Part shown: positions 1 through 64,000 of the stretch, piece after piece
Layout of the letters: every line of letters starts with the position of its first letter
Position numbering within the stretch: position 1 is the stretch's first letter
The notes under the pieces: generated by a model
The model's input: the letters and a program-made list of their open reading frames with translations, nothing else
What the model was told of the DNA's origin: nothing
Databases searched by the model: none
Made by a program: the position numbers and the translations under genes
Origin: Candidatus Eiseniibacteriota bacterium
Lineage (GTDB): Bacteria > Eisenbacteria > RBG-16-71-46 > JABDJR01
Assembly (NCBI GenBank): GCA_963762255.1
Contig: CAVXKA010000001.1
Coordinates: forward strand, 1,248,001-1,312,000
Length of the DNA: 64,000 nt
Direction of reading: 5' to 3'

Positions 1-294
1 ATCCGTCTTGCCCGATTCAAACTCGCGGCGGTGAGCGGCCAGGATCCGGGTCAGCAGTTTGTGCTCGATGCGGTGGGTCGGCAAGTCCGGGTAGCCGATC
101 CGAGCCATGAAGGCCTCTTCATCCGCGAAGTGCCGGGAGGCATAGTTCAACACCTCGTCGAGCGCCTCTTCGTTCCCGGCCCCGTCATTCGAGTCCATGG
201 TCGCGACCAACTCGATCAGCTTCCTGTGCTGCGAGTCGATCTCGTCGACCCCGATGGAGAAGACAGCCTGCCAGGTGATGCGTTGACGATCCAC
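1..294 (-). CDS. Bacteriohemerythrin (3' end runs off window)
   Basis: Manual minus-strand translation from GTG 294: MDRQRITWQAVFSIGVDEIDSQHRKLIEL...YALRHFADEEAFMARIGYPDLPTHRIEH. Contains the W-x4-IG-x3-ID-x-QH, HF-x2-EE-x2-M and H-x3-H hemerythrin motifs. Purine-rich RBS (GAAAGGGG) upstream. Not in the ORF track. Confidence 0.9.
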   Translation of the reverse strand, partial: MDRQRITWQAVFSIGVDEIDSQHRKLIELVATMDSNDGAGNEEALDEVLNYASRHFADEEAFMARIGYPDLPTHRIEHKLLTRILAAHRREFESGKTD

Positions 295-514
295 GGTCCA
301 GAACACCCCTTTCTTGGTTCCACGGACGCGGCCAGGGGGGGATTCTAGACTATTTTAGTCCGATTTGGGGCCGGGACTTAATTGGGGGTGGCCGGGCGTG
401 ACGCATCTGTCCCGCCGGCCGCCCCCCCCTCGTCGGTTGACACGCGCGCGGCTAGAATGACGCCCGGACAAGCGAATCTAGGCACCACCGTCTCGTTCAC
501 AGGAGGTCGCCGAG

Positions 515-2095
515 ATGACAGAGCGCGAACCCCAGGACGACGCGGCGCAACCACCGGCTCGGGGCGTCGAGGGTCCCGGGAAGCCCGGGAGCGCGCGTCA
601 GCTCCGTGAGTCCGATCTCCGCGTGATCCTCGAATCGACCACCGATGGAATCCTGGCCGTCGACGATCGGGGGACCACGATCACCATGAATCGGACGTTC
701 GCCGAGATGTGGCGGATTCCACAGCTCATCCTCGACACCGCGGACGACGACGCTATGCTCGGATTCGTCCTCGATCAACTGGTCGATCCAGATGCGTTCC
801 TCAACAAGGTCAAGGCGCTCTACGGCACGACCTCGCTGGACATGGATACTCTGTTCTTCAAGGATGGGCGCGTCTTCGATCGGTACTCCGCGCCTCTGCT
901 CCAGGATGGCGCCGCCGTCGGCCGTGTGTGGTCCTTCCGGGACGTCACCGAACGCCGCCTGCTGGAGGCGGAACGGTTCAAGACCCAGAGGCTCGAAGCC
1001 ATCGGCGTGCTGGCGGGGGGGATCGCCCACGACTTCAATAACCTCCTGCAGGGTGTGTTCGGCTACATCTCGATGGCCAGGCGACGGATAGCGCCTGAGG
1101 ATCCCGCTCACGAGCTGCTCGGGGAGGCTGAGAAGGCCCTGGAGAAGTCGGTCAGTCTCACCGCCCAGCTTCTCACCTTCTCCAAGGGCGGGAAGCCGGT
1201 TCGAAAGCGGATGGCTCTGCGGGCGGTGATCGAGGACTCGGCGAGGTTGGCCCTGAGCGGTTCGCGCTGCGATCACCGGTTGACCGTAGCCGCCGATCTC
1301 TGGCCGGTGGATGCCGACGAGGGGCAACTCGCGCAGGTGATCCAGAACATCGTGCTCAACGCGAGCGAAGCCATGCCCGAGGGCGGAACCGTGGAGGTGT
1401 CCGCCGACAACGTGGAGCTGTCCTGGAGGAGTCATCCGCTGCTGCCGGAAGGTGGGCGATTCGTCCGGATCGCGATCCGGGATACCGGCTCCGGCATGTC
1501 GGAGCGCGACCTGACCCGCGCCTTCGACCCGTACTTCACGACCAAGCAGCATGGGAGCGGCCTCGGTTTGGCGACCTCCTATTCGATCATCAGGAACCAC
1601 GGGGGGACGATCGAGGCGGCATCCCGAGAGGGCGTCGGCAGCACCTTCACGATCCACCTCCACGCGAGCGACCTGCCGGTGGTTCCACCCTCTCCACGGA
1701 AAGAGCCGTCTCCGCTCAGGAGAGCCAAGATTCTGGTCATGGACGATGAGCCCGCCATCCGCGACGTGGTGGGGGACATGCTGACCGTCCTCGGGCACGA
1801 CGCGGAGTTTGCCGAAGACGGAGCGGAGGCGATCGAGCTGTATCGCCTCGCCAATGAGCGAGGCGCCCCCTTCGACTTGGTCATCCTGGACTTGACGATT
1901 CGCCGCGGTATGGGTGGCCGCCAGACGATAGCGAAGCTGAAGGAGATGGATCCCGGCGTCGTCGCGGTGGTGTCCAGCGGATACTGCGACGATGCGGTCG
2001 TCGCGGAGTACGCGGCATACGGTTTCCGCAGCTTCCTTCCCAAGCCCTTCGATCTGCAGGAGCTCCGATCGCTTCTGGGAACCGTGCTAGAGTGA
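515..2095 (+). CDS. Cytoplasmic hybrid sensor kinase (PAS-HisKA-HATPase-REC)
   Basis: H-box AGGIAHDFNNLL, N-box QNIVLNASEA, G boxes DTGSGM / PYFTTK / GSGLGL, C-terminal receiver (ILVMDDE...ILD...KPF). RBS AGGAGG. Confidence 0.93.
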   Translation: MTEREPQDDAAQPPARGVEGPGKPGSARQLRESDLRVILESTTDGILAVDDRGTTITMNRTFAEMWRIPQLILDTADDDAMLGFVLDQLVDPDAFLNKVKALYGTTSLDMDTLFFKDGRVFDRYSAPLLQDGAAVGRVWSFRDVTERRLLEAERFKTQRLEAIGVLAGGIAHDFNNLLQGVFGYISMARRRIAPEDPAHELLGEAEKALEKSVSLTAQLLTFSKGGKPVRKRMALRAVIEDSARLALSGSRCDHRLTVAADLWPVDADEGQLAQVIQNIVLNASEAMPEGGTVEVSADNVELSWRSHPLLPEGGRFVRIAIRDTGSGMSERDLTRAFDPYFTTKQHGSGLGLATSYSIIRNHGGTIEAASREGVGSTFTIHLHASDLPVVPPSPRKEPSPLRRAKILVMDDEPAIRDVVGDMLTVLGHDAEFAEDGAEAIELYRLANERGAPFDLVILDLTIRRGMGGRQTIAKLKEMDPGVVAVVSSGYCDDAVVAEYAAYGFRSFLPKPFDLQELRSLLGTVLE

Positions 2096-2161
2096 TCGAA
2101 GAGTCCATGCGTGCGTTCCCGCGGCGCATATTCCAGCCGCTGGAATCGCAAAGGAGGAATC

Positions 2162-2863
2162 ATGCCGCAGGCAAAGGACGGCTGCGTCAAAGCCGCGCGC
2201 GGACCGATAGTCGCTGAATCGGGTGCGCGCGATGCGACAGAAGCCGCATCATTCCGGGAGGTGACCATGATACGAGCACAGGTCGGCCGGGAAGCCCCCG
2301 ACTTCGAGGCGAACGCCTTCGTGGGCAAGGAGGGGTTCAAGCCGATCAAACTATCCGATCTCAGGGGCAGGTGGATCGTTCTCTGCTTCTACCCCGGCGA
2401 CTTCACCTTTGTGTGACCCACCGAACTGGCCGCGGTCGCGGCCCGTTACGGTGAGCTGAAGAAGCTCGGCGTCGAGGTGCTTGCCGCCAGCACGGACAGC
2501 CGTTTCGTGCACAAGATCTGGCAGGAGGAGGAACTCTCCAAGATGCTGGACGGCGGTGTGCCGTTCCCGATGCTCTCGGACGCGGGAGGCAAGATCGGTG
2601 ACCTCTATGGTGTGTACGATTCCATGGCTGGTGTGGACATCCGAGGACGGTTCATCATCGATCCGGACTTCGTCATTCGGGCCATGGAGGTTCTCACTCC
2701 GGAAGTGGGGAGGAACCCCGAGGAGTTGATCAGACAGGTGAACGCCTTTCAGCATGTCAGGGCCACCGGAGAGGTAACCCCTTCCGGTTGGCAACCGGGT
2801 CAGCCCACGCTGACGCCCGGTCCGGAGCTGGCGGGCAAAGTCTGGAAGGTGTGGAAGCCCTGA
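2162..2863 (+). CDS. prxU: Selenocysteine-containing peroxiredoxin (AhpC/PrxU type); UGA at 2414-2416 read as Sec
   Basis: ORFs 2111-2416 and 2477-2863 are in one frame. [15 protein letters not shown] puts UGA at the peroxidatic Cys of the AhpC motif FTFVCPTE. RBS AAGGAGG before ATG 2162. Confidence 0.93.
2420..2452 (+). promoter_or_regulatory. Putative bacterial SECIS hairpin of prxU
   Basis: GGCCGC-GGTC-GCGGCC stem-loop (2428-2443), extended by ACCG.AAC/GTT.CGGT pairing, starting 12 nt after the UGA. Confidence 0.7.
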
Positions 2864-2891
2864 TCGTAGGAGGCTGTTCGCACCGATGACG

Positions 2892-2930
2892 GCAGGCCGG
2901 GCCGGACCACAATGTCCGGCCCGGTCCTGC
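2892..2930 (+). terminator. GC-rich hairpin downstream of prxU (no U-tract)
   Basis: CCGGGCCGGAC-cacaat-GTCCGGCCCGG, a perfect 11-bp stem. Confidence 0.5.
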
Positions 2931-2964
2931 ATCGTTCGCGAGCGGCTGCGATATACTCCCGCGA

Positions 2965-3969
2965 ATGTCCTGGACTCCCGGTCTCGCGCAGGCCCCGCGG
3001 AAGATTCTGCTCATCCAGCTCCGGCGCATCGGGGACGCGGTCCTGGTAACCCCGGCGCTCGATGCGCTGCAAGAGGCGTGGCCCGAGGCCGAATTGCATC
3101 TCCTCACCGCGCCGCCGGTGGAGCAGCTTTTCGAGGGCGACTCGCGTTTGGAGCGCGTCTGGGTGCGGCCTTCGCGCCTGCGTCTTCCCGCGCTGGCCAT
3201 GGCGCTGCGCGGCGCGCAGTTCGATCTCGCCTTCGACTTTCAATCCGCCCCGCTGACCGCCCTTCTGGCTCTTGCCACCGGCGCCTTCACCGTGGGGTTT
3301 CGTAGGCGGTGGCGGCACTATCACCGAGCCGTGGAATTGCAGCTGCATCAGGGGTCTCAGTACGCCGCGGACCACAAGCTCGATCTTCTGCGCGCACTGG
3401 GTCTCAAGCCGCTCTCTCTGTTGCCTCGACTCGCGCACCGCGCGAAAGACATGACTCCCTGGAGCGATCTGCCTTCGGGACCCAAGGTTGCGCTGATTCC
3501 GGTGAGTCCATGGGCGCACAAGCGCTGGTCGGCGGAGGCGTTCGCCGAGACTGCGCGGCTCCTCCACGAGCAGACCGGCGCCGTGTTCGTCGTGGCGGGG
3601 GGGCCGGGGGAGGAGACCGCTCTGCGCGAGGTCGCGGATCGCCTCACCGACGTGCCGCACCGCGTGCGCGCGTTCGGACCGCTGCGCGATCTTGCCGCCT
3701 TCCTGGCCGGAGCGGATCTTTACCTGGGTAACGACAACGGTCCCCGACATATCGCGCTTGCCCAGGGCGTGCCCACTATCGCGCGATTCAGCCGCGACAA
3801 CCCCACGCACTGGACGCCGCCGTCCGATCCGCGGCATCCCGTGATCTGGGACGCGTCCCACGTGCGGGGGCGCGCGGTGCGGGGGGATCTCATCATTCTT
3901 CCCGAGGATCCGATCGCCGTCGCGCGGGCCGCCGCGGATCTATTGCGCCTCACCAAGGAACACGCATGA
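2965..3969 (+). CDS. Glycosyltransferase family 9 (heptosyltransferase-like)
   Basis: ILLIQLRRIGDAVL N-terminal motif, HKRW, YLGNDNGPRHIALAQGVPT typical of GT9. Confidence 0.9.
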   Translation: MSWTPGLAQAPRKILLIQLRRIGDAVLVTPALDALQEAWPEAELHLLTAPPVEQLFEGDSRLERVWVRPSRLRLPALAMALRGAQFDLAFDFQSAPLTALLALATGAFTVGFRRRWRHYHRAVELQLHQGSQYAADHKLDLLRALGLKPLSLLPRLAHRAKDMTPWSDLPSGPKVALIPVSPWAHKRWSAEAFAETARLLHEQTGAVFVVAGGPGEETALREVADRLTDVPHRVRAFGPLRDLAAFLAGADLYLGNDNGPRHIALAQGVPTIARFSRDNPTHWTPPSDPRHPVIWDASHVRGRAVRGDLIILPEDPIAVARAAADLLRLTKEHA

Positions 3970-4727
3970 AGACGATCATCATCGCCGCCGGTCAGGGGTC
4001 GCGCCTCTGGGAGACCACGGATCGCGTTCCCAAGACGCTGCTTCCGCTCGGCAATGGCACCGTCCTTTCGAGGATCGTGACCAATTTTGCAGCGGTGGGG
4101 GTGAACGAGTTCGTGGTGGTCGTGGGCTTCCGCAGCGAGTTCATCGTCGAGTACATCGAGCGGAACAGTCACTTCGGCAAGCGGTTCACGATCGTGGAGA
4201 ATCGGGAGTGGGAGCGAGGGAACGGGATCTCGGTGCTGCGCGCGCAGGCGGCGCTCGCCCCCGGCGAGACCGCGCTGCTCTCCATGTCGGATCATCTGGT
4301 GAGTTCAGTTGCGCTGGCGCGGATCAAAGACGCCCCCGGCGATCGGAACCTGCTCTTGACCGACGACCGCATCGCGGAGGTCTTCGACCTTGACGACGCC
4401 ACCAAAGTGAAGGCCGAGAACGGCACGATCGTCGACATCGGGAAGGAGCTGGCCGACTACAACGCGCTCGACTGCGGGATCTTCCGGATCAACGCGCGCT
4501 TCTTCGCCGCGCTACGCGAGCAGATCGCGCAGGGGCGCGAGAGCATCTCGGACGCGGTGCAGGTGCTGGTGCGAAGCCGCGACATGGGAATCGTCGAGTT
4601 CCCCGCCGACGCGTGCTGGATCGACGTGGACACCCCTGAGGCTTACCGGCATGTTCTGGAGCACCTCGATATCTTCGACGCTCCCGCCGCTGTTTCGTCG
4701 CGGCCGCCCGTCGCGAAGCCCCGATGA
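3966..4727 (+). CDS. Nucleotidyltransferase (LicC/phosphocholine or sugar-phosphate cytidylyltransferase-like)
   Basis: IIIAAGQGSRL...PKTLL signature and WIDVDTPE C-terminal motif. ATGA overlap with the upstream gene. Confidence 0.88.
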   Translation: MKTIIIAAGQGSRLWETTDRVPKTLLPLGNGTVLSRIVTNFAAVGVNEFVVVVGFRSEFIVEYIERNSHFGKRFTIVENREWERGNGISVLRAQAALAPGETALLSMSDHLVSSVALARIKDAPGDRNLLLTDDRIAEVFDLDDATKVKAENGTIVDIGKELADYNALDCGIFRINARFFAALREQIAQGRESISDAVQVLVRSRDMGIVEFPADACWIDVDTPEAYRHVLEHLDIFDAPAAVSSRPPVAKPR

Positions 4728-5004
4728 CCCGCATCAAGCCTCTGATCAAGATCGGTTTCCTCTACCACAAGGCGGCGTTCGATCCGCTCATCGACCTCTT
4801 TCTGGCCGATGATCGCTACGACGGCTACTTCGCGCTCGATGAAGAGCGCGTGCGGCGATTCGGTATTACTCTATCGCCATCTCGCGAAGAACATGGATAC
4901 CCGCTACGAGATCTTCGTGGGGGGGCAGTACCGAGTGGACCGCATCCGCGAGTCGGGCGCGCTGGGGAAGAGCGAGATCCACCTCGCAGGGCTCCCCAAA
5001 CTGG
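4724..5004 (+). pseudogene. 5' remnant of the TagF-like glycerophosphotransferase gene (copy 1; internal deletion, frameshift, truncation)
   Basis: MTRIKPLIKIGFLYHKAAFDPLI matches the start of 12970-14118. The 180 bp equivalent to 13111-13290 is replaced by 'ATTA' at 4865-4868. Similarity ends near 5004. Translationally coupled (ATGA) to the NTP-transferase. Confidence 0.85.
4869..4957 (+). repeat. 89-bp direct repeat, left copy (partner 11189-11277)
   Basis: CTCTATCGCCAT...GAGTCGGG is identical to 11189-11277 except one base (4921 G vs 11241 A). Confidence 0.9.
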
Positions 5005-5148
5005 CCAGTGGAGACGTGAGAACGGCGATCCGGTTGTCAGCGGGCAGAGACTGACCCTATACTCGGGAACGGATCGAAGGACTACTGAGGGGCCGTAGGG
5101 CGCCGGGATGCCGTTTGTTCTTCTTATCCCCCGCGCAAGGAGAGTGTC

Positions 5149-6324
5149 ATGAGGCATTGGCTCCGAATCCATTCATTGCTGATCCCATTACTCGTGTTCT
5201 CCATGACTGTTGACTGGAGTTCCGGTCGTGCCGAAGCGGGTCAACCTTCTTGCAAGTACAAGTGGAAGGTAGCGCTGATGCGGACGCCTCAGCCGCATCT
5301 AAACGCTCGTCGGGCGTTTGCCGCTGCGTACTACCGCGTGCAGCAGGAAGATCGAAACGCTAGATTGAAATTGGCTATATCTGGGAACAGCTTGCTCATG
5401 GGAAGCTCAAACGGCGAAGTTAGATCCATCAAGACAACGGAGTGGATCTTCTATTTCACGAAAAGCGACGGCGCGACGATGGAAGCGCGCGTGAACTTGG
5501 ACGGCATTGTCCGTACCACGGCATCCAAACGGGATTTCGCGAAGGAACCCGACATCCCAACAACATGGATATCCGATGTTGACGCCGAATCGTGCCTCAG
5601 TTTGTTTAGTCAAAGCCTTGGCGAACAAAGGCTTGTCGTGGGCGACTCGTCGCTGCCCGTCCCGGTTCTTCAATGGCAGAAATTGGGCGGCAACCAGACG
5701 CTCTACTGGTTACTGCCGTATATGGTCAAACGTAAGAGTTACGGCGTTGATGCAATGATGGGGGATGTCCTCGAATTAGGGTCTGGTCAGGTCGTCTGGG
5801 CATCACCGCGACCGCATTACCAGCCTCAACTCCGTGCTTGGCAAGAACCTAGCCGTCTTATAACAGACTACGCCGGAATTGAACGCGACCTCACTACGCT
5901 TGCTCGGGACTCGAGTATTAAGGCGAAAGCGATTCGTGGGTTAATTAGCTGTATTCTCGGGCGTCTTCTAGAGGGCGAAGAGATCTTGGAGGACGTGGCC
6001 GTTGATCGACCAACGAACGCGGACGTGCGGAGTATTCTAGCTGAGATTTCCTTCTACCGTATGGCGTACGATCAGGCGATCCGGCAATACAATGGGGTGG
6101 TCGCGATAGATCCATCCCCTAAATATTTCGAGACACGAGGGAACGTTCTTGCGATGAGCGGAGTCATCGACGAGGCGGTATGCTCTTTCGAACGCACGCG
6201 CGCCGTGAATCTGGACGTGGATGACGATATCGCGTTCGCACGAGGCGACGGAAGTTTCATGTCGTTTCGAGACATCACATTGTCTTACAACGGCGTTACA
6301 TACGTCTGGCACCACGAGTACTAA
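5149..6324 (+). CDS. Secreted hypothetical protein: signal peptide, PepSY-like region, C-terminal TPR-like helices
   Basis: Hydrophobic N-terminus ending AEA-G; YWLLPY...GVDAMMGDVL PepSY-like end; AEISFYRMAYDQAIRQYNGVVAIDP and RGNVLAMSGVIDEAVCSFER are TPR-like. RBS AAGGAG; lower GC than flanks. Confidence 0.7.
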   Translation: MRHWLRIHSLLIPLLVFSMTVDWSSGRAEAGQPSCKYKWKVALMRTPQPHLNARRAFAAAYYRVQQEDRNARLKLAISGNSLLMGSSNGEVRSIKTTEWIFYFTKSDGATMEARVNLDGIVRTTASKRDFAKEPDIPTTWISDVDAESCLSLFSQSLGEQRLVVGDSSLPVPVLQWQKLGGNQTLYWLLPYMVKRKSYGVDAMMGDVLELGSGQVVWASPRPHYQPQLRAWQEPSRLITDYAGIERDLTTLARDSSIKAKAIRGLISCILGRLLEGEEILEDVAVDRPTNADVRSILAEISFYRMAYDQAIRQYNGVVAIDPSPKYFETRGNVLAMSGVIDEAVCSFERTRAVNLDVDDDIAFARGDGSFMSFRDITLSYNGVTYVWHHEY

Positions 6325-6335
6325 GGGATAACTCG

Positions 6336-6923
6336 GTGCGCTTCGAGAGGACGACAATTCTGGCCGGAGCTGCCGTCTTGAATCGAGAAACCAAAGATGA
6401 AGATATCGACGCGGAAATTAGTCTATTGCAGATAACGGCCGGCGCGGGAGTAATTCGATGTGACGCGCGGTACTCAACGCTCGCTGGGTTGTGTATAGTG
6501 CTTATTGACTTAAGCAAGGATGATCGTGCTGTACGCAAACGGGACGTGGGGACAGAGTGTGTCGCCTATATCGACAACTGGGCTGTCGCCTGCCACAACG
6601 ACGTGCACTCTAACGCTACGGGACTCGAACGTGACATGGCCACGGGTGACACTCATGTATGCGGCGCAACGGGGCAACTTAATAACCACGCAACTGCCGA
6701 TGGAACTTGCGGCCTCAGTGAACATGGCTTCGCACAAGGGCGACGCTGCGCTCTTACCGGCAGCGCAGAAGTGGAGATAGCCCGTCGTCTAACTGCTGCC
6801 GGACCAGGGCTGTGCTGGAGTAGCCAACATCCGAGCTTGGACGGATCGCGGCGATACGGGGCTGTGTATAGCCTGGAGCATGGGACCAAAGAAGATTGTT
6901 TCGCTGCTCGGTGGTCGACGTAG
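6336..6923 (+). CDS. Hypothetical Cys-rich protein (195 aa, 9 Cys)
   Basis: Stop-free 195 codons in a lower-GC stretch. Tiles between the neighbours with 11-nt and 13-nt gaps; AAGGGA upstream. No family recognised with confidence. Confidence 0.5.
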   Translation: MRFERTTILAGAAVLNRETKDEDIDAEISLLQITAGAGVIRCDARYSTLAGLCIVLIDLSKDDRAVRKRDVGTECVAYIDNWAVACHNDVHSNATGLERDMATGDTHVCGATGQLNNHATADGTCGLSEHGFAQGRRCALTGSAEVEIARRLTAAGPGLCWSSQHPSLDGSRRYGAVYSLEHGTKEDCFAARWST

Positions 6924-6936
6924 GTAGTGAGGTCGT

Positions 6937-8505
6937 ATGGAAGGCCACGTATTTATCAGCTACGCGCGCGCGGATGCCTGGGCGGTCTTGCCTCTCGCGG
7001 AGGAACTGCGGGCGCGGGGCATCACAGTCTGGGTCGACAGCCGGGACATCCCGGCGGCTGCACGGTGGTCATCCGAGATCGTCGATGCCATAGGCAACGC
7101 GAGCGCAGTTCTTCTGTGCCTATCCAAGAGGGCGGTGGCGTCTTCCCACGTTCGCCGGGAGCTGTCAGTGGCGGGAGAAACTTCGAAGGCGATTGTGCCC
7201 ATATATCTCGAGCCCACTGTCCTCCCACCAGATTTCCTTTATTATCTCACCGGAATCCAGGCCATCAACCTGGCGAACGAGCCTCCCGGCGCGGCGGTCG
7301 ACCGAATCATCAAGGTCCTGCATGAAGCCCAGGCGCCGATCCGGAAACGCTTGCCGGCACCGAGCCCGACGCCGGCGACCTGGCCTCTCGCCCGACCACG
7401 CCGAAGTTGGCTGCGGGTGACGGCTGCTTTCCTGGTGGGCCTGGCCATCGTGGTCGCGCTTCTCCTTCACGCGGCCGGCTACCTCGACATCCGATCGCCG
7501 TGGAGCGCGACCCAGGAACCAGAATTGCGATCAAACCAAGTCTTCAAGGACAGGTTCATCTGGTTGAAGCCTCCGCCGCTTCTCAAGGGCCCCTTCTACA
7601 ACTGCTCGAAGTACATAATCTCCTTCGAAATGGGCAACGAGCAGAGCGCGCCACTAGTCGTGCCGAAGATCGATTTCTACTTCGTGAATCCGGAGGTGCA
7701 GAACCGTATCCGCGGGTTCCCGGAGATGCTCCACGGGAGCTTTCTTCATGGCACGTATGAGAACCCAGGTAGGGGATACTGGCTGCCGAACGAGGCCCAA
7801 TCCGTGGAGATGGAGGCGGAATTCCTGCCCCGTTCCGTGCACGTTTACGTGTACCACTCCGGGACGGCGCAGCCATCCTATTTTGAAGTGCCCCTGAGTA
7901 GGGAAGAGGATGCAGAGTACTGGCCCGGACCGAGGACGGTAGAGAAGGGTAATCTCGAGAGCGGCATTGACGGAGGTGCGGCCTACCGGCAGGCGGCGAC
8001 CGTGGCAGAAGGGCTTCTCGACGCACCCCGGTTGTCCATGGCGGTTCCCATGAAGACCGCGACCACTAAGCAAGGTAACGGACTGGATATCGTCGCGATC
8101 TCTTCGTGGGCATTCCTGTTCGGGGAACCGACCGGGCAGAGGGGGGTCTGGGTGAACGTGGGTGATGGCGAGCCGCGGGGAAGCGTGATCACACCGGAAT
8201 CGGATCCGGAGTATCGAGAATTTCTGAATTATGGGTCCGTGAGGCCCATTCGCGTCGGCACCCGGGAGGCCGTTGCGACCGTCAGCCAGGCCGGTATGAT
8301 CTACGACAACTCTTGCGGGTCGTTCTGGCTCGATCCTCGCGGAGTAGTTGATGGCGAGGAGCATCCTGTGTGGAAACTCCCTTACGTAGGAGACGACTAC
8401 ATGACCCTGTTTGTCGATGCGTTCGACGGGAAGGTCCTTGACCTCGACATCGATTATCAGCAGACTGGGAAGGGCCCACCATGGAAATACAATATCAGAA
8501 GGTAG
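6937..8505 (+). CDS. TIR-domain single-pass membrane protein with a large extracytoplasmic domain
   Basis: VFISYARAD...VWVD...WSSEIVDAI...SSHVRRELSVA (TIR with the conserved Glu), Pro-rich linker, TM helix VTAAFLVGLAIVVALLL, C-terminal VWKLPY...FVDAFDGKVL PepSY-like end. Confidence 0.88.
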   Translation: MEGHVFISYARADAWAVLPLAEELRARGITVWVDSRDIPAAARWSSEIVDAIGNASAVLLCLSKRAVASSHVRRELSVAGETSKAIVPIYLEPTVLPPDFLYYLTGIQAINLANEPPGAAVDRIIKVLHEAQAPIRKRLPAPSPTPATWPLARPRRSWLRVTAAFLVGLAIVVALLLHAAGYLDIRSPWSATQEPELRSNQVFKDRFIWLKPPPLLKGPFYNCSKYIISFEMGNEQSAPLVVPKIDFYFVNPEVQNRIRGFPEMLHGSFLHGTYENPGRGYWLPNEAQSVEMEAEFLPRSVHVYVYHSGTAQPSYFEVPLSREEDAEYWPGPRTVEKGNLESGIDGGAAYRQAATVAEGLLDAPRLSMAVPMKTATTKQGNGLDIVAISSWAFLFGEPTGQRGVWVNVGDGEPRGSVITPESDPEYREFLNYGSVRPIRVGTREAVATVSQAGMIYDNSCGSFWLDPRGVVDGEEHPVWKLPYVGDDYMTLFVDAFDGKVLDLDIDYQQTGKGPPWKYNIRR

Positions 8506-8664
8506 CGAGAATCTCCCACACTGTCCCCGTCTCAACCAATAGCAGAATGAGCCAATAGTTGATGATTTGATTCTGCTATGAGCTTATCTTTATCCGGACA
8601 CGAAACTCTGCCCCCTAATCTCCCGGGGGACTCACTCGTTAGCGCTGTTGCCCGCGTCTACTTG

Positions 8665-8690
8665 TCGTTCCCAGGCTCGGCTTGGGAATG
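8665..8690 (+). repeat. REP-like short palindrome
   Basis: TCGTTCCCAGGCTCGGCTTGGGAATG resembles the TCGTTCCCAxGCTCxGCxTGGGAATG REP-type motif. Single copy in the window. Confidence 0.45.
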
Positions 8691-8762
8691 TCCGGCATTC
8701 CGCGAGGATCCTGCGCGAAGTTTTTATTGGAAAATCACCCGACAGCGTCTATCATAAGCGAT

Positions 8763-9587
8763 ATGCATTATCAATTGATATCGGTCGTAGTCTGGCTGAC
8801 GGTCGCCGCGGCCGGAGCCTTTGATTTCAGCGGCTACACCGTCATTTCCCCGGAACTGAAAGGTGTTCGGCGCACCAACCGGGAGAGCTACCTGCTCAAC
8901 AAGCGGGACCCGCTGTTCTACGCCGTGTCGGGCTACCGCCTTTCTGACGGCCTGGCTTGCCTACCCGCGACGCTCGGTACACTCGAACCCGAGGTGGCGG
9001 TGCGCATGTACGGCACCAACGATGCCTGGTCCGGCGACACAATGTATTTTGCGGCGCTGTACGCGCAGTACCTGGACACGCTGCTGGACCGGGGCGTGGT
9101 TCCGGTAATCAGAACCATCCCGCCGTTCCGGTGGTACGGCGGTGACACCCTGGACTTTGATTCAGGCACCGTGATCTTCAACCGCCTTATCCGGCGGGTG
9201 GCAACACGTAATAGCGTGGTGCTGGTTGATGTCTGGCAGGCCTTTATGGATTACACCAACGGCCGGCCGTTCACCGACACTTGGTACGATGACCGTTACA
9301 TCCATCCGTCAGAATGCGGCGCAGCCGGGCTGACCGACACGACGGCACCGGCCTGCGGCCTGGGCATCCGCAACGCGGTGACCTGGCAGGCGGTCAACAA
9401 GGTCTATCGGATCATCATTGAGAACGGCATGCCGGACGCGGGGCGGTCTGACGGGATGGTGGCGGCAACCATACGGCGGCCACGCATCGGTGTTATCTGG
9501 ACCAGTCAAGTTCTATCCACGGGACTCTGCGTGGTGCGGGTGGAGGGGGCTGGCAGCACTTTTGTCAAGAAAGGGTTCTGCCCATGA
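8763..9587 (+). CDS. SGNH/GDSL hydrolase-like secreted protein lacking block I (possible pseudogene)
   Basis: Signal-like N-terminus, MYGTND (block III) and DDRYIHPS (block V), but no GDS nucleophile motif. Confidence 0.6.
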   Translation: MHYQLISVVVWLTVAAAGAFDFSGYTVISPELKGVRRTNRESYLLNKRDPLFYAVSGYRLSDGLACLPATLGTLEPEVAVRMYGTNDAWSGDTMYFAALYAQYLDTLLDRGVVPVIRTIPPFRWYGGDTLDFDSGTVIFNRLIRRVATRNSVVLVDVWQAFMDYTNGRPFTDTWYDDRYIHPSECGAAGLTDTTAPACGLGIRNAVTWQAVNKVYRIIIENGMPDAGRSDGMVAATIRRPRIGVIWTSQVLSTGLCVVRVEGAGSTFVKKGFCP

Positions 9588-10255
9588 CCGGCACTGCGGT
9601 TGACCCGAAGATCGCCTACCACCTGCGGGAACTGGCCATTGCGCTTGACCCCTTTTCACCGCACCACATCCTGCCTCCCATTACCGGCAGCGAGCAGCAG
9701 GTGCTCGACGTGGGGTGCGGTATCGGGCAGACATTCGCAGCCATGCCGGCCCTGCATGGGCGGCAGCTGGTCGGGCTGGATATAGTCCGGCCGTGTCTGG
9801 CGTACGGGAAAAAGCAGCACGAATATGTTGCGTTCCTGCAGGGGGGGGCGGTGAGCCTGCCGTTCCGGGAGAGCAGCTTCGACCTGGTCATTGCGCGGGT
9901 GAGTCTGCCGTATACCAATACGCCGCGGGCCCTGGCCGAGATCGGGCGGGTGCTCCGGCCTGACGGTAAACTCTGGTGCACACTGCACCCTGGGTCGAAA
10001 GTGCTGAAAGACTGGCTGCGCTCGCTCGTCACGCTCAAAATAAGAGACATAGTTTTTCGCGCATATGTGCTGCTGAACGGTGCGGTATTCGCCCTGACCG
10101 GGCGGCAGTTCCCGTTCCCGGTAAATGGGCGATACGAGTCGTTCCAGACGGTGCGCGGCATGCGCGCGGCCCTGGGCCGGGCGGGGTTCAAGGAGATACA
10201 CATTGAACGCGGCGCGCATTTTGTCTGCACGGCGCGGAAGATGAGCGGCGGGTAA
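9584..10255 (+). CDS. Class I SAM-dependent methyltransferase
   Basis: VLDVGCGIGQ, LPFRESSFDLV, EIGRVLRPDG. Confidence 0.9.
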   Translation: MTGTAVDPKIAYHLRELAIALDPFSPHHILPPITGSEQQVLDVGCGIGQTFAAMPALHGRQLVGLDIVRPCLAYGKKQHEYVAFLQGGAVSLPFRESSFDLVIARVSLPYTNTPRALAEIGRVLRPDGKLWCTLHPGSKVLKDWLRSLVTLKIRDIVFRAYVLLNGAVFALTGRQFPFPVNGRYESFQTVRGMRAALGRAGFKEIHIERGAHFVCTARKMSGG

Positions 10256-10658
10256 GGCCAAGGAATTGATAACGTCTAGGAATTAATGATTTTCAGTAGT
10301 GAAGGATAGAGACAACTTGTTTTTTTTACTGAGCAAGGCCGAAGTGGCGGAGCCGACTCCCTGTCGGCGTCCGACCGAGTTAGGCGCCGAAACAAGGCCC
10401 TCTTTTTGTCCGCCGCATCCTGCGGCGGCCCCGTTATCTCGTTGCCAAGTTCCGCTTGACAACGCACGGTTGGTGCGGGCTCGCTCGCTCCTTCGCCCTC
10501 TGGCTGCGTAGTGCGTCACTTTGGCGCCTGTCCCGGGCGAAAGCGAGGGAGGCCCCGCAAGAAAAGTGGCTACCATCGTTGCCGTGGCCGATGCCACCGA
10601 GGCCGGGCTTACGAATATCAGCGTCGGGATACTGGTAATCAAATACCTGGCAACAAGT

Positions 10659-10690
10659 GCGGCACCTTTTGCTCGTCCAAAAGGTGCCGC
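10659..10690. repeat. Perfect 13-bp inverted repeat in a structured non-coding region
   Basis: GCGGCACCTTTTG-ctcgtc-CAAAAGGTGCCGC. Confidence 0.7.
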
Positions 10691-10989
10691 CAAAAGGACT
10701 CCCCCCGCGCATCCACCTCGGGAACTGGCCCGCCGGGGGCCTATTGTTCGTGAACGGGCTTCATCGCGGGTGTAGCTGTGAACACGAAGAACGGCCGGCC
10801 CCCTGTGGGCCAGTTCTTTTTCTTCGTGGATGCGAAGGGGGTGGGATAAGAAAGACAGTTCCTCAGGATACAGTCAACCAGGTATAGCCTTAGAGGCATT
10901 AACTGTTCACGATACGAAGGAATGTGACGTCGCGTATCGTTGCCGCGGCCGCGTTCACCCGATGTCCGCGAAAGCCTGGGTGATCGTCT

Positions 10990-11280
10990 GCGCGTGCGGC
11001 GGTTCGGGAGTGTCACCGGCCCGTTCCGCCCGCCGCTCCTGGACGAACTGGAGCGCAGTGGTTACCGATTCACCGACCGCAAGGACGGCTTGGACGTCGT
11101 GCTGACCGGCGATCCGCTTCTTGGCGCGGAGCGATACGGCGACACCCTTTGCTGCTTCTTGAACCACGGCACAGGGATCAAGAGCATCCTCTATCGCCAT
11201 CTCGCGAAGAACATGGATACCCGCTACGAGATCTTCGTGGAGGGGCAGTACCGAGTGGACCGCATCCGCGAGTCGGGTGC
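10990..11280 (+). pseudogene. Internal fragment of the TagF-like gene (copy 2)
   Basis: RVRRFGSVTGPFRPPLLDELERSGYRFTDRKDG...RIRESGA aligns to ~13092-13382 of the intact gene and includes the segment deleted from copy 1. Confidence 0.88.
11189..11277 (+). repeat. 89-bp direct repeat, right copy (partner 4869-4957)
   Basis: 88/89 identical to 4869-4957. Confidence 0.9.
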
Positions 11281-11312
11281 CATGGAGGCGCACCCGTCCG
11301 CGCTGTCAGACC

Positions 11313-12656
11313 TCAGAGGCGCACGGAGTCACTGGACAGCTCCTCCATCGCGCCGTCATTCACGCGGTACACCTTCACATCCGTCCGCGAGTCGTCGCCG
11401 GCCTCCTGCGGGGTGATCACCACGAAGTTCCTGGTGGTGGCGTTCGGGTTGTGGTCAATCCAGGTGCCCGAGTTGGCGTAGATGGTCTTCAGCCCGGAGT
11501 GGTTCTCGCCGGCGATGATCCTAGCCGCGTGGGTATGGCCGAAAACCACGAGCCGAACTGCGGACTCCGGGTTTGCGAAGTACTGGAGGTCCGCCTGAAC
11601 ATCCGTGCCGGCGGCGGATGCGGCGTCGAGCAAGGCCTGCATCGTGGGAATGTGGACGGCGACGTGATTGATGGACTGCCGCTCGTCCCAGTTGTCCAGG
11701 GAGCCCCTGAACAGGTTCATGTCGATGAGTCCGCCGGGGGTCTCCTGGAAGGGTAAGAGGTCGTTGATGGCGTAGGTCTCGGTGAACCCGTCGATGTCGG
11801 TCAGGATGATCTCGTCATCGAAGGAGTTCTCGACGGGGAGAGTCGCTAGCAGGCTCTTCCAGATGTTCCAGTAGACATAGGCCAGCTCCTGGCTCGGTCC
11901 TCCTTCGACATTCGGAGTCACCTCGGCAATGGTATCGCCTGGCGTCCCACAGTGCTGCACCACGTGGAGGGTCGCGATGCGCGTGAAGAAATATCCCGGA
12001 GGCATGATGGAGCCAGGGGCGACATCGGCGTGGGAGAGTGGATCCGGGGCACAGAAGTAGTTGTAGCGGTGGCCATGTTCGATGGCGATCTCCGGGTGGT
12101 CCAGGGGGCTGTAGGTTCCAAGCCCCAGCACGTCGTCCCTGGCCTGGTGGATGCCGGGCAGAATGCTGTCGACGTTCTCGGCCGTGATGGTCAGATCATG
12201 GTTGCCGGGCACGTACGTGACCTGGATCTCCCCATCGGCGATGATCCGATTGACGGCGTCGATCACCTCGGGGTTGGCGACTGCGATCCGTCTGACGAAA
12301 TCGGCTTGATCCTGCCCTGCGTAGGTGTTGGTGGTGGCCGGGACGAACCACTCGTCCAGCATGTCGCCGGCGATCACCAGCTCGCGGACGCTGGCGGACT
12401 CCCCGATTTCGTCGAGGAAGTCCACAAGCGCGCCCTGGTTCTCCTTGCACTCGGCGTACGCGAGATCGGCGCCCAGATGGATGTCGCTGATGACGACGAT
12501 CTGCGTCCTGTCGCCGCCGTGGTTCAACGGCCCGAACGGGCTCTCTCCGTCGCCGCATGAGCTCAGCACGACCAGGCCCGCCAGCAGCGGCATGCAAGAC
12601 AGCAGCGAGGCCCACGGCCATCGGGCGCGGGCGTTCCAGCTACGTGTCGGTTTCAC
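11313..12656 (-). CDS. Calcineurin-like metallophosphoesterase lipoprotein
   Basis: Lipobox LVVLSS-C; motifs SDIHLG, AGDMLD, PGNHD, EHGH, FGHTH, YANSGTW. Confidence 0.88.
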   Translation of the reverse strand: MKPTRSWNARARWPWASLLSCMPLLAGLVVLSSCGDGESPFGPLNHGGDRTQIVVISDIHLGADLAYAECKENQGALVDFLDEIGESASVRELVIAGDMLDEWFVPATTNTYAGQDQADFVRRIAVANPEVIDAVNRIIADGEIQVTYVPGNHDLTITAENVDSILPGIHQARDDVLGLGTYSPLDHPEIAIEHGHRYNYFCAPDPLSHADVAPGSIMPPGYFFTRIATLHVVQHCGTPGDTIAEVTPNVEGGPSQELAYVYWNIWKSLLATLPVENSFDDEIILTDIDGFTETYAINDLLPFQETPGGLIDMNLFRGSLDNWDERQSINHVAVHIPTMQALLDAASAAGTDVQADLQYFANPESAVRLVVFGHTHAARIIAGENHSGLKTIYANSGTWIDHNPNATTRNFVVITPQEAGDDSRTDVKVYRVNDGAMEELSSDSVRL

Positions 12657-12873
12657 TTAAATCTCACCTTTCATCTATCGCGACTCGCGAAGCATCTCGG
12701 CAGGGTTGGCGGCGTTGGAGTGGCAGATCCCCGGCCCGAAGCGAGCAACAACTAACTATCCTGCGCGACGCCGTCGACTACCACGCCACATCACTGGAGG
12801 TATCGACGGGAGCCTCGACGTGCTTTAGCCTCGCCGAAGACCCCTGCGTGAATCGAAGATGTGGGTTCCCGCC

Positions 12874-12930
12874 CGTCTCCTCGAACCCATCGGGGACATT
12901 CCCCCGGTCGAGTACGAAGAGGCATACTAG
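12874..12930 (+). mobile_element. IS3-family transposase C-terminal remnant
   Basis: Translates RLLEPIGDIPPVEYEEAY*, matching the typical IS3 OrfB end (RLLEPIGNIPPAExExxYY). No full element present. Confidence 0.7.
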
Positions 12931-12969
12931 CGGGGTCAGCGGGCGTCAGGATCCTCCCTCGGAGTCCAA

Positions 12970-14118
12970 GTGACCAGGACCAAGCTCCTCATCAAGATCG
13001 GCTTTCTCTACCACAAGGCGGCGTTCGATCCGCTCATCGAACTCTTTCTGGCCGATGACCGCTACGATGTCTACTTCGCGCTCGATGAGGAGCGCGTGCG
13101 CCGCTTCGGTCTCTTCACTCGCCCGTTCCGCCCGCCGCTTCTGGACGATCTGGAGCGCAGCGGCTATCGCTTCACCGACCGCAAGGACGGTTTCGACGTC
13201 GTGCTCACCGGCGATCCGCTCATCGGTCCGGAGCGCTACGGGGACACCCTGCGCTGCTTTCTCAACCACGGCACCGGGATCAAGAGCATCCTCTATCGCC
13301 ATCTCGCTAAGAACATGGACACCCGCTACGAGATCTTCGTGGAGGGGCAGTACCGAGTGGACCACATCCGCGAGTCGGGCGCGCTGGGGAAGAGCGAGAT
13401 CCATCTCGTGGGGCTCCCCAAGCTCGACTACCTCTTTCAGGGGCGCATTCCGGATCGCGCCACGCTCTTGAATCGCTGGGGCCTCGATCCGGCCAGGCGC
13501 ACCGTGCTCTTCGCGCCCACGTACAAGCCCACGTGCATGTATGACGTGAAGGATGCGCTCTTCGAGGCCACCCGCGATCGCAACCTCATCATCAAGCTCC
13601 ACCACTACAGTTGGATGGGCCGCTACGCGCCGCACCGACAGCATCGCATCTTCGAGACGCGCGTGAAGCGCTTCCCGCACGCCGTGCTCCTGCCGATGGA
13701 GGAGTACAACATCGTCCCCTACATGGCGGCGGCGGACACGCTCCTGAGCGAGGCGTCGAGCACGGTGTTCGACTTCCTCGCGCTCGGCAAGACCGGGATC
13801 GTCTACGACCTTCCCGGCGATCGCCTCACCCACAGCGACGGCCGCCCGATCCTCGAGGAGGACAACCGCGAGTTCTTGAAGGACGCGTTCGTGCACGTCG
13901 CCGCGCCGGGCGATCTGGCGGCCGGCATTGCGAGAGCCCTCGATCCCACTCCCGAGATGCGCGCCGCCGCCGATCGCGAGCGCGCCTACCGCTTCTTCGG
14001 CCTGGACGGGCACGCGAGCGAGCGGGTGAAGGCAAAGATCGAGGAGCTGCTCAGCGCGCGATCCCGAACCGCCGCCGCAGCCGCGCCGGAATCTCCACCG
14101 CCTCCCGAGCGCGCGTGA
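12970..14118 (+). CDS. CDP-glycerol glycerophosphotransferase (TagB/TagF) family protein, intact copy
   Basis: NHGTGIK, VGLPKLD, VLFAPTY, IIKLHH, ADTLLSEASS..FDF, DGHASER motifs. RBS GGAG before GTG. Confidence 0.85.
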   Translation: MTRTKLLIKIGFLYHKAAFDPLIELFLADDRYDVYFALDEERVRRFGLFTRPFRPPLLDDLERSGYRFTDRKDGFDVVLTGDPLIGPERYGDTLRCFLNHGTGIKSILYRHLAKNMDTRYEIFVEGQYRVDHIRESGALGKSEIHLVGLPKLDYLFQGRIPDRATLLNRWGLDPARRTVLFAPTYKPTCMYDVKDALFEATRDRNLIIKLHHYSWMGRYAPHRQHRIFETRVKRFPHAVLLPMEEYNIVPYMAAADTLLSEASSTVFDFLALGKTGIVYDLPGDRLTHSDGRPILEEDNREFLKDAFVHVAAPGDLAAGIARALDPTPEMRAAADRERAYRFFGLDGHASERVKAKIEELLSARSRTAAAAAPESPPPPERA

Positions 14119-15487
14119 TCGCCACGTAGACCAGCCGCACGTCCTCGCGGACCACCGTCTCCAGGCCGTGACCGCCGCGACGAAACGGCGAGAAATCGTC
14201 GGCGATCGCCACCCGTGCCCACTCGCGCCCCTTGGCCTTGTGAACGGTGGTGAGTACGAGGTCGGCGCCGCTCTCGCCGTCGGCCAGCGCACGCAGACAA
14301 CGCCGGAGCGCCTCGACGCCGTGCTTCTCCACGAGCTTCACGGTGCCGCGTAGTTCAGCGCCTTCCTCGGAATCTGCGGCTCGCACCACCTCGCTCCAGC
14401 GGCGGTAACCGAAGAACGCGGGGCGGCTCGATCGGCGCCCCTCTTGCAGCCGGTCGACGTCGTCGAGAAGGCGCAGGAGATCCTCTCCGCCGCCGCCGAT
14501 GGCCACGCGCCGACCGCCGGCGAGAGCCTCCATGGTTCGCGTGAGCACGGTGGCGTTCGTGCGGCAGAGGACGGCGTCCGGAGTCTCGCAGTGGAGCACG
14601 CTCGCGTACGCTTCGTTGCCGCGGATCCGCTTCCGTTCTCCCAGGACGCGCAGCACGCGGGAGGCCGCGTCGGCGATGGCCGGGCCGAATCGAAACGACT
14701 GCGTAAGGTCGGCATGGTGCTTCGTCTTCATCCGGTCCATCGCGTTCACCGCCCCGCGCCATTCGTAGATCTGCTGGTAGCGATCGCCGACCAATACGAC
14801 CTGTGCAGGTTGCCGCGCAAGCAACCCCACCACGACGCCGTTCGAATCCTGCGCTTCGTCGAGCAGGATGAACTCGGCGGGGATCATCGGATTCGACAGC
14901 GCCCAGAGCTTGAGGTATCCGTCGTGGCCGAGGGGCACGGGCTCGCGCGGGTCGGTCATCCGTTCCCAGAGACGCTCGGCCAACGCGGCCACCCTCGATG
15001 CGTACCCGCGAAAGCGCCACCAGGGGATAGCGGCGGTGCTCCCCCAATGCGGGACATGCTCCCGCGCCGGCCGCACCGAGTCGCTCTGACAGAATTTCTG
15101 GACGGTGCCCTTCACCACCGCGGCGACCATGCGCGGCGTGAGGTAGCAATCGCGTGACGGGCGCATCGGTTCGAGCGCGAGCAGCTCCATGATCCGATTG
15201 GGATTGAGCTCGCCGAAGAGCTTCTCCTGGCCGCCGGGGAAGCGCGCGCGCACGCAGCGCAGCGCGTAGCCGTGCAGCGTGTGGGGGACGACATGCGCGG
15301 GAAACTTGCGTCCGGCCTCCACGGCGATCGAGCGGTTGAACGCGAAGTAGGCGCCTCGGCGCGTGGTCGCCGCCGCGATGAGAAGGAGCGTGGATGTCTT
15401 GCCCGCTCCCGCGAACGCGTTGATGCGCAGGCTCTCCCCGGTGAGGAAGAGTTCGACAGCGCGTTCCTGTTCCGGTGTCGGATGCAT
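14051..15487 (-). CDS. UvrD/Rep-like superfamily 1 DNA helicase (short form)
   Basis: AFAGAGKT, LLDEAQD, VGDRYQQIY, TQSFRFG, TVHKAKGREW, YVAITRA. Convergent 68-bp overlap with the neighbouring gene. Confidence 0.9.
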   Translation of the reverse strand: MHPTPEQERAVELFLTGESLRINAFAGAGKTSTLLLIAAATTRRGAYFAFNRSIAVEAGRKFPAHVVPHTLHGYALRCVRARFPGGQEKLFGELNPNRIMELLALEPMRPSRDCYLTPRMVAAVVKGTVQKFCQSDSVRPAREHVPHWGSTAAIPWWRFRGYASRVAALAERLWERMTDPREPVPLGHDGYLKLWALSNPMIPAEFILLDEAQDSNGVVVGLLARQPAQVVLVGDRYQQIYEWRGAVNAMDRMKTKHHADLTQSFRFGPAIADAASRVLRVLGERKRIRGNEAYASVLHCETPDAVLCRTNATVLTRTMEALAGGRRVAIGGGGEDLLRLLDDVDRLQEGRRSSRPAFFGYRRWSEVVRAADSEEGAELRGTVKLVEKHGVEALRRCLRALADGESGADLVLTTVHKAKGREWARVAIADDFSPFRRGGHGLETVVREDVRLVYVAITRAREAVEIPARLRRRFGIAR

Positions 15488-15610
15488 GGAACCCGTCCCG
15501 ATGATACGGACGGGAGGTTTGGTTCAAGATAAAGAGTTTAGGACGACCGGAGGGGGGCCGTGAAGACCGCCCCTCGCGGACGCATCGAGGGTCTTCGGGG
15601 CAGGGCTCCG

Positions 15611-17905
15611 TCACGCCTCGGAGACGCGGATGTCGCGCCTGATGAAGCTCCGGAGCGCGGCAAGGACGATCGGCACTACCCCGAACACGATGAACACCAG
15701 GTCGCCCGCCATCCGGATCCACTCCATCGTGTGGAACGCTCCGGTCATGGTGAATTCCGGTCGTCGGGCGTGCCAGTAGCCGTTGGTGAGCACGTCCCAG
15801 AGCTGCACCACGCCGGCGGGAAAGAGGTCGAGCAGGACCATCAGCCCCAGACCGACGTTCAGGCCCCAGAACCCCACCCGGACGTACTTCTCGGTGGTAC
15901 GCCACAACACGTCGCTCTGCATCGCGCGCAGGCAGAACACAAGTACGCCGAGGCCGAGCATCCCGAACACCCCGAACATGGCCGCATGCCCGTGGTTGGC
16001 GGTGAGCGCGGTGCCGATCTCGAAGTAGGAGACGATGGGCGTGTTGATGAGGAAGCCGAAGACGCCCGCGCCGACGAAGTTCCATACTCCCACCGCGATC
16101 AGGAAGTAGATGGCCCACTTCTGCCGCGAGGCCGGATTGTCCCCGCCGGCGACTCGTGTCCGCTCGCGCAACCTCATGAACCCCGAAGCGTCCAGCGTGA
16201 GCAGGGTGAGCGGGACCACCTCGAGCGCGGAGAAGCACGAGGCCAGCCCCATGTTCAGCGTCCCCTGACCGGTGAAGTACCAGTGATGGCCGGTGCCGAT
16301 GATGCCTCCGCTCAGGAAGAGGATGGCGTCGAGATAGACGAGGCGTGTCGCCGAGCGCGTCGTGACCAGCCCGAGGTGGCGGAACATGATGGCCACCAGC
16401 ACCGTGGCGAAGAGCTCGAAGAACCCCTCCACCCAGAGGTGGATGATCCAGAAGCGCCAGTTGTCGATCACCGCGAAGTTCGTGCGCGGGCCATAGAAGA
16501 GTGCCGGGAGGTAGAAAAGGGGAATCGCCACCGCGGCGTAGAGGAAGAGCGCGGACAGATCGGATCGCCCCTCCGCCCGGATGGCGGGCCGCAGGGCCCG
16601 GAACATCAGGAACAGCCAGAAGGCGAGACCGGCTGCGAGGAGGAATTGCCAGGCGCGGCCCAGGTCCAGGTATTCGGATCCCTGGTGGCCCAGCCAGAAC
16701 CAGGCTCTTCCGAGCAGGTTGTTGATGCCGAGGTACTCGCCGCCGAGGCTTCCAACGACCACGACCACCAGTGCCCAGAAGAGCGCATCCACGCCGCGTT
16801 TCTGCCCGCGGGGCTCGGCGCCCCCCACCCACGGCGCGAGGAAGAGCCCGCCGGCGACCCATGCGGTGGCGATCCAGAAGATTGCGAGCTGGAGGTGCCA
16901 GGTTCGCAGGAGCGTGTATGGGATGAGGCGGATGACGAAGTCCAGGCCGTAGAACCCGAACGGCTCCACCCGGTAGTGGGCGAGCGCGCCTCCCGCCACC
17001 GCCTGCAGGCCGAACAGGAGCGCCACCACCGCGAAGTACTTGGCCGTCGCTCCTTGACTCGGCGTCAACGACCAAGTGTGCGAGGCGGCCGTGGGTGGCG
17101 GGAGATCCTCGTCGCTCCCCTCCCATCCGAGGAAGTGGAACTTGCCGAAGATGAGCAGGATGAGTCCGAGCCCAACGAGAAGGGTGACCAGGCTGAGCGC
17201 GCTCCACACGTAGGCCTGCGTCGAGGGGCGATTGCCGGCCTGCGGGTCATAGGGCCAGTTGTTGGTGTAGGTGTAGTCCTTGCCCGGCCGGTTCGTCACC
17301 GTGGCCCATGTGGCCCAGGCGAAGTAATCGTTGAGGAGCTTGAGATCGGCGGGATCCTTCACGTACGCGCCGGGAAGGCCTGGGGCCGCGTCGTCACGGG
17401 TGAAGTAGTCCGCCCAGTAGCTCGCGAGCGTACGCCATGCGTCGGCTTGGCCGCTCGTGAAGATCAGCGTGCCGGCAGCGTGGTCAAAGCGGTTCGTCTT
17501 GAGTTCGGTCCTTGTCAATTCTTCGACCGCCGCGCGCTTGTCCTCGCTCAGCGACTCGAAAAGCGCGCCGTAGCGCTCCCGCGCCTGCGCGTCATGCACG
17601 ATCGCGACCTCGCGGTGGAGATACTCCGCGGTGTAATCCGGACCCAGGTAGGCGCCGTGGCCCCAGAGCGTGCCGTGCTCCATGAGGCTGTGCTTCAGGA
17701 AAACCTCCTGGCCATTCCGGATGTCGTTTCCAGTGAAGAGGAGGTTCCCCGCCTCGTCGCGCACCTGTTCCGGGATCGGCGGGGCATTGGTGTAGGTGAG
17801 GGCGGTGACGATGCCGAGGACGGCGAAGCCAAAAATCATCACCAGGATGACGGTGTGTCTCCACCAGGGGGAAAGTGGGTGCGAACCGGAGATCGAGGAG
17901 TTCAT
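15611..17905 (-). CDS. norB: Quinol-dependent nitric oxide reductase (qNor)
   Basis: WGHGAYLGPDYTA, YTNNWP, RTWHLQ, IIHLWVEGFFE, GTGHH, NHGHAAMFGV heme-copper-oxidase superfamily motifs; 764 aa. Confidence 0.95.
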   Translation of the reverse strand: MNSSISGSHPLSPWWRHTVILVMIFGFAVLGIVTALTYTNAPPIPEQVRDEAGNLLFTGNDIRNGQEVFLKHSLMEHGTLWGHGAYLGPDYTAEYLHREVAIVHDAQARERYGALFESLSEDKRAAVEELTRTELKTNRFDHAAGTLIFTSGQADAWRTLASYWADYFTRDDAAPGLPGAYVKDPADLKLLNDYFAWATWATVTNRPGKDYTYTNNWPYDPQAGNRPSTQAYVWSALSLVTLLVGLGLILLIFGKFHFLGWEGSDEDLPPPTAASHTWSLTPSQGATAKYFAVVALLFGLQAVAGGALAHYRVEPFGFYGLDFVIRLIPYTLLRTWHLQLAIFWIATAWVAGGLFLAPWVGGAEPRGQKRGVDALFWALVVVVVGSLGGEYLGINNLLGRAWFWLGHQGSEYLDLGRAWQFLLAAGLAFWLFLMFRALRPAIRAEGRSDLSALFLYAAVAIPLFYLPALFYGPRTNFAVIDNWRFWIIHLWVEGFFELFATVLVAIMFRHLGLVTTRSATRLVYLDAILFLSGGIIGTGHHWYFTGQGTLNMGLASCFSALEVVPLTLLTLDASGFMRLRERTRVAGGDNPASRQKWAIYFLIAVGVWNFVGAGVFGFLINTPIVSYFEIGTALTANHGHAAMFGVFGMLGLGVLVFCLRAMQSDVLWRTTEKYVRVGFWGLNVGLGLMVLLDLFPAGVVQLWDVLTNGYWHARRPEFTMTGAFHTMEWIRMAGDLVFIVFGVVPIVLAALRSFIRRDIRVSEA

Positions 17906-18016
17906 GCCGGTGTCCTCCGGGATGGGTGGATCGGGCCGGAAGACCGAGTCTAAGACGGTTGGGGATGCCGCGGAAAGCGCTCAGGCCCGCGCTGCTCGCA
18001 CTCGAGAATCCGGCCC

Positions 18017-18059
18017 TTGCTTCGCCTGTCTCCGCCCCATATACTACTCATGTGTTTGG
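18017..18059 (+). promoter_or_regulatory. Sigma70-like promoter with candidate SOS/LexA box 1
   Basis: TTGCTT(18017)-17 nt-TATACT(18040). CTACTCATGTGTTTGG at 18044-18059 overlaps the -10. Confidence 0.65.
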
Positions 18060-18109
18060 TACTCAATGAACCGGCAGACGGGCCGGAGGGCGGCCGGGAG
18101 GACGCGGAC

Positions 18110-18364
18110 ATGCGGCTCGAGCGACTCGACGAAGCGGTCAAGGTGCGGGCCGACTTCCAGGGCGGCACCATCATCCCGCTCCTCATCAAGCGGGGGAGCC
18201 AGGAGGTCAAGGTGAAGCGGGTCACCGCTCACTGGGAGGACCGGCGCGGCGCGCACAAGGTGCACTGCTTCTCCGTGCAGGCGGCGTCGGGGGACGTATA
18301 CCAGTTGGAGTTTCACAGCGGGGACCTCGTATGGAAGCTGAACTCGGTGATGCTGGACGGGTAA
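18110..18364 (+). CDS. Small DUF6504/ImuB-C-like beta protein
   Basis: MRLERLDEAVKV...VKRVTAHW...FSVQAASGDVYQLEF...WKL pattern. Overlaps the start of the Y-family polymerase. Confidence 0.6.
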   Translation: MRLERLDEAVKVRADFQGGTIIPLLIKRGSQEVKVKRVTAHWEDRRGAHKVHCFSVQAASGDVYQLEFHSGDLVWKLNSVMLDG

Positions 18365-19557
18365 TCCTCCACGTCGACCTCGACGCGTTTTTCGCCTCGG
18401 TGGAGCAGCTCCGCTACCCGCACCTGCGCGGGAAGCCGGTGATCGTGGGAAACGGCGTCATCGCGTCGTGCTCGTACGAGGCGCGCCGCCGTGGTTGCTA
18501 CGCGGGGCAGTCGCTCTCCGATGCGCGCCGCATGTGTCCGGGCGTGACGATCCTGGACGGCTGCGAGTCGGTCTATCGCGCCTTCGCCGAGAAGACCTTC
18601 GCGCTCTGCGCGGATCTCTCGCCGGCGATGGAGACCTTTCTCGACGAGGCGTTCCTCGATCTCACCGGCACCGCGCGCATGCACGGCGACCTGTTGGAGC
18701 GGGCGGGCACGCTCAAGCGGCAGGTGCGCGAGGAAGTGGGGCTCCCGATCACCGCCGGGCTCGGCCCCAACCGCATGCTGGCCAAGATCGCGAGCAAGTC
18801 GGTGAAGCCGGACGGGCTTCGCTGGATTCGCGCGGAGGAGATCGAGAGCGTGCTGCCCGCATTGCCCATCGACCGTCTTCCCGGTGTGGGGTATCGCATC
18901 GGCAAGGAGCTGGCCAAGTTCAACGTGCGCACGATCGGCGATCTGCGCGCGTTCCCCGCCGAGGTCCTGGAGCGCATGTTCGGCGCTCCCGGGCGCGCGC
19001 TCTACGAGCGCTGCCGCGGTCGTGACACGCGGGCGGTGGAGGCGCGCGAGGTGCCGCACTCGATCAGCCGCGAGACAGCGTTCCACGAGCCGGTGAGCGA
19101 TCCGCGCACGATGGAGAGCATGCTCTATTACCTGCTCGAGCGCGCGGTGCGCCACGCGCGGGGGCTCGGACTCTCCGCGCGCACGCTGGCGGTGTGGATC
19201 GATTACATGGAGTCGGGGCGCGAGGTGGCCGCCCGCAGTCTGGGGACGCCCAGCGACCAGGACGCGGTCTTCTTCGATCGCGCGCGGCGGATGCTCGCGA
19301 TGCTTCACACGCGGCGGGAGGCATTGCGGCGGATCGGCGTCGCGCTCACCAACTTCAGCGCCGACGCGGGCATGCAGGGAGATCTCTTCGCGGCGGGCGC
19401 CGACGTGCGGCGCGACCGGCTCTATCGCGGGCTCGACGCGGTGCGCGCGCGGTTCGGTCACGCATCGGTGGTGGCGGGGCCGTCGGTGCGGTTGATCGGG
19501 CAGCTCGAGCAGGACCGCAACGGGTTCGTGCTGCGGACGCCGTCGTTGACGAAGTAG
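18331..19557 (+). CDS. dinB: Y-family DNA polymerase (Pol IV-like, catalytic residues intact)
   Basis: HVDLDAFFASVE, SCSYEAR, FLDEAFLD, LAKIAS..KPDG; clamp motif QGDLF; C-terminal LDAVRARFG. Confidence 0.9.
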   Translation: MEAELGDAGRVILHVDLDAFFASVEQLRYPHLRGKPVIVGNGVIASCSYEARRRGCYAGQSLSDARRMCPGVTILDGCESVYRAFAEKTFALCADLSPAMETFLDEAFLDLTGTARMHGDLLERAGTLKRQVREEVGLPITAGLGPNRMLAKIASKSVKPDGLRWIRAEEIESVLPALPIDRLPGVGYRIGKELAKFNVRTIGDLRAFPAEVLERMFGAPGRALYERCRGRDTRAVEAREVPHSISRETAFHEPVSDPRTMESMLYYLLERAVRHARGLGLSARTLAVWIDYMESGREVAARSLGTPSDQDAVFFDRARRMLAMLHTRREALRRIGVALTNFSADAGMQGDLFAAGADVRRDRLYRGLDAVRARFGHASVVAGPSVRLIGQLEQDRNGFVLRTPSLTK

Positions 19558-19559
19558 CG

Positions 19560-19700
19560 GCGCGCACCGCTACGCGCGCGGCGGTGCGCGGGGTTCATCG
19601 CACCGCTACGCGCGCGCCCGTCGCCCTCGCCGAAGGGGCCCCCGCTTCGCGGCCCTTCGGACTGCGGTCGACGGGCGACGCGCTTCGCGGCGCACCCATT
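19560..19700. repeat. Cluster of GC-rich palindromes with a 17-bp direct repeat
   Basis: GCACCGCTACGCGCGCG at 19564 and 19600; hairpins CGCGCACCGC/GCGGTGCGCG and CCGAAGGG/CCCTTCGG. Confidence 0.55.
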
Positions 19701-19803
19701 CCACCACCGCCGACCCGCGGCGCCGCACGAAGCCGTGCCTGACGGGCGAACGCGAAGCGGCACAAGATCACCTGGGTGAGCGCCGGCCTGCTACCGTAGT
19801 GCC

Positions 19804-20529
19804 ATGACCACCGACCCCTGGGGCCCGCTGGGCCTCGCACTTCTCGCCTATCATCACGGCGACCACGCTGCCTCGGTGCAAATCCGCATCGAGGAGGGTA
19901 ACGCGGACCCGCTCTCCATGCGCGAGTTCTACCGCGACGGCGAGGAGTTCCCTGCGGTCGAGCAGGTCGCGCTGGATCGTTGCAGCGGCCGCGTGCTTGA
20001 TCTTGGCGCGGGCGCGGGGGTCCACGCGCTCGCCCTGCAGGCGCGCGGCCTCGACGTGATTGCGCTCGATGTGTCGCCGCTCGCTGTCGAAGTCATGCGG
20101 CACCGCGGCGTGCGCGACGCGCGCCTCGGCGACCTCTTCGCGTTTCGCGGCGAGCGCTTCGACACCGTGCTGCTCATGATGAACGGCATCGGCGTGGTGG
20201 GCGATCTGGCCGGGTTCGATCGGTTTCTCGACGTCGCGCGCCGCCTGATCGAACCGGGCGGGCAACTCCTTTTCGACTCCACCGACCTTCGTCTCGGTGA
20301 GGACGACGAGGAGCGGGCGCAGCGCGAGGCTCGCGTGCGGGAAGGTCGCTACTTCGGCCAGGTCCGCATGCGCATGACCTACCGAGGCCGCGACGGCGCG
20401 TCGTACTTCTGGCTCTTCCTGGATCCGGACACGCTCGCCGAGCACGCCGAGCGGGCGGGGTGGCGCACCGAGATCCTGCACGCCGAACCGACCGGCGAGT
20501 TCGCGGCGCGGCTCACGCTTTCGGCCTAG
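19804..20529 (+). CDS. Class I SAM-dependent methyltransferase
   Basis: GRVLDLGAGAG, FDTVLLMMNGIG, IEPGGQ. Confidence 0.88.
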   Translation: MTTDPWGPLGLALLAYHHGDHAASVQIRIEEGNADPLSMREFYRDGEEFPAVEQVALDRCSGRVLDLGAGAGVHALALQARGLDVIALDVSPLAVEVMRHRGVRDARLGDLFAFRGERFDTVLLMMNGIGVVGDLAGFDRFLDVARRLIEPGGQLLFDSTDLRLGEDDEERAQREARVREGRYFGQVRMRMTYRGRDGASYFWLFLDPDTLAEHAERAGWRTEILHAEPTGEFAARLTLSA

Positions 20530-20593
20530 AGCGCGGCGTCGTTGCGCGGGTGGCACGGCGGTTCCAGGCCGTGCCGGCTCGAAGATGAGTGCG

Positions 20594-21079
20594 CTAGCGG
20601 ACCGCCCCCGGTTTGCCGATCAGCCGCCGCAGCATGCCGGTCTGCCCCGCGTGATACGCCTCGTGGAAGACGAGCGCGGCCACCATCTCACCCGCGGTCA
20701 TGCCCTCGCGAACCACCATGTTTGCCGGCGCCACGGCATTCCACCGCTCCGGCGTCGCGCGATTGAGCGCGGCGATCAGACCGTCCTGTGAGCTTTGGAA
20801 GAGCCCCACGATCTCCGCGAAGTCGCGGTACCCGTCAGCCGGGAGCAGCTCCGCGCCGGGATGGTACGGCGCCGCCTCGTCGTCGCTCCAGACCGGCGCC
20901 TCGCCGAGCAGTCGCAGCATGCCGCTCCGGCCGTTGATGATGTGGCCCATCACCCAGTTCATGTGACTTCCGTCGTCGACCGCGCGATGAAGGCTCTCTT
21001 CGTGCGTGATCCCCGCGGTGTTCTTCGCGAGCACGAACTGCGTGAAGGCAAGCTGCGTGAGGAGCGGTTCGACGGTCAT
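20594..21079 (-). CDS. DinB_2/YfiT-like four-helix protein
   Basis: NWVMGHI and FHEAYHAGQ His triad. RBS AAGGAG. Confidence 0.85.
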   Translation of the reverse strand: MTVEPLLTQLAFTQFVLAKNTAGITHEESLHRAVDDGSHMNWVMGHIINGRSGMLRLLGEAPVWSDDEAAPYHPGAELLPADGYRDFAEIVGLFQSSQDGLIAALNRATPERWNAVAPANMVVREGMTAGEMVAALVFHEAYHAGQTGMLRRLIGKPGAVR

Positions 21080-21147
21080 GGAGATCTCCTTGGACGCAAG
21101 AGATTGAACCTGGGACGCGTCATCTTACGCGAGTCGGCGGACTGTTC

Positions 21148-21175
21148 TTGACACTAAACGTATGGCTGGTATTCT
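21148..21175 (+). promoter_or_regulatory. Sigma70-like promoter with candidate SOS/LexA box 2
   Basis: TTGACA(21148)-16 nt-TATTCT(21170). The spacer is CTAAACGTATGGCTGG (21154-21169). Confidence 0.7.
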
Positions 21176-21206
21176 TACGCCCCGGCTCCCCCCGGAGATC
21201 CCGTCC

Positions 21207-24200
21207 ATGCCCCCCTACGTTCCCCTCCACGTCCAGAGCGCGTATTCGCTCGGACGCGGCACCGCACCGGTGGAGCGCCTCGTCGATCAGGCCGTGCTCT
21301 ACGGTCACGACGCGCTCGCGCTGACCGATCGCAACAACCTCTACGGTGCCGTCGCGTTCACACGTGCCTGCCGCGAGCGCGGTGTGCGGCCGATCCTTGG
21401 CGCGGAAGTGGATGGGGGAGGCGCGCCGAGCGGTCGCGCCGGACTCGACGCACGCGACGCGCACCGGCCCCCCGCCGTCGGCTCCGAAGACGTCGTCACC
21501 CTCCTCGTGTGCGACGCCGAGGGCTACGCGAACCTCTGCCGGCTCATTACGCGGCGCATGATGGAGTCCCGCTTCCGTCTCGCTCCCGCGCTCGCCGAAC
21601 TTCACCGCGGACTGCACGTGCTGGTCGCCGACCCAGCGCTGCTAAGCACGCTCGCCTCCGTGATCCCACATGGCTCGCTCTGGGGTGAGCTCCAGGCGCC
21701 CCGGCACGGCGAGCCCGCGTTCGCCGCGGTGGCCGACGCCGCGCGCGCGCTCAACATCGACACCGTCGCCACCGGCGCCGTGACCTGCTTGCACCGCGAG
21801 GACCACCGCCTTCACGCCACGCTCACCGCCATCCGGGAGAACACGCTCGCGTCGCGCCTCACCCCGGCCGATCTCGCGCCCCGCGAGGCCTACTTCAAGG
21901 CACCTGCGGCGATGGCCTCGGTGTTTCGACGCCATCCCGGCGCGCTCGCCAACACGCGGCGCGTCGCCGAATCGTGTGCGTTCACGCTCGAGCGCAAGCG
22001 GTGGATCTTCCCCGATCCGCCGCTTCCAGGCGGAGAGACCGCAACCTCGCACCTGCGCGCACTCTGTGAAGCCGGTTTCGCGCGCCGCTATGGCGCGCGC
22101 CACGCAGCGCCCGCCGCGGCGAAACAGCTCAACCGCGAACTCGAGATCATCGAGCGCCTCGGGTTCTCTTCCTACTTCGTGGTAGTAGGGGAGATCGTGC
22201 GCTTCGGGCGCGCGCGCGGCGTGGCCACCGTGGGGCGCGGGAGCGGAGCGAGTGCCGTCACCGCCTACGTGCTCGGCATCACCAACGTCGACCCCATCCG
22301 ATACGGCCTCGCCTTCGAACGGTTCCTGCATGAAAAGCGCCCCGACTGGCCCGATCTCGACGTGGACCTCTGCTGGAAGCGCCGCGACGAGGTGATCGAG
22401 CATGTCTATGCGGCCTACGGTCGCGACCGCGTGGCCATGATCTCGACCCACAACACGTTCGGCACGCGCTCGGCGTTCCGCGAGGCGGCCAAGGCGCACG
22501 GCATCGCCAACCGTACCGTGGACCGCTTGAGCCGCTGCGTGCCGCACGCCGCCGAGGTCCCGCTGCGCGAAGCCTTGAAGCACGCCGCACGCGGCCGCGA
22601 GATCCCGCGCGAGGAGCCGCCGTGGCCGCAGGTGCTCGAGCAGGCGGAGCGGCTTGTGGGGCTACCGCGCCATCTGGGCCTTCACCCCGGCGGCATCGTG
22701 ATCGCGGACGCCCCGCTCGACCGCTACGTGCCGCTGGAGGAGGCCGCGAAGGGGATCGTGTGCACGCAGTTCGAGATGCGCGCCATCGAGGCGGTGGGGC
22801 TCGTCAAGATCGACCTTCTCGGCAACCGCGCCATTTCCACGATCCAGGAGACGGTGGAGTTGGTGGCGGCCGAGCGCGGTGTGCGGCTCGACCCCGACGC
22901 GTTTCCGCACGAGGACGCCGCGACCGCGAGCCTCATGTCGAGCGGTGACACCCTCGGCGTGTTCCAGATGGAGTCGCCCGGCATGCGGAACTTGAACCGC
23001 ATGCTTGCTACCCGCGACCTCGCCACCACCATCGCCGCGGTGGCGCTCATCCGCCCCGGCCCCGCGGCAAGCGGCATGAAGGAGCGCTTCTGCCGGCGCG
23101 CGCGCGGCCTTGAACCTGTCACCTATCCCGACCCGCGCCTCGAACCCGTCCTGCGCGAGACCTTCGGCGTGCCCCTCTACGAAGAGGACGTCATGCGCAT
23201 CGCCGCCACGGTCACCGGCCTCACACTGGAGGACGGCGACGTGCTGCGACGCGCCATCGCGGGCGGCTTCGCCCATGCCATCGAGGAGATGCGCGGCGTG
23301 TTCCTGTCCCGCGCGCAGCGGCGCCGCTACCTCCCTGAGACCGCGCGCGCGATATGGGACGGACTCCTGCAGTTCGGCACCTTCGCGTTCTGCAAGGCCC
23401 ACGCCGCCGGCTACGGGGTTCTCGCCTGGCAGGCGGGGTGGCTCAAGGCGCATTACCCCGCCGAGTTCTCGGTCGCGCTCATGAACCATCACGCGGGCAT
23501 GTACGACAAGCGCACGCACCTCGAGGATGCCAAGCGCCGCGGCGTGGCGGTGCTCCTCCCCGACGTGAACCATTCGGAGGAGATCTTCACCGTCGAACGC
23601 GGCGCGATCCGCATCGGCCTCGAGCGCGTGCGTGGCTTGCGCGTGACCGCGCGCGACGCGATCCTCGGCGAGCGCGGTCGTCGTCCCTTCGCGAGCCTGG
23701 AGGATTTCCTCGCCCGCGTGCCGGTCACGCGCCCCGAACTCGAAGCGCTCGTCGCGGCGGGGGCGTTCGACTTCACCGGGCGCACGCGGCCGGAGCTGTT
23801 CTGCCTCGCCGCGTCCGCGTTCGCGCTCTTCCGCCGCGCGGGGCGGCGGGAGGCCGGCGGCGACCTCTTCGAACTCGAAGCGCTCCCGCAAGCGTCGTGG
23901 GACACGCCCACCATCGCCGAGTTCTCCCGCGAGGAGCGCCTCTGGCTCGAGTGGTCCGTGCTGGGACTCTGCGCGCACGATCATCCGATGCGGGCGTTCC
24001 GGGCGGAGCCGGCATTGCGCGCCACCGTGCCGCTCCACGACGCGGAAACCCGCGTGGGCAAGCGCGTGCGCGTGGCCGGCCTCGTCGCGGCCCGCCGCGC
24101 CGTGCCCACCCGTCAGGGCCGGCAGATGCTCTTCGTGACCCTGGAGGACGAGACGGGCCTGCTCGAGTGCACACTCTTCCCGCCGGTCTACGCGCGGCAT

Positions 24201-24368
24201 CGCGGGGTGGTGCGGGATCTCGGCCCCTACGTCGCGGAGGGGCGCATCGAGGAACAGTACGGCGCTCCCACCCTCAACACGGAGCGTATCGCACGTGTCC
24301 GGACCCCCGCGTTCAACGCGTCCGCCGAAACGCTCCTCGTCCGAACTGGCGATCGAAGAACACCCTGA
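21207..24368 (+). CDS. dnaE2: Error-prone DNA polymerase III alpha subunit (DnaE2/ImuC-like)
   Basis: PHP (LHVQSAYS, LTDRNNLYG), GRGSGA, PDLDVD, VKIDLLG, FCKAHA, OB fold FVTLEDETG; no long DnaE1 C-terminal domain. Start ATG 21207 has a GGAG RBS. Confidence 0.88.
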   Translation: MPPYVPLHVQSAYSLGRGTAPVERLVDQAVLYGHDALALTDRNNLYGAVAFTRACRERGVRPILGAEVDGGGAPSGRAGLDARDAHRPPAVGSEDVVTLLVCDAEGYANLCRLITRRMMESRFRLAPALAELHRGLHVLVADPALLSTLASVIPHGSLWGELQAPRHGEPAFAAVADAARALNIDTVATGAVTCLHREDHRLHATLTAIRENTLASRLTPADLAPREAYFKAPAAMASVFRRHPGALANTRRVAESCAFTLERKRWIFPDPPLPGGETATSHLRALCEAGFARRYGARHAAPAAAKQLNRELEIIERLGFSSYFVVVGEIVRFGRARGVATVGRGSGASAVTAYVLGITNVDPIRYGLAFERFLHEKRPDWPDLDVDLCWKRRDEVIEHVYAAYGRDRVAMISTHNTFGTRSAFREAAKAHGIANRTVDRLSRCVPHAAEVPLREALKHAARGREIPREEPPWPQVLEQAERLVGLPRHLGLHPGGIVIADAPLDRYVPLEEAAKGIVCTQFEMRAIEAVGLVKIDLLGNRAISTIQETVELVAAERGVRLDPDAFPHEDAATASLMSSGDTLGVFQMESPGMRNLNRMLATRDLATTIAAVALIRPGPAASGMKERFCRRARGLEPVTYPDPRLEPVLRETFGVPLYEEDVMRIAATVTGLTLEDGDVLRRAIAGGFAHAIEEMRGVFLSRAQRRRYLPETARAIWDGLLQFGTFAFCKAHAAGYGVLAWQAGWLKAHYPAEFSVALMNHHAGMYDKRTHLEDAKRRGVAVLLPDVNHSEEIFTVERGAIRIGLERVRGLRVTARDAILGERGRRPFASLEDFLARVPVTRPELEALVAAGAFDFTGRTRPELFCLAASAFALFRRAGRREAGGDLFELEALPQASWDTPTIAEFSREERLWLEWSVLGLCAHDHPMRAFRAEPALRATVPLHDAETRVGKRVRVAGLVAARRAVPTRQGRQMLFVTLEDETGLLECTLFPPVYARHRGVVRDLGPYVAEGRIEEQYGAPTLNTERIARVRTPAFNASAETLLVRTGDRRTP

Positions 24369-25271
24369 CCCACTCGGCGTGCTGCAAGGAATTGGTGCCC
24401 ATGTCGAGGGCGTCCATGCGCACGAGGATCTGCCCCAAGGCCTGGTGATACGCGGGGACGGTGGGATCCTCGAGGACGGCGCTCCACAGCGCGAGCGCGG
24501 ACGCACGGTAGTCGTTGTCCTTGCCCAGGGCCACCCCGAGTCCGTAATGCGCCTCGGCCAGATCCGGGTGGTCCGCGAGAACCGCCTCGAGTTCGCCGCG
24601 CGCCTCGGTGAGCTTCCCCTGCGCGATCCAGGCGGATGCCAGGAGCACCCGCGCGGCGGGGAGGCCCGGCTCGAGCTCCAAAGCGCGAAGCGCCGCTCGT
24701 TCCGCCCGATCCGCGGCTCCACCTCGGTGCAGGGCCATCCCGGAGAGAGTCCATACGACCGCCCGGGATGAATCCGCGGCGAGAGCCTCGGCGAAAGCAT
24801 CCACTGCCGCCCCGAAGCGTTCCTGGTCGAGCGCTTCGAGGCCCTTGCGCACCGTCTCCGACGTGTCGGGCAGCGAATACCCGATGCGGCCGCGGGTCAA
24901 GGCCCATGCCGCGCGCAATTCGCGCGCCGCACCCTCGAAATCGCTCAGCCGATAGCGGGCGAGCGCGGCGAACCCGTGTGGGCCGGGGTGACTCGGATCC
25001 AGACCGCCGCCTCCTCCAGCTCGCGCATGGCCTCGCGGGGCGACTCGTCCACCATGAGCGCGCCCAGGCGATAGCGCGCGGCGAAGGACTGCGGATCGCG
25101 CTCGAGTTCGCCTTCCAGGAGAGCGCGCGCACGCGGGAGGTCGCCCACAGTCATGGCCTGATCGGCCTGGCGCAGCGGACCGGAGTCGGCCACCGCGCTG
25201 CCGCGTTGCCCGCAGGCGGCGAGAGCGAGGATGATCGCGACCGGGAGAACCCAGGGGCGAACGCGGAGCAT
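24313..25271 (-). CDS. TPR lipoprotein (split by a frameshift near 25005)
   Basis: ORF 24945-25271 has lipobox LAA-C and TPRs. It continues in the frame of 24313-24918 (PDLAEAHYGLGVAL TPR). Confidence 0.7.
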
Positions 25272-25315
25272 GCTAAACTTCGCGCCCCGGCGGCGGCGCC
25301 GGAAGGGGGTCGGCG

Positions 25316-25693
25316 TTGACGAGTTGGAAGTTGGGCTTGGCCACTATCCTGCTGCTCCTATTGGTCCTGCTCTTGCCGTTCTTCTGTCGTGAGCGCACCG
25401 ACCCCTCGCTCCGCGACCTGCCCGGATTCGCCGTCTACGAGCGAACGTGTGTTCGCTGCCACGGCGGGCGAGGCCAGGGGCGCAAGGCGTCCAGCCTCGC
25501 CGATCGGCCGCTGGATCTGGCGAGTCCCGCCTTCCGCGACACCGCGCGTGTCGAAAGCATCCGCGACATCGTCGCGCGGGGCAAGGGGAAGATGAAGGGG
25601 CTTGAAGGCAAGCTCTCCCCGGCGGAGATCGACGCGGTATCGCGCTTCGTGCTCCTCCTGCCCGAGCGGGGTTCGGGGGATTCGAAGCGCTAG
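25316..25693 (+). CDS. Monoheme cytochrome c (c6/c553-like), membrane-anchored
   Basis: Hydrophobic N-terminus, CVRCH heme motif, GKGKM distal Met, LSPAEIDAV. Confidence 0.85.
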   Translation: MTSWKLGLATILLLLLVLLLPFFCRERTDPSLRDLPGFAVYERTCVRCHGGRGQGRKASSLADRPLDLASPAFRDTARVESIRDIVARGKGKMKGLEGKLSPAEIDAVSRFVLLLPERGSGDSKR

Positions 25694-25724
25694 CCGACCG
25701 CAAGGGCGCGAGCGATCCGAAGCG

Positions 25725-27014
25725 CTAGCCGTCCGCTGGGATGCGGCGGTCGGGCACCCGCCGCAGCAGCACGGCGCCCGCGGCGGCCAGCACCGCAAGG
25801 ACGCCCACCGCGAGGCGATACCGAGCCGTGCCGAGCGGCGCCCCGATCAGCACGGTGAGTCCCCAGAGAAGCGGTCCCACGATCGCTGCCGCCTTGTTGC
25901 AAAAGGCGTAGAGCCCGAAGAGACGCCCCTCTTCGCCGGCCGGGGTCAGCGTGAGGAGGAGCGGCCGCGATGTGGTCCATACCGCCCCCAGGAGCGCGCC
26001 GATCACCCCGCCCATGACGTAGAAGACGGTCTCGGAGGGGACCATCGCTACCGCGAGAAGGCACACCACCCATAGCCACGCCGTCGCGGCAAGCGTGCGG
26101 TGCGGGCCGACGCGATCGGCGATCCACCCCGCGGCGAAGGAGCCGAGGATCGCGGGGATGGTGGCGAGCATGAAGAACACGACCTTGGCCGAGTCCGGGA
26201 GCCCGAGCACCTTCTGCGCGTAGACCGCCATGAAGAGGATCACGGTGTGCACGGCGTCGAGCAGAAGGAGGTTGGCGACCAGGAACCAGACGACACCCGG
26301 ATAGCGGCGCGTATCGGCCAGGGTGGCGCGGATCTCGGCCCATGCAGCGCGTGGGCTCGGTCGCGGGCCGGCAGCGCGCCGCGGTTCGCGCACACGCAGA
26401 AAGATGGGGAGAGCGAGCAACCCGAAGAGGATCGCGCTGGGGAGAAACGCCGCCGTGCGCCCTCCGGCGTGAACGCCCGGAATCGCCAGGTTCACGAGCG
26501 GCATCTTCCCCTCGACGAACGGCACCACGAGGAGCATTCCCACGAACGAGCCCACGTAACCCAGCGCCACGCCCATGCCGCTCACGCGGCCGCGCGTCTC
26601 CGGAGTGCTCACCGCCGGCAAGAGCGCGTTATAGAAGACGAGCCCCCCCTGAAACGCGTAGTTGGATAGCGCGAACACAGCAAGCGCCAGGAGGAACCCG
26701 GCGGTGCCCGGCATTCGCGTGAACCAGCTCAGCGCCGCGGTGGCGGCCACCGACACCGCGGTGAAGAGGCCGAGAAAGACGAGCCGGCGGTTTCCGCGAT
26801 CCGACCACAGTCCCAGATAGGGAAGGGTCAGCGCTACCGCGAGCATGGAGCCCCCGTAGAAGACGCTGTACCAGAGATCCTCGCGCCCTCGATCGACCGT
26901 GACCCACTGCGAAAAGTAGAGGCTGATCACGTTCATCGAGTAGATGGTGTTGGCGAGGTCGTAGAGCGCCCATGGGACGGCGCCGCGAGGCTTGCTCGAG
27001 GGTGCGGCAGGCAT
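25725..27014 (-). CDS. MFS transporter (UMF1/ATG22-like)
   Basis: WALYDLAN, FYNALLP...RGRVSG.G..LGYVG, multiple TM segments, FGLYA. Confidence 0.88.
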   Translation of the reverse strand: MPAAPSSKPRGAVPWALYDLANTIYSMNVISLYFSQWVTVDRGREDLWYSVFYGGSMLAVALTLPYLGLWSDRGNRRLVFLGLFTAVSVAATAALSWFTRMPGTAGFLLALAVFALSNYAFQGGLVFYNALLPAVSTPETRGRVSGMGVALGYVGSFVGMLLVVPFVEGKMPLVNLAIPGVHAGGRTAAFLPSAILFGLLALPIFLRVREPRRAAGPRPSPRAAWAEIRATLADTRRYPGVVWFLVANLLLLDAVHTVILFMAVYAQKVLGLPDSAKVVFFMLATIPAILGSFAAGWIADRVGPHRTLAATAWLWVVCLLAVAMVPSETVFYVMGGVIGALLGAVWTTSRPLLLTLTPAGEEGRLFGLYAFCNKAAAIVGPLLWGLTVLIGAPLGTARYRLAVGVLAVLAAAGAVLLRRVPDRRIPADG

Positions 27015-27103
27015 GGGGACAGTCTAGCGGGCCTCGGCGGGCTTGTCCCGAGACGCCTGCCGGGTCTATGGTCCCGTCCGCGCTTCAGACCCCGAGGAAC
27101 ACC

Positions 27104-27517
27104 ATGACATCTCCTTCAGCTCCCCTGGACGTGGTGGCCGGCATTCTCATCGAGGACGGCCGCGTCCTTCTGGCCCAGCGCACGGCCGAGCAGTCCTACC
27201 CCCTCTGCTGGGAGTTCCCCGGCGGGAAAGTGGAGGAGGGCGAGCAACCCGAAGCGGCGCTGGTGCGGGAATTCGGGGAGGAGATGGGGTTTGAGATCCG
27301 CGTGAAGGAACTCTACGCGGAGGTGAGCACCGCGAGCCCGACCGGCCGGCAGGTGCGCGTGCGGTTCTTCATGGCCGAGCGTGCGGCGGGCATGCCCCAT
27401 CCCGTCGAGGTCGCGGCGGTGGAGTGGGTGGAGCTCTGCGACCTCGGTCGCTGGAACGTCATCCCCACCAATCTGGCGGTGGTGGAGCGACTCATGGGCG
27501 AACGTGGGGCGGTGTGA
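27104..27517 (+). CDS. MutT-like NUDIX pyrophosphohydrolase
   Basis: WEFPGGKVEEGEQPEAALVREFGEEMG Nudix box. Confidence 0.9.
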   Translation: MTSPSAPLDVVAGILIEDGRVLLAQRTAEQSYPLCWEFPGGKVEEGEQPEAALVREFGEEMGFEIRVKELYAEVSTASPTGRQVRVRFFMAERAAGMPHPVEVAAVEWVELCDLGRWNVIPTNLAVVERLMGERGAV

Positions 27518-27571
27518 GTCGGGGACGTGGAACGAACGGGGCGTGGATCGAAGGGGGAGACGACCGCGGAC

Positions 27572-27997
27572 CTAGCGACGGGGCCTGGCGGCTCCCTCGA
27601 ACACCTTCTTGAGATAGCCCCAGGTCTTGGCATCGATCGGCGCCGGGCCGGAGAGCACGGTGATCGTGCCTTTGAGGTCGGGCCGGCTGCGGGAGAAGTA
27701 CTTATAGACGCCGGTGCGATCGAAGGTGCGCTCCACCGAGGTCTGCTGACCGCCGACAACGAGGTTGTCCCACTCGACACCGGCGAGGATGTCGTCGGTT
27801 CCCTCCCCGCTCGCGAGGACCTGGGTAGCGGCGCCCGCCTGCAGCTCCCATCGCACCACGTCATCCTTGCTGATGGTGAGCGTGGAAGGGGAGAACTCGC
27901 CGTTGCTGACCTTGACCACGTGCACGGCGGCGTCGGCGGAGAGGGCAAAGCCCCCCGCAAACGTCACCGCGATCAAGGCAGCTATCCAAGGGCGCAT
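27572..27997 (-). CDS. Secreted cupredoxin-fold protein with C-terminal TWG-x2-K motif
   Basis: Signal peptide; FSPSTLTISKDDVVRW...TFDRTGVYKYF...LKGTITV; tail PIDAKTWGYLKKVF. Confidence 0.75.
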   Translation of the reverse strand: MRPWIAALIAVTFAGGFALSADAAVHVVKVSNGEFSPSTLTISKDDVVRWELQAGAATQVLASGEGTDDILAGVEWDNLVVGGQQTSVERTFDRTGVYKYFSRSRPDLKGTITVLSGPAPIDAKTWGYLKKVFEGAARPRR

Positions 27998-28210
27998 GGA
28001 CGTCTCCCTACGGATGGAATGAAACTGACAACATTCTACGCCTCCTGCCGGTCGGGCGCAACCGCTGCTTTCCTACCTCACTTATCGGAAATCATGTAGA
28101 AAACCTTGATCCACCCCCTAGAAGCCTAAACCCGGCCACCCCCGGAGACGATATTTGACACGGTCACGGCTGATGGACTCTGCCTTCCACTCGGGGGTCG
28201 CTGAACAGCT

Positions 28211-29866
28211 ATGGACAGTCTCCAACATGGCCTGAGTCGGACGCCTGTCGCGAGCGCCGGCATCTTCGCGCTGCTTCTTGCCGCCTGTGCCGCGCAGGAC
28301 TCGCCGCAGCCGGCGCCGGCGGGCCCCGTGCCGGGGCGCGGCGGCACGTTCCATCTGGCTCTCGAACCGGCCCACACCCTGGATCCGGCTCTCGTGGACG
28401 ACGCCTATGGATCGACGGTCGCGAATCAGGTCTTCGGCGGTCTCGTGCAATGGGACTCCGACCTGAACGTCCTTCCCGATGTCGCTCAATCCTGGACCGT
28501 GTCCCCCGACGGCCGGGAGTACCACTTCGAGCTTCGCCACAACGCCCGCTTTCACAACGGTCGCCAGGTCGTCGCCGAGGACTTCGTCTACTCCTTCACG
28601 CGGCTTCTCGATCCCCGGCAGGTGCCCCGCGGCATCATCCAGGACTACCTGACGCGCATCGAGGGGGTGGAGGACTTCAATTCAGGGCGCGCCGAGACCA
28701 TCCGCGGCCTCGAGGCTCCCGATCCATTCACCCTGGTCATCCGGCTCGCCCGGCCGTATTCGTCATTCCTCTCCGTGCTCGGCATGGACCAGGCGAAGGT
28801 GGTACCGCGCGAGGAGATCGAGCGGCTGGGAGCCGAGGAGTTCGGACGCCATCCGGTAGGGACCGGCCCCTTTCGCCTGGCGGAATGGAACCCGGAGACG
28901 AGAACCGTGCTGGTGGCTTACCTGGACTACTTCGGGACGCCGGCCTATCTCGATTCCGTGATCCTCCATCATGCGATCAGCGAGCAGCCCGCCCTGGTTC
29001 AGGCAGCGTTCCTCTCCGGAGGTCTGGACGGCATGATGGTGCGCGAGAACGAGCTGTCCGGGCTCATGAGGCGCCGGGAGTATCCCATCGTGCGCCGGCT
29101 CGAGCTGAGCCTTGAGTTCATGGGATTCTCGATGACGACCCCGCCTTTCGACGACGCGCGAGTGCGCAGGGCGGTGGCCATGGCGCTGGACAGGGAGGAC
29201 TTGGCCGGCGCGGTCGGACCGGGGTTCCATGTGCCGACCGGTCTGCTCCCCCCGGGGATCCAGGGATACTCGCCCGAATCCAAGATCCTGCCGGAGGATC
29301 TGGATGAAGCCCGCCGGTTGCTCGCCGAGGCCGGCTACGGCCCCGACCGGCCGCTGCGCTTCCAACTGCTCACCGCGAGCAGGACGCGACATTCGGAGGT
29401 GCGGGACAGCGTCATCGTGAACTCGCTCGGACGGATTCACGTCTTCCCCGAGCTGAGACGAGTCAGTTGGCTGGAGCTGAACGATGCGGTCAAGACACGT
29501 CAGGCGGCCGCATTTCAACTGAGCTGGATCGCCGACTTGCCCGACCCGGACAGCTTCCTCTTCACCCTTCTCGACACCCACGGCTACTACAACATCTTCA
29601 GCTACTCCAACGCACGGGTGGACTCGCTTCTGGAGGCGGGCGGGGACGAGGTCAACCAGGCCCAGCGGCTGCTCCTCTACCGGGAGGCCGAGCGCCTGGT
29701 CCTCGCCGACGTCCCGCTCGTTCCCATCCTGAACGTCATGACCCTATACGCGTTTCAACCTGACGTGCGCGGCGTGGAGATGGCCCCCTACGGCATCTGC
29801 AGCGTCCCCATGGAGAAGATCTGGATCGACGGCCGGCGCCGGGAGGGTATGTATGCGGGGCTTTAG
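28211..29866 (+). CDS. Family 5 (OppA/DppA-like) solute-binding lipoprotein
   Basis: Lipobox LLAA-C; PDVAQSWTVSPDG..Y.F.LR...FHNG, PVGTGPF, FDDARVRRAV, W.AD.PDPD. Confidence 0.9.
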   Translation: MDSLQHGLSRTPVASAGIFALLLAACAAQDSPQPAPAGPVPGRGGTFHLALEPAHTLDPALVDDAYGSTVANQVFGGLVQWDSDLNVLPDVAQSWTVSPDGREYHFELRHNARFHNGRQVVAEDFVYSFTRLLDPRQVPRGIIQDYLTRIEGVEDFNSGRAETIRGLEAPDPFTLVIRLARPYSSFLSVLGMDQAKVVPREEIERLGAEEFGRHPVGTGPFRLAEWNPETRTVLVAYLDYFGTPAYLDSVILHHAISEQPALVQAAFLSGGLDGMMVRENELSGLMRRREYPIVRRLELSLEFMGFSMTTPPFDDARVRRAVAMALDREDLAGAVGPGFHVPTGLLPPGIQGYSPESKILPEDLDEARRLLAEAGYGPDRPLRFQLLTASRTRHSEVRDSVIVNSLGRIHVFPELRRVSWLELNDAVKTRQAAAFQLSWIADLPDPDSFLFTLLDTHGYYNIFSYSNARVDSLLEAGGDEVNQAQRLLLYREAERLVLADVPLVPILNVMTLYAFQPDVRGVEMAPYGICSVPMEKIWIDGRRREGMYAGL

Positions 29867-32183
29867 GCGAATTAGCCGTCTGCGCATCGAGTTTCGAATG
29901 ATGACGTCGCTGGTGACGCTGGTCGCCATCGTCATTCTCCTGGTGGTCGTGCTTGTGGACTTCCGCCAGCGGGCCGTGATGATGAACCTCAACCAGGAGC
30001 GGGGGCTTGCCATAGGCAACAGCCTCGCCGCCGCCTCATCGAGCGCGTTGCTTTCCTACAACTACGTGGCCCTTCAGCAACTCACCCAGCGCGCCGCGCA
30101 GGAGGAAGGGCTGATCCACGTGATCGTTCTGGACAAGGAGCGCCGGGTCGCCGGCTACAGCAACCACCCCGAGTGGCAGGGGCGGGAGCTGTTCGACCCG
30201 GTCAGCCAGGCTGCGACCGGTCTGCTCGAGCCGCTCATCCAGACCGTTCCCCCGGAGATTCAGGGGGGAAATCGGAGTCTGGACATTGCGGTGCCGGTGT
30301 ACGTGGAGGGCTCGCCGAAACCTTGGGGGCTCGTGCGCGTCGCCATCTCCCTCGATCACATGTACGCGGAGCTGGCCAGCACCCGGCGCCTCGTTCTCGC
30401 CCTCGGGCTCGGCCTGCTCACGTTGGCCGCGCTGGCGGCACGCCTGCTCGCGCGCCGGATTACCGGTCCGTTGAACCGGCTCGTGGAGGCGACCGGGGAG
30501 CTGGCGAAGGGGAATTTCGACTATCGCGTGGAGCTGCACACCGGCGACGAGATCGAGGATCTCTCGAGGCAATTCGGCACCATGGCCCGCGAGATCTGCC
30601 AGAAACAGTCCGAAGTCGAAAGCACGAACCAGGAGCTCGCCACCCTCAACACGCGGCTGGAAGAGAAGGTTCTTGAACGCACGCGCGCGCTCACCGAGGC
30701 CGAGGAGAAGTACCGCCTCCTCGTCGAGCAGTCGCCCAACGCGATCTGCATCATCCAGCACGGCCGGCTGGTCTTCTTCAATCACGCTTTCCCCGAGACG
30801 TTCCGCTACACCCCGGAGGAGCTGAACGCCCCGGACTTCCGTCTGCTCAACCTGGTGGACCCCGAGCAGCACGACTTCATCCGGGATCTGATGGCGCGCT
30901 CCCCGAGCGACACCGACAGTTCGTCCTGCGAGATCCTCGGCCTGGACCAGCGCGGGAACCGCGTGTACCTCGACATGCACTACACGGCGATCTCCTATGA
31001 GGGCTCGCCGGCGATGGAAGCGATCCTTGTGGACGTCACGGAGCAACGACAACTCCAGGAGAAGATGGTCTCCAGCGAGCGGTTGCGGGCGCTCGGCGAG
31101 ATGGCGAGCGGCGTTGCCCACGACTTCAACAACGTGCTCGGCGCGATTCTCGCCCGGGCGCAACTGCTGGCCGGCCGTGTGCAAGACGCGGAGATCTTGC
31201 GCGGCCTTCGCATCATCGAGAAGGCGGCGCAGGACGGAGCGGCCACCGTCCAGCGCATACAGGAGTTCACCCGCCTGCGCACCGATCGCGATTTTCGGCC
31301 TGTGAGCTTGAACACGGTGCTCGAGGACGTGCTGGAGATGACGCGCGGTCGGTGGGCCGACGAGGCGCAACGGCAGGGGAAGCGAATCGACATCGCGCGC
31401 GCTTTCTCCCAAGTTCCCGACGTGGCGGGGAACATCTCGGAACTGCGGGAGGTGTTCACGAATCTCGTTCTGAACGCGGTGGATGCCATCCCCGGCGAGG
31501 GCCAGATCACGGTCTGCTCCTACGAGGAGGCCGGGTCGGTCGTCGTCACCGTGAGCGACACCGGCGAGGGGATGTCCGCCGAGGTCAAGCGCCGCCTCTT
31601 CGACCCCTTCTTCACCACAAAGGGAGAGAAGGGCAACGGACTGGGCATGAGCATCGTGTACGGCATCGTGCGCCGGCACGGCGGCGATATCACGTTCTTG
31701 AGCGAGCCCAACGAAGGAACCATGTTCCAGGTCACGCTCCCCGGGCTCGCCCTGAAGCACGCGGACGGCCCCGCGCCGGCCCCGGAGGCGCCGCTGACCG
31801 GCTGCGGGCGAGTGCTCGTGGTGGACGACGACGACGACATCCGCACGCTCGTGGCGGACATTCTCGCCGCCGGGGGTTACGACGTGGAGACGGCCGGCGG
31901 CGGAGCGGAAGCGGTGGACCGGGTGCGCGCGGAGGCGTTCGACTTGGTGGTGTCCGACCTCGGCATGCCCGACGTCACCGGCTGGGACGTGGCCCGGGAA
32001 AGCCGCGTCGCACAACCGGACCTGCGGTTCATCCTGCTCACCGGATGGGGCGCCACCCTCGATCCCGAGGAGGTTCGGCGGCACGCCATCGATCGGACCC
32101 TGAAGAAGCCCTTCGAGATGAACGATCTGCTACGCGCGGTGTCCGACGTCCTGCGGACGGTTGGGGAGAAGCGGGCCGCCTAG
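29853..32183 (+). CDS. Membrane hybrid histidine kinase (periplasmic sensor-HAMP-PAS-HisKA-HATPase-REC)
   Basis: Two TM segments, HAMP (ITGPLNRL..DEIEDL), ASGVAHDFNN, PFFTTK, GLGMS, receiver VLVVDDD...SDLGMP...KKPF. Confidence 0.92.
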   Translation: MRGFRRISRLRIEFRMMTSLVTLVAIVILLVVVLVDFRQRAVMMNLNQERGLAIGNSLAAASSSALLSYNYVALQQLTQRAAQEEGLIHVIVLDKERRVAGYSNHPEWQGRELFDPVSQAATGLLEPLIQTVPPEIQGGNRSLDIAVPVYVEGSPKPWGLVRVAISLDHMYAELASTRRLVLALGLGLLTLAALAARLLARRITGPLNRLVEATGELAKGNFDYRVELHTGDEIEDLSRQFGTMAREICQKQSEVESTNQELATLNTRLEEKVLERTRALTEAEEKYRLLVEQSPNAICIIQHGRLVFFNHAFPETFRYTPEELNAPDFRLLNLVDPEQHDFIRDLMARSPSDTDSSSCEILGLDQRGNRVYLDMHYTAISYEGSPAMEAILVDVTEQRQLQEKMVSSERLRALGEMASGVAHDFNNVLGAILARAQLLAGRVQDAEILRGLRIIEKAAQDGAATVQRIQEFTRLRTDRDFRPVSLNTVLEDVLEMTRGRWADEAQRQGKRIDIARAFSQVPDVAGNISELREVFTNLVLNAVDAIPGEGQITVCSYEEAGSVVVTVSDTGEGMSAEVKRRLFDPFFTTKGEKGNGLGMSIVYGIVRRHGGDITFLSEPNEGTMFQVTLPGLALKHADGPAPAPEAPLTGCGRVLVVDDDDDIRTLVADILAAGGYDVETAGGGAEAVDRVRAEAFDLVVSDLGMPDVTGWDVARESRVAQPDLRFILLTGWGATLDPEEVRRHAIDRTLKKPFEMNDLLRAVSDVLRTVGEKRAA

Positions 32184-32926
32184 TCGGCCTGGTTCTCGTC
32201 GTCCACGAACTTGTAGCCGACCTTGTGGATGGTGCGGATGTAGCGGCTGCGGTCGCGGCTGCCCTCTATCTTCCGCCTCAGGTTCGCGATGTGGGTGTCC
32301 ACGGTGCGGCTCGTGGGAAGCTCCTCGGACTCCCGCCCCCACACCTCGTCCAGGAGTTGCTCGCGGGTCACGGTCTCGCCCCGCCGCTCGATGAGCAGGC
32401 GCAACACCTCGAACTCCTTGTAGGAAAGCGCGACTTCCTTGCCCTTCTTACGGCATTCTCGGCGGTGGAAACCGACCTCGACGTCGCCGAACCGGTAGGT
32501 CTCGACGGCCTCGCGCTCAGGCTGTGAACGGCGAAGGACGGCGTGAATGCGGGCGAGAAGCTCGCGGATCGAGAAGGGCTTGGTCACGTAGTCGTCGGCG
32601 CCGAGGTCGAATCCTCGAACCTTGTCCCCCTCCAGACCCTTGGCGGTGAGAAGGATCACCGGCAGTTCGCGGGTCTCCAGCCGGATGGCGCGGAGCACGT
32701 CGAAGCCGCTCATCTCCGGCAGCATGATGTCGAGAAGGATGAGATCGGGGCGTTCCCGCCGCCAGGCATCGATGCCGGCGCGGCCGGTGGCGGCCGTTCG
32801 GACGGTGAATCCCTCGTAGGTCAGATTGTGCTCCAGCCCCAACAGCATGTCCGGCTCGTCCTCGACGATGAGGATCTTCGCGGAGACCTGCGGGGCCGAG
32901 GAATCGGGATTGCTCACGGCAGTCAC
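32180..32926 (-). CDS. OmpR/PhoB-family response regulator
   Basis: ILIVEDE, LLDIMLP, GADDYVTKPF, RTVDTHIANLRRK, TIHKVGYKF. Confidence 0.93.
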   Translation of the reverse strand: MTAVSNPDSSAPQVSAKILIVEDEPDMLLGLEHNLTYEGFTVRTAATGRAGIDAWRRERPDLILLDIMLPEMSGFDVLRAIRLETRELPVILLTAKGLEGDKVRGFDLGADDYVTKPFSIRELLARIHAVLRRSQPEREAVETYRFGDVEVGFHRRECRKKGKEVALSYKEFEVLRLLIERRGETVTREQLLDEVWGRESEELPTSRTVDTHIANLRRKIEGSRDRSRYIRTIHKVGYKFVDDENQAD

Positions 32927-34569
32927 CCTCCGGTTGGTGAGTCGCTCGCGCCGCGGCTCTCGGGCGCCTCCTCCAGGGGGAGGAAGATGGTGAATCGGCT
33001 GCCCTGCCCCGGGTGGCTGTCGACGACGATGTGGCCGCCGTGACCGTCCACGATGTGCTTCACCAGCGCGAGCCCCAGTCCTGACCCCTTCACATCGTGG
33101 ACGAGCCCCTTCTCCACCCGGTAGAACTTCTCGAAGATATTAGCCTGTTCCCTGGCCGGAATGCCCACGCCGTGATCCTCGACGACGATCAGGGCCTCGG
33201 TGCCCTTGCGCGCCAGCTCCACGTGGAGGTACTTCGTCGCCCCCGAGTACTTGATCGCGTTGTCCATGAGGTTGAGGATGGCCTGAGTCAGGGCCGCGCC
33301 GTCCGCTCTCACCGGGGGGAGATTCTCCTCGACGCGCGACTCCACCGTGAAGCCCTGCTGCTCGAGCTGGTACTGGTAGGCGGTCAGGGTCTCGCGAACG
33401 ATGGCCGCGAGATCGACCGGCTCCAACCGGTAGGACTTCTTCCCCTGTTCGATCCGGGAGAGATCGAGCACGTTGTTGATGAGGTGGGTGAGGCGATCGC
33501 TCTCCTTGTGGATGACGCGCAGGAACTCCTTCTGCTTCTCCGGCTCGGCCACTCTTCCCATTTCCAGCGTCTCGGAAAAGAGCCGGATGAGGGCGAGCGG
33601 GGTCTTGAGTTCGTGGGAGACGTTGCTCACGAACGTCGATTTGAGCTCGGAGAGCTCCATCTCGTGCAGGATGAAGCGCAGGGCGAAGAAGGCGGCGGTC
33701 AGGATGACCAGGAACGTCACCGCAATGATGGCGAGGTTGGCGGTCACCACGTTGCGCACCCAGGCGTCGAAACGGTCGTCGCTCAGCCGGATCGCCACCT
33801 CGTAGAACGGAAGGACGCGCGAGAACGCGCGGCGGGCGATGAAGCGCGAAGGCGCATCCGGTACCGTGCTGTAGAACGGCTCGCCTCGCTCGTCGAGGAG
33901 CGCGATCGCCACCGGCGAACGGAAGAACGCCCCGGGGAAGATGTCCGGGTTGGCTTCGAGCCGGTGAATGAGCACGCGATCCAGGAACGCGCGGTCCTGC
34001 TTCACGTAGTCCAGATCCCACACGAACCCGGCGGCGCCCAGGAGCTCGCCCGCGTTCGAGTGCACGGTGAAGTAGGTGATCTGGACGGGGACGAGCGAGT
34101 CGGGGGCGGAGATGTGAACAAGCGGACTCGGCATGCGGCCGGCGCCGGTGAGGTCCGTGACGATGGCGGACAGCGCCCATTCGGGCAGCGGCCCGAATCC
34201 CTCGTTGTGGCCCTCCGAATCCTGGGAGTAGAAGACGAGGCCGACCGGGCTCACGAAGAAGACCTGCCGGTAGATCCGGTTGCGCTTCTGGAAGTCGTCC
34301 AGGAACGAAACGACCTCGCCCGGGCTTTCCGGCGGATCGAGCCGCGCCGCCACCATGTTCACCTGTTCTCGTTCCCAGAAGGTGTTCTCGACCGCGGTGG
34401 CGGCGATGCGGGCGAGGTAGTTGCCGTAGTCGGAGCGCACCCCGCGCGTGATCTCGGTGAAGTCCATCACCAGCTTCACCCCGAGGAGGCTCAGGAGGAG
34501 CGCGGGGAGGATGAGCCCCACCGCCACCAGAACGAGCAGCGTGCGTTTGCCCGGCCGCTTCACCGCCAT
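32923..34569 (-). CDS. Membrane sensor histidine kinase
   Basis: Two TM helices; FVSNVSHELKTPL, NLMDNAIKYS, FEKFYR, GSGLGL. Confidence 0.92.
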   Translation of the reverse strand: MAVKRPGKRTLLVLVAVGLILPALLLSLLGVKLVMDFTEITRGVRSDYGNYLARIAATAVENTFWEREQVNMVAARLDPPESPGEVVSFLDDFQKRNRIYRQVFFVSPVGLVFYSQDSEGHNEGFGPLPEWALSAIVTDLTGAGRMPSPLVHISAPDSLVPVQITYFTVHSNAGELLGAAGFVWDLDYVKQDRAFLDRVLIHRLEANPDIFPGAFFRSPVAIALLDERGEPFYSTVPDAPSRFIARRAFSRVLPFYEVAIRLSDDRFDAWVRNVVTANLAIIAVTFLVILTAAFFALRFILHEMELSELKSTFVSNVSHELKTPLALIRLFSETLEMGRVAEPEKQKEFLRVIHKESDRLTHLINNVLDLSRIEQGKKSYRLEPVDLAAIVRETLTAYQYQLEQQGFTVESRVEENLPPVRADGAALTQAILNLMDNAIKYSGATKYLHVELARKGTEALIVVEDHGVGIPAREQANIFEKFYRVEKGLVHDVKGSGLGLALVKHIVDGHGGHIVVDSHPGQGSRFTIFLPLEEAPESRGASDSPTGG

Positions 34570-34593
34570 CGCTTGACGTTTCCTCCGTCCGGA

Positions 34594-35142
34594 TCAGAAG
34601 CGGACGAGCAGATTATCGCGAACCGCATCGGACGCTTCCTTCTTGAGCCGGTCCACCGGAATCTTGCCGGTGGAGGTGAGGATGGCGAAGACTCCCTGGA
34701 CGCCGGTGGAGATTTCGAGATGCACCGCTCCGCTTCCCTGCATGGCATGCCCGCAACCCTGGCCGAGGTGCTGGCGCAGGTCGCGGTCCGTGCGGAGCGC
34801 CGCCTCCAGCTCCCGGCGTTCGTAGGCGAATCGAATGAGCTGCTCGATGACCGCGGGGTTGTCAGAAAAGTAGTAGTAGATGACGCCGTTCTCGAGCGCG
34901 CCGACTTCCTGGCGCGCTTGCAGGAAGATGGAGCCGTCGATTTCCCAGAGATCGCACACCGGGCAGCCGGGCACGTACGGCTTGAGGCCGTGGCGGGCGT
35001 CGGGCTGCGCGAGGACGGGCGCGCCGGGCCGGACGGCGGGGACCGCGGGCCGGTCCTGACCCGGGGCGGTGGGGGAGAGCGCGAGGATGCCCACCAAGAC
35101 CGGCAACCAGACCTGGACGCGGCCTCTCCTCGGCATGAACAT
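34594..35142 (-). CDS. Hypothetical exported protein with CxxC
   Basis: Signal-like N-terminus and GCPVC. First gene of the HK-RR unit, 24 nt from the kinase start. Confidence 0.55.
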   Translation of the reverse strand: MFMPRRGRVQVWLPVLVGILALSPTAPGQDRPAVPAVRPGAPVLAQPDARHGLKPYVPGCPVCDLWEIDGSIFLQARQEVGALENGVIYYYFSDNPAVIEQLIRFAYERRELEAALRTDRDLRQHLGQGCGHAMQGSGAVHLEISTGVQGVFAILTSTGKIPVDRLKKEASDAVRDNLLVRF

Positions 35143-35299
35143 GCTGAGCCTGACCTCCCCTCGGAGAGCGCGGCTTCCGCACCTCCGCTGTTCGGTCCAT
35201 AATGGTACGCGCTTCGGGCGGTCCTGGCGCGGGGACTAACATTTCGCGCTGGCGCGCCGAAGTCAATACCTTGCAGGATGCTCACGGGGAGATCAGTGG

Positions 35300-37093
35300 A
35301 TGTACGAAGCCCATTTCGGGTTGCGGGAGAATCCGTTCAGTTCCAGCCCGTCGCCTGAGTTTATCTACCAGAGCGGGGAGCACCGCGAGGCGCTGGCGCA
35401 CTTCCAGTACGCCATCACCAACCGTGAGCCCTTCGTCCTGCTCACCGGCGAGGTGGGGACCGGCAAGACCACGGCGATCCATGCTCTGCGCCGGCTGCTT
35501 CCGACGGGAGCCGCGGTGGCGCTCGTCGCGCATACGACCCTGGAGCCGCGGGAGCTGATCGAGGAGATCGCGTTACGGTTCGGGCTCGATCCTCAGCCCG
35601 GCGAGAGCAAGCCCGCTCTCATGCACCGTCTCGAAGCGTTCCTCGAGGAGCGCGGCCGCGCCGGCGTCCAGGCGCTCCTCGTCTTCGACGAAGCCCACCT
35701 GATGTCGGTGGCCCTTCTCGAGGAAGTGCGGCTCCTCTCCAATCTCGAGGGCCCTCGAGGGGGAAAGCTGCTCCAGATCTGCCTGGTCGGACAGCCGGAG
35801 TTGGAGCGGCACCTCCAGAGCCCCGACCTCCGCCAGTTGCGGCAGCGTATCAGCGTGCGGTACTCGCTTCACCCGCTGAACCGCCCCGACACGGGGGCCT
35901 ACATCCATCACCGGCTGCGTGCGGCGGGTTGCGCGCAACCCGAGGCCGTGTTTCCGGACGACGCGGTCGGCGCGGTGCACAGCCTCAGCCAGGGAATCCC
36001 GCGCGAGATCAACGTACTCGCCGGGCAGGCGCTGCTCAACGCGTTTCTCGAGGACGCGCACTCCGTGGCGCGCGCGCATGTCTACTCCGCGAAATCGGAC
36101 TACGGATTCCAGGGCATCGTGACCGGAGCCGCCGCGTTGAGTCCGGAGATGCCGGCGCCACCGGTGCCTCGGCGGGTGCCCGGCGGGGAGACAACGGCGC
36201 CGCCGAGCGCGCCGCTTCCGCCCCGCAGGCCGATACCGCTTCCTCCGACTTCTTTGCGCCCCCCGGCTCGGGAGCACCGTCCGTCCGCGCCGGTCACCGC
36301 GGAACCCTCCGCCCCGAGGCCCGCGCGAGTCACTGTCCCGGCGTCGGACCGGTCCCGCATCTCCTTCTCCGCCGACCGAACCGGCGGCGGGCATCGCCGC
36401 GCGTGGATTCTCTCCGCCGCGTTCGTCGCCATCATCGTGATGGGAGTCGCCTTCGTCCTCCGCAGCCGCACCCCTGTGACCGACGACATGACCCTCGACT
36501 CCACCGCGCCCCTCAGTTCGACGGGAGGGATGGTCCGCAACGAGCCGACCCCCTCTGGCGGTGCGACCCCGGGCGAACCGACCCCCTCTGGCGGTGCGAC
36601 CCCGGGCGATGCGACGAATGCGAGCTCACCTGCGAATCAGGAGTCCACGGCCGCCGGGATCGCCAACCCGCCGGCGGATCCGATCGCCGAACCGGCGTCG
36701 ACTCCGGCTACAAATCCCTCGACGATCCCGGCAACCGACTCGGGGTCGCCTCCTCCGGTGGCGGCCACCGCGGGGCCGACGGCCGTCGCCCCGCCTCCCG
36801 CGGAAGGCATGTCGGAGCGCGTGTCCATCCAGGTGGCTTCCTTCAAGACGCGTCGCCGCGCCGAGGAAGTGCTCGCCGCGGTGACCGCGCGAACCGGCCT
36901 CCCGGGCGCGGTGCTCGCGACCGATGTGAACGGGGTGGTGTGGCAGCGCATCCTGCTAGGATCCTTTCTGAACGAAGCCGAGGCCAGGGAGGCGGCCGAG
37001 CCGCTCCTTCGGGACCGCACCATCTCCACGGTGGTCGTGCGCCCGATCCCGATCGCCTGGGCGACCCGGCTCTCCGGGGCGACGGAACCGTAA
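35300..37093 (+). CDS. ExeA/GspA-like AAA ATPase with TM helix and C-terminal SPOR domain
   Basis: MYEAHFGLRENPF, LTGEVGTGKTT, FDEAH, LVGQPEL, QGIPREIN; TM; SIQVASFKT...RILLGSF (SPOR). Confidence 0.9.
   Translation: MYEAHFGLRENPFSSSPSPEFIYQSGEHREALAHFQYAITNREPFVLLTGEVGTGKTTAIHALRRLLPTGAAVALVAHTTLEPRELIEEIALRFGLDPQPGESKPALMHRLEAFLEERGRAGVQALLVFDEAHLMSVALLEEVRLLSNLEGPRGGKLLQICLVGQPELERHLQSPDLRQLRQRISVRYSLHPLNRPDTGAYIHHRLRAAGCAQPEAVFPDDAVGAVHSLSQGIPREINVLAGQALLNAFLEDAHSVARAHVYSAKSDYGFQGIVTGAAALSPEMPAPPVPRRVPGGETTAPPSAPLPPRRPIPLPPTSLRPPAREHRPSAPVTAEPSAPRPARVTVPASDRSRISFSADRTGGGHRRAWILSAAFVAIIVMGVAFVLRSRTPVTDDMTLDSTAPLSSTGGMVRNEPTPSGGATPGEPTPSGGATPGDATNASSPANQESTAAGIANPPADPIAEPASTPATNPSTIPATDSGSPPPVAATAGPTAVAPPPAEGMSERVSIQVASFKTRRRAEEVLAAVTARTGLPGAVLATDVNGVVWQRILLGSFLNEAEAREAAEPLLRDRTISTVVVRPIPIAWATRLSGATEP
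36542..36607 (+). repeat. In-frame 33-bp tandem duplication (EPTPSGGATPG x2)
   Basis: GA(G/A)CCGACCCCCTCTGGCGGTGCGACCCCGGGC twice in the linker. Confidence 0.9.
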
Positions 37094-37147
37094 TCGCACG
37101 GCCCCGGCCGGGGCCCGCGTTGACAGTCCCGCATCGAGGGGTTTCTA

Positions 37148-38269
37148 ATGCTGCGTCTCATGACGAGTCTCTGCCATTCGCGGCCTTTTCTGGCCGTCAT
37201 CCTCGCCTCGGCCGCCGCGGGACTTCTGGCTCTCGGATGCGGTCGGCAGGGGGGGGATTCCAAGGTCAAGGTCGCTCAGGAAACCCCCTCCTACCCGGAC
37301 ACGCTCCGGGTGCCGGGTGAGGGGCACCTGCGGAACATCCGCCAGCTCACTTTCGGCGGGGAAAACGCCGAGGCGTACTTCTCCCCGAATGGACAGGAGC
37401 TGGTCTTGCAGCGAACCCACCCGCCCTACGAATGCGACCAGATCTTTCGGTTGTCGGTGGACGGAGGGGAACCGGTCCTGGTGAGCAACGGTCGGGGGCG
37501 GACGACCTGCTCCTATTTCATGCCGGACGGCGCGTCGATCCTCTACGCCTCAACGTTCGTCGGCTCGCCCGATTGCCCGCCCCGCCCGGATTACAGCCAG
37601 GGCTATGTCTGGGCGATCTACCCTGATTTCGACATCTTCGTGCGGACCGCCGGCGACAGCCTGATCCGGCTCACCGACACCCCGGGTTACGACGCGGAGG
37701 CGACAGTCAGCCCGCGCGGCGACCGCATCGTCTTCACCTCGATGCGCGGCGGGGATCTCGACATCTACACGATGAACCTGGACGGGAGCGGGGTGAAGCG
37801 GCTGACGCAGAAGTTGGGGTACGACGGGGGTCCGTTCTTCTCGCCGGACGGAAGCGAGATCGTCTACCGGGCCGCCTATCCCCAGACCGAGGAGGACAAG
37901 GCCGACTACACGCGGTTGCTCGGCCAGAACCTGATCCGGCCGAGCCGGCTCAGCCTCTACGTGATGAAGTCGGACGGTTCCGATCCCCAACTCGTGCTCG
38001 AGAACGACGCGGCGAACTTCGCGCCGTACTTCTTCCCCGACGGGTGCCGCATCATCTTCAGCTCCAACATGGACGACCCCAAGGGGCGCAACTTCGATCT
38101 CTACATGATCAACAAGGACGGCAGCGAGCTGGAGCGGATCACCTTCAATGAGTCGTTCGACGGGTTTCCCATGTTCTCGCCCGACGGCCGCCGGCTCGTG
38201 TTTGCCTCCAACCGGAACAACGTGAACCCCGAGGACACCAACATCTTCATCGCCGATTGGGTGGAATAG
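37148..38269 (+). CDS. TolB-like PD40 beta-propeller lipoprotein
   Basis: Lipobox LALG-C; GENAEAYFSP, GYDAEAT.SP, GYDGGPFFSPDG, FDGFPMFSPDG repeats. Confidence 0.88.
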   Translation: MLRLMTSLCHSRPFLAVILASAAAGLLALGCGRQGGDSKVKVAQETPSYPDTLRVPGEGHLRNIRQLTFGGENAEAYFSPNGQELVLQRTHPPYECDQIFRLSVDGGEPVLVSNGRGRTTCSYFMPDGASILYASTFVGSPDCPPRPDYSQGYVWAIYPDFDIFVRTAGDSLIRLTDTPGYDAEATVSPRGDRIVFTSMRGGDLDIYTMNLDGSGVKRLTQKLGYDGGPFFSPDGSEIVYRAAYPQTEEDKADYTRLLGQNLIRPSRLSLYVMKSDGSDPQLVLENDAANFAPYFFPDGCRIIFSSNMDDPKGRNFDLYMINKDGSELERITFNESFDGFPMFSPDGRRLVFASNRNNVNPEDTNIFIADWVE

Positions 38270-38287
38270 ACACAGAAAGGATCTGTC

Positions 38288-38926
38288 ATGAAATCGTGGA
38301 AACTGTTGCTTGTGACGCTTGCCGCGCTGTCGTTGATCGTGGTTGCCCTGGGCTGCGGCGGGCGGAAACTCCCCGAGGCCAAGCAGGATGAGGCCAAGAG
38401 CCTTCCCGATGGCCATCCCCCCGTCGACGGCTCGGGCGGGGCGCCGATGATGGGATCGCTGGGTTCGGACGGGCCCACCGACGACAACCCGCTGCCCCTC
38501 AAGCTCACCGGCATCAACGGCGTGGAAGAGCTCAAGAAGGGCAATGCGTACCCGAAGAACGAAGAGGCGCGCAAACTCTACGAGGAGGGGTATCGCAAGA
38601 CCTTCACCGCCGACCCCGCGAAACGCGACTACGTGGGTGCGGAGGCGGATCTCAAGAAGGCGATCGAGCTGGAGCCCGGGTACGCCCACGCCTATCGCGC
38701 GCTCGGGTACGCGCAGTTCAACATGGGGTTCAACGTGCAGGCCGCTCTCGACAACTACATGAAAGCGGTCGAGATCGATCCGAACTACGGGGAGGCCCAC
38801 TACGCGCTCGCGTTCATGTACGCGATGAACGACCTGCCGAAGGGCGCCGAGCACTTCAAGAAGGCGATGGAACTGGGCGTGCAGGACGAGCGGAACCTGG
38901 GCGAGCGGTTCTACAAGACGAAGTAG
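38288..38926 (+). CDS. TPR lipoprotein with LPxGHPP motif
   Basis: Lipobox ALG-C; LPDGHPPV; KAIELEPGYAHAY and AVEIDPNYGEAHY TPRs. Confidence 0.82.
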   Translation: MKSWKLLLVTLAALSLIVVALGCGGRKLPEAKQDEAKSLPDGHPPVDGSGGAPMMGSLGSDGPTDDNPLPLKLTGINGVEELKKGNAYPKNEEARKLYEEGYRKTFTADPAKRDYVGAEADLKKAIELEPGYAHAYRALGYAQFNMGFNVQAALDNYMKAVEIDPNYGEAHYALAFMYAMNDLPKGAEHFKKAMELGVQDERNLGERFYKTK

Positions 38927-38958
38927 GCACGCCTTCGCGCATCGAAAAGGGAGGCGCG

Positions 38959-39198
38959 GTGAAGCTCAAGTTGATCTACTGTTCCGCCTGAAACTACGAA
39001 CCCAAGGCCGTCAGTTTGGCGGCCGACCTGCTGCCCCATTTCAAAACAGACATCGAAGAGCTGACCCTGGTCCCCTCGGACGGGGGACGGTTCGAGATCT
39101 TCGTCGACGGCGACCAGATCTACTCGAAGCTGGAGACGGGGCGGTTCCCGGAGAGCCGGGAGATCGTCAAAGCCATTAAAGAGCGGGCCGACGCATAG
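38959..39198 (+). CDS. SelW/SelT/SelH (Rdx) family selenoprotein, CxxU; UGA at 38989-38991
   Basis: GTG 38959 with RBS GGGAGG: MKLKLIYCSA-U-NYEPKAVSLAADLL...LVPSDGGRFEIFVDG..IYSKLETGRFP. In frame with ORF 39016-39198. Confidence 0.9.
39006..39024 (+). promoter_or_regulatory. Putative SECIS hairpin of the Rdx selenoprotein
   Basis: GGCCGTCA-GTT-TGGCGGCC 8-bp stem (one G-U pair), 14 nt after the UGA. Confidence 0.65.
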
Positions 39199-39208
39199 GA
39201 GGAGAAGG

Positions 39209-39814
39209 ATGCAAGGATCGTTGCGGGTTCTCTTGGGGATGCTGGTCGTGGCGCTGTTTGTGGGCGGTTGCGCCGGCAAGACGGTGACCCGGGTCGACTC
39301 GGACACCACCATCGATCTTTCCGGACGTTGGAACGACACGGACTCCCGGCTGGTGGCCGAGGAGATGATCCAGAGCGCGATGAACGAGAACTGGTACACC
39401 GACTGGATGCAGGGCCACGGCAACAAGCCGACCGTCATCGTGGGCACGGTGCGCAACCAGACCACCGAGCACATCGCCACCGCCACCTTCATCGGCGACA
39501 TCGAGCGCGCCTTCGTGAACTCGGGTCGGGTCCGGGTGGTCGCGACCGCTCAGGAGCGCGGGGAAATCCGCGACGAGCGCGCCGATCAGGGCAAGTACGC
39601 CTCGGACGAGACCATCAAGCAGTTCGGCCGGGAGCAGGGCGCGGATTTCATGCTGATCGGGAACCTCTCCGCCATCAACGACAGCGAGGATGGCAACGAA
39701 GTGCGCTTCTATCAGACTGACCTCACCCTCGTGAACATCGAGACCAACGAGAAGACCTGGATGGGGCAGAAGAAGATCAAGAAGTACGTCGGTCGCGGGA
39801 AGTACAAGCCCTGA
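39209..39814 (+). CDS. lpoB: Penicillin-binding protein activator LpoB-like lipoprotein
   Basis: Lipobox VGG-C; IDLSGRWNDTD, VRNQTTEHI, GADFML.G, FYQ..LTLVNIET..KTW.GQKKIKK. Confidence 0.82.
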   Translation: MQGSLRVLLGMLVVALFVGGCAGKTVTRVDSDTTIDLSGRWNDTDSRLVAEEMIQSAMNENWYTDWMQGHGNKPTVIVGTVRNQTTEHIATATFIGDIERAFVNSGRVRVVATAQERGEIRDERADQGKYASDETIKQFGREQGADFMLIGNLSAINDSEDGNEVRFYQTDLTLVNIETNEKTWMGQKKIKKYVGRGKYKP

Positions 39815-39831
39815 CGCCGGGGCGACCCATC

Positions 39832-41193
39832 ATGCGCGCGCGTTGCGCGTCCGCGCTGGCCATGGTCCTCCTTGCGACCGGCTGCGCGGGCGGCAAGCTC
39901 AACACCGGTCTCTTTCAGGCGGACGTCGCCGCGGGGCGCTACGAGGCCGCCATGAAGCAGCTCGAGTCCGCGAAGAAGGACGACGTCAGCGTCCTCCTCG
40001 ACCGCGGGCTCGTGCTGCAATCGCTTGGCCGCTACGACGAATCCAACGAGGCATTCGCCCGTGCCGAAGCGCTGATCGCGGATCTCTACACCCGCAGCGT
40101 CAGCAAGGAAGCGCTCTCGCTCCTGACCAACGATCTCGCCGTGGACTACCGTGCCGCGGGATACGAACACGCCTACATCGCCTACTACCGGGCGTGGAAC
40201 TACCTCCAGTTGGGCAAGGAGAGCGACGTCCTCGTCGAGGCGCGCGCCATCAACGAGCGCCTCAACTTCCGAGCGGACTCGTGTCCTGATCGCAACGGCG
40301 CCTGCGGCCACGACGTCTTCCTGCGCTACTTCAGCGGGCTTCTCTTCGAGTGGGGAGGCGAGGTCAACGACGCGTACGTGGCCTACAAGCAGGCCGATCT
40401 CGCCCGCGGCACGCTCGAGGCGTCCTACGGCACCCCGCCGCCGCCCGACCTGGGCGAGCGGCTCGTGCGGCTCGGCCTGCGCATGGGCTTCGACGAGGAA
40501 GCGCGCACCTTCGCCGCGTCCTACGATATCGACATGGATGCGGTGCGTCGAACTCCCGGCTCTTCCGTGGTCGTGCTCTTCGAAAACGGAATGATCTCCC
40601 GCCGCGAAGAGACCTCGCTCACCATCCCTATCTTCAAGGGGGAACGGGATCAGATCCGTCGCGACCGCGACACCTGGGCGCGTACCCTCTCAGCCCGCTC
40701 CCACGAGTCGTACTCGGCGGGCGAGTTCGAGTACCTCCTGCACGTCGCGATGCCCAAGCTGGAGGACCGCCCCCCCATCGGGGCGCAGGCCGAGTTCTCG
40801 CTCGGAACGGAGGAGTCGCGCACGCAGGTTGCGGCGCCGCTCGCCGCCATGGCGGGCACCGCGTTCGAGGACGCCATGGGGGGGATCCTGGTCCGCGCCG
40901 TCGCCCGGGCCCTCGTCAAGTACCTGGCTTCCGAGGCGGCCGAGGACAAGAGCGAAGTGGCCGGGTTCCTGGTGAACATCCTCGGCGCGGTCACCGAAAG
41001 CGCGGACACCCGCTCCTGGCGGTCGCTCCCGCACGATATTCAGGTGGCGAGCCTGGCCGTGGAGCCCGGCGGCTACGCTGGAACGCTTACCGTGCGGGGG
41101 GCCGACGGTCGGACGCTCTCCCAGCAGACCTTCCCCGACATCCGGGTTCCCAAAGGAGGGATTGCCCTCGTTCGGTTCCGTTCGGGGTTGTAG
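39832..41193 (+). CDS. COG3014-type TPR lipoprotein (LpoB-associated)
   Basis: Lipobox ATG-C; YDESN..F..AE, LVEAR, ESADTRSWRSLP. Confidence 0.8.
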   Translation: MRARCASALAMVLLATGCAGGKLNTGLFQADVAAGRYEAAMKQLESAKKDDVSVLLDRGLVLQSLGRYDESNEAFARAEALIADLYTRSVSKEALSLLTNDLAVDYRAAGYEHAYIAYYRAWNYLQLGKESDVLVEARAINERLNFRADSCPDRNGACGHDVFLRYFSGLLFEWGGEVNDAYVAYKQADLARGTLEASYGTPPPPDLGERLVRLGLRMGFDEEARTFAASYDIDMDAVRRTPGSSVVVLFENGMISRREETSLTIPIFKGERDQIRRDRDTWARTLSARSHESYSAGEFEYLLHVAMPKLEDRPPIGAQAEFSLGTEESRTQVAAPLAAMAGTAFEDAMGGILVRAVARALVKYLASEAAEDKSEVAGFLVNILGAVTESADTRSWRSLPHDIQVASLAVEPGGYAGTLTVRGADGRTLSQQTFPDIRVPKGGIALVRFRSGL

Positions 41194-41220
41194 TGACCGG
41201 TCGGTGACGGACGAGTCGCG

Positions 41221-42141
41221 CTACTCGAGATCCCAGCGACCGGGATGGTCCCCATTGTCGCCGGCGTGCGTCGGCGACGCCTCGTCGGAGGGAAGCTCCG
41301 CGAGAACGCGATCCCAGTCCATCAGCTCCGCGGTCTCGGAGGCATCCGTGCTCAGCGCCCGCAGACCCGCCCGTTCGCGGGAGTGGCGGGAGAGGATCTC
41401 CTCCGCGAGAGACTGAAGCGCCTTGCCGGCACGGCTCCGCGCTCCCGTCACGGTGGGCTTCCCCTTCACGCTTTCCTCCGCGACGCGGATGCTGCGCGGG
41501 ATCACCGTCTGCAAGAGGTCGCGCGGGTACTCGGACGAGAGACGCTCGATCATCGTCTGCGCGTGCCGGGTCCGGCCGTCCACCATCGTCACCACGAGGC
41601 CCTCGAAGGTGAGTCCGGGGTTGTCCGCCGCCCGCACTTCCTCGGCCAGTGCCATGACGCGCGGCAGCGTGGCGAGGTTCATGGCCTCGGCCTGCACCGG
41701 CACCAGAAACCGGTCGGCGGCGATCAGCGCGGCTCGGGTCACGGGCCCGAGAGCGGGAGGGCAGTCCATGATGACGTAGTCGTAGTCATCCTGGACGGAG
41801 CGCACGATCGCGCGCAGGGCTTGAGGGTCGCGCTTGAGGGCTTCGAGGTAGGCCAGCTCCTCTTCGTGCGACCAGACGTTGGCGGGCATGAGATCCAGGT
41901 TCTCGCCGATGCCGCGCTCGGTGGCCTCGGCGCCGGAGAGTCCCTCGGTCAGGCACCCGAACAGCCCATGGTGGACGTCGAAGCGGTCGATCCCGAAGCA
42001 GCGGATGAGGCTGCCCTGGGGGTCCACCTCAATCAAGAGGGTCTTGAAGGTGAGTTCGGCGAAGGCCGAAGCGAGGTTGGCGGCTAGCGTGGTCTTCCCT
42101 ACGCCTCCCTTTTGGGAAGCGATTGCGATGCTCATCCCCAT
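41221..42141 (-). CDS. ParA/Soj family ATPase (no adjacent parB)
   Basis: ASQKGGVGKTT, VDPQG, MDCPPALG, VPVQAE, IPRSIRVAE. The ORF-track start (42447) is overextended. Confidence 0.9.
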   Translation of the reverse strand: MGMSIAIASQKGGVGKTTLAANLASAFAELTFKTLLIEVDPQGSLIRCFGIDRFDVHHGLFGCLTEGLSGAEATERGIGENLDLMPANVWSHEEELAYLEALKRDPQALRAIVRSVQDDYDYVIMDCPPALGPVTRAALIAADRFLVPVQAEAMNLATLPRVMALAEEVRAADNPGLTFEGLVVTMVDGRTRHAQTMIERLSSEYPRDLLQTVIPRSIRVAEESVKGKPTVTGARSRAGKALQSLAEEILSRHSRERAGLRALSTDASETAELMDWDRVLAELPSDEASPTHAGDNGDHPGRWDLE

Positions 42142-42492
42142 GGATCCAGTCCTCTCTCTCCTCGGTAATCCGCGGACGCGGTCCGGCGGTTCGGGCTGCG
42201 TCTCGTCTGGCCTCGCGGATAGTCTCAAGGCACGGTCGCGGCAATCCGGCGTGGCGAGAAAGTGCACCCGCCACACTGAAGCACCAATTACAGCGGAACG
42301 ACGCGGACTTGCATAGGTGGAAACTGACTCACCGGCGAAGAAGCGGTCGACCCGTGCGTCGCGAGAGGGTGGAGAGCGGGCGAGGACACTGCGGCGCGGG
42401 ACGAGGACTAGACATTTTCCGTCGATCACATCACTATGTTGCCCCAAGTGGCAGCCCGGCTCTGGAATCCAGTCGCAAGGGGGACTAGCGAG

Positions 42493-42864
42493 ATGGACAT
42501 CACCGAGGTCAAGGTTCGCCTCTGGAGAGATCAGCGTCTACGAGCTCTGGTGACGGTGGTCTTCGATGATTGTTTCGTGGTGCGCAACATCAAGGTGATC
42601 GAGGGGCGCGACCGAAAGCTCTTCGTCGCCATGCCGAGCCGGAAGATGCCGGATGGCCGGTATGGGGACATCGCCCACCCCATCACACGCAACTTCCGGC
42701 ACGTGATGGAAACCACGATCCTCGGAGCCTACATGGAGGAGTGTGAGGTCGCTCGGCGCGATCCCGCCTACATGGGCGGCGAGGCCGACGCCGAGGAGTA
42801 CGACGATTACGGCCCCGAAGACGAGGGGACGGCCCCCACGGGGGACTGGGCGCCGCAGAGTTAG
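42493..42864 (+). CDS. spoVG: SpoVG family nucleic-acid-binding protein
   Basis: MDITEVKV...FDDCFVVRNIKVIEG...FVAMPSRK...DIAHPI; acidic tail. Confidence 0.93.
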   Translation: MDITEVKVRLWRDQRLRALVTVVFDDCFVVRNIKVIEGRDRKLFVAMPSRKMPDGRYGDIAHPITRNFRHVMETTILGAYMEECEVARRDPAYMGGEADAEEYDDYGPEDEGTAPTGDWAPQS

Positions 42865-42876
42865 CGCGCCCCCGCG

Positions 42877-43689
42877 CTAGAGAGGGCTCCCGATCCCCCC
42901 GGGAACCCCGATCCCTTCCCCCTCCTTCCCGAACATCCGATAGAAGCCCCGCCTCAGGGATCTCGAGTGAATCCGTCCCACCAAGCCGCATCGCGCCGCG
43001 GCACGCTCGATCGCTCGTTGCGCGCCGCGCGTGCCGAGTCGCCGTCCGTCCCTCCTGGTGAAGACCCAGTCCCACGGCATGCACCCGTTGAGGTGGGCGG
43101 CCGCGGTCTCCACAAGGAACCGGGGAAGGAGCGCCTCGCGTCCGGGGCGACCGCCGACAGGGGGCACGCGCACGCGGCGGGTCTCGATGTCGACGTCGGC
43201 TGCGCAAAGGCGGAGCGCTTCGCCGAGGCGCAGCCCTGCGCCGGAGACGAGCCCGATCAGGAGTCGGTCGCGGGCGCTCGGGCACGCGGCGAGAAGACGC
43301 AGCACCTCGTCCCGAGTCGGCGCGGCAGGCGGGGGCGCCGCCGTCCTGGGCGCGATCCGCAGGAGAGGGGCATCGTCCGGTCGTTCCAGCACGGCGCGCA
43401 TGAGGAACCGCGCGGAGGCGCGGGCTTGCTTGAGCGAGGAGGGGCCGAGCCGATCGACAGCGGCAAGCTGGGCGAGTTCCCGGGAGAGCGCCTCCGCAGG
43501 CATTTCGGCGGGGCCCCGCCGAGAACTCGTCAGGAGCCGCCGCATCCACGTCAGGTAGATCCGGCGGGTCTCTCCGGCGAGTCCGCAGTCGGACATGGCC
43601 GCCGCGGCCGCGGCCAGGAGTGAGTCCGGGTCGAATTCGCGCAGGCCGGGCGCTTCGAGCGCGTGAACCAGTGGCTCTGCGAGCGACAC
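42877..43689 (-). CDS. Tyrosine recombinase-like protein (N-terminal SAM-like domain) lacking HxxR and catalytic Tyr
   Basis: TRRIYLTWMRR...SSLKQARAS..FL, DEVLRLL, GAGLRLGEALRL...D. Has RSLRRGF where HSLRHSF is expected, and ends before the Tyr box. Confidence 0.75.
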   Translation of the reverse strand: MSLAEPLVHALEAPGLREFDPDSLLAAAAAAMSDCGLAGETRRIYLTWMRRLLTSSRRGPAEMPAEALSRELAQLAAVDRLGPSSLKQARASARFLMRAVLERPDDAPLLRIAPRTAAPPPAAPTRDEVLRLLAACPSARDRLLIGLVSGAGLRLGEALRLCAADVDIETRRVRVPPVGGRPGREALLPRFLVETAAAHLNGCMPWDWVFTRRDGRRLGTRGAQRAIERAAARCGLVGRIHSRSLRRGFYRMFGKEGEGIGVPGGIGSPL

Positions 43690-43774
43690 GGTGCATCTCC
43701 CCCCCGCCGCGGCGCGGCGTCATCGACGCGGCGAAAGGGAGCAGGAAGCGGGCCAGACCCGGGCGGCCGGCGCT

Positions 43775-43835
43775 GTCAGTTGGACGGGATCCGCCGCGCC
43801 GAGACGGCCCGCGCCGTCAGTTGGACGGGATCCGC
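43775..43835. repeat. 20-bp direct repeat duplicating the SRPBCC gene 3' end
   Basis: GTCAGTTGGACGGGATCCGC at 43775-43794 and 43816-43835. Confidence 0.85.
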
Positions 43836-44371
43836 TCCTCGTGCCGGGGAGCGGTCTCCTCGCCCAACCGCGTGCCCAGGGCGCGCAGATACCCATCGAG
43901 CATGGAGTGATAGCCGAAGACGAACCTCGCCAGCGCCCGAAAGAGCGCGTTCTTGATCGTCCCGCGCTCGACCACGGTGAGGAGGGTGCCCTCTCGATCG
44001 GGTTCGATCGAGTAGGTCCAACTCCCGTTGAAGGGAAGGCCGGGATCGTCGACGCGCAACGCGAGGCGAACCGGCGGGAGCCACTCCACGACCTCGTAGG
44101 GGAGCGAGCCGGTCTGCCCGACCTCCAGCCATACTGCGCGGCCGTTGCGATCGGGAAGTCGCTCCATGCGCGTCACGTCCGGTCGCCACGAGGGGACGTG
44201 CTCGAGATCGGAGATGACCGCCCATACCGAATCGGGCGAGGCGGCGAAGCGCGCGGACGAGACCGCCGCGTGGTCACGGGGGAGGAAGAACCCGGCCGTT
44301 ATCAGCATCGCGATGAGCAGAACGGGCAATCCCATGACGAGGACGACCCATCGCAACGGACGCCTGGCCAT
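43817..44371 (-). CDS. SRPBCC/polyketide cyclase family protein with N-terminal TM
   Basis: ASPDSVWAVISD...PSWRPDV, PFNGSWTY.IEP...GT.LTV.E.G. Confidence 0.8.
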   Translation of the reverse strand: MARRPLRWVVLVMGLPVLLIAMLITAGFFLPRDHAAVSSARFAASPDSVWAVISDLEHVPSWRPDVTRMERLPDRNGRAVWLEVGQTGSLPYEVVEWLPPVRLALRVDDPGLPFNGSWTYSIEPDREGTLLTVVERGTIKNALFRALARFVFGYHSMLDGYLRALGTRLGEETAPRHEERIPSN

Positions 44372-44422
44372 GCGCGCTCCTTCCTGCGGCTGAGCGGGGC
44401 GCCTCGGCGCGCCCCCGCCGGG

Positions 44423-45439
44423 TCAGTAGCTGAACTTGCCGAGATCCACCTTGCCCCGGAATACCCAATAGATGATCACGGTGTAGGCCAGCACGAACGG
44501 CATCCCCGCGAAGGCGATGTTGCGCATGATGGCCAGGGTCTTGAGCGAGGACGCCGCGTTATAGATCGTCAGGCTGAAGGCGGGATCGGTGCTCGAGACG
44601 ATCAGGTTTGGAAAGAGCGCCGCTCCGAACAGGAAGGTCAGCGCGGCGATGGTGGCGCCCGACGAGATGAACGCGTACAGAGGGCGACCCTGGAAGATGG
44701 CGCGGGGGATGTTGGCGATGGCGAGCACGTTCAGCACGACCACGACCCAGATCCATGGATGCTCGCGGAAGTTGCGCACCGCGTGCGGGACCAGAACCAG
44801 GGTAACGATCGTGGTGAGCAGGTAGAGCACGAGGAAGATCCCGAACGTGCGCCACATCCAGCCGTGGATGCGCCGGTGCAGGTCTCCTTCGGTCTTGAGA
44901 TGCAGGTAGATGGCTCCGTGCATGGCGAAGATGGAGACCGCCAGTGCGCCCACCAGGAGCGCGTAGGGACGCAGAAGATCCAGGAGAACGCCGTGGAACT
45001 CCTTGTCCGCGCCGATGGGCAGCCCGAGCATCGAATTGCCCACCGCCACGCCGAAGAGAAAGGTGGCCAGCGTGCTCGCCGCGAAGAATGAGGAGTCCCA
45101 GAAGCGCCGCCAGGCCGCGCTGTCGTGCTTGCTGCGGAACTCCATCGAGACGGCGCGGAAGATGAGCGCGAAGAGGAGCACCATGAAAGGGAGGTAGAAC
45201 GCGGAAAACGCGGTGGCATAGGCGTGCGGGAAGGCGGCGAAGAGGGCCCCGCCGAAGGTCACGAGCCACACCTCGTTTCCGTCCCAGAGCGGGCCGATCG
45301 AGTTCATGAAGAGCCGCCGCTCGCGGTCGTCGCGGGCGAGGGGATGGAGGATCCCCACGCCGAGGTCGAACCCGTCGAGGATCGCGTAGCCGGTGAGCAG
45401 CACGCCGAGAAGGCCGAACCAGAGCAGATAGAGGTCCAT
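44423..45439 (-). CDS. cydB: Cytochrome bd ubiquinol oxidase subunit II
   Basis: YAILDGFDLGVG, IGPLWDGNEVWL, FAAFP, YWVFRGKV. Confidence 0.96.
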   Translation of the reverse strand: MDLYLLWFGLLGVLLTGYAILDGFDLGVGILHPLARDDRERRLFMNSIGPLWDGNEVWLVTFGGALFAAFPHAYATAFSAFYLPFMVLLFALIFRAVSMEFRSKHDSAAWRRFWDSSFFAASTLATFLFGVAVGNSMLGLPIGADKEFHGVLLDLLRPYALLVGALAVSIFAMHGAIYLHLKTEGDLHRRIHGWMWRTFGIFLVLYLLTTIVTLVLVPHAVRNFREHPWIWVVVVLNVLAIANIPRAIFQGRPLYAFISSGATIAALTFLFGAALFPNLIVSSTDPAFSLTIYNAASSLKTLAIMRNIAFAGMPFVLAYTVIIYWVFRGKVDLGKFSY

Positions 45440-45449
45440 GGCGATTCTC

Positions 45450-46946
45450 CTAGCGCCGGCCGGCGGGGTTCGGGCCTTGGGACGCGTCGGGGCCGGGGGA
45501 CGGCCCCGGGCTCGACCCCGTGTGCGCCTCGGTCATCGACTCGCCGCCGTGCGCGGCCAGCGCGGCGGCCGCGTCGAGCCAGCTCCGTCGCCTCGTCCCC
45601 GGCCCCACTTCGCGATACTCGTCCTCGGGTCCGTGCTGGATCTTGCTGTTGAGGACGAAGAGCCAGACCGTGAGGAGGAGCGCGTAGATGATCCCGAAAA
45701 GCACGATCGAGATCAGCACCTGCCCCGGGACGACGGCGCGCGAGACCGCGTCCGAGGTGCGCAAGAGGCCGTAGACCACCCAGGGCTGGCGGCCGACCTC
45801 GGCGGCGATCCACCCGAGCTGGTTCGCCGCGAAGGGGCCGAGCACAGAGAATACGAGCACCCAGAGGAGCCAGCGATGTCGCGGCAGGCTCCGCCGGCGG
45901 ATAAAGAACCAGGAGACGGCGCAGATCAGCATGAAGTAGAGGCCGAGCGCGATCATGAGGTGATAGGAGATGAAGGGGATAACGACCGGAGGACGGTCCT
46001 GCGGCGGGAACCGGTCGAGACCCGGCACCGGCTGCGTGGTATTGCCGTGCACGAGCAGGCTCAGGAGACCGGGGACCGCGAAGCCGAACTTCACCGTCTC
46101 GGCGCGCTCATCCACGATTCCCCAGAGGTGCATCGGTGCGCCTCCCTCGCCGGTATGGAAGTGGCCTTCGAAAGCTGCAAGCTTGGCGGGTTGATGCTCC
46201 GCGACCACCATCGCTCCGAAATGACCGGTGAGGGGAGCCGCGAGCGAGAACAGGCTCGCCAGCGCGAGGCCCACCACAAAGGACTGGCGCGCGAACTCCA
46301 GATGACGGCGCTTGAGCATGTAGTACGCGGAGATGCTCATCACGAAGAACCCGCCGAGGATGTACGAGCCGACGAGCACGTGAGCGAGGCGGGACATCGA
46401 CGAAGGATTGAAGACCATCGCCCAGAAGTCGGTGATCTCCGCGCGCGCGGCCGTTGCTTCGCCCACGATATGGAAGCCGGCGGGGGTCTGCTGCCACGAG
46501 TTGGCCACAACGATCCATACCGCGGAGAATGCCGAGCCGAGCGCGACCATCCATGTCGCCAGGTAGTGCATTCGGTCGGAGACGCGGTCCCAGCCGAAGA
46601 CCAGCACCGCAAGGAACCCCGACTCGAGGAAGAAGGCGAAGATGCCCTCCGCGGCGAGCGCGGAGCCGAACACGTCGCCCACGAAGCGCGAGTACGTGGC
46701 CCAGTTGGTGCCGAACTGGAACTCCATCACGATTCCGGTCGCCACCCCCATCGCGAAGTTCACCGCGAAGATCTTCGTCCAGAACTTGGCGGCGGCGCGG
46801 TAGCGGGGGTCCTTCGTCGCCATGTACATGGACTCGATGAAGACGAGCACCGCTCCGAGCCCGATGGTGAGCGGGGGAAAGATGTAGTGGAACATGATGG
46901 TGAGCGTGAACTGCACGCGCGAGAGAAGGACGGGGTCGAGCGTCAT
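45450..46946 (-). CDS. cydA: Cytochrome bd ubiquinol oxidase subunit I
   Basis: SRVQF...[38 protein letters not shown]. Confidence 0.96.
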
Positions 46947-47031
46947 GATATCGGTCCTGTCGGAAGCGTCACTGGAAGGGGGTTGGTGGAGCCTACCGCT
47001 TGCCGCAGCGCCTGGCTAGCCACTCGCGGCA

Positions 47032-47047
47032 ATCGTAAAAATACGAT
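47032..47047. promoter_or_regulatory. Candidate ArsR operator upstream of cydA
   Basis: Palindrome ATCGTA-AAAA-TACGAT (ATCG-N8-CGAT). Confidence 0.65.
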
Positions 47048-47056
47048 GGTAAGTTA

Positions 47057-47368
47057 TCAGGCCGTAAGGGTTGCCACCAGGCTCCGGTAGCGGACAAGGG
47101 TCTGGCGGTTGAGTCGGTAGCCGTGCTGGCCGGACGAGGCGTCCATCTCCAGGAGCGCCGCCTCCCTTAGAACCTTAAGGTGTTGTGAAATAGTTGATTG
47201 AGCCAGTGGCAGTGCTCTGGCCAAGTGACCGCAGGTGCAGGCCTCCCGGGCGAGGACCTCCCTCATGATGCGCACCCGGGCCGGGTGCCCGAGGGCCTTC
47301 GAAAGCCGGGCCAGCTCGGATTCGAGCTGTTCCGTGGCCTCTGGTTTGGGGGTCCAGCGGATGTCCAA
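47057..47368 (-). CDS. ArsR/SmtB family repressor with CxC motif
   Basis: KALGHPARVRI...ACTCGHL...LAQSTISQHLKVLREA. TTG start with AAGGAGG RBS. Confidence 0.9.
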   Translation of the reverse strand: MDIRWTPKPEATEQLESELARLSKALGHPARVRIMREVLAREACTCGHLARALPLAQSTISQHLKVLREAALLEMDASSGQHGYRLNRQTLVRYRSLVATLTA

Positions 47369-47405
47369 CGCTATCCTCCTTGCGGGAGTGACGGTACATT
47401 CGTGT

Positions 47406-47421
47406 ATCGACGAAAGACGAT
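47406..47421. promoter_or_regulatory. Candidate ArsR autoregulatory operator
   Basis: ATCGACGAAAGACGAT (ATCG-N8-CGAT, flanked by T/A). Confidence 0.6.
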
Positions 47422-47597
47422 ATATTAGGAACTCGGGTTGGTCAAGCCCTTTTACGGGGCCCCGCGGGCCGGCGGATGTCCGACGCGATCCCCGGCGCAA
47501 GAGGCCCTATACTCTTGGCCTTCGATCGGCCTGCCCGTTTCCGGGGATTCAACCCGCGGGTGGCATTGTCCCCTATGCAATCAAGGAGACGTCGCAC

Positions 47598-47984
47598 GTG
47601 ATTCAGGTTCTCTTGACCGCGCACAGCATCAATCGCTGGCTGCTGATCGCCGTGGCCGTGGTGGGGATGATCCATGCCGCCATCCACCTACGCGGGGACG
47701 GCGCAACGAAGGGTCTCGGGAAGATCCTCGCGTTGGCATTCCTCGGCTTGCTCGACCTTCAGCTTCTCATGGGAATCGGATTGTTCGCCTTGAAGCCGGG
47801 CGTTCATCATGTCGCCGGAGCGCACGCGCTCCTCATGTTGGTCGCCATCGTCGCCGCCCACCTGTTCCGCATCAGCACCAAAAAGGCAGAGCCCCATCGG
47901 GCCGGACGGCTGGCGCTCTCGGTCTACGTGGTGCCGCTCGCCTTGATCCTGCTCGGGCTGACCGCGGTCCCCACCTCACGCTGA
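47598..47984 (+). CDS. Small four-TM membrane protein with conserved His (possible cytochrome b-like)
   Basis: HSINRW, DLQLLMG, AHALLM..A...AH. RBS AAGGAG. Confidence 0.7.
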   Translation: MIQVLLTAHSINRWLLIAVAVVGMIHAAIHLRGDGATKGLGKILALAFLGLLDLQLLMGIGLFALKPGVHHVAGAHALLMLVAIVAAHLFRISTKKAEPHRAGRLALSVYVVPLALILLGLTAVPTSR

Positions 47985-48042
47985 TGCTCTTGCCGATGCT
48001 CTTGCCGGCTCGCCGTTGTGGCGAGCCTCCGAAGAGGAAACG

Positions 48043-48546
48043 ATGAGCCAGGTTTCGTTCGATACCCTTCCCGATGAAGCACGCCTGTGGATCTTCGCCG
48101 CCGATCGAGCGTTGACCGTCGCGGAGCGGGAGACGCTGGTGAGCGCGGTGGAGTCGGGGCTTGCCGCGTGGAACGCTCATGGGAGCCCGGTGCGCTGGGG
48201 GCATCGGCTCGAGCACGACCGGTTCCTCATGATCGGGGTCGATGAGAGCGCAACGTCTCTCAGCGGCTGTTCGATCGACAACGCCACTCGCCGCATCCGC
48301 GACGTGGAGACGTCTATGGGAGTGGCGATGCTCGACAACGGGCGCGTCTTCTACCGGGAGGGCGATGCGATCCTCCGCGCGACGCGCGCCGAGTTCGGTG
48401 CCCTCGCACGAGCCGGCCGAGTGACGGGGGACACGATCGTGTTCAACAACGTGCTGGCCACGGTCGGAGAATTGCGGCAGGGATCCTGGGAAGTGCCGAT
48501 GCAGCGCTCCTGGCACGCGGAGGCGTTCCCACGTGGCGCCCGGTGA
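48043..48546 (+). CDS. Conserved hypothetical protein
   Basis: LPDEARLWIF...WNAHG...VDE....SGCSID...FNN...SWH pattern. Confidence 0.7.
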   Translation: MSQVSFDTLPDEARLWIFAADRALTVAERETLVSAVESGLAAWNAHGSPVRWGHRLEHDRFLMIGVDESATSLSGCSIDNATRRIRDVETSMGVAMLDNGRVFYREGDAILRATRAEFGALARAGRVTGDTIVFNNVLATVGELRQGSWEVPMQRSWHAEAFPRGAR

Positions 48547-49213
48547 CGCCGCGCTCCCTCTCTGGGAGCGCCCCGAGATGGTCGAGCGCTTCGCCGCGCG
48601 CGATCCGGACCATCGTCTCGTGCGTTTGGCCGCGATGTACGCGCTCCCGTCCTACGTGCGCGCCTTGGACCTGGGCTGCGCCGGGGGAAGGAACGCCGTC
48701 TTCCTCGCGCGTCTCGGGTTTCAGGTGACGGCGCTGGATTCCTCGCGGGCCATGGTGGCGGAGACGCGCCGTCGTCTGGCCGAAGTGGTGGGTCCCACCG
48801 AGGCCGCGCACCGCGTGCGGGAGGCGGGCATGGACACGTTGCGGGGCGTCGCCGACGGATCGATCGATCTCTTCGTCGCGCTCGGCATCTTCCATCAGGC
48901 GGAGAGCGAGACGGAGTGGGACCGCGCCCTGGCCGAAGCGCGGCGTGTTTGCGCGCCGGGCGCGTGGATGCTGGTGGCGTGCTTCACCGACGAGAGCGAT
49001 CCCCACGGGACGGGGTTGCTTCCGGTTGCGGGCGAGCCCCACATCTTCGAAGGCATGGAAGCGCGTCGGGTGCATCTCGTGAGCGCCGCCGTGCTCGACC
49101 GCGAGATGGCCGCGCACGGGTTCTTGCCGGTGGCGCCCACCGAGACCGTGCGGGTCCCCGTGGAGGGAGGCGGCCGGCGAGTGACCGCGAACGGGCTCTA
49201 CGTGCGGGCATGA
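48533..49213 (+). CDS. Class I SAM-dependent methyltransferase
   Basis: ALDLGCAGGRNAVFLA, RRVCAPGA. Confidence 0.85.
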   Translation: MAPGDAALPLWERPEMVERFAARDPDHRLVRLAAMYALPSYVRALDLGCAGGRNAVFLARLGFQVTALDSSRAMVAETRRRLAEVVGPTEAAHRVREAGMDTLRGVADGSIDLFVALGIFHQAESETEWDRALAEARRVCAPGAWMLVACFTDESDPHGTGLLPVAGEPHIFEGMEARRVHLVSAAVLDREMAAHGFLPVAPTETVRVPVEGGGRRVTANGLYVRA

Positions 49214-50142
49214 GAGGTTTCACGGTCAGGGCGTGCGCCGCGATGGCGTTGGTGCTCGCGTTGCTGCCGGGCGCGGCGTCGGCGATGACGCCGGCGGCGT
49301 ACGCGCGGGCACTCGATGAGGCCGTACGCCGGGCCGGTTTCGGGGCGAACGGGCTCGAGGTGGGGCTCGATGTCATCGTGGAGGGAGAGGGGCCGCTCGC
49401 GAGTCGGGCCGCCGGCACGCCGCGCCCGGCGGCGAGCGCGATCAAGACCGCCATTGCTCTGGTACTGCTGGCGGATCGCGCGACCGTGTTGAGCGAGAAG
49501 CCCGCCGGCGTGGAGTCGATGCTGCGCGCGGGGGCGCACCCGGCGTTTCGAGGCTTCAACGCCGACGAACTCCGTGACGCCCGGGTCGAACTCGCGAACA
49601 AGAGTCATCTCGATCTCGCCCGCGTGATGATGGGGCGCACCGGCGCTCCCAATGACGTCTACAACGCGGCGTGCAACATCCTGATGATCAAGCTGGGAGG
49701 GCCGCGCGCCATCGAGGCGCGCCTTCACGCGCTCGACCCCGCGTTTCGAGGGTTCCGCATCGACCACTACATGCTCACCTGGGATGGCGAGGGCGACAAC
49801 CAAGCCACCCCACGCTCTCTGGTCGCACTCTATCGTGCCATCGCACGCGGGGAGGTGCCGGGGCTGGACGACGAGCGCGTGGGGTTGCTGCGCGACCTCG
49901 TGCGCGAGAGCGGCGACGGAAGCCCCGGCAGCGTCTATGAGAAGCCGGGCACGCTCTTCCCGCGGCCTATGGCCCGCGTTCATGCCGGGTACGTGGAACG
50001 GGGGACGCGCGACCTCGTCTTTGCGGTGATGGGAGAGGCCATGGAGACGCCGGACGAACCGGCCGCCGACACCTTTGTCCGGCTCATGGCCGCGGTGGAT
50101 TCCGTGGCGGCGGCTTGCCGGCGGATCGCGGCAGCACAATGA
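49210..50142 (+). CDS. Secreted serine hydrolase, class A beta-lactamase-like fold
   Basis: Signal peptide; PAASAIK (SxxK), NAACNILM..LGG, DNQATP, EKPGT (KxG). Confidence 0.75.
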   Translation: MRGFTVRACAAMALVLALLPGAASAMTPAAYARALDEAVRRAGFGANGLEVGLDVIVEGEGPLASRAAGTPRPAASAIKTAIALVLLADRATVLSEKPAGVESMLRAGAHPAFRGFNADELRDARVELANKSHLDLARVMMGRTGAPNDVYNAACNILMIKLGGPRAIEARLHALDPAFRGFRIDHYMLTWDGEGDNQATPRSLVALYRAIARGEVPGLDDERVGLLRDLVRESGDGSPGSVYEKPGTLFPRPMARVHAGYVERGTRDLVFAVMGEAMETPDEPAADTFVRLMAAVDSVAAACRRIAAAQ

Positions 50143-50163
50143 ACCTGTTATTCTGAGCCTCCT

Positions 50164-51258
50164 ATGAACACCTTCGGACATCTCTTTCGCGTCACGACTT
50201 TCGGCGAGTCGCACGGCGGCGGGGTCGGTTGCGTCATCGACGGATGCCCGCCGTCGTTGGCGCTCTCCACCGAGGACATCCAGGCCGATCTCGATCGACG
50301 CCGTCCGGGGACGAGCCGTCTGGTGAGCGCGCGCGGCGAAACCGACGCGGTGGAGATTCTCTCCGGCCTGTTCGAAGGGAAGACCCTCGGCACGCCGATC
50401 GCGCTATTGGTGCGAAACGAAGACGCACGCCCCCACGATTACGAGACATGGAAAGACGTCTACCGTCCGTCGCACGCGGACTTTGTATACGACGCCAAGT
50501 ACGGGCATCGCGACTGGCGGGGAGGCGGGCGCACGAGCGCGCGCGAGACGGTCGGCCGCGTGGCCGCGGGCGCGGTGGCCCGCGCGCTTCTGCGCGCGGA
50601 GTGCGGTGTGGAGATCGTGGCCTACGTAACGCGCGTACACACCGTGGAGGCGGGCGTTGTGGATTCCGCCGGCGTGACCCGGGAGTCGGTGGATGCGACC
50701 CCGGTGCGTTGCCCGGACGCCGCGGCGGCGGAGCGGATGATCGCCGCGATCGATGCGGCGCGGGCGGAAGGGGATTCTCTCGGCGGCATCGTGGAATGCG
50801 TGGCTCGCGGTGTGCCCGCCGGATGGGGAGAGCCGGTTTTCGGAAAGCTCGAGGCCGAGTTGGCCGCGGCGATGCTGTCGCTGCCGGCGGCGAAAGGGTT
50901 CGAGAGCGGTGACGGGTTCCGGGGCGCCACCCTCAAAGGGAGCGAGCACAACGACCCGTTCGTGGTGCGCGACGGGCGCGTGCGCACGGTGTCGAACCAC
51001 TCGGGGGGAATCCAGGGCGGGATCACGAACGGTGAGGACGTGATCCTGCGCGTCGCGTTCAAGCCCACATCGACCATCCGCAAGGCACAGCAAACCGTGA
51101 CGCGCGATCTGCGCGAGACGACGCTGGAGGCGAGGGGGCGCCATGATCCCTGCGTGGTGCCGCGCGCGGTGCCGATCGTGGAGGCGATGACCGCACTCGT
51201 GCTCGCGGATCACTACCTGCGTCATCGCGGGCAAACGGGACGAGGGGGCGCGGCTTAG
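50164..51258 (+). CDS. aroC: Chorismate synthase
   Basis: [42 protein letters not shown]. Confidence 0.97.
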
Positions 51259-51271
51259 GGTTTCGCGTCGT

Positions 51272-52138
51272 TCAGGTCGCCAGCATCAATCGCAGCATCG
51301 AATGGCGCCGAAACCCCACGTTCTCGTAGGCGCGGAGCGCGGGGGTGTTCGCCGCGTTCACATGGAGCGCCATCATTTGCAGCCCCTCGCCGAATAAGCG
51401 CCGCGCCCAACTGGCGATGCCACGCGCGGCATAGCCGCGACCGCGATGCATCGGGTCGGTGAACACGCCGCCGACCAGGATGCCGTCCTCGGCGCAGCCC
51501 GACTCTTCGGTCTTGAACACCAGGCGCCCGCTCTCGGTGATCACCCAGATCTTGCGTTGCGCGATGCGTTGGCGGGAGAGCTGGCGCAGTCGCTCCATGT
51601 CGAGCCGCGCGCGAGGAATGAGAAGATCCTCCTCGGTCATGGCTGCATGGGCCATCGCCACCGCGTCCAGATCGCCGGTTTGCGCGGGGCGGACATCGAT
51701 TTCCTCGAGCGGCGCGAGCCACTCCGGCAGCAACACGTAGTACGCCTGATCGCGGTCCAGGAAGGGGGATGCGCCGGTCTTGGCGAACGCTCCGCGAACG
51801 AGACCGGCGTGCTCGGCGGGGCCCACGAAGAGACGGGGGCTGCCCGGGTTCTGCAGCCCGCGCTGCAGCGCCGGCCCGACGTGCTCGGGGCTCCCCCACG
51901 AGGTCAGATTGCGCGCGTTGCCCATGAAGACCACCGCCGCGATCTCCCCCCCGCACCGGGTACCGATGAAGCGGCCGTGCCCCATGTGCGCGGTCGGCGA
52001 GATGCCGAACTCGTGGATGAGGCCCCGCAGATAGAGCGTCGCGGCGTGATCCTGCTCGAGAAGTGCGGTCAGCGCCGGGCGATCCTCCTCCACAAGAAGG
52101 CTGACATGGGGCCCGTGCGTGGGTGACACTCCTGTCAT
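51272..52138 (-). CDS. GNAT family acetyltransferase
   Basis: GGVFTDPMHRGRGYA, LHVNAANTPALRAYENVGF. Start uncertain. Confidence 0.85.
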   Translation of the reverse strand: MTGVSPTHGPHVSLLVEEDRPALTALLEQDHAATLYLRGLIHEFGISPTAHMGHGRFIGTRCGGEIAAVVFMGNARNLTSWGSPEHVGPALQRGLQNPGSPRLFVGPAEHAGLVRGAFAKTGASPFLDRDQAYYVLLPEWLAPLEEIDVRPAQTGDLDAVAMAHAAMTEEDLLIPRARLDMERLRQLSRQRIAQRKIWVITESGRLVFKTEESGCAEDGILVGGVFTDPMHRGRGYAARGIASWARRLFGEGLQMMALHVNAANTPALRAYENVGFRRHSMLRLMLAT

Positions 52139-53411
52139 GAAGATCCTCCCTATCGACCCCGAGCATATCAGGGGTCCGCGCGCTTCGGAATTCCCGCTGT
52201 CACTTCGGACGCTCGCCACGCCCGCGCTTCTGGTCGACTCGGCGCGGCTGGAGCATAACCTCGCCGCGATGCAGCGCCTGGCGGAGGAATGCGGTGTTCG
52301 ACTGCGCCCGCACGCCAAGAGCCACAAGTCGCTCACGGTGGGTCGGCGGCAACTCGAGCATGGGGCCGCGGGTCTTTGTGTCGCCAAGATCGGCGAGGCG
52401 GCGGTTTTCGCCGACGCCGGCTTCGAGGATCTGCTGCTGGCATATCCCACTGTGGGCTGGCGCGCCGAGGCCGTGGCGGAACTCGCCGAGCGTCACCCGC
52501 GTTTGCGGCTTGCAGTGGCGATCGACTCGGCCGACGGCGTGAGGGACCTGGCGCGAGCGGTGGCGGAGCACGGCGTCACCCTCACGGTGTGGATCAAGAT
52601 CGACAGCGGGCTCCATCGCGCCGGGCTTGCGCCTGAGGATCCTTCGCTCATCGACATGGCGAGGCTGGTGCACCTGAACTCGGGTCTCCGGCTGCGCGGA
52701 CTTCTCACCCACGGCGGACAGGTGTATCGCGCACAGCCGAGCGATGTGGCGGCGATCGGTCGCATGGAAGGCGAGTCGATGGTGCGCGCGGCGGAGCGGT
52801 TGGCCGAAGCGGGCTTGGGCCCGGTTGAGGTCGGGCTGGGCGCGACGCCGTCGATCGCTTGGGCAGCGCGAGTGCCCGGCGTGCACGAGATCCATCCCGG
52901 CGTGTACGTGTTCGGGGATCGTCAGCAAGTAGCCTTGGGGGGGACGCGCGCGTCCGACGTTTCTTTGAGCGTGTTGGCAACGGTTGTCAGCCGCCCGGCG
53001 CCGGGACGATGGATTGTGGACGCGGGGTCGAAGACGCTGTCGAGCGATCGCGGTGCGCACGGGAGCGAGTTGATCCGTGGTTTCGGAGCGGTGCAGCGAG
53101 TGGAAGAGCACGCGGGGGCTGTTTCAGCGGGTGAGGGGGATGCATGGGGTGCGGGCGATGGTGCGCGTGCCGAGACCGCGGCGTGGGCGCGGACGGATGC
53201 CCCGGTGCTGGCGCGCTTGTCGGAGGAGCACGGCGTCATCGAGGACGACCGCGACTGGGGTTGGGCGCCTGGAGATCTCGTGGAGATCATTCCCAATCAC
53301 GCGTGCCCGGTGGTGAACCTCGCCGAGTACCTATACGTGACGGAGGGTGCGGGCGCAGAACGACAGGTGGTTGCGATGTGGCCGGTGGAGGCGCGGGGGA
53401 GGGTGCAGTGA
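52137..53411 (+). CDS. Fold-type III PLP enzyme (D-serine dehydratase / D-threonine aldolase-like)
   Basis: TPALLVD, LRPHAKSHK (PLP Lys), IDSGLHRAG, EIHPGVYVFGD, DAGSKTLSSD, LSEEHG, IPNHACPVVN. Confidence 0.9.
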   Translation: MKILPIDPEHIRGPRASEFPLSLRTLATPALLVDSARLEHNLAAMQRLAEECGVRLRPHAKSHKSLTVGRRQLEHGAAGLCVAKIGEAAVFADAGFEDLLLAYPTVGWRAEAVAELAERHPRLRLAVAIDSADGVRDLARAVAEHGVTLTVWIKIDSGLHRAGLAPEDPSLIDMARLVHLNSGLRLRGLLTHGGQVYRAQPSDVAAIGRMEGESMVRAAERLAEAGLGPVEVGLGATPSIAWAARVPGVHEIHPGVYVFGDRQQVALGGTRASDVSLSVLATVVSRPAPGRWIVDAGSKTLSSDRGAHGSELIRGFGAVQRVEEHAGAVSAGEGDAWGAGDGARAETAAWARTDAPVLARLSEEHGVIEDDRDWGWAPGDLVEIIPNHACPVVNLAEYLYVTEGAGAERQVVAMWPVEARGRVQ

Positions 53412-53468
53412 AGGGGCGGCGCTCGCGAACCCGCACTCAATTTTGTTGACGGTTCGTGCAGTTTTTTG

Positions 53469-53505
53469 TTGACCTATCCGCATGAATCACTATACTGGTG
53501 TTTAG
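53469..53505 (+). promoter_or_regulatory. Sigma70-like promoter with candidate SOS/LexA box 3
   Basis: TTGACC(53469)-16 nt-TATACT(53491). CTATACTGGTGTTTAG at 53490-53505. Confidence 0.7.
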
Positions 53506-53543
53506 CTGACCTCCCGTCCTTCCCCCGTCCACGGAGGGACGAC

Positions 53544-54659
53544 ATGCCTGCCTATCGACCGAAGCAGTCCGCGCGCGAGGTGGATGCGGAGCTTCGCCGC
53601 TCACTCTCTGAGCTGGAGACCGCCCAGCGCAACGCTGTGCTCTGGTTTGCGGATGTCCTGAAACGTCGGCTCTATGAGGAGCTGGGCTGTTCCTCGATCC
53701 ACCAGTACGCCGCAGAGCGGCTCGGGTTCTCGCCCGCGCGCACGTCGCAGTTCCTGGAGTTGGCGCGGGCTCTGGAGTCGTTGCCCGCGCTGCGGCGCTC
53801 GCTCGCACGCGGTGAGGTGGCGTGGACCAAGGCGCGGACGGTGGTGAAGGTGGCCACTCCCAAGACGGATGCGTTCTGGGCGGAGCAGGCACGCACGACC
53901 ACCCGGCGCGAGCTGGAGCACAGGGTCGCGGTGGTCCGGGCGCGCGCGAAGGAACGTGCGGGTGGCACGGAGTCAGCGGGCGAGTTGTTCGGGGGCGAGG
54001 ACTCGGCCGTTGCCGTGATGGCGACGGAAGTCCCGGTAGACGTTCGGCTCCGCTTCACGCCGGAGCAGTACGCCCGGTACGAGGCGCTCATGGAGGCGGC
54101 GACCATGGGCGGTCGCACGCAATCCCGCGAGGAAACGCTGCTCGCGGCTCTGGAGTCGCTCGCTGCGGGTGGCGGCGATTTCACCCGGGTAAAATCCGCG
54201 AGCGCATCCGAGCCCGAACCCGGCCCCGCATCGTCGACCCGACCCGCGGCGTCACCCGCTCCGGCGACCGCCCCACGCTATCACGTCACCGTCCACCAGT
54301 GCCCGGACTGCGGCAAAGCAGAGGTCGTCACCAACGGCGGCAACCGACCCGTGGCGTTGCCGGAGCTTCAGGCCATCCTCTGCGACGCCAGGATCCAGCG
54401 ACCGGGGGAGAGGAACACCGCAACCATTCCCCCGGCGCGAAGACGGGAGGTGCTCGCGCGTGACGGCCACCGCTGCCGCGGGCGCGGATGCGGAGGAACG
54501 CGGTTCCTCGACGTGCACCACGTCGTGCCCCGCGACCACGGTGGAACCAACGATCCGGAGAACCTAATCACCCTTTGCGCGCCGTGCCATCGGTTGATTC
54601 ACCGAGGGAAGGCGATCGATCTGCGGGCCGTAAAGGCGGAAGATCGGGGGCGCGGCTGA
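53544..54659 (+). CDS. DUF222-like HNH endonuclease
   Basis: RLYEELGCSSIHQYA..RLG, LPALRRSLARGEV.WTKAR; C-terminal RDGHRC...C..TRFLDVHHV...GGTND.ENLITLCAPCH. RBS GGAGG. Confidence 0.88.
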   Translation: MPAYRPKQSAREVDAELRRSLSELETAQRNAVLWFADVLKRRLYEELGCSSIHQYAAERLGFSPARTSQFLELARALESLPALRRSLARGEVAWTKARTVVKVATPKTDAFWAEQARTTTRRELEHRVAVVRARAKERAGGTESAGELFGGEDSAVAVMATEVPVDVRLRFTPEQYARYEALMEAATMGGRTQSREETLLAALESLAAGGGDFTRVKSASASEPEPGPASSTRPAASPAPATAPRYHVTVHQCPDCGKAEVVTNGGNRPVALPELQAILCDARIQRPGERNTATIPPARRREVLARDGHRCRGRGCGGTRFLDVHHVVPRDHGGTNDPENLITLCAPCHRLIHRGKAIDLRAVKAEDRGRG

Positions 54660-54725
54660 CGGCCGGGCGGACTGACAGGCGGCCGGGAGAGATTCGACGC
54701 GCGCGCGACGCCAGCAAAACCGCCC

Positions 54726-55662
54726 CTACGTCTCCGGCGGCGCCTCAGCAACAGGCGGCGCGGGCTCCGGCGACGGCTGCGGCGGCGCGGCGCGACGCAC
54801 CCTCGCCAGCGGCGCGCTCCCCAGGGATTCGATCTCTTCGCCGCCATCGATCACGTAGTGCGCGAGCGCCTCGCGGCCGCGAATCTCCAGATAGCCGAGG
54901 TTGCCCCCATACTGGTCGGCGATTCCAATGTCGATGTTGATGCGCACGTCCGTCCGACGTCCGCCGGAACCGCGCGCCCTGATAGCCCTCCGGCGTGTGG
55001 CCGAGCACCTGGTGAATACGCGGGGCGCGGGCCGGGGCGAGCATCTCCACGTCGAAGTCGGACCAGAAGATGCCGCCGGTCGCATGATCTCCGCCTCGAG
55101 CCTCGCCCACCTTGAAGATCGGGTCCGAGAAGTCCCCGCTCTCCACCGCCCGCTTCAACGAAGCGTTGAGGTGCGCGGCCAGGCGCGTGATGCTGAAGCG
55201 CGATCGCGCTTCACCGGTCTGCATCGCCGCACGCAGGCTCTGGAGCAAGTCGTAGTGAACGCCGGCGTGGGTGAAGAGCCACCCCGCGTGGGCGAAGGCT
55301 GCCTGCACGCGTCCCGCGATGACGTCGGCGCGGATGCGCTCGGCGAGCTTCTCCGGTTCCGGAAAGTCCGCGAGCTGGAAATACCCCTCAAGGAGAGCGA
55401 CCTCGTGGTTACCCAGGAGCCGCACCACACGCCCCTTGCCCTTTCGCGCGCGCGACTGGAGATCGGTCAGAAACTCGTAGGTGGCGATCGAATCGGGGCC
55501 GCGGTCGATGACGTCGCCGAGCTGCACGAGGATCGCGCGGCCGCCTCGCCACGAGTCGCCCTCGATGAGTCCCGCGTGAGAGAGGATGGCGCGGAACGCA
55601 TCGAGGCTTCCGTGCAAGTCGCCGAGGATCACGGTGCGAAGCGGATCGCGACGGGGGGCCAT
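54726..55662 (-). CDS. Metallophosphoesterase (Shewanella-like phosphatase type; frameshift near 54950)
   Basis: GDLHG, LGDVIDRG, LGNHE, FTHAG, VLGHTP. C-terminus (INIDIGI) is in the alternative frame 54726-55085. Confidence 0.8.
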
Positions 55663-55872
55663 CGCGGACAGCATGACCGCGGATTCGCGAATCGGCAACC
55701 GGAAAGCGCGACGGTGGGTGAAACGCAGGGTTCATGATCCGCGCGGTGGGCTTGGGGGTCGGACCCGCTTGCACTACAATCGGCGCGCAGGGATCGAGCA
55801 CGGCATGGCATCGCACGCGCGAGCCGGGCGCGCCGCACGGTGTGGTGTGCGGAGCGTATCGGCGGAGGAAAC

Positions 55873-56229
55873 ATGGACGACAGGGTGTTCGAGCGCATCG
55901 TGCGACAAGCGGTGGATGGCCTTCCGGCGAAGTTCAAGGACGCGCTCGAGAACATCGACATCGTTATCGAGGACTTCCCGGACCCCGACGAGATGGACGA
56001 CATGGGGATCGACGAACCGCTCCTCGGTCTCTACCAGGGCACGCCGCTCCGGAGCGCGGACTCGGCGAGACCGATCTCCCCGACAAGATCTCGCTCTACA
56101 GAGGGCGAGTTCGAGCGCATGGGGATCCGCGGCAAGGAGCTGATCGAAGAGATTCGCATCACGGTGCTGCACGAGATCGGCCACTACTTCGGGCTCGAGG
56201 ACGACGAGATGGAGAGGATGGGGTACTGA
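55873..56229 (+). CDS. Zincin-like metallopeptidase (DUF1025-type)
   Basis: LLGLYQGTP and ITVLHEIGHYFG. The expected LPDKISLYR lies in another frame (compensating indels at ~56060-56105). Confidence 0.82.
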   Translation: MDDRVFERIVRQAVDGLPAKFKDALENIDIVIEDFPDPDEMDDMGIDEPLLGLYQGTPLRSADSARPISPTRSRSTEGEFERMGIRGKELIEEIRITVLHEIGHYFGLEDDEMERMGY

Positions 56230-56287
56230 TGGCACACGCCGACGAACCCGCGCCCGCCGCCCCGCGCCCGTCCCCGCGCCCGGCATC

Positions 56288-57128
56288 GTGCGCCTGGCCG
56301 CGGTGCAGATGGAGCCACGGATCGGGGAAACCGCGCGCAATGTCGATGCCTGCATCGACTGGATGACGCGCGCCGCGGGTGAAGGCGCGCGCCTCGTCGC
56401 GTTCCCCGAATGCACGCTCACCGGGTATTGTTTTCGCGATCGGGACGAAGCGTGGGAGGCCGCACTGGAGCGCGACGGGGAGGCGCTGCGACGCCTGACC
56501 CAGGCCGCCGCCGACTCTCGACGTGCACGTGGCAGTGGGATATCTCGAACGCGTCGGCGGGCGCATCGCCAACTCCGCGTCCATCGTCGGACCGACCGGT
56601 CTCGTCGCGCACTATCGCAAGACGCACCTGCCGTACCTTGGCGTGGACCGCTGGGTCGATCCCGGCTGCGAACCCTTCACCGTGCATGAAGCGGCGGGAC
56701 TGCGCGTGGGGCTCCTCATCTGCTACGACGCTTCGTTTCCGGAGGCGACTCGTGCGCTCGCGCTGAACGGCGCCGACCTCGTGCTCCTTCCCACGAACTG
56801 GCCCGAAGAAGCGGTGGCCAAGGCGGACTGGCTCCCCAACACCCGCGCGTACGAGAACGTCATCTACTTCGCGGCGGTGAATCGTGTGGGCATCGAGCGC
56901 GGGTACGCGTTCCACGGCAAGAGCCGCGTGTGCGGGCCGACCGGCGAGACGCTGGCGCAGGGTCCCGCGGACACCGAGGCGATGCTCCTCGCCGACATCG
57001 ACCCCGTGCGCGCGCGCACGAAGAAGATCGTGCGAAGGGAAGGGGAGTACTGGGTGGATCGCATCGGGCAGCGCCGCGAGGATCTCTACCGGATGAGCGC
57101 GCCGGCCCCGGAGGAGCCCGGGTCATGA
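56288..57128 (+). CDS. Carbon-nitrogen hydrolase (nitrilase family; frameshift near 56520)
   Basis: E-K-C triad: AFPECTLTGY, YRKTHLP, LICYDASFPE; RAYEN. Confidence 0.88.
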
Positions 57129-57156
57129 CCGCGCCGGCCTACGGGGGCCCTCAGCC

Positions 57157-58119
57157 TTGACCGGATCCGCTCGCGGCTACGCGCTGGCCGTGCTGTGCGC
57201 GATGGTCACCGGCGTCGCCTTCATCGCCGCCAAGCCGGTTCTCGGCTATCTCGATCCGCTCTCGTTCAGCATCAGCCAGTTCGGGCTCGCGTCGGTCGTT
57301 CTCGTTCGCGTGGCTCGCTGGCGCATCGAAACGTGCGCGATCTCCGCCGGGTGACTCCGGGGCAGTGGACGTTTCTCGTCGTCGTGTCGCTCCTCTTCCT
57401 GGGCGCGGTCTACACGACGTGGATCGCTATCTCGCTCATCCCCGTCACCTCGGCAAGTCTCCTCAGCCGCCTGGAAGTCCTGTTCACGGTCTTCCTGGGC
57501 ATGGCGTTTCTCGGCGATCGCTTCACCCGCCGCGAATCTCTGGGAGCGATCGTCATGCTCCTGGGTGTCGTGGTGATCCGCTATCAGGCGCCGCCGTCTT
57601 TCTCCGCCGGGTTCTGGATGATCGTGCTTGCGAGCGCTCTCTTCGGCGTCACCGAGGTGCTGGTCAAGACCCGTGTGCATGCCATTCCTCCCGACGTTCT
57701 TCACCTTCGCCCGCAACGGACTCGTCTTCGTGTTCTTCGCGCTGGGAGCGCTATGGCGAGTAGCCATGCGCGAACATGCAGGGTGGAGCGGGTTCGCCGA
57801 CTGGGAGGGCATCCGGCGCGGCTTCCCTCTCATCGTGATCGCGGCGCTGGTGGGGCCCTTTCTTGCCCGGACCCTCTATATGTATTCGCTGCGCCATCTC
57901 GCGGTGTCGCGAGCCGCGCTCATCGGTCAATCACAACCCCTCTTCGTCGCGATCTACTCTTCCATCCTGTTGCACGTGCTGCCCACCCGGCGCGAGTGGA
58001 TGGGAGGGCTGCTCATCCTGGGTGGCGCGCTCCTTCTCGTGCGGTGGCGTCGCGGTCTATCCTGGTGGCGGACCCTGCGAGGCCAAGGCGAGGGCGAGCC
58101 GGGCGAGGTGCTTTCATGA
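57157..58119 (+). CDS. EamA/DMT transporter (two frameshifts)
   Basis: Segments in ORFs 57157, 57195 and 57628 form one multi-TM EamA protein (ASLLSRLEVLFT, QSQPLFVA, GGLLILGG). Confidence 0.75.
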
Positions 58120-58724
58120 TGTCGTACGTCAGTGCGATCGCATTCCCCGAGGCGAGCGGTCCCATCGTCGTCTCCGTTCTTGCCGGCGTGGCGCTCGCTG
58201 CCGCCGCCGGACTGCGCGCGTTTCTCCCGCTGCTGGTGGTGGGGTTGGCCTCCCGTTGGGGCTGGATCCACCTGAGCCCGGATTTCGCGTTCCTATCCAG
58301 CGGCGTTGCCCTGGGAGCTCTCGGCGTGGCCACCCTGGTCGAGCTCTTCGCCGACAAGATCCCTCTCGTCGATCATGTCCTCGACGTCGGGTCGACCTTC
58401 GTCCGCCCGGCGGCGGGGTTCGTGGCTGCCGCTGCGGTCATGGCCGATCTGCCCGGACCGGTCTCGATCGCGCTCGCGCTCTTCTTCTCGATGCTCTCGC
58501 TCGGCACCCACCTGGGCCGAGCCAAGGCGCGGGTCGGCTCCACCGTCACCACCGCGGGGTGCGCCAACCCGTTCCTCTCTGTGTTCGAGGACTTCGTGGC
58601 CGGCGCTCTGTCCCTTCTCGCCGTGCTCGCGCCGATCGTGGCGGTGGCGCTGGTCATTCTTGTGATCGTTCTCCTGGCGCGGTTGCTGCGGCGGCTAGGC
58701 CGTCGAACCCGCATGGCTCAGTGA
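58116..58724 (+). CDS. DUF4126 membrane protein
   Basis: LAAAAGLRAFLP, ELFADKIP.VDH.LD, ANPFLSVFED. Confidence 0.85.
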   Translation: MMSYVSAIAFPEASGPIVVSVLAGVALAAAAGLRAFLPLLVVGLASRWGWIHLSPDFAFLSSGVALGALGVATLVELFADKIPLVDHVLDVGSTFVRPAAGFVAAAAVMADLPGPVSIALALFFSMLSLGTHLGRAKARVGSTVTTAGCANPFLSVFEDFVAGALSLLAVLAPIVAVALVILVIVLLARLLRRLGRRTRMAQ

Positions 58725-59447
58725 GCGCCGGACTCGTGTCGATCCTCTCGGGTCAACGTGCCGAGGAAGGCTGCGAGGGCGTCCGCCGCCTCCTCCCAGA
58801 GATCGAAGTCCTTCATGGATGTGCCCGGAATGATGCGCTGCGGGTCGAGAAGGAGAGCCCGAACGTACTCGGGCCGCCTCCTGGTGCTGACTTCGTCGAG
58901 CGCGGGGCCGATCCGTCGTCCTTCGCCGCGCTAGCTCGTGGCATCCCAGGCATTGGTACTGCCGGAAGAGACGCCGTCCCTCGATTGCCAGCGAGTCCGC
59001 CGTCGCCCCCACCGTTGGCGGTGACCATCCAGGCACGAGCACCGAGTCGATCTGACCTGCCAGAAAGGCGGCGAGATCGACCGCGTCGTCCCGTGAAAGG
59101 GTGGCGCGAGGCATGCGCAGATCGGGCAAGGCCCCCTCGGTCCGGTAGCGAAGCGGATACGGATCGAGAAGGTACTCGACCGTCCACGCCGTGTTCGCGC
59201 GACTCCCGGCGAGCGAGAGCGGCGGGGGCACGTTGATGCCGCCCACCGCTCTCGGTTCCGAGTGACAGCGGATGCAGTCGAGCTTGCGAAAGAGACGCTC
59301 ACCCTTGCGCGGATCGCCCGGGATCCCGGGAGCCGGCGGCACCGACCGCATTCGGTCGGTGCTGGTGCCCCACGGCCCCGAGATCAGGGCGACGGCCACG
59401 ATCAGGGCGAGAACGGCTGGTGTCGCAACCCGCCCGAAACGGCTCAT
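58718..59447 (-). CDS. Diheme cytochrome c (frameshift near 58930)
   Basis: TM anchor, CIRCH and CLGCH. After the shift it reads IGPALD...LLDPQRIIPGTSM. Confidence 0.78.
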
Positions 59448-60060
59448 TCGTCGTGGTGGTCTTTCTCGGAACGCCTTACCGGTCTCGCTGTCGTGCTCTT
59501 CGTGCCCGCCCATCTTCTCGAGGTTCATGCCGCACTTGCCGCACTTCCCCGGATCCTCGCCCATCACGTCGGAATGCATGGGGCATGCATAGACCGTCGG
59601 TTCCGCGAGGGAGATGGCAGACTTGAACTCCACCGGCTTCTTGGCGAGACCTTCGACGGTGAAGGTCGCCTTCATGGCATTCTTGTCGGCCCCGGTGAAA
59701 TCGTGGGCGGCGACGAAGTAGCCCTGCGTGCGCCCGCGCGCGGCGTCAGGCTTCACGTAGGTCATCGGCATCGTCATGGACTTGCCGGTCTTTTCCTGCA
59801 AGGATCATCGATGCCTTCATGCCGTCGAGACTCGGGATCGGGATCTGCTTGCCGTCGTAGACGTAGAGTCGCGCCTCCTTCGGCGTGCACAGCAGCTCGA
59901 AGTGATGGGTAGGGGTCATCGTAACGGAGCCGCCGTGAAGCTCCGCCATCTCGTGGGAATGTCCCATTGCGGTTTCTTCCGCTACCGCCGGCCTCGCCGA
60001 GACCCCCAGTGCGATCATGCCGACCGCTGCGATGTTGAGTATCCAGGAGTTCGTCTTCAT
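59444..60060 (-). CDS. Periplasmic heavy-metal-binding-domain protein (frameshifts near 59800 and 59480)
   Basis: Signal peptide, HSHEMAELHGG, YACPMH...PGKCGKCGMNL (HMBD). His-rich end EKDHHDE* overlaps the next ATG. Confidence 0.78.
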
Positions 60061-60097
60061 GATTCTTTCTTCCTTTCGAGTTGAGTGAACCGAACGA

Positions 60098-60557
60098 TCA
60101 AAATGTCCACACCCTTCCCCAACCGAACACGACCCAGCCGCCGTAATGGCCGGCCAGCCCCGCGAGCGCCGCGGCGAGGTAGTAGAGGATCCGGTAGACC
60201 CGGAGTCGGCCCCGGACTGGCCCCGGGTTTCCGGTTACCCCTCCGGCGACCAACGCCGCCAGAGCCACCGTCCCGGTGGCAAGGCCAAGAATCCGATGAA
60301 CGCGGGCCACTTCAAGGGTTCGGCCCTGAAAGTCCGACGGATGAAACAGAAGGAGGCCGGAGAGCGCGGCGGCGACGGCGCCAAGCACTCCAAACAGCAA
60401 GCAAGACGCGCGCGGGCTCGGATCGAAGCGCGCCGCCGCGGGCGGTCTGCCACGCCTCGAGCGCGGCCCCGGTCAGGATAAGCGCGACCGGGAAGTGAAC
60501 CAGGGCGGGGTGGAAGTGGCCGACCATGTTCCGGATCGTGCTCAGAAGCTCTGTCAT
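60098..60557 (-). CDS. DUF2231-like membrane protein (frameshift near 60400)
   Basis: HPALVHFPVAL...H..LG...AGHYGG.VVFG. Confidence 0.75.
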
Positions 60558-60591
60558 GACCGACTTCCTCCCCGGTGCCCGTCTGCGCGCA

Positions 60592-63500
60592 TCATTCCGG
60601 AATCCCCTGCAGCTCCGTCCGCCGCTTCCACAGCTTGTAGATCGCGGGATAGACAAGCAACTCCAGCAGGAATGACGTCACGAGCCCGCCGAGCATCGGT
60701 GCGGCAATGCGCTTCATCACGTCCGCCCCGGCCGATGTGGACCACATGATCGGCAAGAGCCCCATGAACGCCGCCGCCACCGTCATCATCTTGGGTCGCG
60801 CGCGCTTCACCGCGCCGTGGATGATCGCCTCGTCCAGATCGCGCACCGTCTTCAGAAGGCCCGAGTCGCGGGCTCGGTTGTAGGAGAGGTCCAGGAAGAG
60901 GAGCATGAACACGCCGGTCTCGGCGTCCAGTCCCAGGAGCGCGATCATCCCCACCCACGCTGCGATGGACACGTTGTAGCCGAGAAGATGGAAGAGCCAG
61001 ATTGCCCCCACCGCCGAGAACGGTACCGCCAGCAGCACGACCATCGACTTGAACACGGACCGGGTATTGGCATAGAGAAGCAGGAAGATGAGGAACAGGA
61101 CGGCCGGGATCACGAACTTGAGCCGTTCCTTGACCCGCATCATGTTCTCGTACTGCCCGCTCCACTGGATCACGTATCCCGCCGGCGGATTCAGCTTCTC
61201 GCGTACGATCTTCTTGGCTTCTTCGACGTACCGTCCGACGTCGCGGCCGGCGATGTCGACGTAGACGTAGCCGGCGAGGAACCCGTCCTCGTCGCGGATC
61301 ATGGCCGGGCCGCTCACGAGTCGCACGTCGGCCAACTGGCCCAGCGGCACCTGCGCCCCGGAAGGGGTGGGAACGAGCACGCGCTGGATCCGGTCGACGT
61401 CGCCGCGGAGCTCGCGCGGGTAGCGCACGTTGATCGGGTACCGCTCGCGCCCCTCGATCGTGGTCGATACGTTTTCGCCCCCGATGGCGCTCATGATCAC
61501 CATCTGCACGTCGTCGATGGTGAGGCCATGGCGGGCGAGCTGGTCGCGGCGCGGATCGATGTCCACGAAGTAGCCGCCGGTGACGCGTTCGGCGAATACG
61601 CTCCGCGTGCCGGGGATGTCGCGCACCAGAGCCTCGATGCGCGCGCCCAGATCCTCGATCACCTTGAGGTCGGATCCGAAGATCTTGATGCCGACCGGAG
61701 TGCGCACTCCGGTGGTGAGCATGTCGATGCGGGCCTTGATCGGCATCGTCCAGGCGTTGGTAACCCCGGGAATTTGCAGTGCCCGGTCCATCTCCGCGAC
61801 AAGCTCATCCCATGAAATGCGATCGGACCAGATGGGGCGAACGAGCGGCTTCAGCCGCTCCGGCATCCACGAGGAGTACCAGCGGTGCTTGGGTCGCCAC
61901 TCACTCTGCGGCTTCAGCACCACCGTGGTCTCCATCATGGAGAGAGGAGCAGGGTCGGTGGATGTATCGGCCCGGCCGGCCTTGCCGAAGACACGCTCCA
62001 CCTCCGGGAACGACTTCAGCACCCGATCCTGGGTCTGCATGAGTTCCTGGGCCTGCGCCACCGAGATGCCGGGGAGCGTGGTCGGCATGTAGAGAATCGT
62101 GCCTTCGTTCAATGGCGGCATGAACTCGGAGCCCAGCTTGAAGTAGGCGGGAATACTCACCGCCACCAGCAGGAGCGCCGCAGCGATCACCGTGCGCGGG
62201 CGACGCAGCACGAAGCGGCAGGCCGGTTCGTATACCCGAAAGATCGCGCGGCTGATCGGGTGGCGCTCCTCGGCGTGGTAGGTGCCGACCAGCGCGCCGG
62301 TGGCGAGCCGGGCCAGGAAACGCGGGCTTGAACCGGAACGGATCCATCCGGGTGAACATCATCCGCAAGCGCCGGATCCAGCGTGATCGCCAGCACCGCG
62401 GCCAGCGCCATGGTGAGGTTCTTGGACCACGCCAGCGGCTTGAACAGCCGCCCTTCCTGGTCCACCAGCACAAAGATGGGGATGAATGCGACGGCGATGA
62501 CCAGGAGCGAGAAGAACACCGAGGGCCCGATCTCCTGCAACGCCTCCAGGCGGATCTTGTGGAAGTCCCCCTTGCGTCCCCCCGCCTGCCATTCGTGGAG
62601 CTTGTTGTAGGCGTTCTCCACTTCGACGATCGCGCCGTCCACCAGTACACCGACCGAGATCGCGATCCCGGCCAGCGACATGATGTTGACGGTGATCCCG
62701 AAGTAGTAGAGCGGAATGAACGTCAGGAGCACCGAGATCGGAATGGTGAGGATCGGCACCACCGCCGAAGGGATGTGCCAGAGGAAGAGCAGGATCACCA
62801 GCGAGACGATGAGCATCTCGATCAGGAGTTCGTGCTTGAGGGTATGAATCGCGTGCTCGATGAGATCGGCGCGGTCGTAGGTGGTGACCACCTTGACCCC
62901 CGCCGGCAGCGACGGCTCGACGTCGTGCAGCTTCTGCTTCACGCGCTCGATGACGTTGAGCGCGTTCTCCCCGTGGCGCATGACGACGATGCCGCCGACG
63001 TGATCGCCGAGGCCGTCCAGGTCGGACACGCCGCGGCGGATCTCGGGCCCCAGCTCCACCCGGGCCACGTCCCGGAGCAGGACCGGCACCCCGTTCGCGC
63101 CGGTCTTGAGCACGACCTTCTCCAGGTCGCCCGTCGATTTCGAGTATCCGTGAGCGCGCACCATGTACTCGGTGCCGCCCCACTCGATGAGCCGACCTCC
63201 GACCTCGTTGTTGGAGGCGCGAATCGCCGCGACCACGTCACCCAGGGCGATGTCGTAGGCGGCGAGCCGGTTGGGGTCGACCGTGACCTGATACTGGCGC
63301 TGGTAGCCGCCGATCGATGCGACCTCGGCTACTCCCGGCACCGACTGCACCGCGTAGCGCAGCGTCCAGTCCTGGTACGACCGCAGCTCGTCGAGCGAGT
63401 GCCGGCCGGAGGAGTCCACCAGCGCGTACTGGAAGACCCACCCGACCCCGGTAGCGTCGGGGCCCAGCTCCGTCGCCACCCCTTGAGGAAGGCGCGATTG

Positions 63501-63849
63501 GATTTTGGACAGGTACTCGAGTACCCGCGAGCGCGCCCAGTACAGGTCGGTGCCGTCCTCGAAGATCACGTACACGTAGGAGAAGCCGAAGTCGGAGAAG
63601 CCGCGGATGGCCTTGACCTTGGGCGCGCCGAGGAGCGCGGTGATGATCGGGTAGGTGACCTGGTCCTCGATGATGTCCGGCGAACGGTCCCAGCGCGAGT
63701 AGACGATGACTTGCGTGTCGGACAGATCGGGGAGCGCGTCCGAGACGAATCCGCTGCAAGGTGACGGCGGCGAACACGCACAGAGCGGCCATCACGAAGA
63801 GCACGAGCAATCGATTCTGAGCGGAGAACGCGATAATGCGGCGGATCAT
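60592..63849 (-). CDS. cusA: CusA/CzcA heavy-metal efflux RND permease (several frameshifts)
   Basis: MIRRII..S..NR, YWARSRVLEYL, GPDATGVGWV, LGSEFMPPLNEG, MPIKARIDML, GLDAETGV, MKRIAAPM, spread over ORFs 63238, 62187 and 60592. Confidence 0.9.
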
Positions 63850-64000
63850 TGTCCGGCCCCGGAATCCGGTTTGGTTCCGCCCATATCCATCCCCTGCATG
63901 GAGCCCGTCGCCGCGCCGCCGATCGCGCTCCTCAACCGCGACTCGGAGTCGAGGAGGAAGTTGGCACGCACGACCACCTGCTCGCCCTCGGCGACGCCGG
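63846..64000 (-). CDS. CusB-like RND periplasmic adaptor, 3' end
   Basis: Manual translation GVAEGEQVVVRANFLLDSESRL...MQGMDM*. The stop overlaps the cusA ATG. Confidence 0.85.
   Translation of the reverse strand, partial: GVAEGEQVVVRANFLLDSESRLRSAIGGAATGSMQGMDMGGTKPDSGAGQ

Follow-up and report, generated by a model that had tools for sequence, protein, structure and literature searches.

How an event outside a bacterial membrane might reach a cytoplasmic TIR enzyme is the question raised by three open reading frames (ORF1 to ORF3) in the window analyzed here, a stretch of 64,000 nucleotides from a Candidatus Eiseniibacteriota bacterium. To our knowledge, the cytoplasm is where most characterized TIR systems of bacteria detect infection; a TIR or DUF4062 NADase joined to a folded extracytoplasmic domain would amount to sensing at the level of the envelope. 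A preliminary description of this DNA proposed a Toll-like receptor module of three genes: a TIR receptor, a secreted partner, and a Cys-rich ORF. The frames and the signal preceding them are as follows.

5034-5063, + strand: promoter-like site TTGTCA-18-TATACT, ~85 nt upstream of ORF1 (consensus match only)
5149-6324, + strand: ORF1, 391 aa, ATG start
6336-6923, + strand: ORF2, 195 aa with 9 Cys, GTG start; open frame, coding status doubtful
6937-8505, + strand: ORF3, 522 aa, ATG start; predicted type II single-pass membrane protein

The ORF list bears out the tight tiling described earlier: all three ORFs lie on the + strand, separated by 11 and 13 nt. The promoter-like site agrees with the consensus at 10 of 12 positions, and five such sites were found in 4600-9000, compared with 1.6 ± 1.5 in shuffled sequences. 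No terminator-like site was found between ORF1 and ORF3, the sole one detected being inside ORF3 (7728-7740). ORF1 has a Shine-Dalgarno-like AAGGAG 6 nt ahead of its ATG and ORF3 a GAGG ~4 nt ahead. The two genes are co-oriented and probably cotranscribed. GC content is 0.536 in ORF1, 0.566 in ORF2, and 0.606 in ORF3, compared with 0.647 and 0.686 in the two upstream genes. Codon-usage scores are 0.053, −0.011, and 0.151, respectively (genome mean, 0.184; standard deviation, 0.07); codon usage is therefore host-like in ORF3, while ORF1 is weakly adapted. The gap between ORF1 and ORF3 in both measures fits separate histories. An Rfam scan of 4500-11500 gave zero matches.

ORF3 is the best defined of the three. 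Its AlphaFold2 model, built from a 43-row alignment, has a mean pLDDT of 90.1 and divides as follows.

6949-7308, + strand: TIR domain, predicted to be cytoplasmic (ORF3 residues 5-124; Pfam TIR_2, PF13676)
7408-7482, + strand: transmembrane helix (residues 158-182, modeled helix)
7537-7920, + strand: ectodomain part 1, Ig-like/MG-like beta-sandwich (residues 201-328)
7951-8451, + strand: ectodomain part 2, tandem PepSY-like module (residues 339-505), with a conserved W-x-LPY...VDA-x-x-G motif

The N-terminal TIR domain with a conserved Glu in VRRELS, noted in the preliminary description, is confirmed. The TIR_2 match, at 84.5 bits, lies above the 28-bit cut-off (E value, 1.1e-23), residues 1-130 are modeled with a pLDDT of 84-97, and VRRELS occupies 7150-7167, the Glu75 codon being 7159-7161. 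In a phmmer search of the PDB, VRRE(75)L was aligned with VHKEI of SARM1, the Glu of which we take to be the catalytic E642, and Glu is kept in 17 of 17 aligned TIR_2 homologue rows. Its structural matches in Foldseek include the TIRs from SARM1, AbTir, and Hydra TRR-2 (target TM-scores, 0.71-0.82), as well as SPARTA TIR-APAZ. ORF3 thus has the fold and the conserved Glu position of the SARM1/AbTir NADases but differs in bearing its TIR at the N terminus, as the predicted cytoplasmic head of a protein that crosses the membrane once, and in having His rather than Trp four residues before Glu75. Trp occupies this position in SARM1 and in the two other TIR-bearing members of the ectodomain family, while His is typical of a membrane-anchored TIR subgroup (11 of the 15 nearest homologues). 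The closest TIRs, with 31-39% identity over the domain, belong to uncharacterized bacterial TIR-TM-periplasmic proteins (TIR with "TolB-like" and TPR domains, or TIR with an FGE-sulfatase domain), which share with ORF3 the N-in, single-TM layout and an S-x-HV-x-x-E motif. These comparisons make the ORF3 TIR a probable NAD-cleaving enzyme. Oligomerization is the established activation mode of SARM1-type and bacterial NADase TIR enzymes.

Several observations support a type II orientation, with the TIR inside and the ectodomain outside. As proposed earlier, ORF3 has a single hydrophobic segment (residues 159-177), coinciding with the modeled helix and followed by a folded C-terminal region of 340 aa. 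The helix is preceded by a disordered linker rich in Arg, Lys, and Pro (residues 136-157, with RKR and RPRR motifs), and Lys plus Arg number three in residues 143-157 against one in 183-197. Topology had been set as a possible refutation of the receptor hypothesis, and it came out in its favor: the TIR is placed in the cytoplasm because Arg and Lys precede the helix, an N-terminal signal peptide is lacking, and relatives are fused to the periplasmic domain PG_binding_1. Alignment A1 contains six family members headed by TIR or DUF4062; in each of them, exactly one TM segment separates head from ectodomain, with Lys plus Arg before and after it of 4/1, 5/0, 3/1, 4/3, 6/1, and 4/1. At least one hydrophobic segment lies ahead of the ectodomain in 25 of 28 homologues; in one member, three TM segments are followed by PG_binding_1 and then the ectodomain.

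The ectodomain is modeled with a pLDDT of 93 and matches no Pfam or NCBIfam model. Part 1 has a generic fold: a wide VIA-align search returned many sandwich domains at Z 8-9 (e.g., 4u48_A, with Z 9.0 and an rmsd of 2.7 over 100 aligned residues), and Foldseek gave only weak sandwich matches. Part 2, a two-lobe module, superposes on CD1622 (4exr_A) with Z 9.0 and an rmsd of 4.4 over 139 of 152 residues, although Z values of ∼8-9 are little above the usual background of the tool. The Pfam PepSY profile (PF03413) matches residues 473-502 at 13.3 bits, short of its cut-off of 24 (E 0.11), and none of 29 ectodomain-family members matches it at an E value of ≤0.01. 4EXR is also the top HHpred match of the two-PepSY protein LanP, and PepSY tandems are known extracytoplasmic binders, according to the available text of PMC9988556. 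The same portion of that source describes M4 propeptides as inhibitors and UipA as a metal-binding protein that forms a domain-swapped dimer; like ORF3, UipA is anchored by a single pass with PepSY outside. ORF3 differs from CD1622, LanP, and UipA in its subthreshold PepSY match, its extra beta-sandwich, and its cytoplasmic enzymatic head, a feature that the available text of PMC9988556 does not describe for those three proteins.

Homology searches place this region in a rare family, with 31 representatives at an E value of ≤1e-3 among 1.84 billion proteins and 8 at ≤1e-30; collections of phages, plasmids, and viruses yielded none. The domain is ∼320 aa long, follows a TM segment, and has invariant P, W, W, and Y residues (W-x-LPY), every one of which ORF3 retains. 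The family is patchy in distribution and horizontally moved. Cytoplasmic heads in the 28 homologues scanned are TIR_2 in two and DUF4062 in four, and an additional search found two more with DUF4062. In roughly 20 of the 28, nothing but a short tail extends into the cytoplasm (rich in Cys and His in the closest homologues), and the ectodomain must therefore have a role independent of an NADase. Other fusions include PG_binding_1 and an alpha/beta hydrolase. On present sequence comparisons, the ORF3 ectodomain is a previously undescribed, sensor-like domain family, and as a well-modeled family it is of note whatever its function. In the accessible text of three 2026 preprints (10.64898/2026.05.01.722283, 2026.09.04.749371, and 2026.06.25.731849), DUF4062 is reported to be an NADase that resembles TIR and belongs to anti-phage systems. 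Its replacement of TIR on the same ectodomain argues for equivalent effector roles. ORF3 itself carries TIR_2, but its homologues share their head with these DUF4062 (NIR/Swarozyc/Evangelion) proteins; of the main texts of 2026.05.01.722283 and 2026.09.04.749371, as far as available, one has no membrane or extracellular wording and the other a single, unrelated "membrane."

ORF1, previously described as a secreted partner, plausibly is secreted: its first 29 residues resemble a signal peptide, with a hydrophobic stretch (11-21) after Arg/His and AEA at 27-29. Two regions follow.

5314-5790, + strand: tandem PepSY-like module (ORF1 residues 56-214, by hhalign)
5896-6210, + strand: TPR-like tail (about residues 250-354; TPR matches all below cut-offs)

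Aligned by hhalign with the profile of the ectodomain family, residues 56-214 gave a probability of 93.3%, an E value of 2.6e-7, and a score of 56.4, while scores did not exceed 21.9 for 60 shuffled sequences, 15.4 for the reversed sequence, and 17.4 for seven unrelated proteins of the window; the probability for ORF1 shuffles was ≤1.5%. By this profile comparison, the segment is remotely homologous to the PepSY-like module of ORF3. The tie between ORF1 and ORF3 exceeds adjacency because they share this tandem module, and the PepSY-like half of the ectodomain would also exist as a free secreted protein. The ten atlas neighbors listed for ORF1 are all TPR clusters, at 0.87. Unlike in the TIR-TolB-like-TPR proteins, the TPR-like segment sits on a separate, putatively secreted ORF, and the ORF3 ectodomain consists instead of a sandwich and a tandem PepSY-like module. 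Among 5.8 billion proteins searched with word seeding, no homologue of ORF1 was found; of 5943 candidates scored, the sole hit was ORF1 itself.

The third proposed component, Cys-rich ORF2, stands as an open frame with 9 Cys in 195 residues but was not confirmed as a gene. The frame is longer than expected by chance (198 codons were reached by 23 of 5000 shuffles of 6325-6936), and a gene caller reports it, as a singleton in the protein collection. Its codon score is near zero, its GC3 (0.551) is below its GC1 (0.622), and a protein language model gives it a "recognition" of 1248, whereas 91 of 100 real families attain 2300. Profile scans gave no family match, and no relatives were found in 60 related genomes. 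ORF2 probably does not belong to the system.

As a three-gene module, the locus was not upheld: the trio was not found to co-occur elsewhere, ORF1 and ORF2 being without relatives. The three closest homologues of the ORF3 ectodomain adjoin unrelated neighbors, and BLASTP detected no neighbor conservation across these three related loci. At two of the three, an adjacent secreted or lipoprotein ORF is marginally similar to an ectodomain module (scores, 25.6 and 25.9); the score of 25.6 was reached by none of 40 shuffles of that neighbor, the only one shuffled.

The location of the ORFs in lower-GC DNA is evident from the per-ORF values and from 500-nt windows (0.53-0.56 across 5001-6750, against 0.63-0.70 across 1-4750), and the claim that this DNA is an insert can be sharpened by comparison with a contig of the same genus (G001:C314), in which the site is empty and the NTP-transferase gene runs directly into the TagF-like gene. 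In the window, these two genes are separated by ∼8 kb (5003-12974), and incomplete copies of the TagF-like gene's 5' part flank the intervening DNA.

4724-5002, + strand: left border, TagF-like (Glyphos_transf) 5' fragment, copy 1, truncated and internally deleted
8682-9587, + strand: GDSL-like hydrolase (Pfam), further cargo of the same insert
9584-10255, + strand: SAM methyltransferase (Pfam), further cargo of the same insert
10990-11280, + strand: TagF-like 5' fragment, copy 2, right border of the 6-kb sub-insert holding ORF1 to ORF3
12970-14118, + strand: intact TagF-like gene, ancestral neighbor of the NTP-transferase gene

The intact gene, which exceeds the Glyphos_transf cut-off of 22.1 bits (33.3 bits; E 3.4e-8), has a codon score of 0.336 and 86.6% nucleotide identity to G001:C314 485-1570. 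Copy 1 matches it in two blocks, 4725-4864 to 12971-13110 (89%) and 4869-5002 to 13291-13424 (94%), equivalent to 480-619 and 801-934 of G001:C314. Copy 2 is 88% identical to 13092-13382 and 82% identical to G001:C314 602-892, and a 97-nt direct repeat (4869-4965 and 11189-11285) has 96% identity. The ORF3 gene is horizontally acquired and the locus is missing from relatives; with its empty same-genus site and triplicated target-gene fragments, the insertion map documents entry of cargo into a polysaccharide locus.

The absence of ThsA, CD-NTase, and Argonaute noted earlier was borne out by Pfam and PADLOC scans of the neighbors, which are envelope-sugar genes (GT9, NTP-transferase, and TagF-like), the GDSL hydrolase, and the methyltransferase. 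These do not make up a recognizable defense island. PADLOC found nothing specific among them; its mad2 assignment of the methyltransferase was rejected as a generic methyltransferase match. Thoeris was rejected: ThsB_TIR scored 17.3 bits against a cut-off of 21.2, NCBIfam ThcB4 was far below its cut-off, and no ThsA-like match was found by Pfam or PADLOC in the ORFs scanned from 515 to 20556. A CBASS or Pycsar effector was likewise rejected, since the PADLOC TIR-TM match was weak (E 0.011), the SAVED-TIR matches span the TIR only, and no cyclase (CD-NTase or PycC) was found among the neighbors. SPARTA was rejected as well: Aga_TIR of PADLOC spans only residues 4-134, structural matches are confined to the TIR (whole-chain rmsd, ∼30 Å), and Ago is absent nearby.

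The reading that we favor, at somewhat short of an even chance, is that ORF3 is an outside-sensing NADase receptor and ORF1 its soluble co-receptor; we infer the mechanism, as we do the NADase activity, its triggering by clustering, contact of ORF1 with ORF3, and a role in defense. At rest, the receptor would be held dispersed, possibly through pairing of ORF1 with the PepSY-like module. An event outside the membrane (candidate triggers include a protein from a phage or competitor, a peptidase, and a perturbation by metal or of the envelope) would shift the association state of the ectodomain, and the TIR heads would then cluster and cleave NAD+, so that either growth would be arrested, as in abortive infection, or a nucleotide signal would result. 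Counting against this reading are the unconserved trio with its orphan ORF1, the many family members with short tails, the surroundings without specific defense genes, the absence of the family from the phage, plasmid, and virus collections searched, the His ahead of Glu75, and the compositional differences between ORF1 and ORF3. The same architecture could instead serve an envelope or environment sensor without immune function, which we consider unlikely but worth weighing: the ectodomain would bind a metal, a peptidase, or a cell wall component, the TIR would be a signaling enzyme or scaffold in housekeeping or stress, and ORF1 would be a periplasmic partner or buffer. Such a role would suit the PepSY proteins characterized in the available text of PMC9988556, which bind metals or regulate peptidases, as well as the PG_binding_1 and hydrolase fusions, the periplasmic TolB-like/TPR or FGE-sulfatase domains of the nearest TIR relatives, and a location among cell envelope polysaccharide genes where defense neighbors were not found. 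It sits less easily with the lack of any reader of a TIR product among the nearby genes scanned and with a patchy, rare, horizontally moved distribution that resembles that of accessory conflict genes; both TIR and DUF4062 heads are, moreover, reported as NAD+-depleting defense effectors in sources available in part.

Two further explanations concern the integrity of the locus. The ORFs may form no functional unit, ORF3 acting alone or without ORF1 and their adjacency having arisen incidentally through cassette-like recombination at a variable polysaccharide locus. The orphan status of ORF1, the unconserved neighbors at the three related loci, the different GC contents and codon scores of ORF1 and ORF3, and the mosaic insert bounded by three gene-fragment copies all point this way, but we regard it as improbable. 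Against it, the distant relationship of ORF1 to ORF3 concerns one and the same module, the two genes have the same orientation and are separated by nothing but the open ORF2 frame, and one promoter-like site precedes ORF1 with no terminator-like site between ORF1 and ORF3. Least probable is a decaying relic, i.e., recently acquired foreign DNA with silent or no longer functional genes. Although ORF2 looks noncoding, the flanks contain broken gene fragments, and ORF1 is weakly adapted in codon usage, ORF1 and ORF3 are intact with Shine-Dalgarno-like sites, and ORF3 has a pLDDT of 90-93, family-invariant residues, and host-like codon usage.

With or without ORF1, the ORF3 receptor that we favor would offer a small one- or two-gene system for testing outside-in activation of a TIR enzyme. 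A broader proposal, which we hold to be doubtful, is that the whole ectodomain family consists of outside-in immune receptors, in which the sandwich and PepSY-like sensor detects an invader at the envelope, before genome entry, and fires interchangeable TIR or DUF4062/NIR heads, with ORF1, as a soluble paralogue of the sensor module, in the role of co-receptor or guard; if true, TLR/IL-1R signaling would have a bacterial counterpart that arose by convergence. The earlier designation of a Toll-like receptor does not hold beyond analogy: ORF3 is predicted to be type II, opposite in topology to TLR/IL-1R, with its TIR N-terminal, no LRR, and a nonhomologous ectodomain. What these receptors share with ORF3 is the logic of an outside sensor, one TM segment, and a TIR inside, and IL-1R, in the available text of PMC7075850, has an Ig-like ectodomain and a co-receptor.

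ORF3 is best read as a TIR effector attached to a novel sensor anchored in the membrane, with ORF1 as its probable soluble paralogous partner. The domain anatomy is secure. The genes of ORF1 and ORF3 lie on the same strand, on either side of a doubtful frame.

Open reading frames at the locus
5149-6324, plus strand: ORF1, 391 aa
6336-6923, plus strand: ORF2, 195 aa, GTG start
6937-8505, plus strand: ORF3, 522 aa

The ORF listing bears out the tight tiling noted in the preliminary description (gaps of 11 and 13 nt), and the lower-GC stretch noted there is also present, at 0.53-0.56 over 5001-6750 versus 0.63-0.70 upstream. By gene, GC content is 0.536 for ORF1, 0.566 for ORF2 and 0.606 for ORF3; the two genes upstream have 0.647 and 0.686. 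AAGGAG lies 6 nt ahead of the ORF1 ATG, GAGG lies ∼4 nt ahead of the ORF3 ATG, and a promoter-like site at 5034-5063 is a consensus match only.

Pfam TIR_2 matches residues 5 to 124 of ORF3 (E = 1.1e-23; 84.5 bits against a cut-off of 28). All PADLOC (15/15) and NCBIfam (2/2) matches to ORF3 are restricted to the TIR segment; the PADLOC models have no curated cut-offs, and both NCBIfam matches are far under theirs. The AlphaFold2 model (43-row alignment; mean pLDDT of 90.1) comprises the TIR (1-132), a disordered linker (136-158), a helix (158-182) and, from ∼205 on, a folded C-terminal region. Foldseek against the PDB retrieved TIR structures from SARM1, AbTir, Hydra TRR-2, plants and SPARTA TIR-APAZ. 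Where the PDB entry is an isolated TIR (SARM1, AbTir and TRR-2), the target TM-score was 0.71-0.82. In the phmmer alignment against the PDB, ORF3 VRRE(75)L pairs with VHKEI of SARM1, the Glu of which we take to be the catalytic E642. Glu75 (codon 7159-7161) is Glu in 17/17 rows of the alignment of TIR_2 homologues; four residues before it, 11 of the 15 nearest homologues have His, and both TIR-bearing relatives of the ectodomain (the C-terminal ∼340 aa) have Trp.

ORF3 has no N-terminal signal peptide, as the TIR begins at residue 4, and its sole hydrophobic segment (159-177) has an Arg/Lys cluster before it and few such residues after it. By these topology indicators, signal-peptide absence and Arg/Lys placement, the TIR is predicted to face the cytoplasm and the C-terminal 340 aa to lie outside. 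The TIR_2 match, the Glu75 alignment, the single hydrophobic segment and the model together uphold the earlier reading of an N-terminal TIR with a conserved Glu, one transmembrane (TM) helix and a ∼340-aa outside region. No full-length relative of ORF3 was recovered by the word-seeded search, in which the 20 matches besides ORF3 covered ≤46% of the query and all carried PF13676. Four of these matches (P0004, P0005, P0009 and P0016) were examined and prove to be TIR-TM proteins, the periplasmic part of which is “TolB-like”/TPR or FGE-sulfatase. N-in TIR proteins anchored in the membrane thus recur as an uncharacterised architecture.

The ectodomain modeled separately (29 rows) has a pLDDT of 93.3 and a pTM of 0.87. 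Foldseek returned generic beta-sandwich matches only, some of them weak and partial, to entries of diphtheria toxin at its receptor-binding sandwich. A second, Foldseek-independent structure search divides the ectodomain into two parts: residues 17-144 (ORF3 201-328) match many Ig-like/MG-like sandwiches (Z of 8-9), and residues 155-321 (ORF3 339-505) match 4exr_A, a putative lipoprotein of C. difficile (Z of 9.0, rmsd of 4.4, 139/152 residues aligned). A Z of about 8-9 stands only slightly above the background usual for this search. The passages of PMC9988556 on such proteins give 4EXR as the best HHpred match of the two-PepSY protein LanP and describe the PepSY protein UipA as metal binding, dimerising and single-pass anchored. 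The second part of the ectodomain is termed PepSY-like, rather than PepSY, because the Pfam PepSY match to ORF3 is below threshold (E = 0.11). A sequence profile search of the PDB with the alignment of the ectodomain family gave a best E of only 0.17.

An exhaustive search of 1.84 billion proteins with the ectodomain (window 7489-8502) found 31 representatives, counting ORF3, at E ≤ 1e-3, with 12 at ≤1e-10 and 8 at ≤1e-30. The four best homologues (41-45% identity, 353-401 aa) are without a TIR. No Pfam model matched the ectodomain itself in the 29 members scanned (28 homologues and that of the window); their N-terminal parts comprise DUF4062 (four members), TIR_2 (two), PG_binding_1 (one) and an alpha/beta hydrolase (one), and the remaining members have short tails. 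Profile searching added two further DUF4062-headed forms. A hydrophobic segment precedes the domain in 25/28 homologues, and each of the six TIR- or DUF4062-headed ones among these 28 has exactly one, with a Lys/Arg bias toward the head. Two Cys residues of the ectodomain, C39 and C276, are conserved across the five closest sequences. In the closest homologues (L010 5779-6999, L011 1590-2783 and L012 5803-6990), a short Cys/His-rich cytoplasmic motif, which may be a small zinc-binding head, stands before the TM segment in place of the TIR of ORF3. The family was not found in viral contigs, plasmids or phages.

DUF4062 is described in three 2026 preprints (10.64898/2026.05.01.722283, 2026.09.04.749371 and 2026.06.25.731849) as a TIR-like NADase of anti-phage defence. 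The body text of the first two contains no membrane or extracellular vocabulary in one case and a single, unrelated “membrane” in the other. Among the listed results of literature searches in freely accessible text, none describes an ectodomain of this type, or a PepSY-like one, with TIR or DUF4062 as its head.

ORF1 has a signal-peptide-like N terminus and weak TPR matches at ∼250-354, every one under its cut-off; its atlas neighbours are TPR clusters at 0.87 (10/10 among the neighbours listed). The word-seeded search found no homologue beyond ORF1 itself among 5943 candidates, 16 of 60 related genomes have weak matches (E of 1e-5 to 5e-4), all within the TPR-like residues 241-369, and plasmids gave no match; the orphan status of ORF1 is based on the word-seeded search and the 60 genomes. 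A kinship of its tail with the TPR part of TIR-TolB-TPR proteins was considered and rejected, BLASTP of ORF1 against P0005 being empty. By hhalign against the ectodomain profile, residues 56-214 of ORF1 align with the tandem PepSY-like module (ORF3 349-504; 93.3% probability, E = 2.6e-7, score of 56.4). Among the controls, the highest score from 60 shuffles was 21.9 and their highest probability 1.5%; reversal of the sequence gave 15.4, and seven unrelated window proteins scored ≤17.4. As the match is far above these controls, the link between ORF1 and ORF3 is homology of one module, beyond adjacency. A complex prediction for ORF1 30-391 with the ORF3 ectodomain, run without controls, scored 0.01 against a mark of 0.32 and is evidence neither way.

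ORF2 is doubtful as a real gene, although it could be one. It sits close against both ORF1 and ORF3, was called by a gene caller and is the sole long open frame of the spacer, a length of 198 codons being reached by 23/5000 composition-preserving shuffles. Against coding are a codon score of −0.011, a GC3 lower than GC1, a frame plot that does not favor its frame and a recognition score of 1248 versus a benchmark of 2300. Protein family models, the 60 related genomes and Rfam (4500-11500) gave no family or RNA match. Two forms of decay that were considered are unsupported: a frame-1 ORF at 6520-6780 suggested a broken ankyrin gene by eye, but Pfam gives no Ank match, and the ORF1/ORF3 frame beneath ORF2 has ∼9 stops in 200 codons, about as many as expected at random, which speaks against a decayed gene there.

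The proposal that the three genes form a conserved module did not hold, as profile searches and three related loci show that the trio is not kept elsewhere. Among 206 genomes of the phylum of the window (the same set as its class), the ectodomain profile found its own genome only; in the phylum of the MAG with the best homologue, it found 2/401 genomes, the MAG itself and one weak partial match. The related loci, L010 from genomes and L011 and L012 from metagenomes, have differing neighbours, none of them common by BLASTP, and an integrase and a DpnII-like nuclease are close by in L010. An upstream secreted 200-aa ORF in L012 resembles the PepSY-like part marginally (hhalign score of 25.6; 0/40 shuffles as high), as does a downstream lipoprotein in L010 the sandwich part (25.9); these apparent similarities are leads, not findings.

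The locus was compared with contig C314 of G001, a same-genus genome.

Matches to G001 contig C314, copies of the TagF-like gene and genes of a second insertion
4238-4863: matches C314 3-619, 79% identity
12975-14060: matches C314 485-1570, 86.6% identity
18040-18793: matches C314 1647-2397, 88.7% identity
4725-5002: partial 5′ copy of the TagF-like gene, with a 181-nt internal deletion
10990-11280: partial 5′ copy of the TagF-like gene
12970-14118: intact TagF-like gene (Glyphos_transf)
14051-15487, minus strand: UvrD-like helicase, second insertion
15611-17905, minus strand: NorB-type nitric oxide reductase, second insertion

In G001 (75% complete), the NTP-transferase gene runs straight into the TagF-like gene, followed by the imuB region. 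The 5′ part of this glycerophosphotransferase gene occurs three times, in two partial copies and one intact copy, with 88-94% identity. These copies flank the inserted DNA, which suggests repeated recombination at the TagF-like gene. A 97-nt direct repeat (96% identical) occupies 4869-4965 and 11189-11285. Given the direct junction in G001 and the copies in the window, the window carries an insertion of ∼8 kb (5003-12974) compared with G001, in agreement with the preliminary description of an insert. The first part (6 kb) carries ORF1 to ORF3, a GDSL hydrolase and a methyltransferase; the second (1.7 kb) carries a metallophosphoesterase on the opposite strand. Neither G001 nor the other six genomes of its family yielded a match to ORF3, no tRNA was found in 1-20000, and no integrase was found among the ORFs scanned. 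The usual defence partners are indeed missing nearby, PADLOC giving no specific defence gene among ten flanking ORFs. Synteny with family-level relatives was uninformative, a GT9 gene alone being common to the window, G007 and G003.

TIR enzymes are activated by oligomerisation. From this behaviour, the swap of TIR and DUF4062 on the same ectodomain and the binding-type folds outside the cytoplasm, we propose that ORF3 may be an outside-sensing membrane receptor with a TIR head and that ORF1 would serve as its soluble partner. Caution on this mechanism is warranted because most family members are without an enzymatic head, the locus is not part of a defence island and ORF1 has no relatives.

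Other features of the region were also recorded. The metallophosphoesterase of the second insert part (11313-12656, minus strand) is calcineurin-like, with 447 aa and no PADLOC match, and as a query it found nothing in five relatives; the introduction of one of the preprints places calcineurin-like phosphoesterases among NAD+-depleting defence domains. The ∼730 nt at 10256-10989 in the insert hold only short ORFs with codon scores that are negative or near zero and are probably non-coding or decayed. A second insertion of ∼3.9 kb occupies 14119-18039, the flanks of which are only 76 nt apart in C314. Downstream, a mutagenesis-cassette pair (18331-24368, plus strand) consists of an imuB-like gene for a Y-family polymerase and a dnaE2-like gene for polymerase III alpha. 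Upstream, a single AhpC/TSA peroxiredoxin is spread over two adjacent plus-strand ORFs, 2111-2416 covering profile positions 1-40 and 2477-2863 covering 63-123 and 1-cysPrx_C, and by these matches the gene at 2111-2863 appears to have been split or frameshifted.
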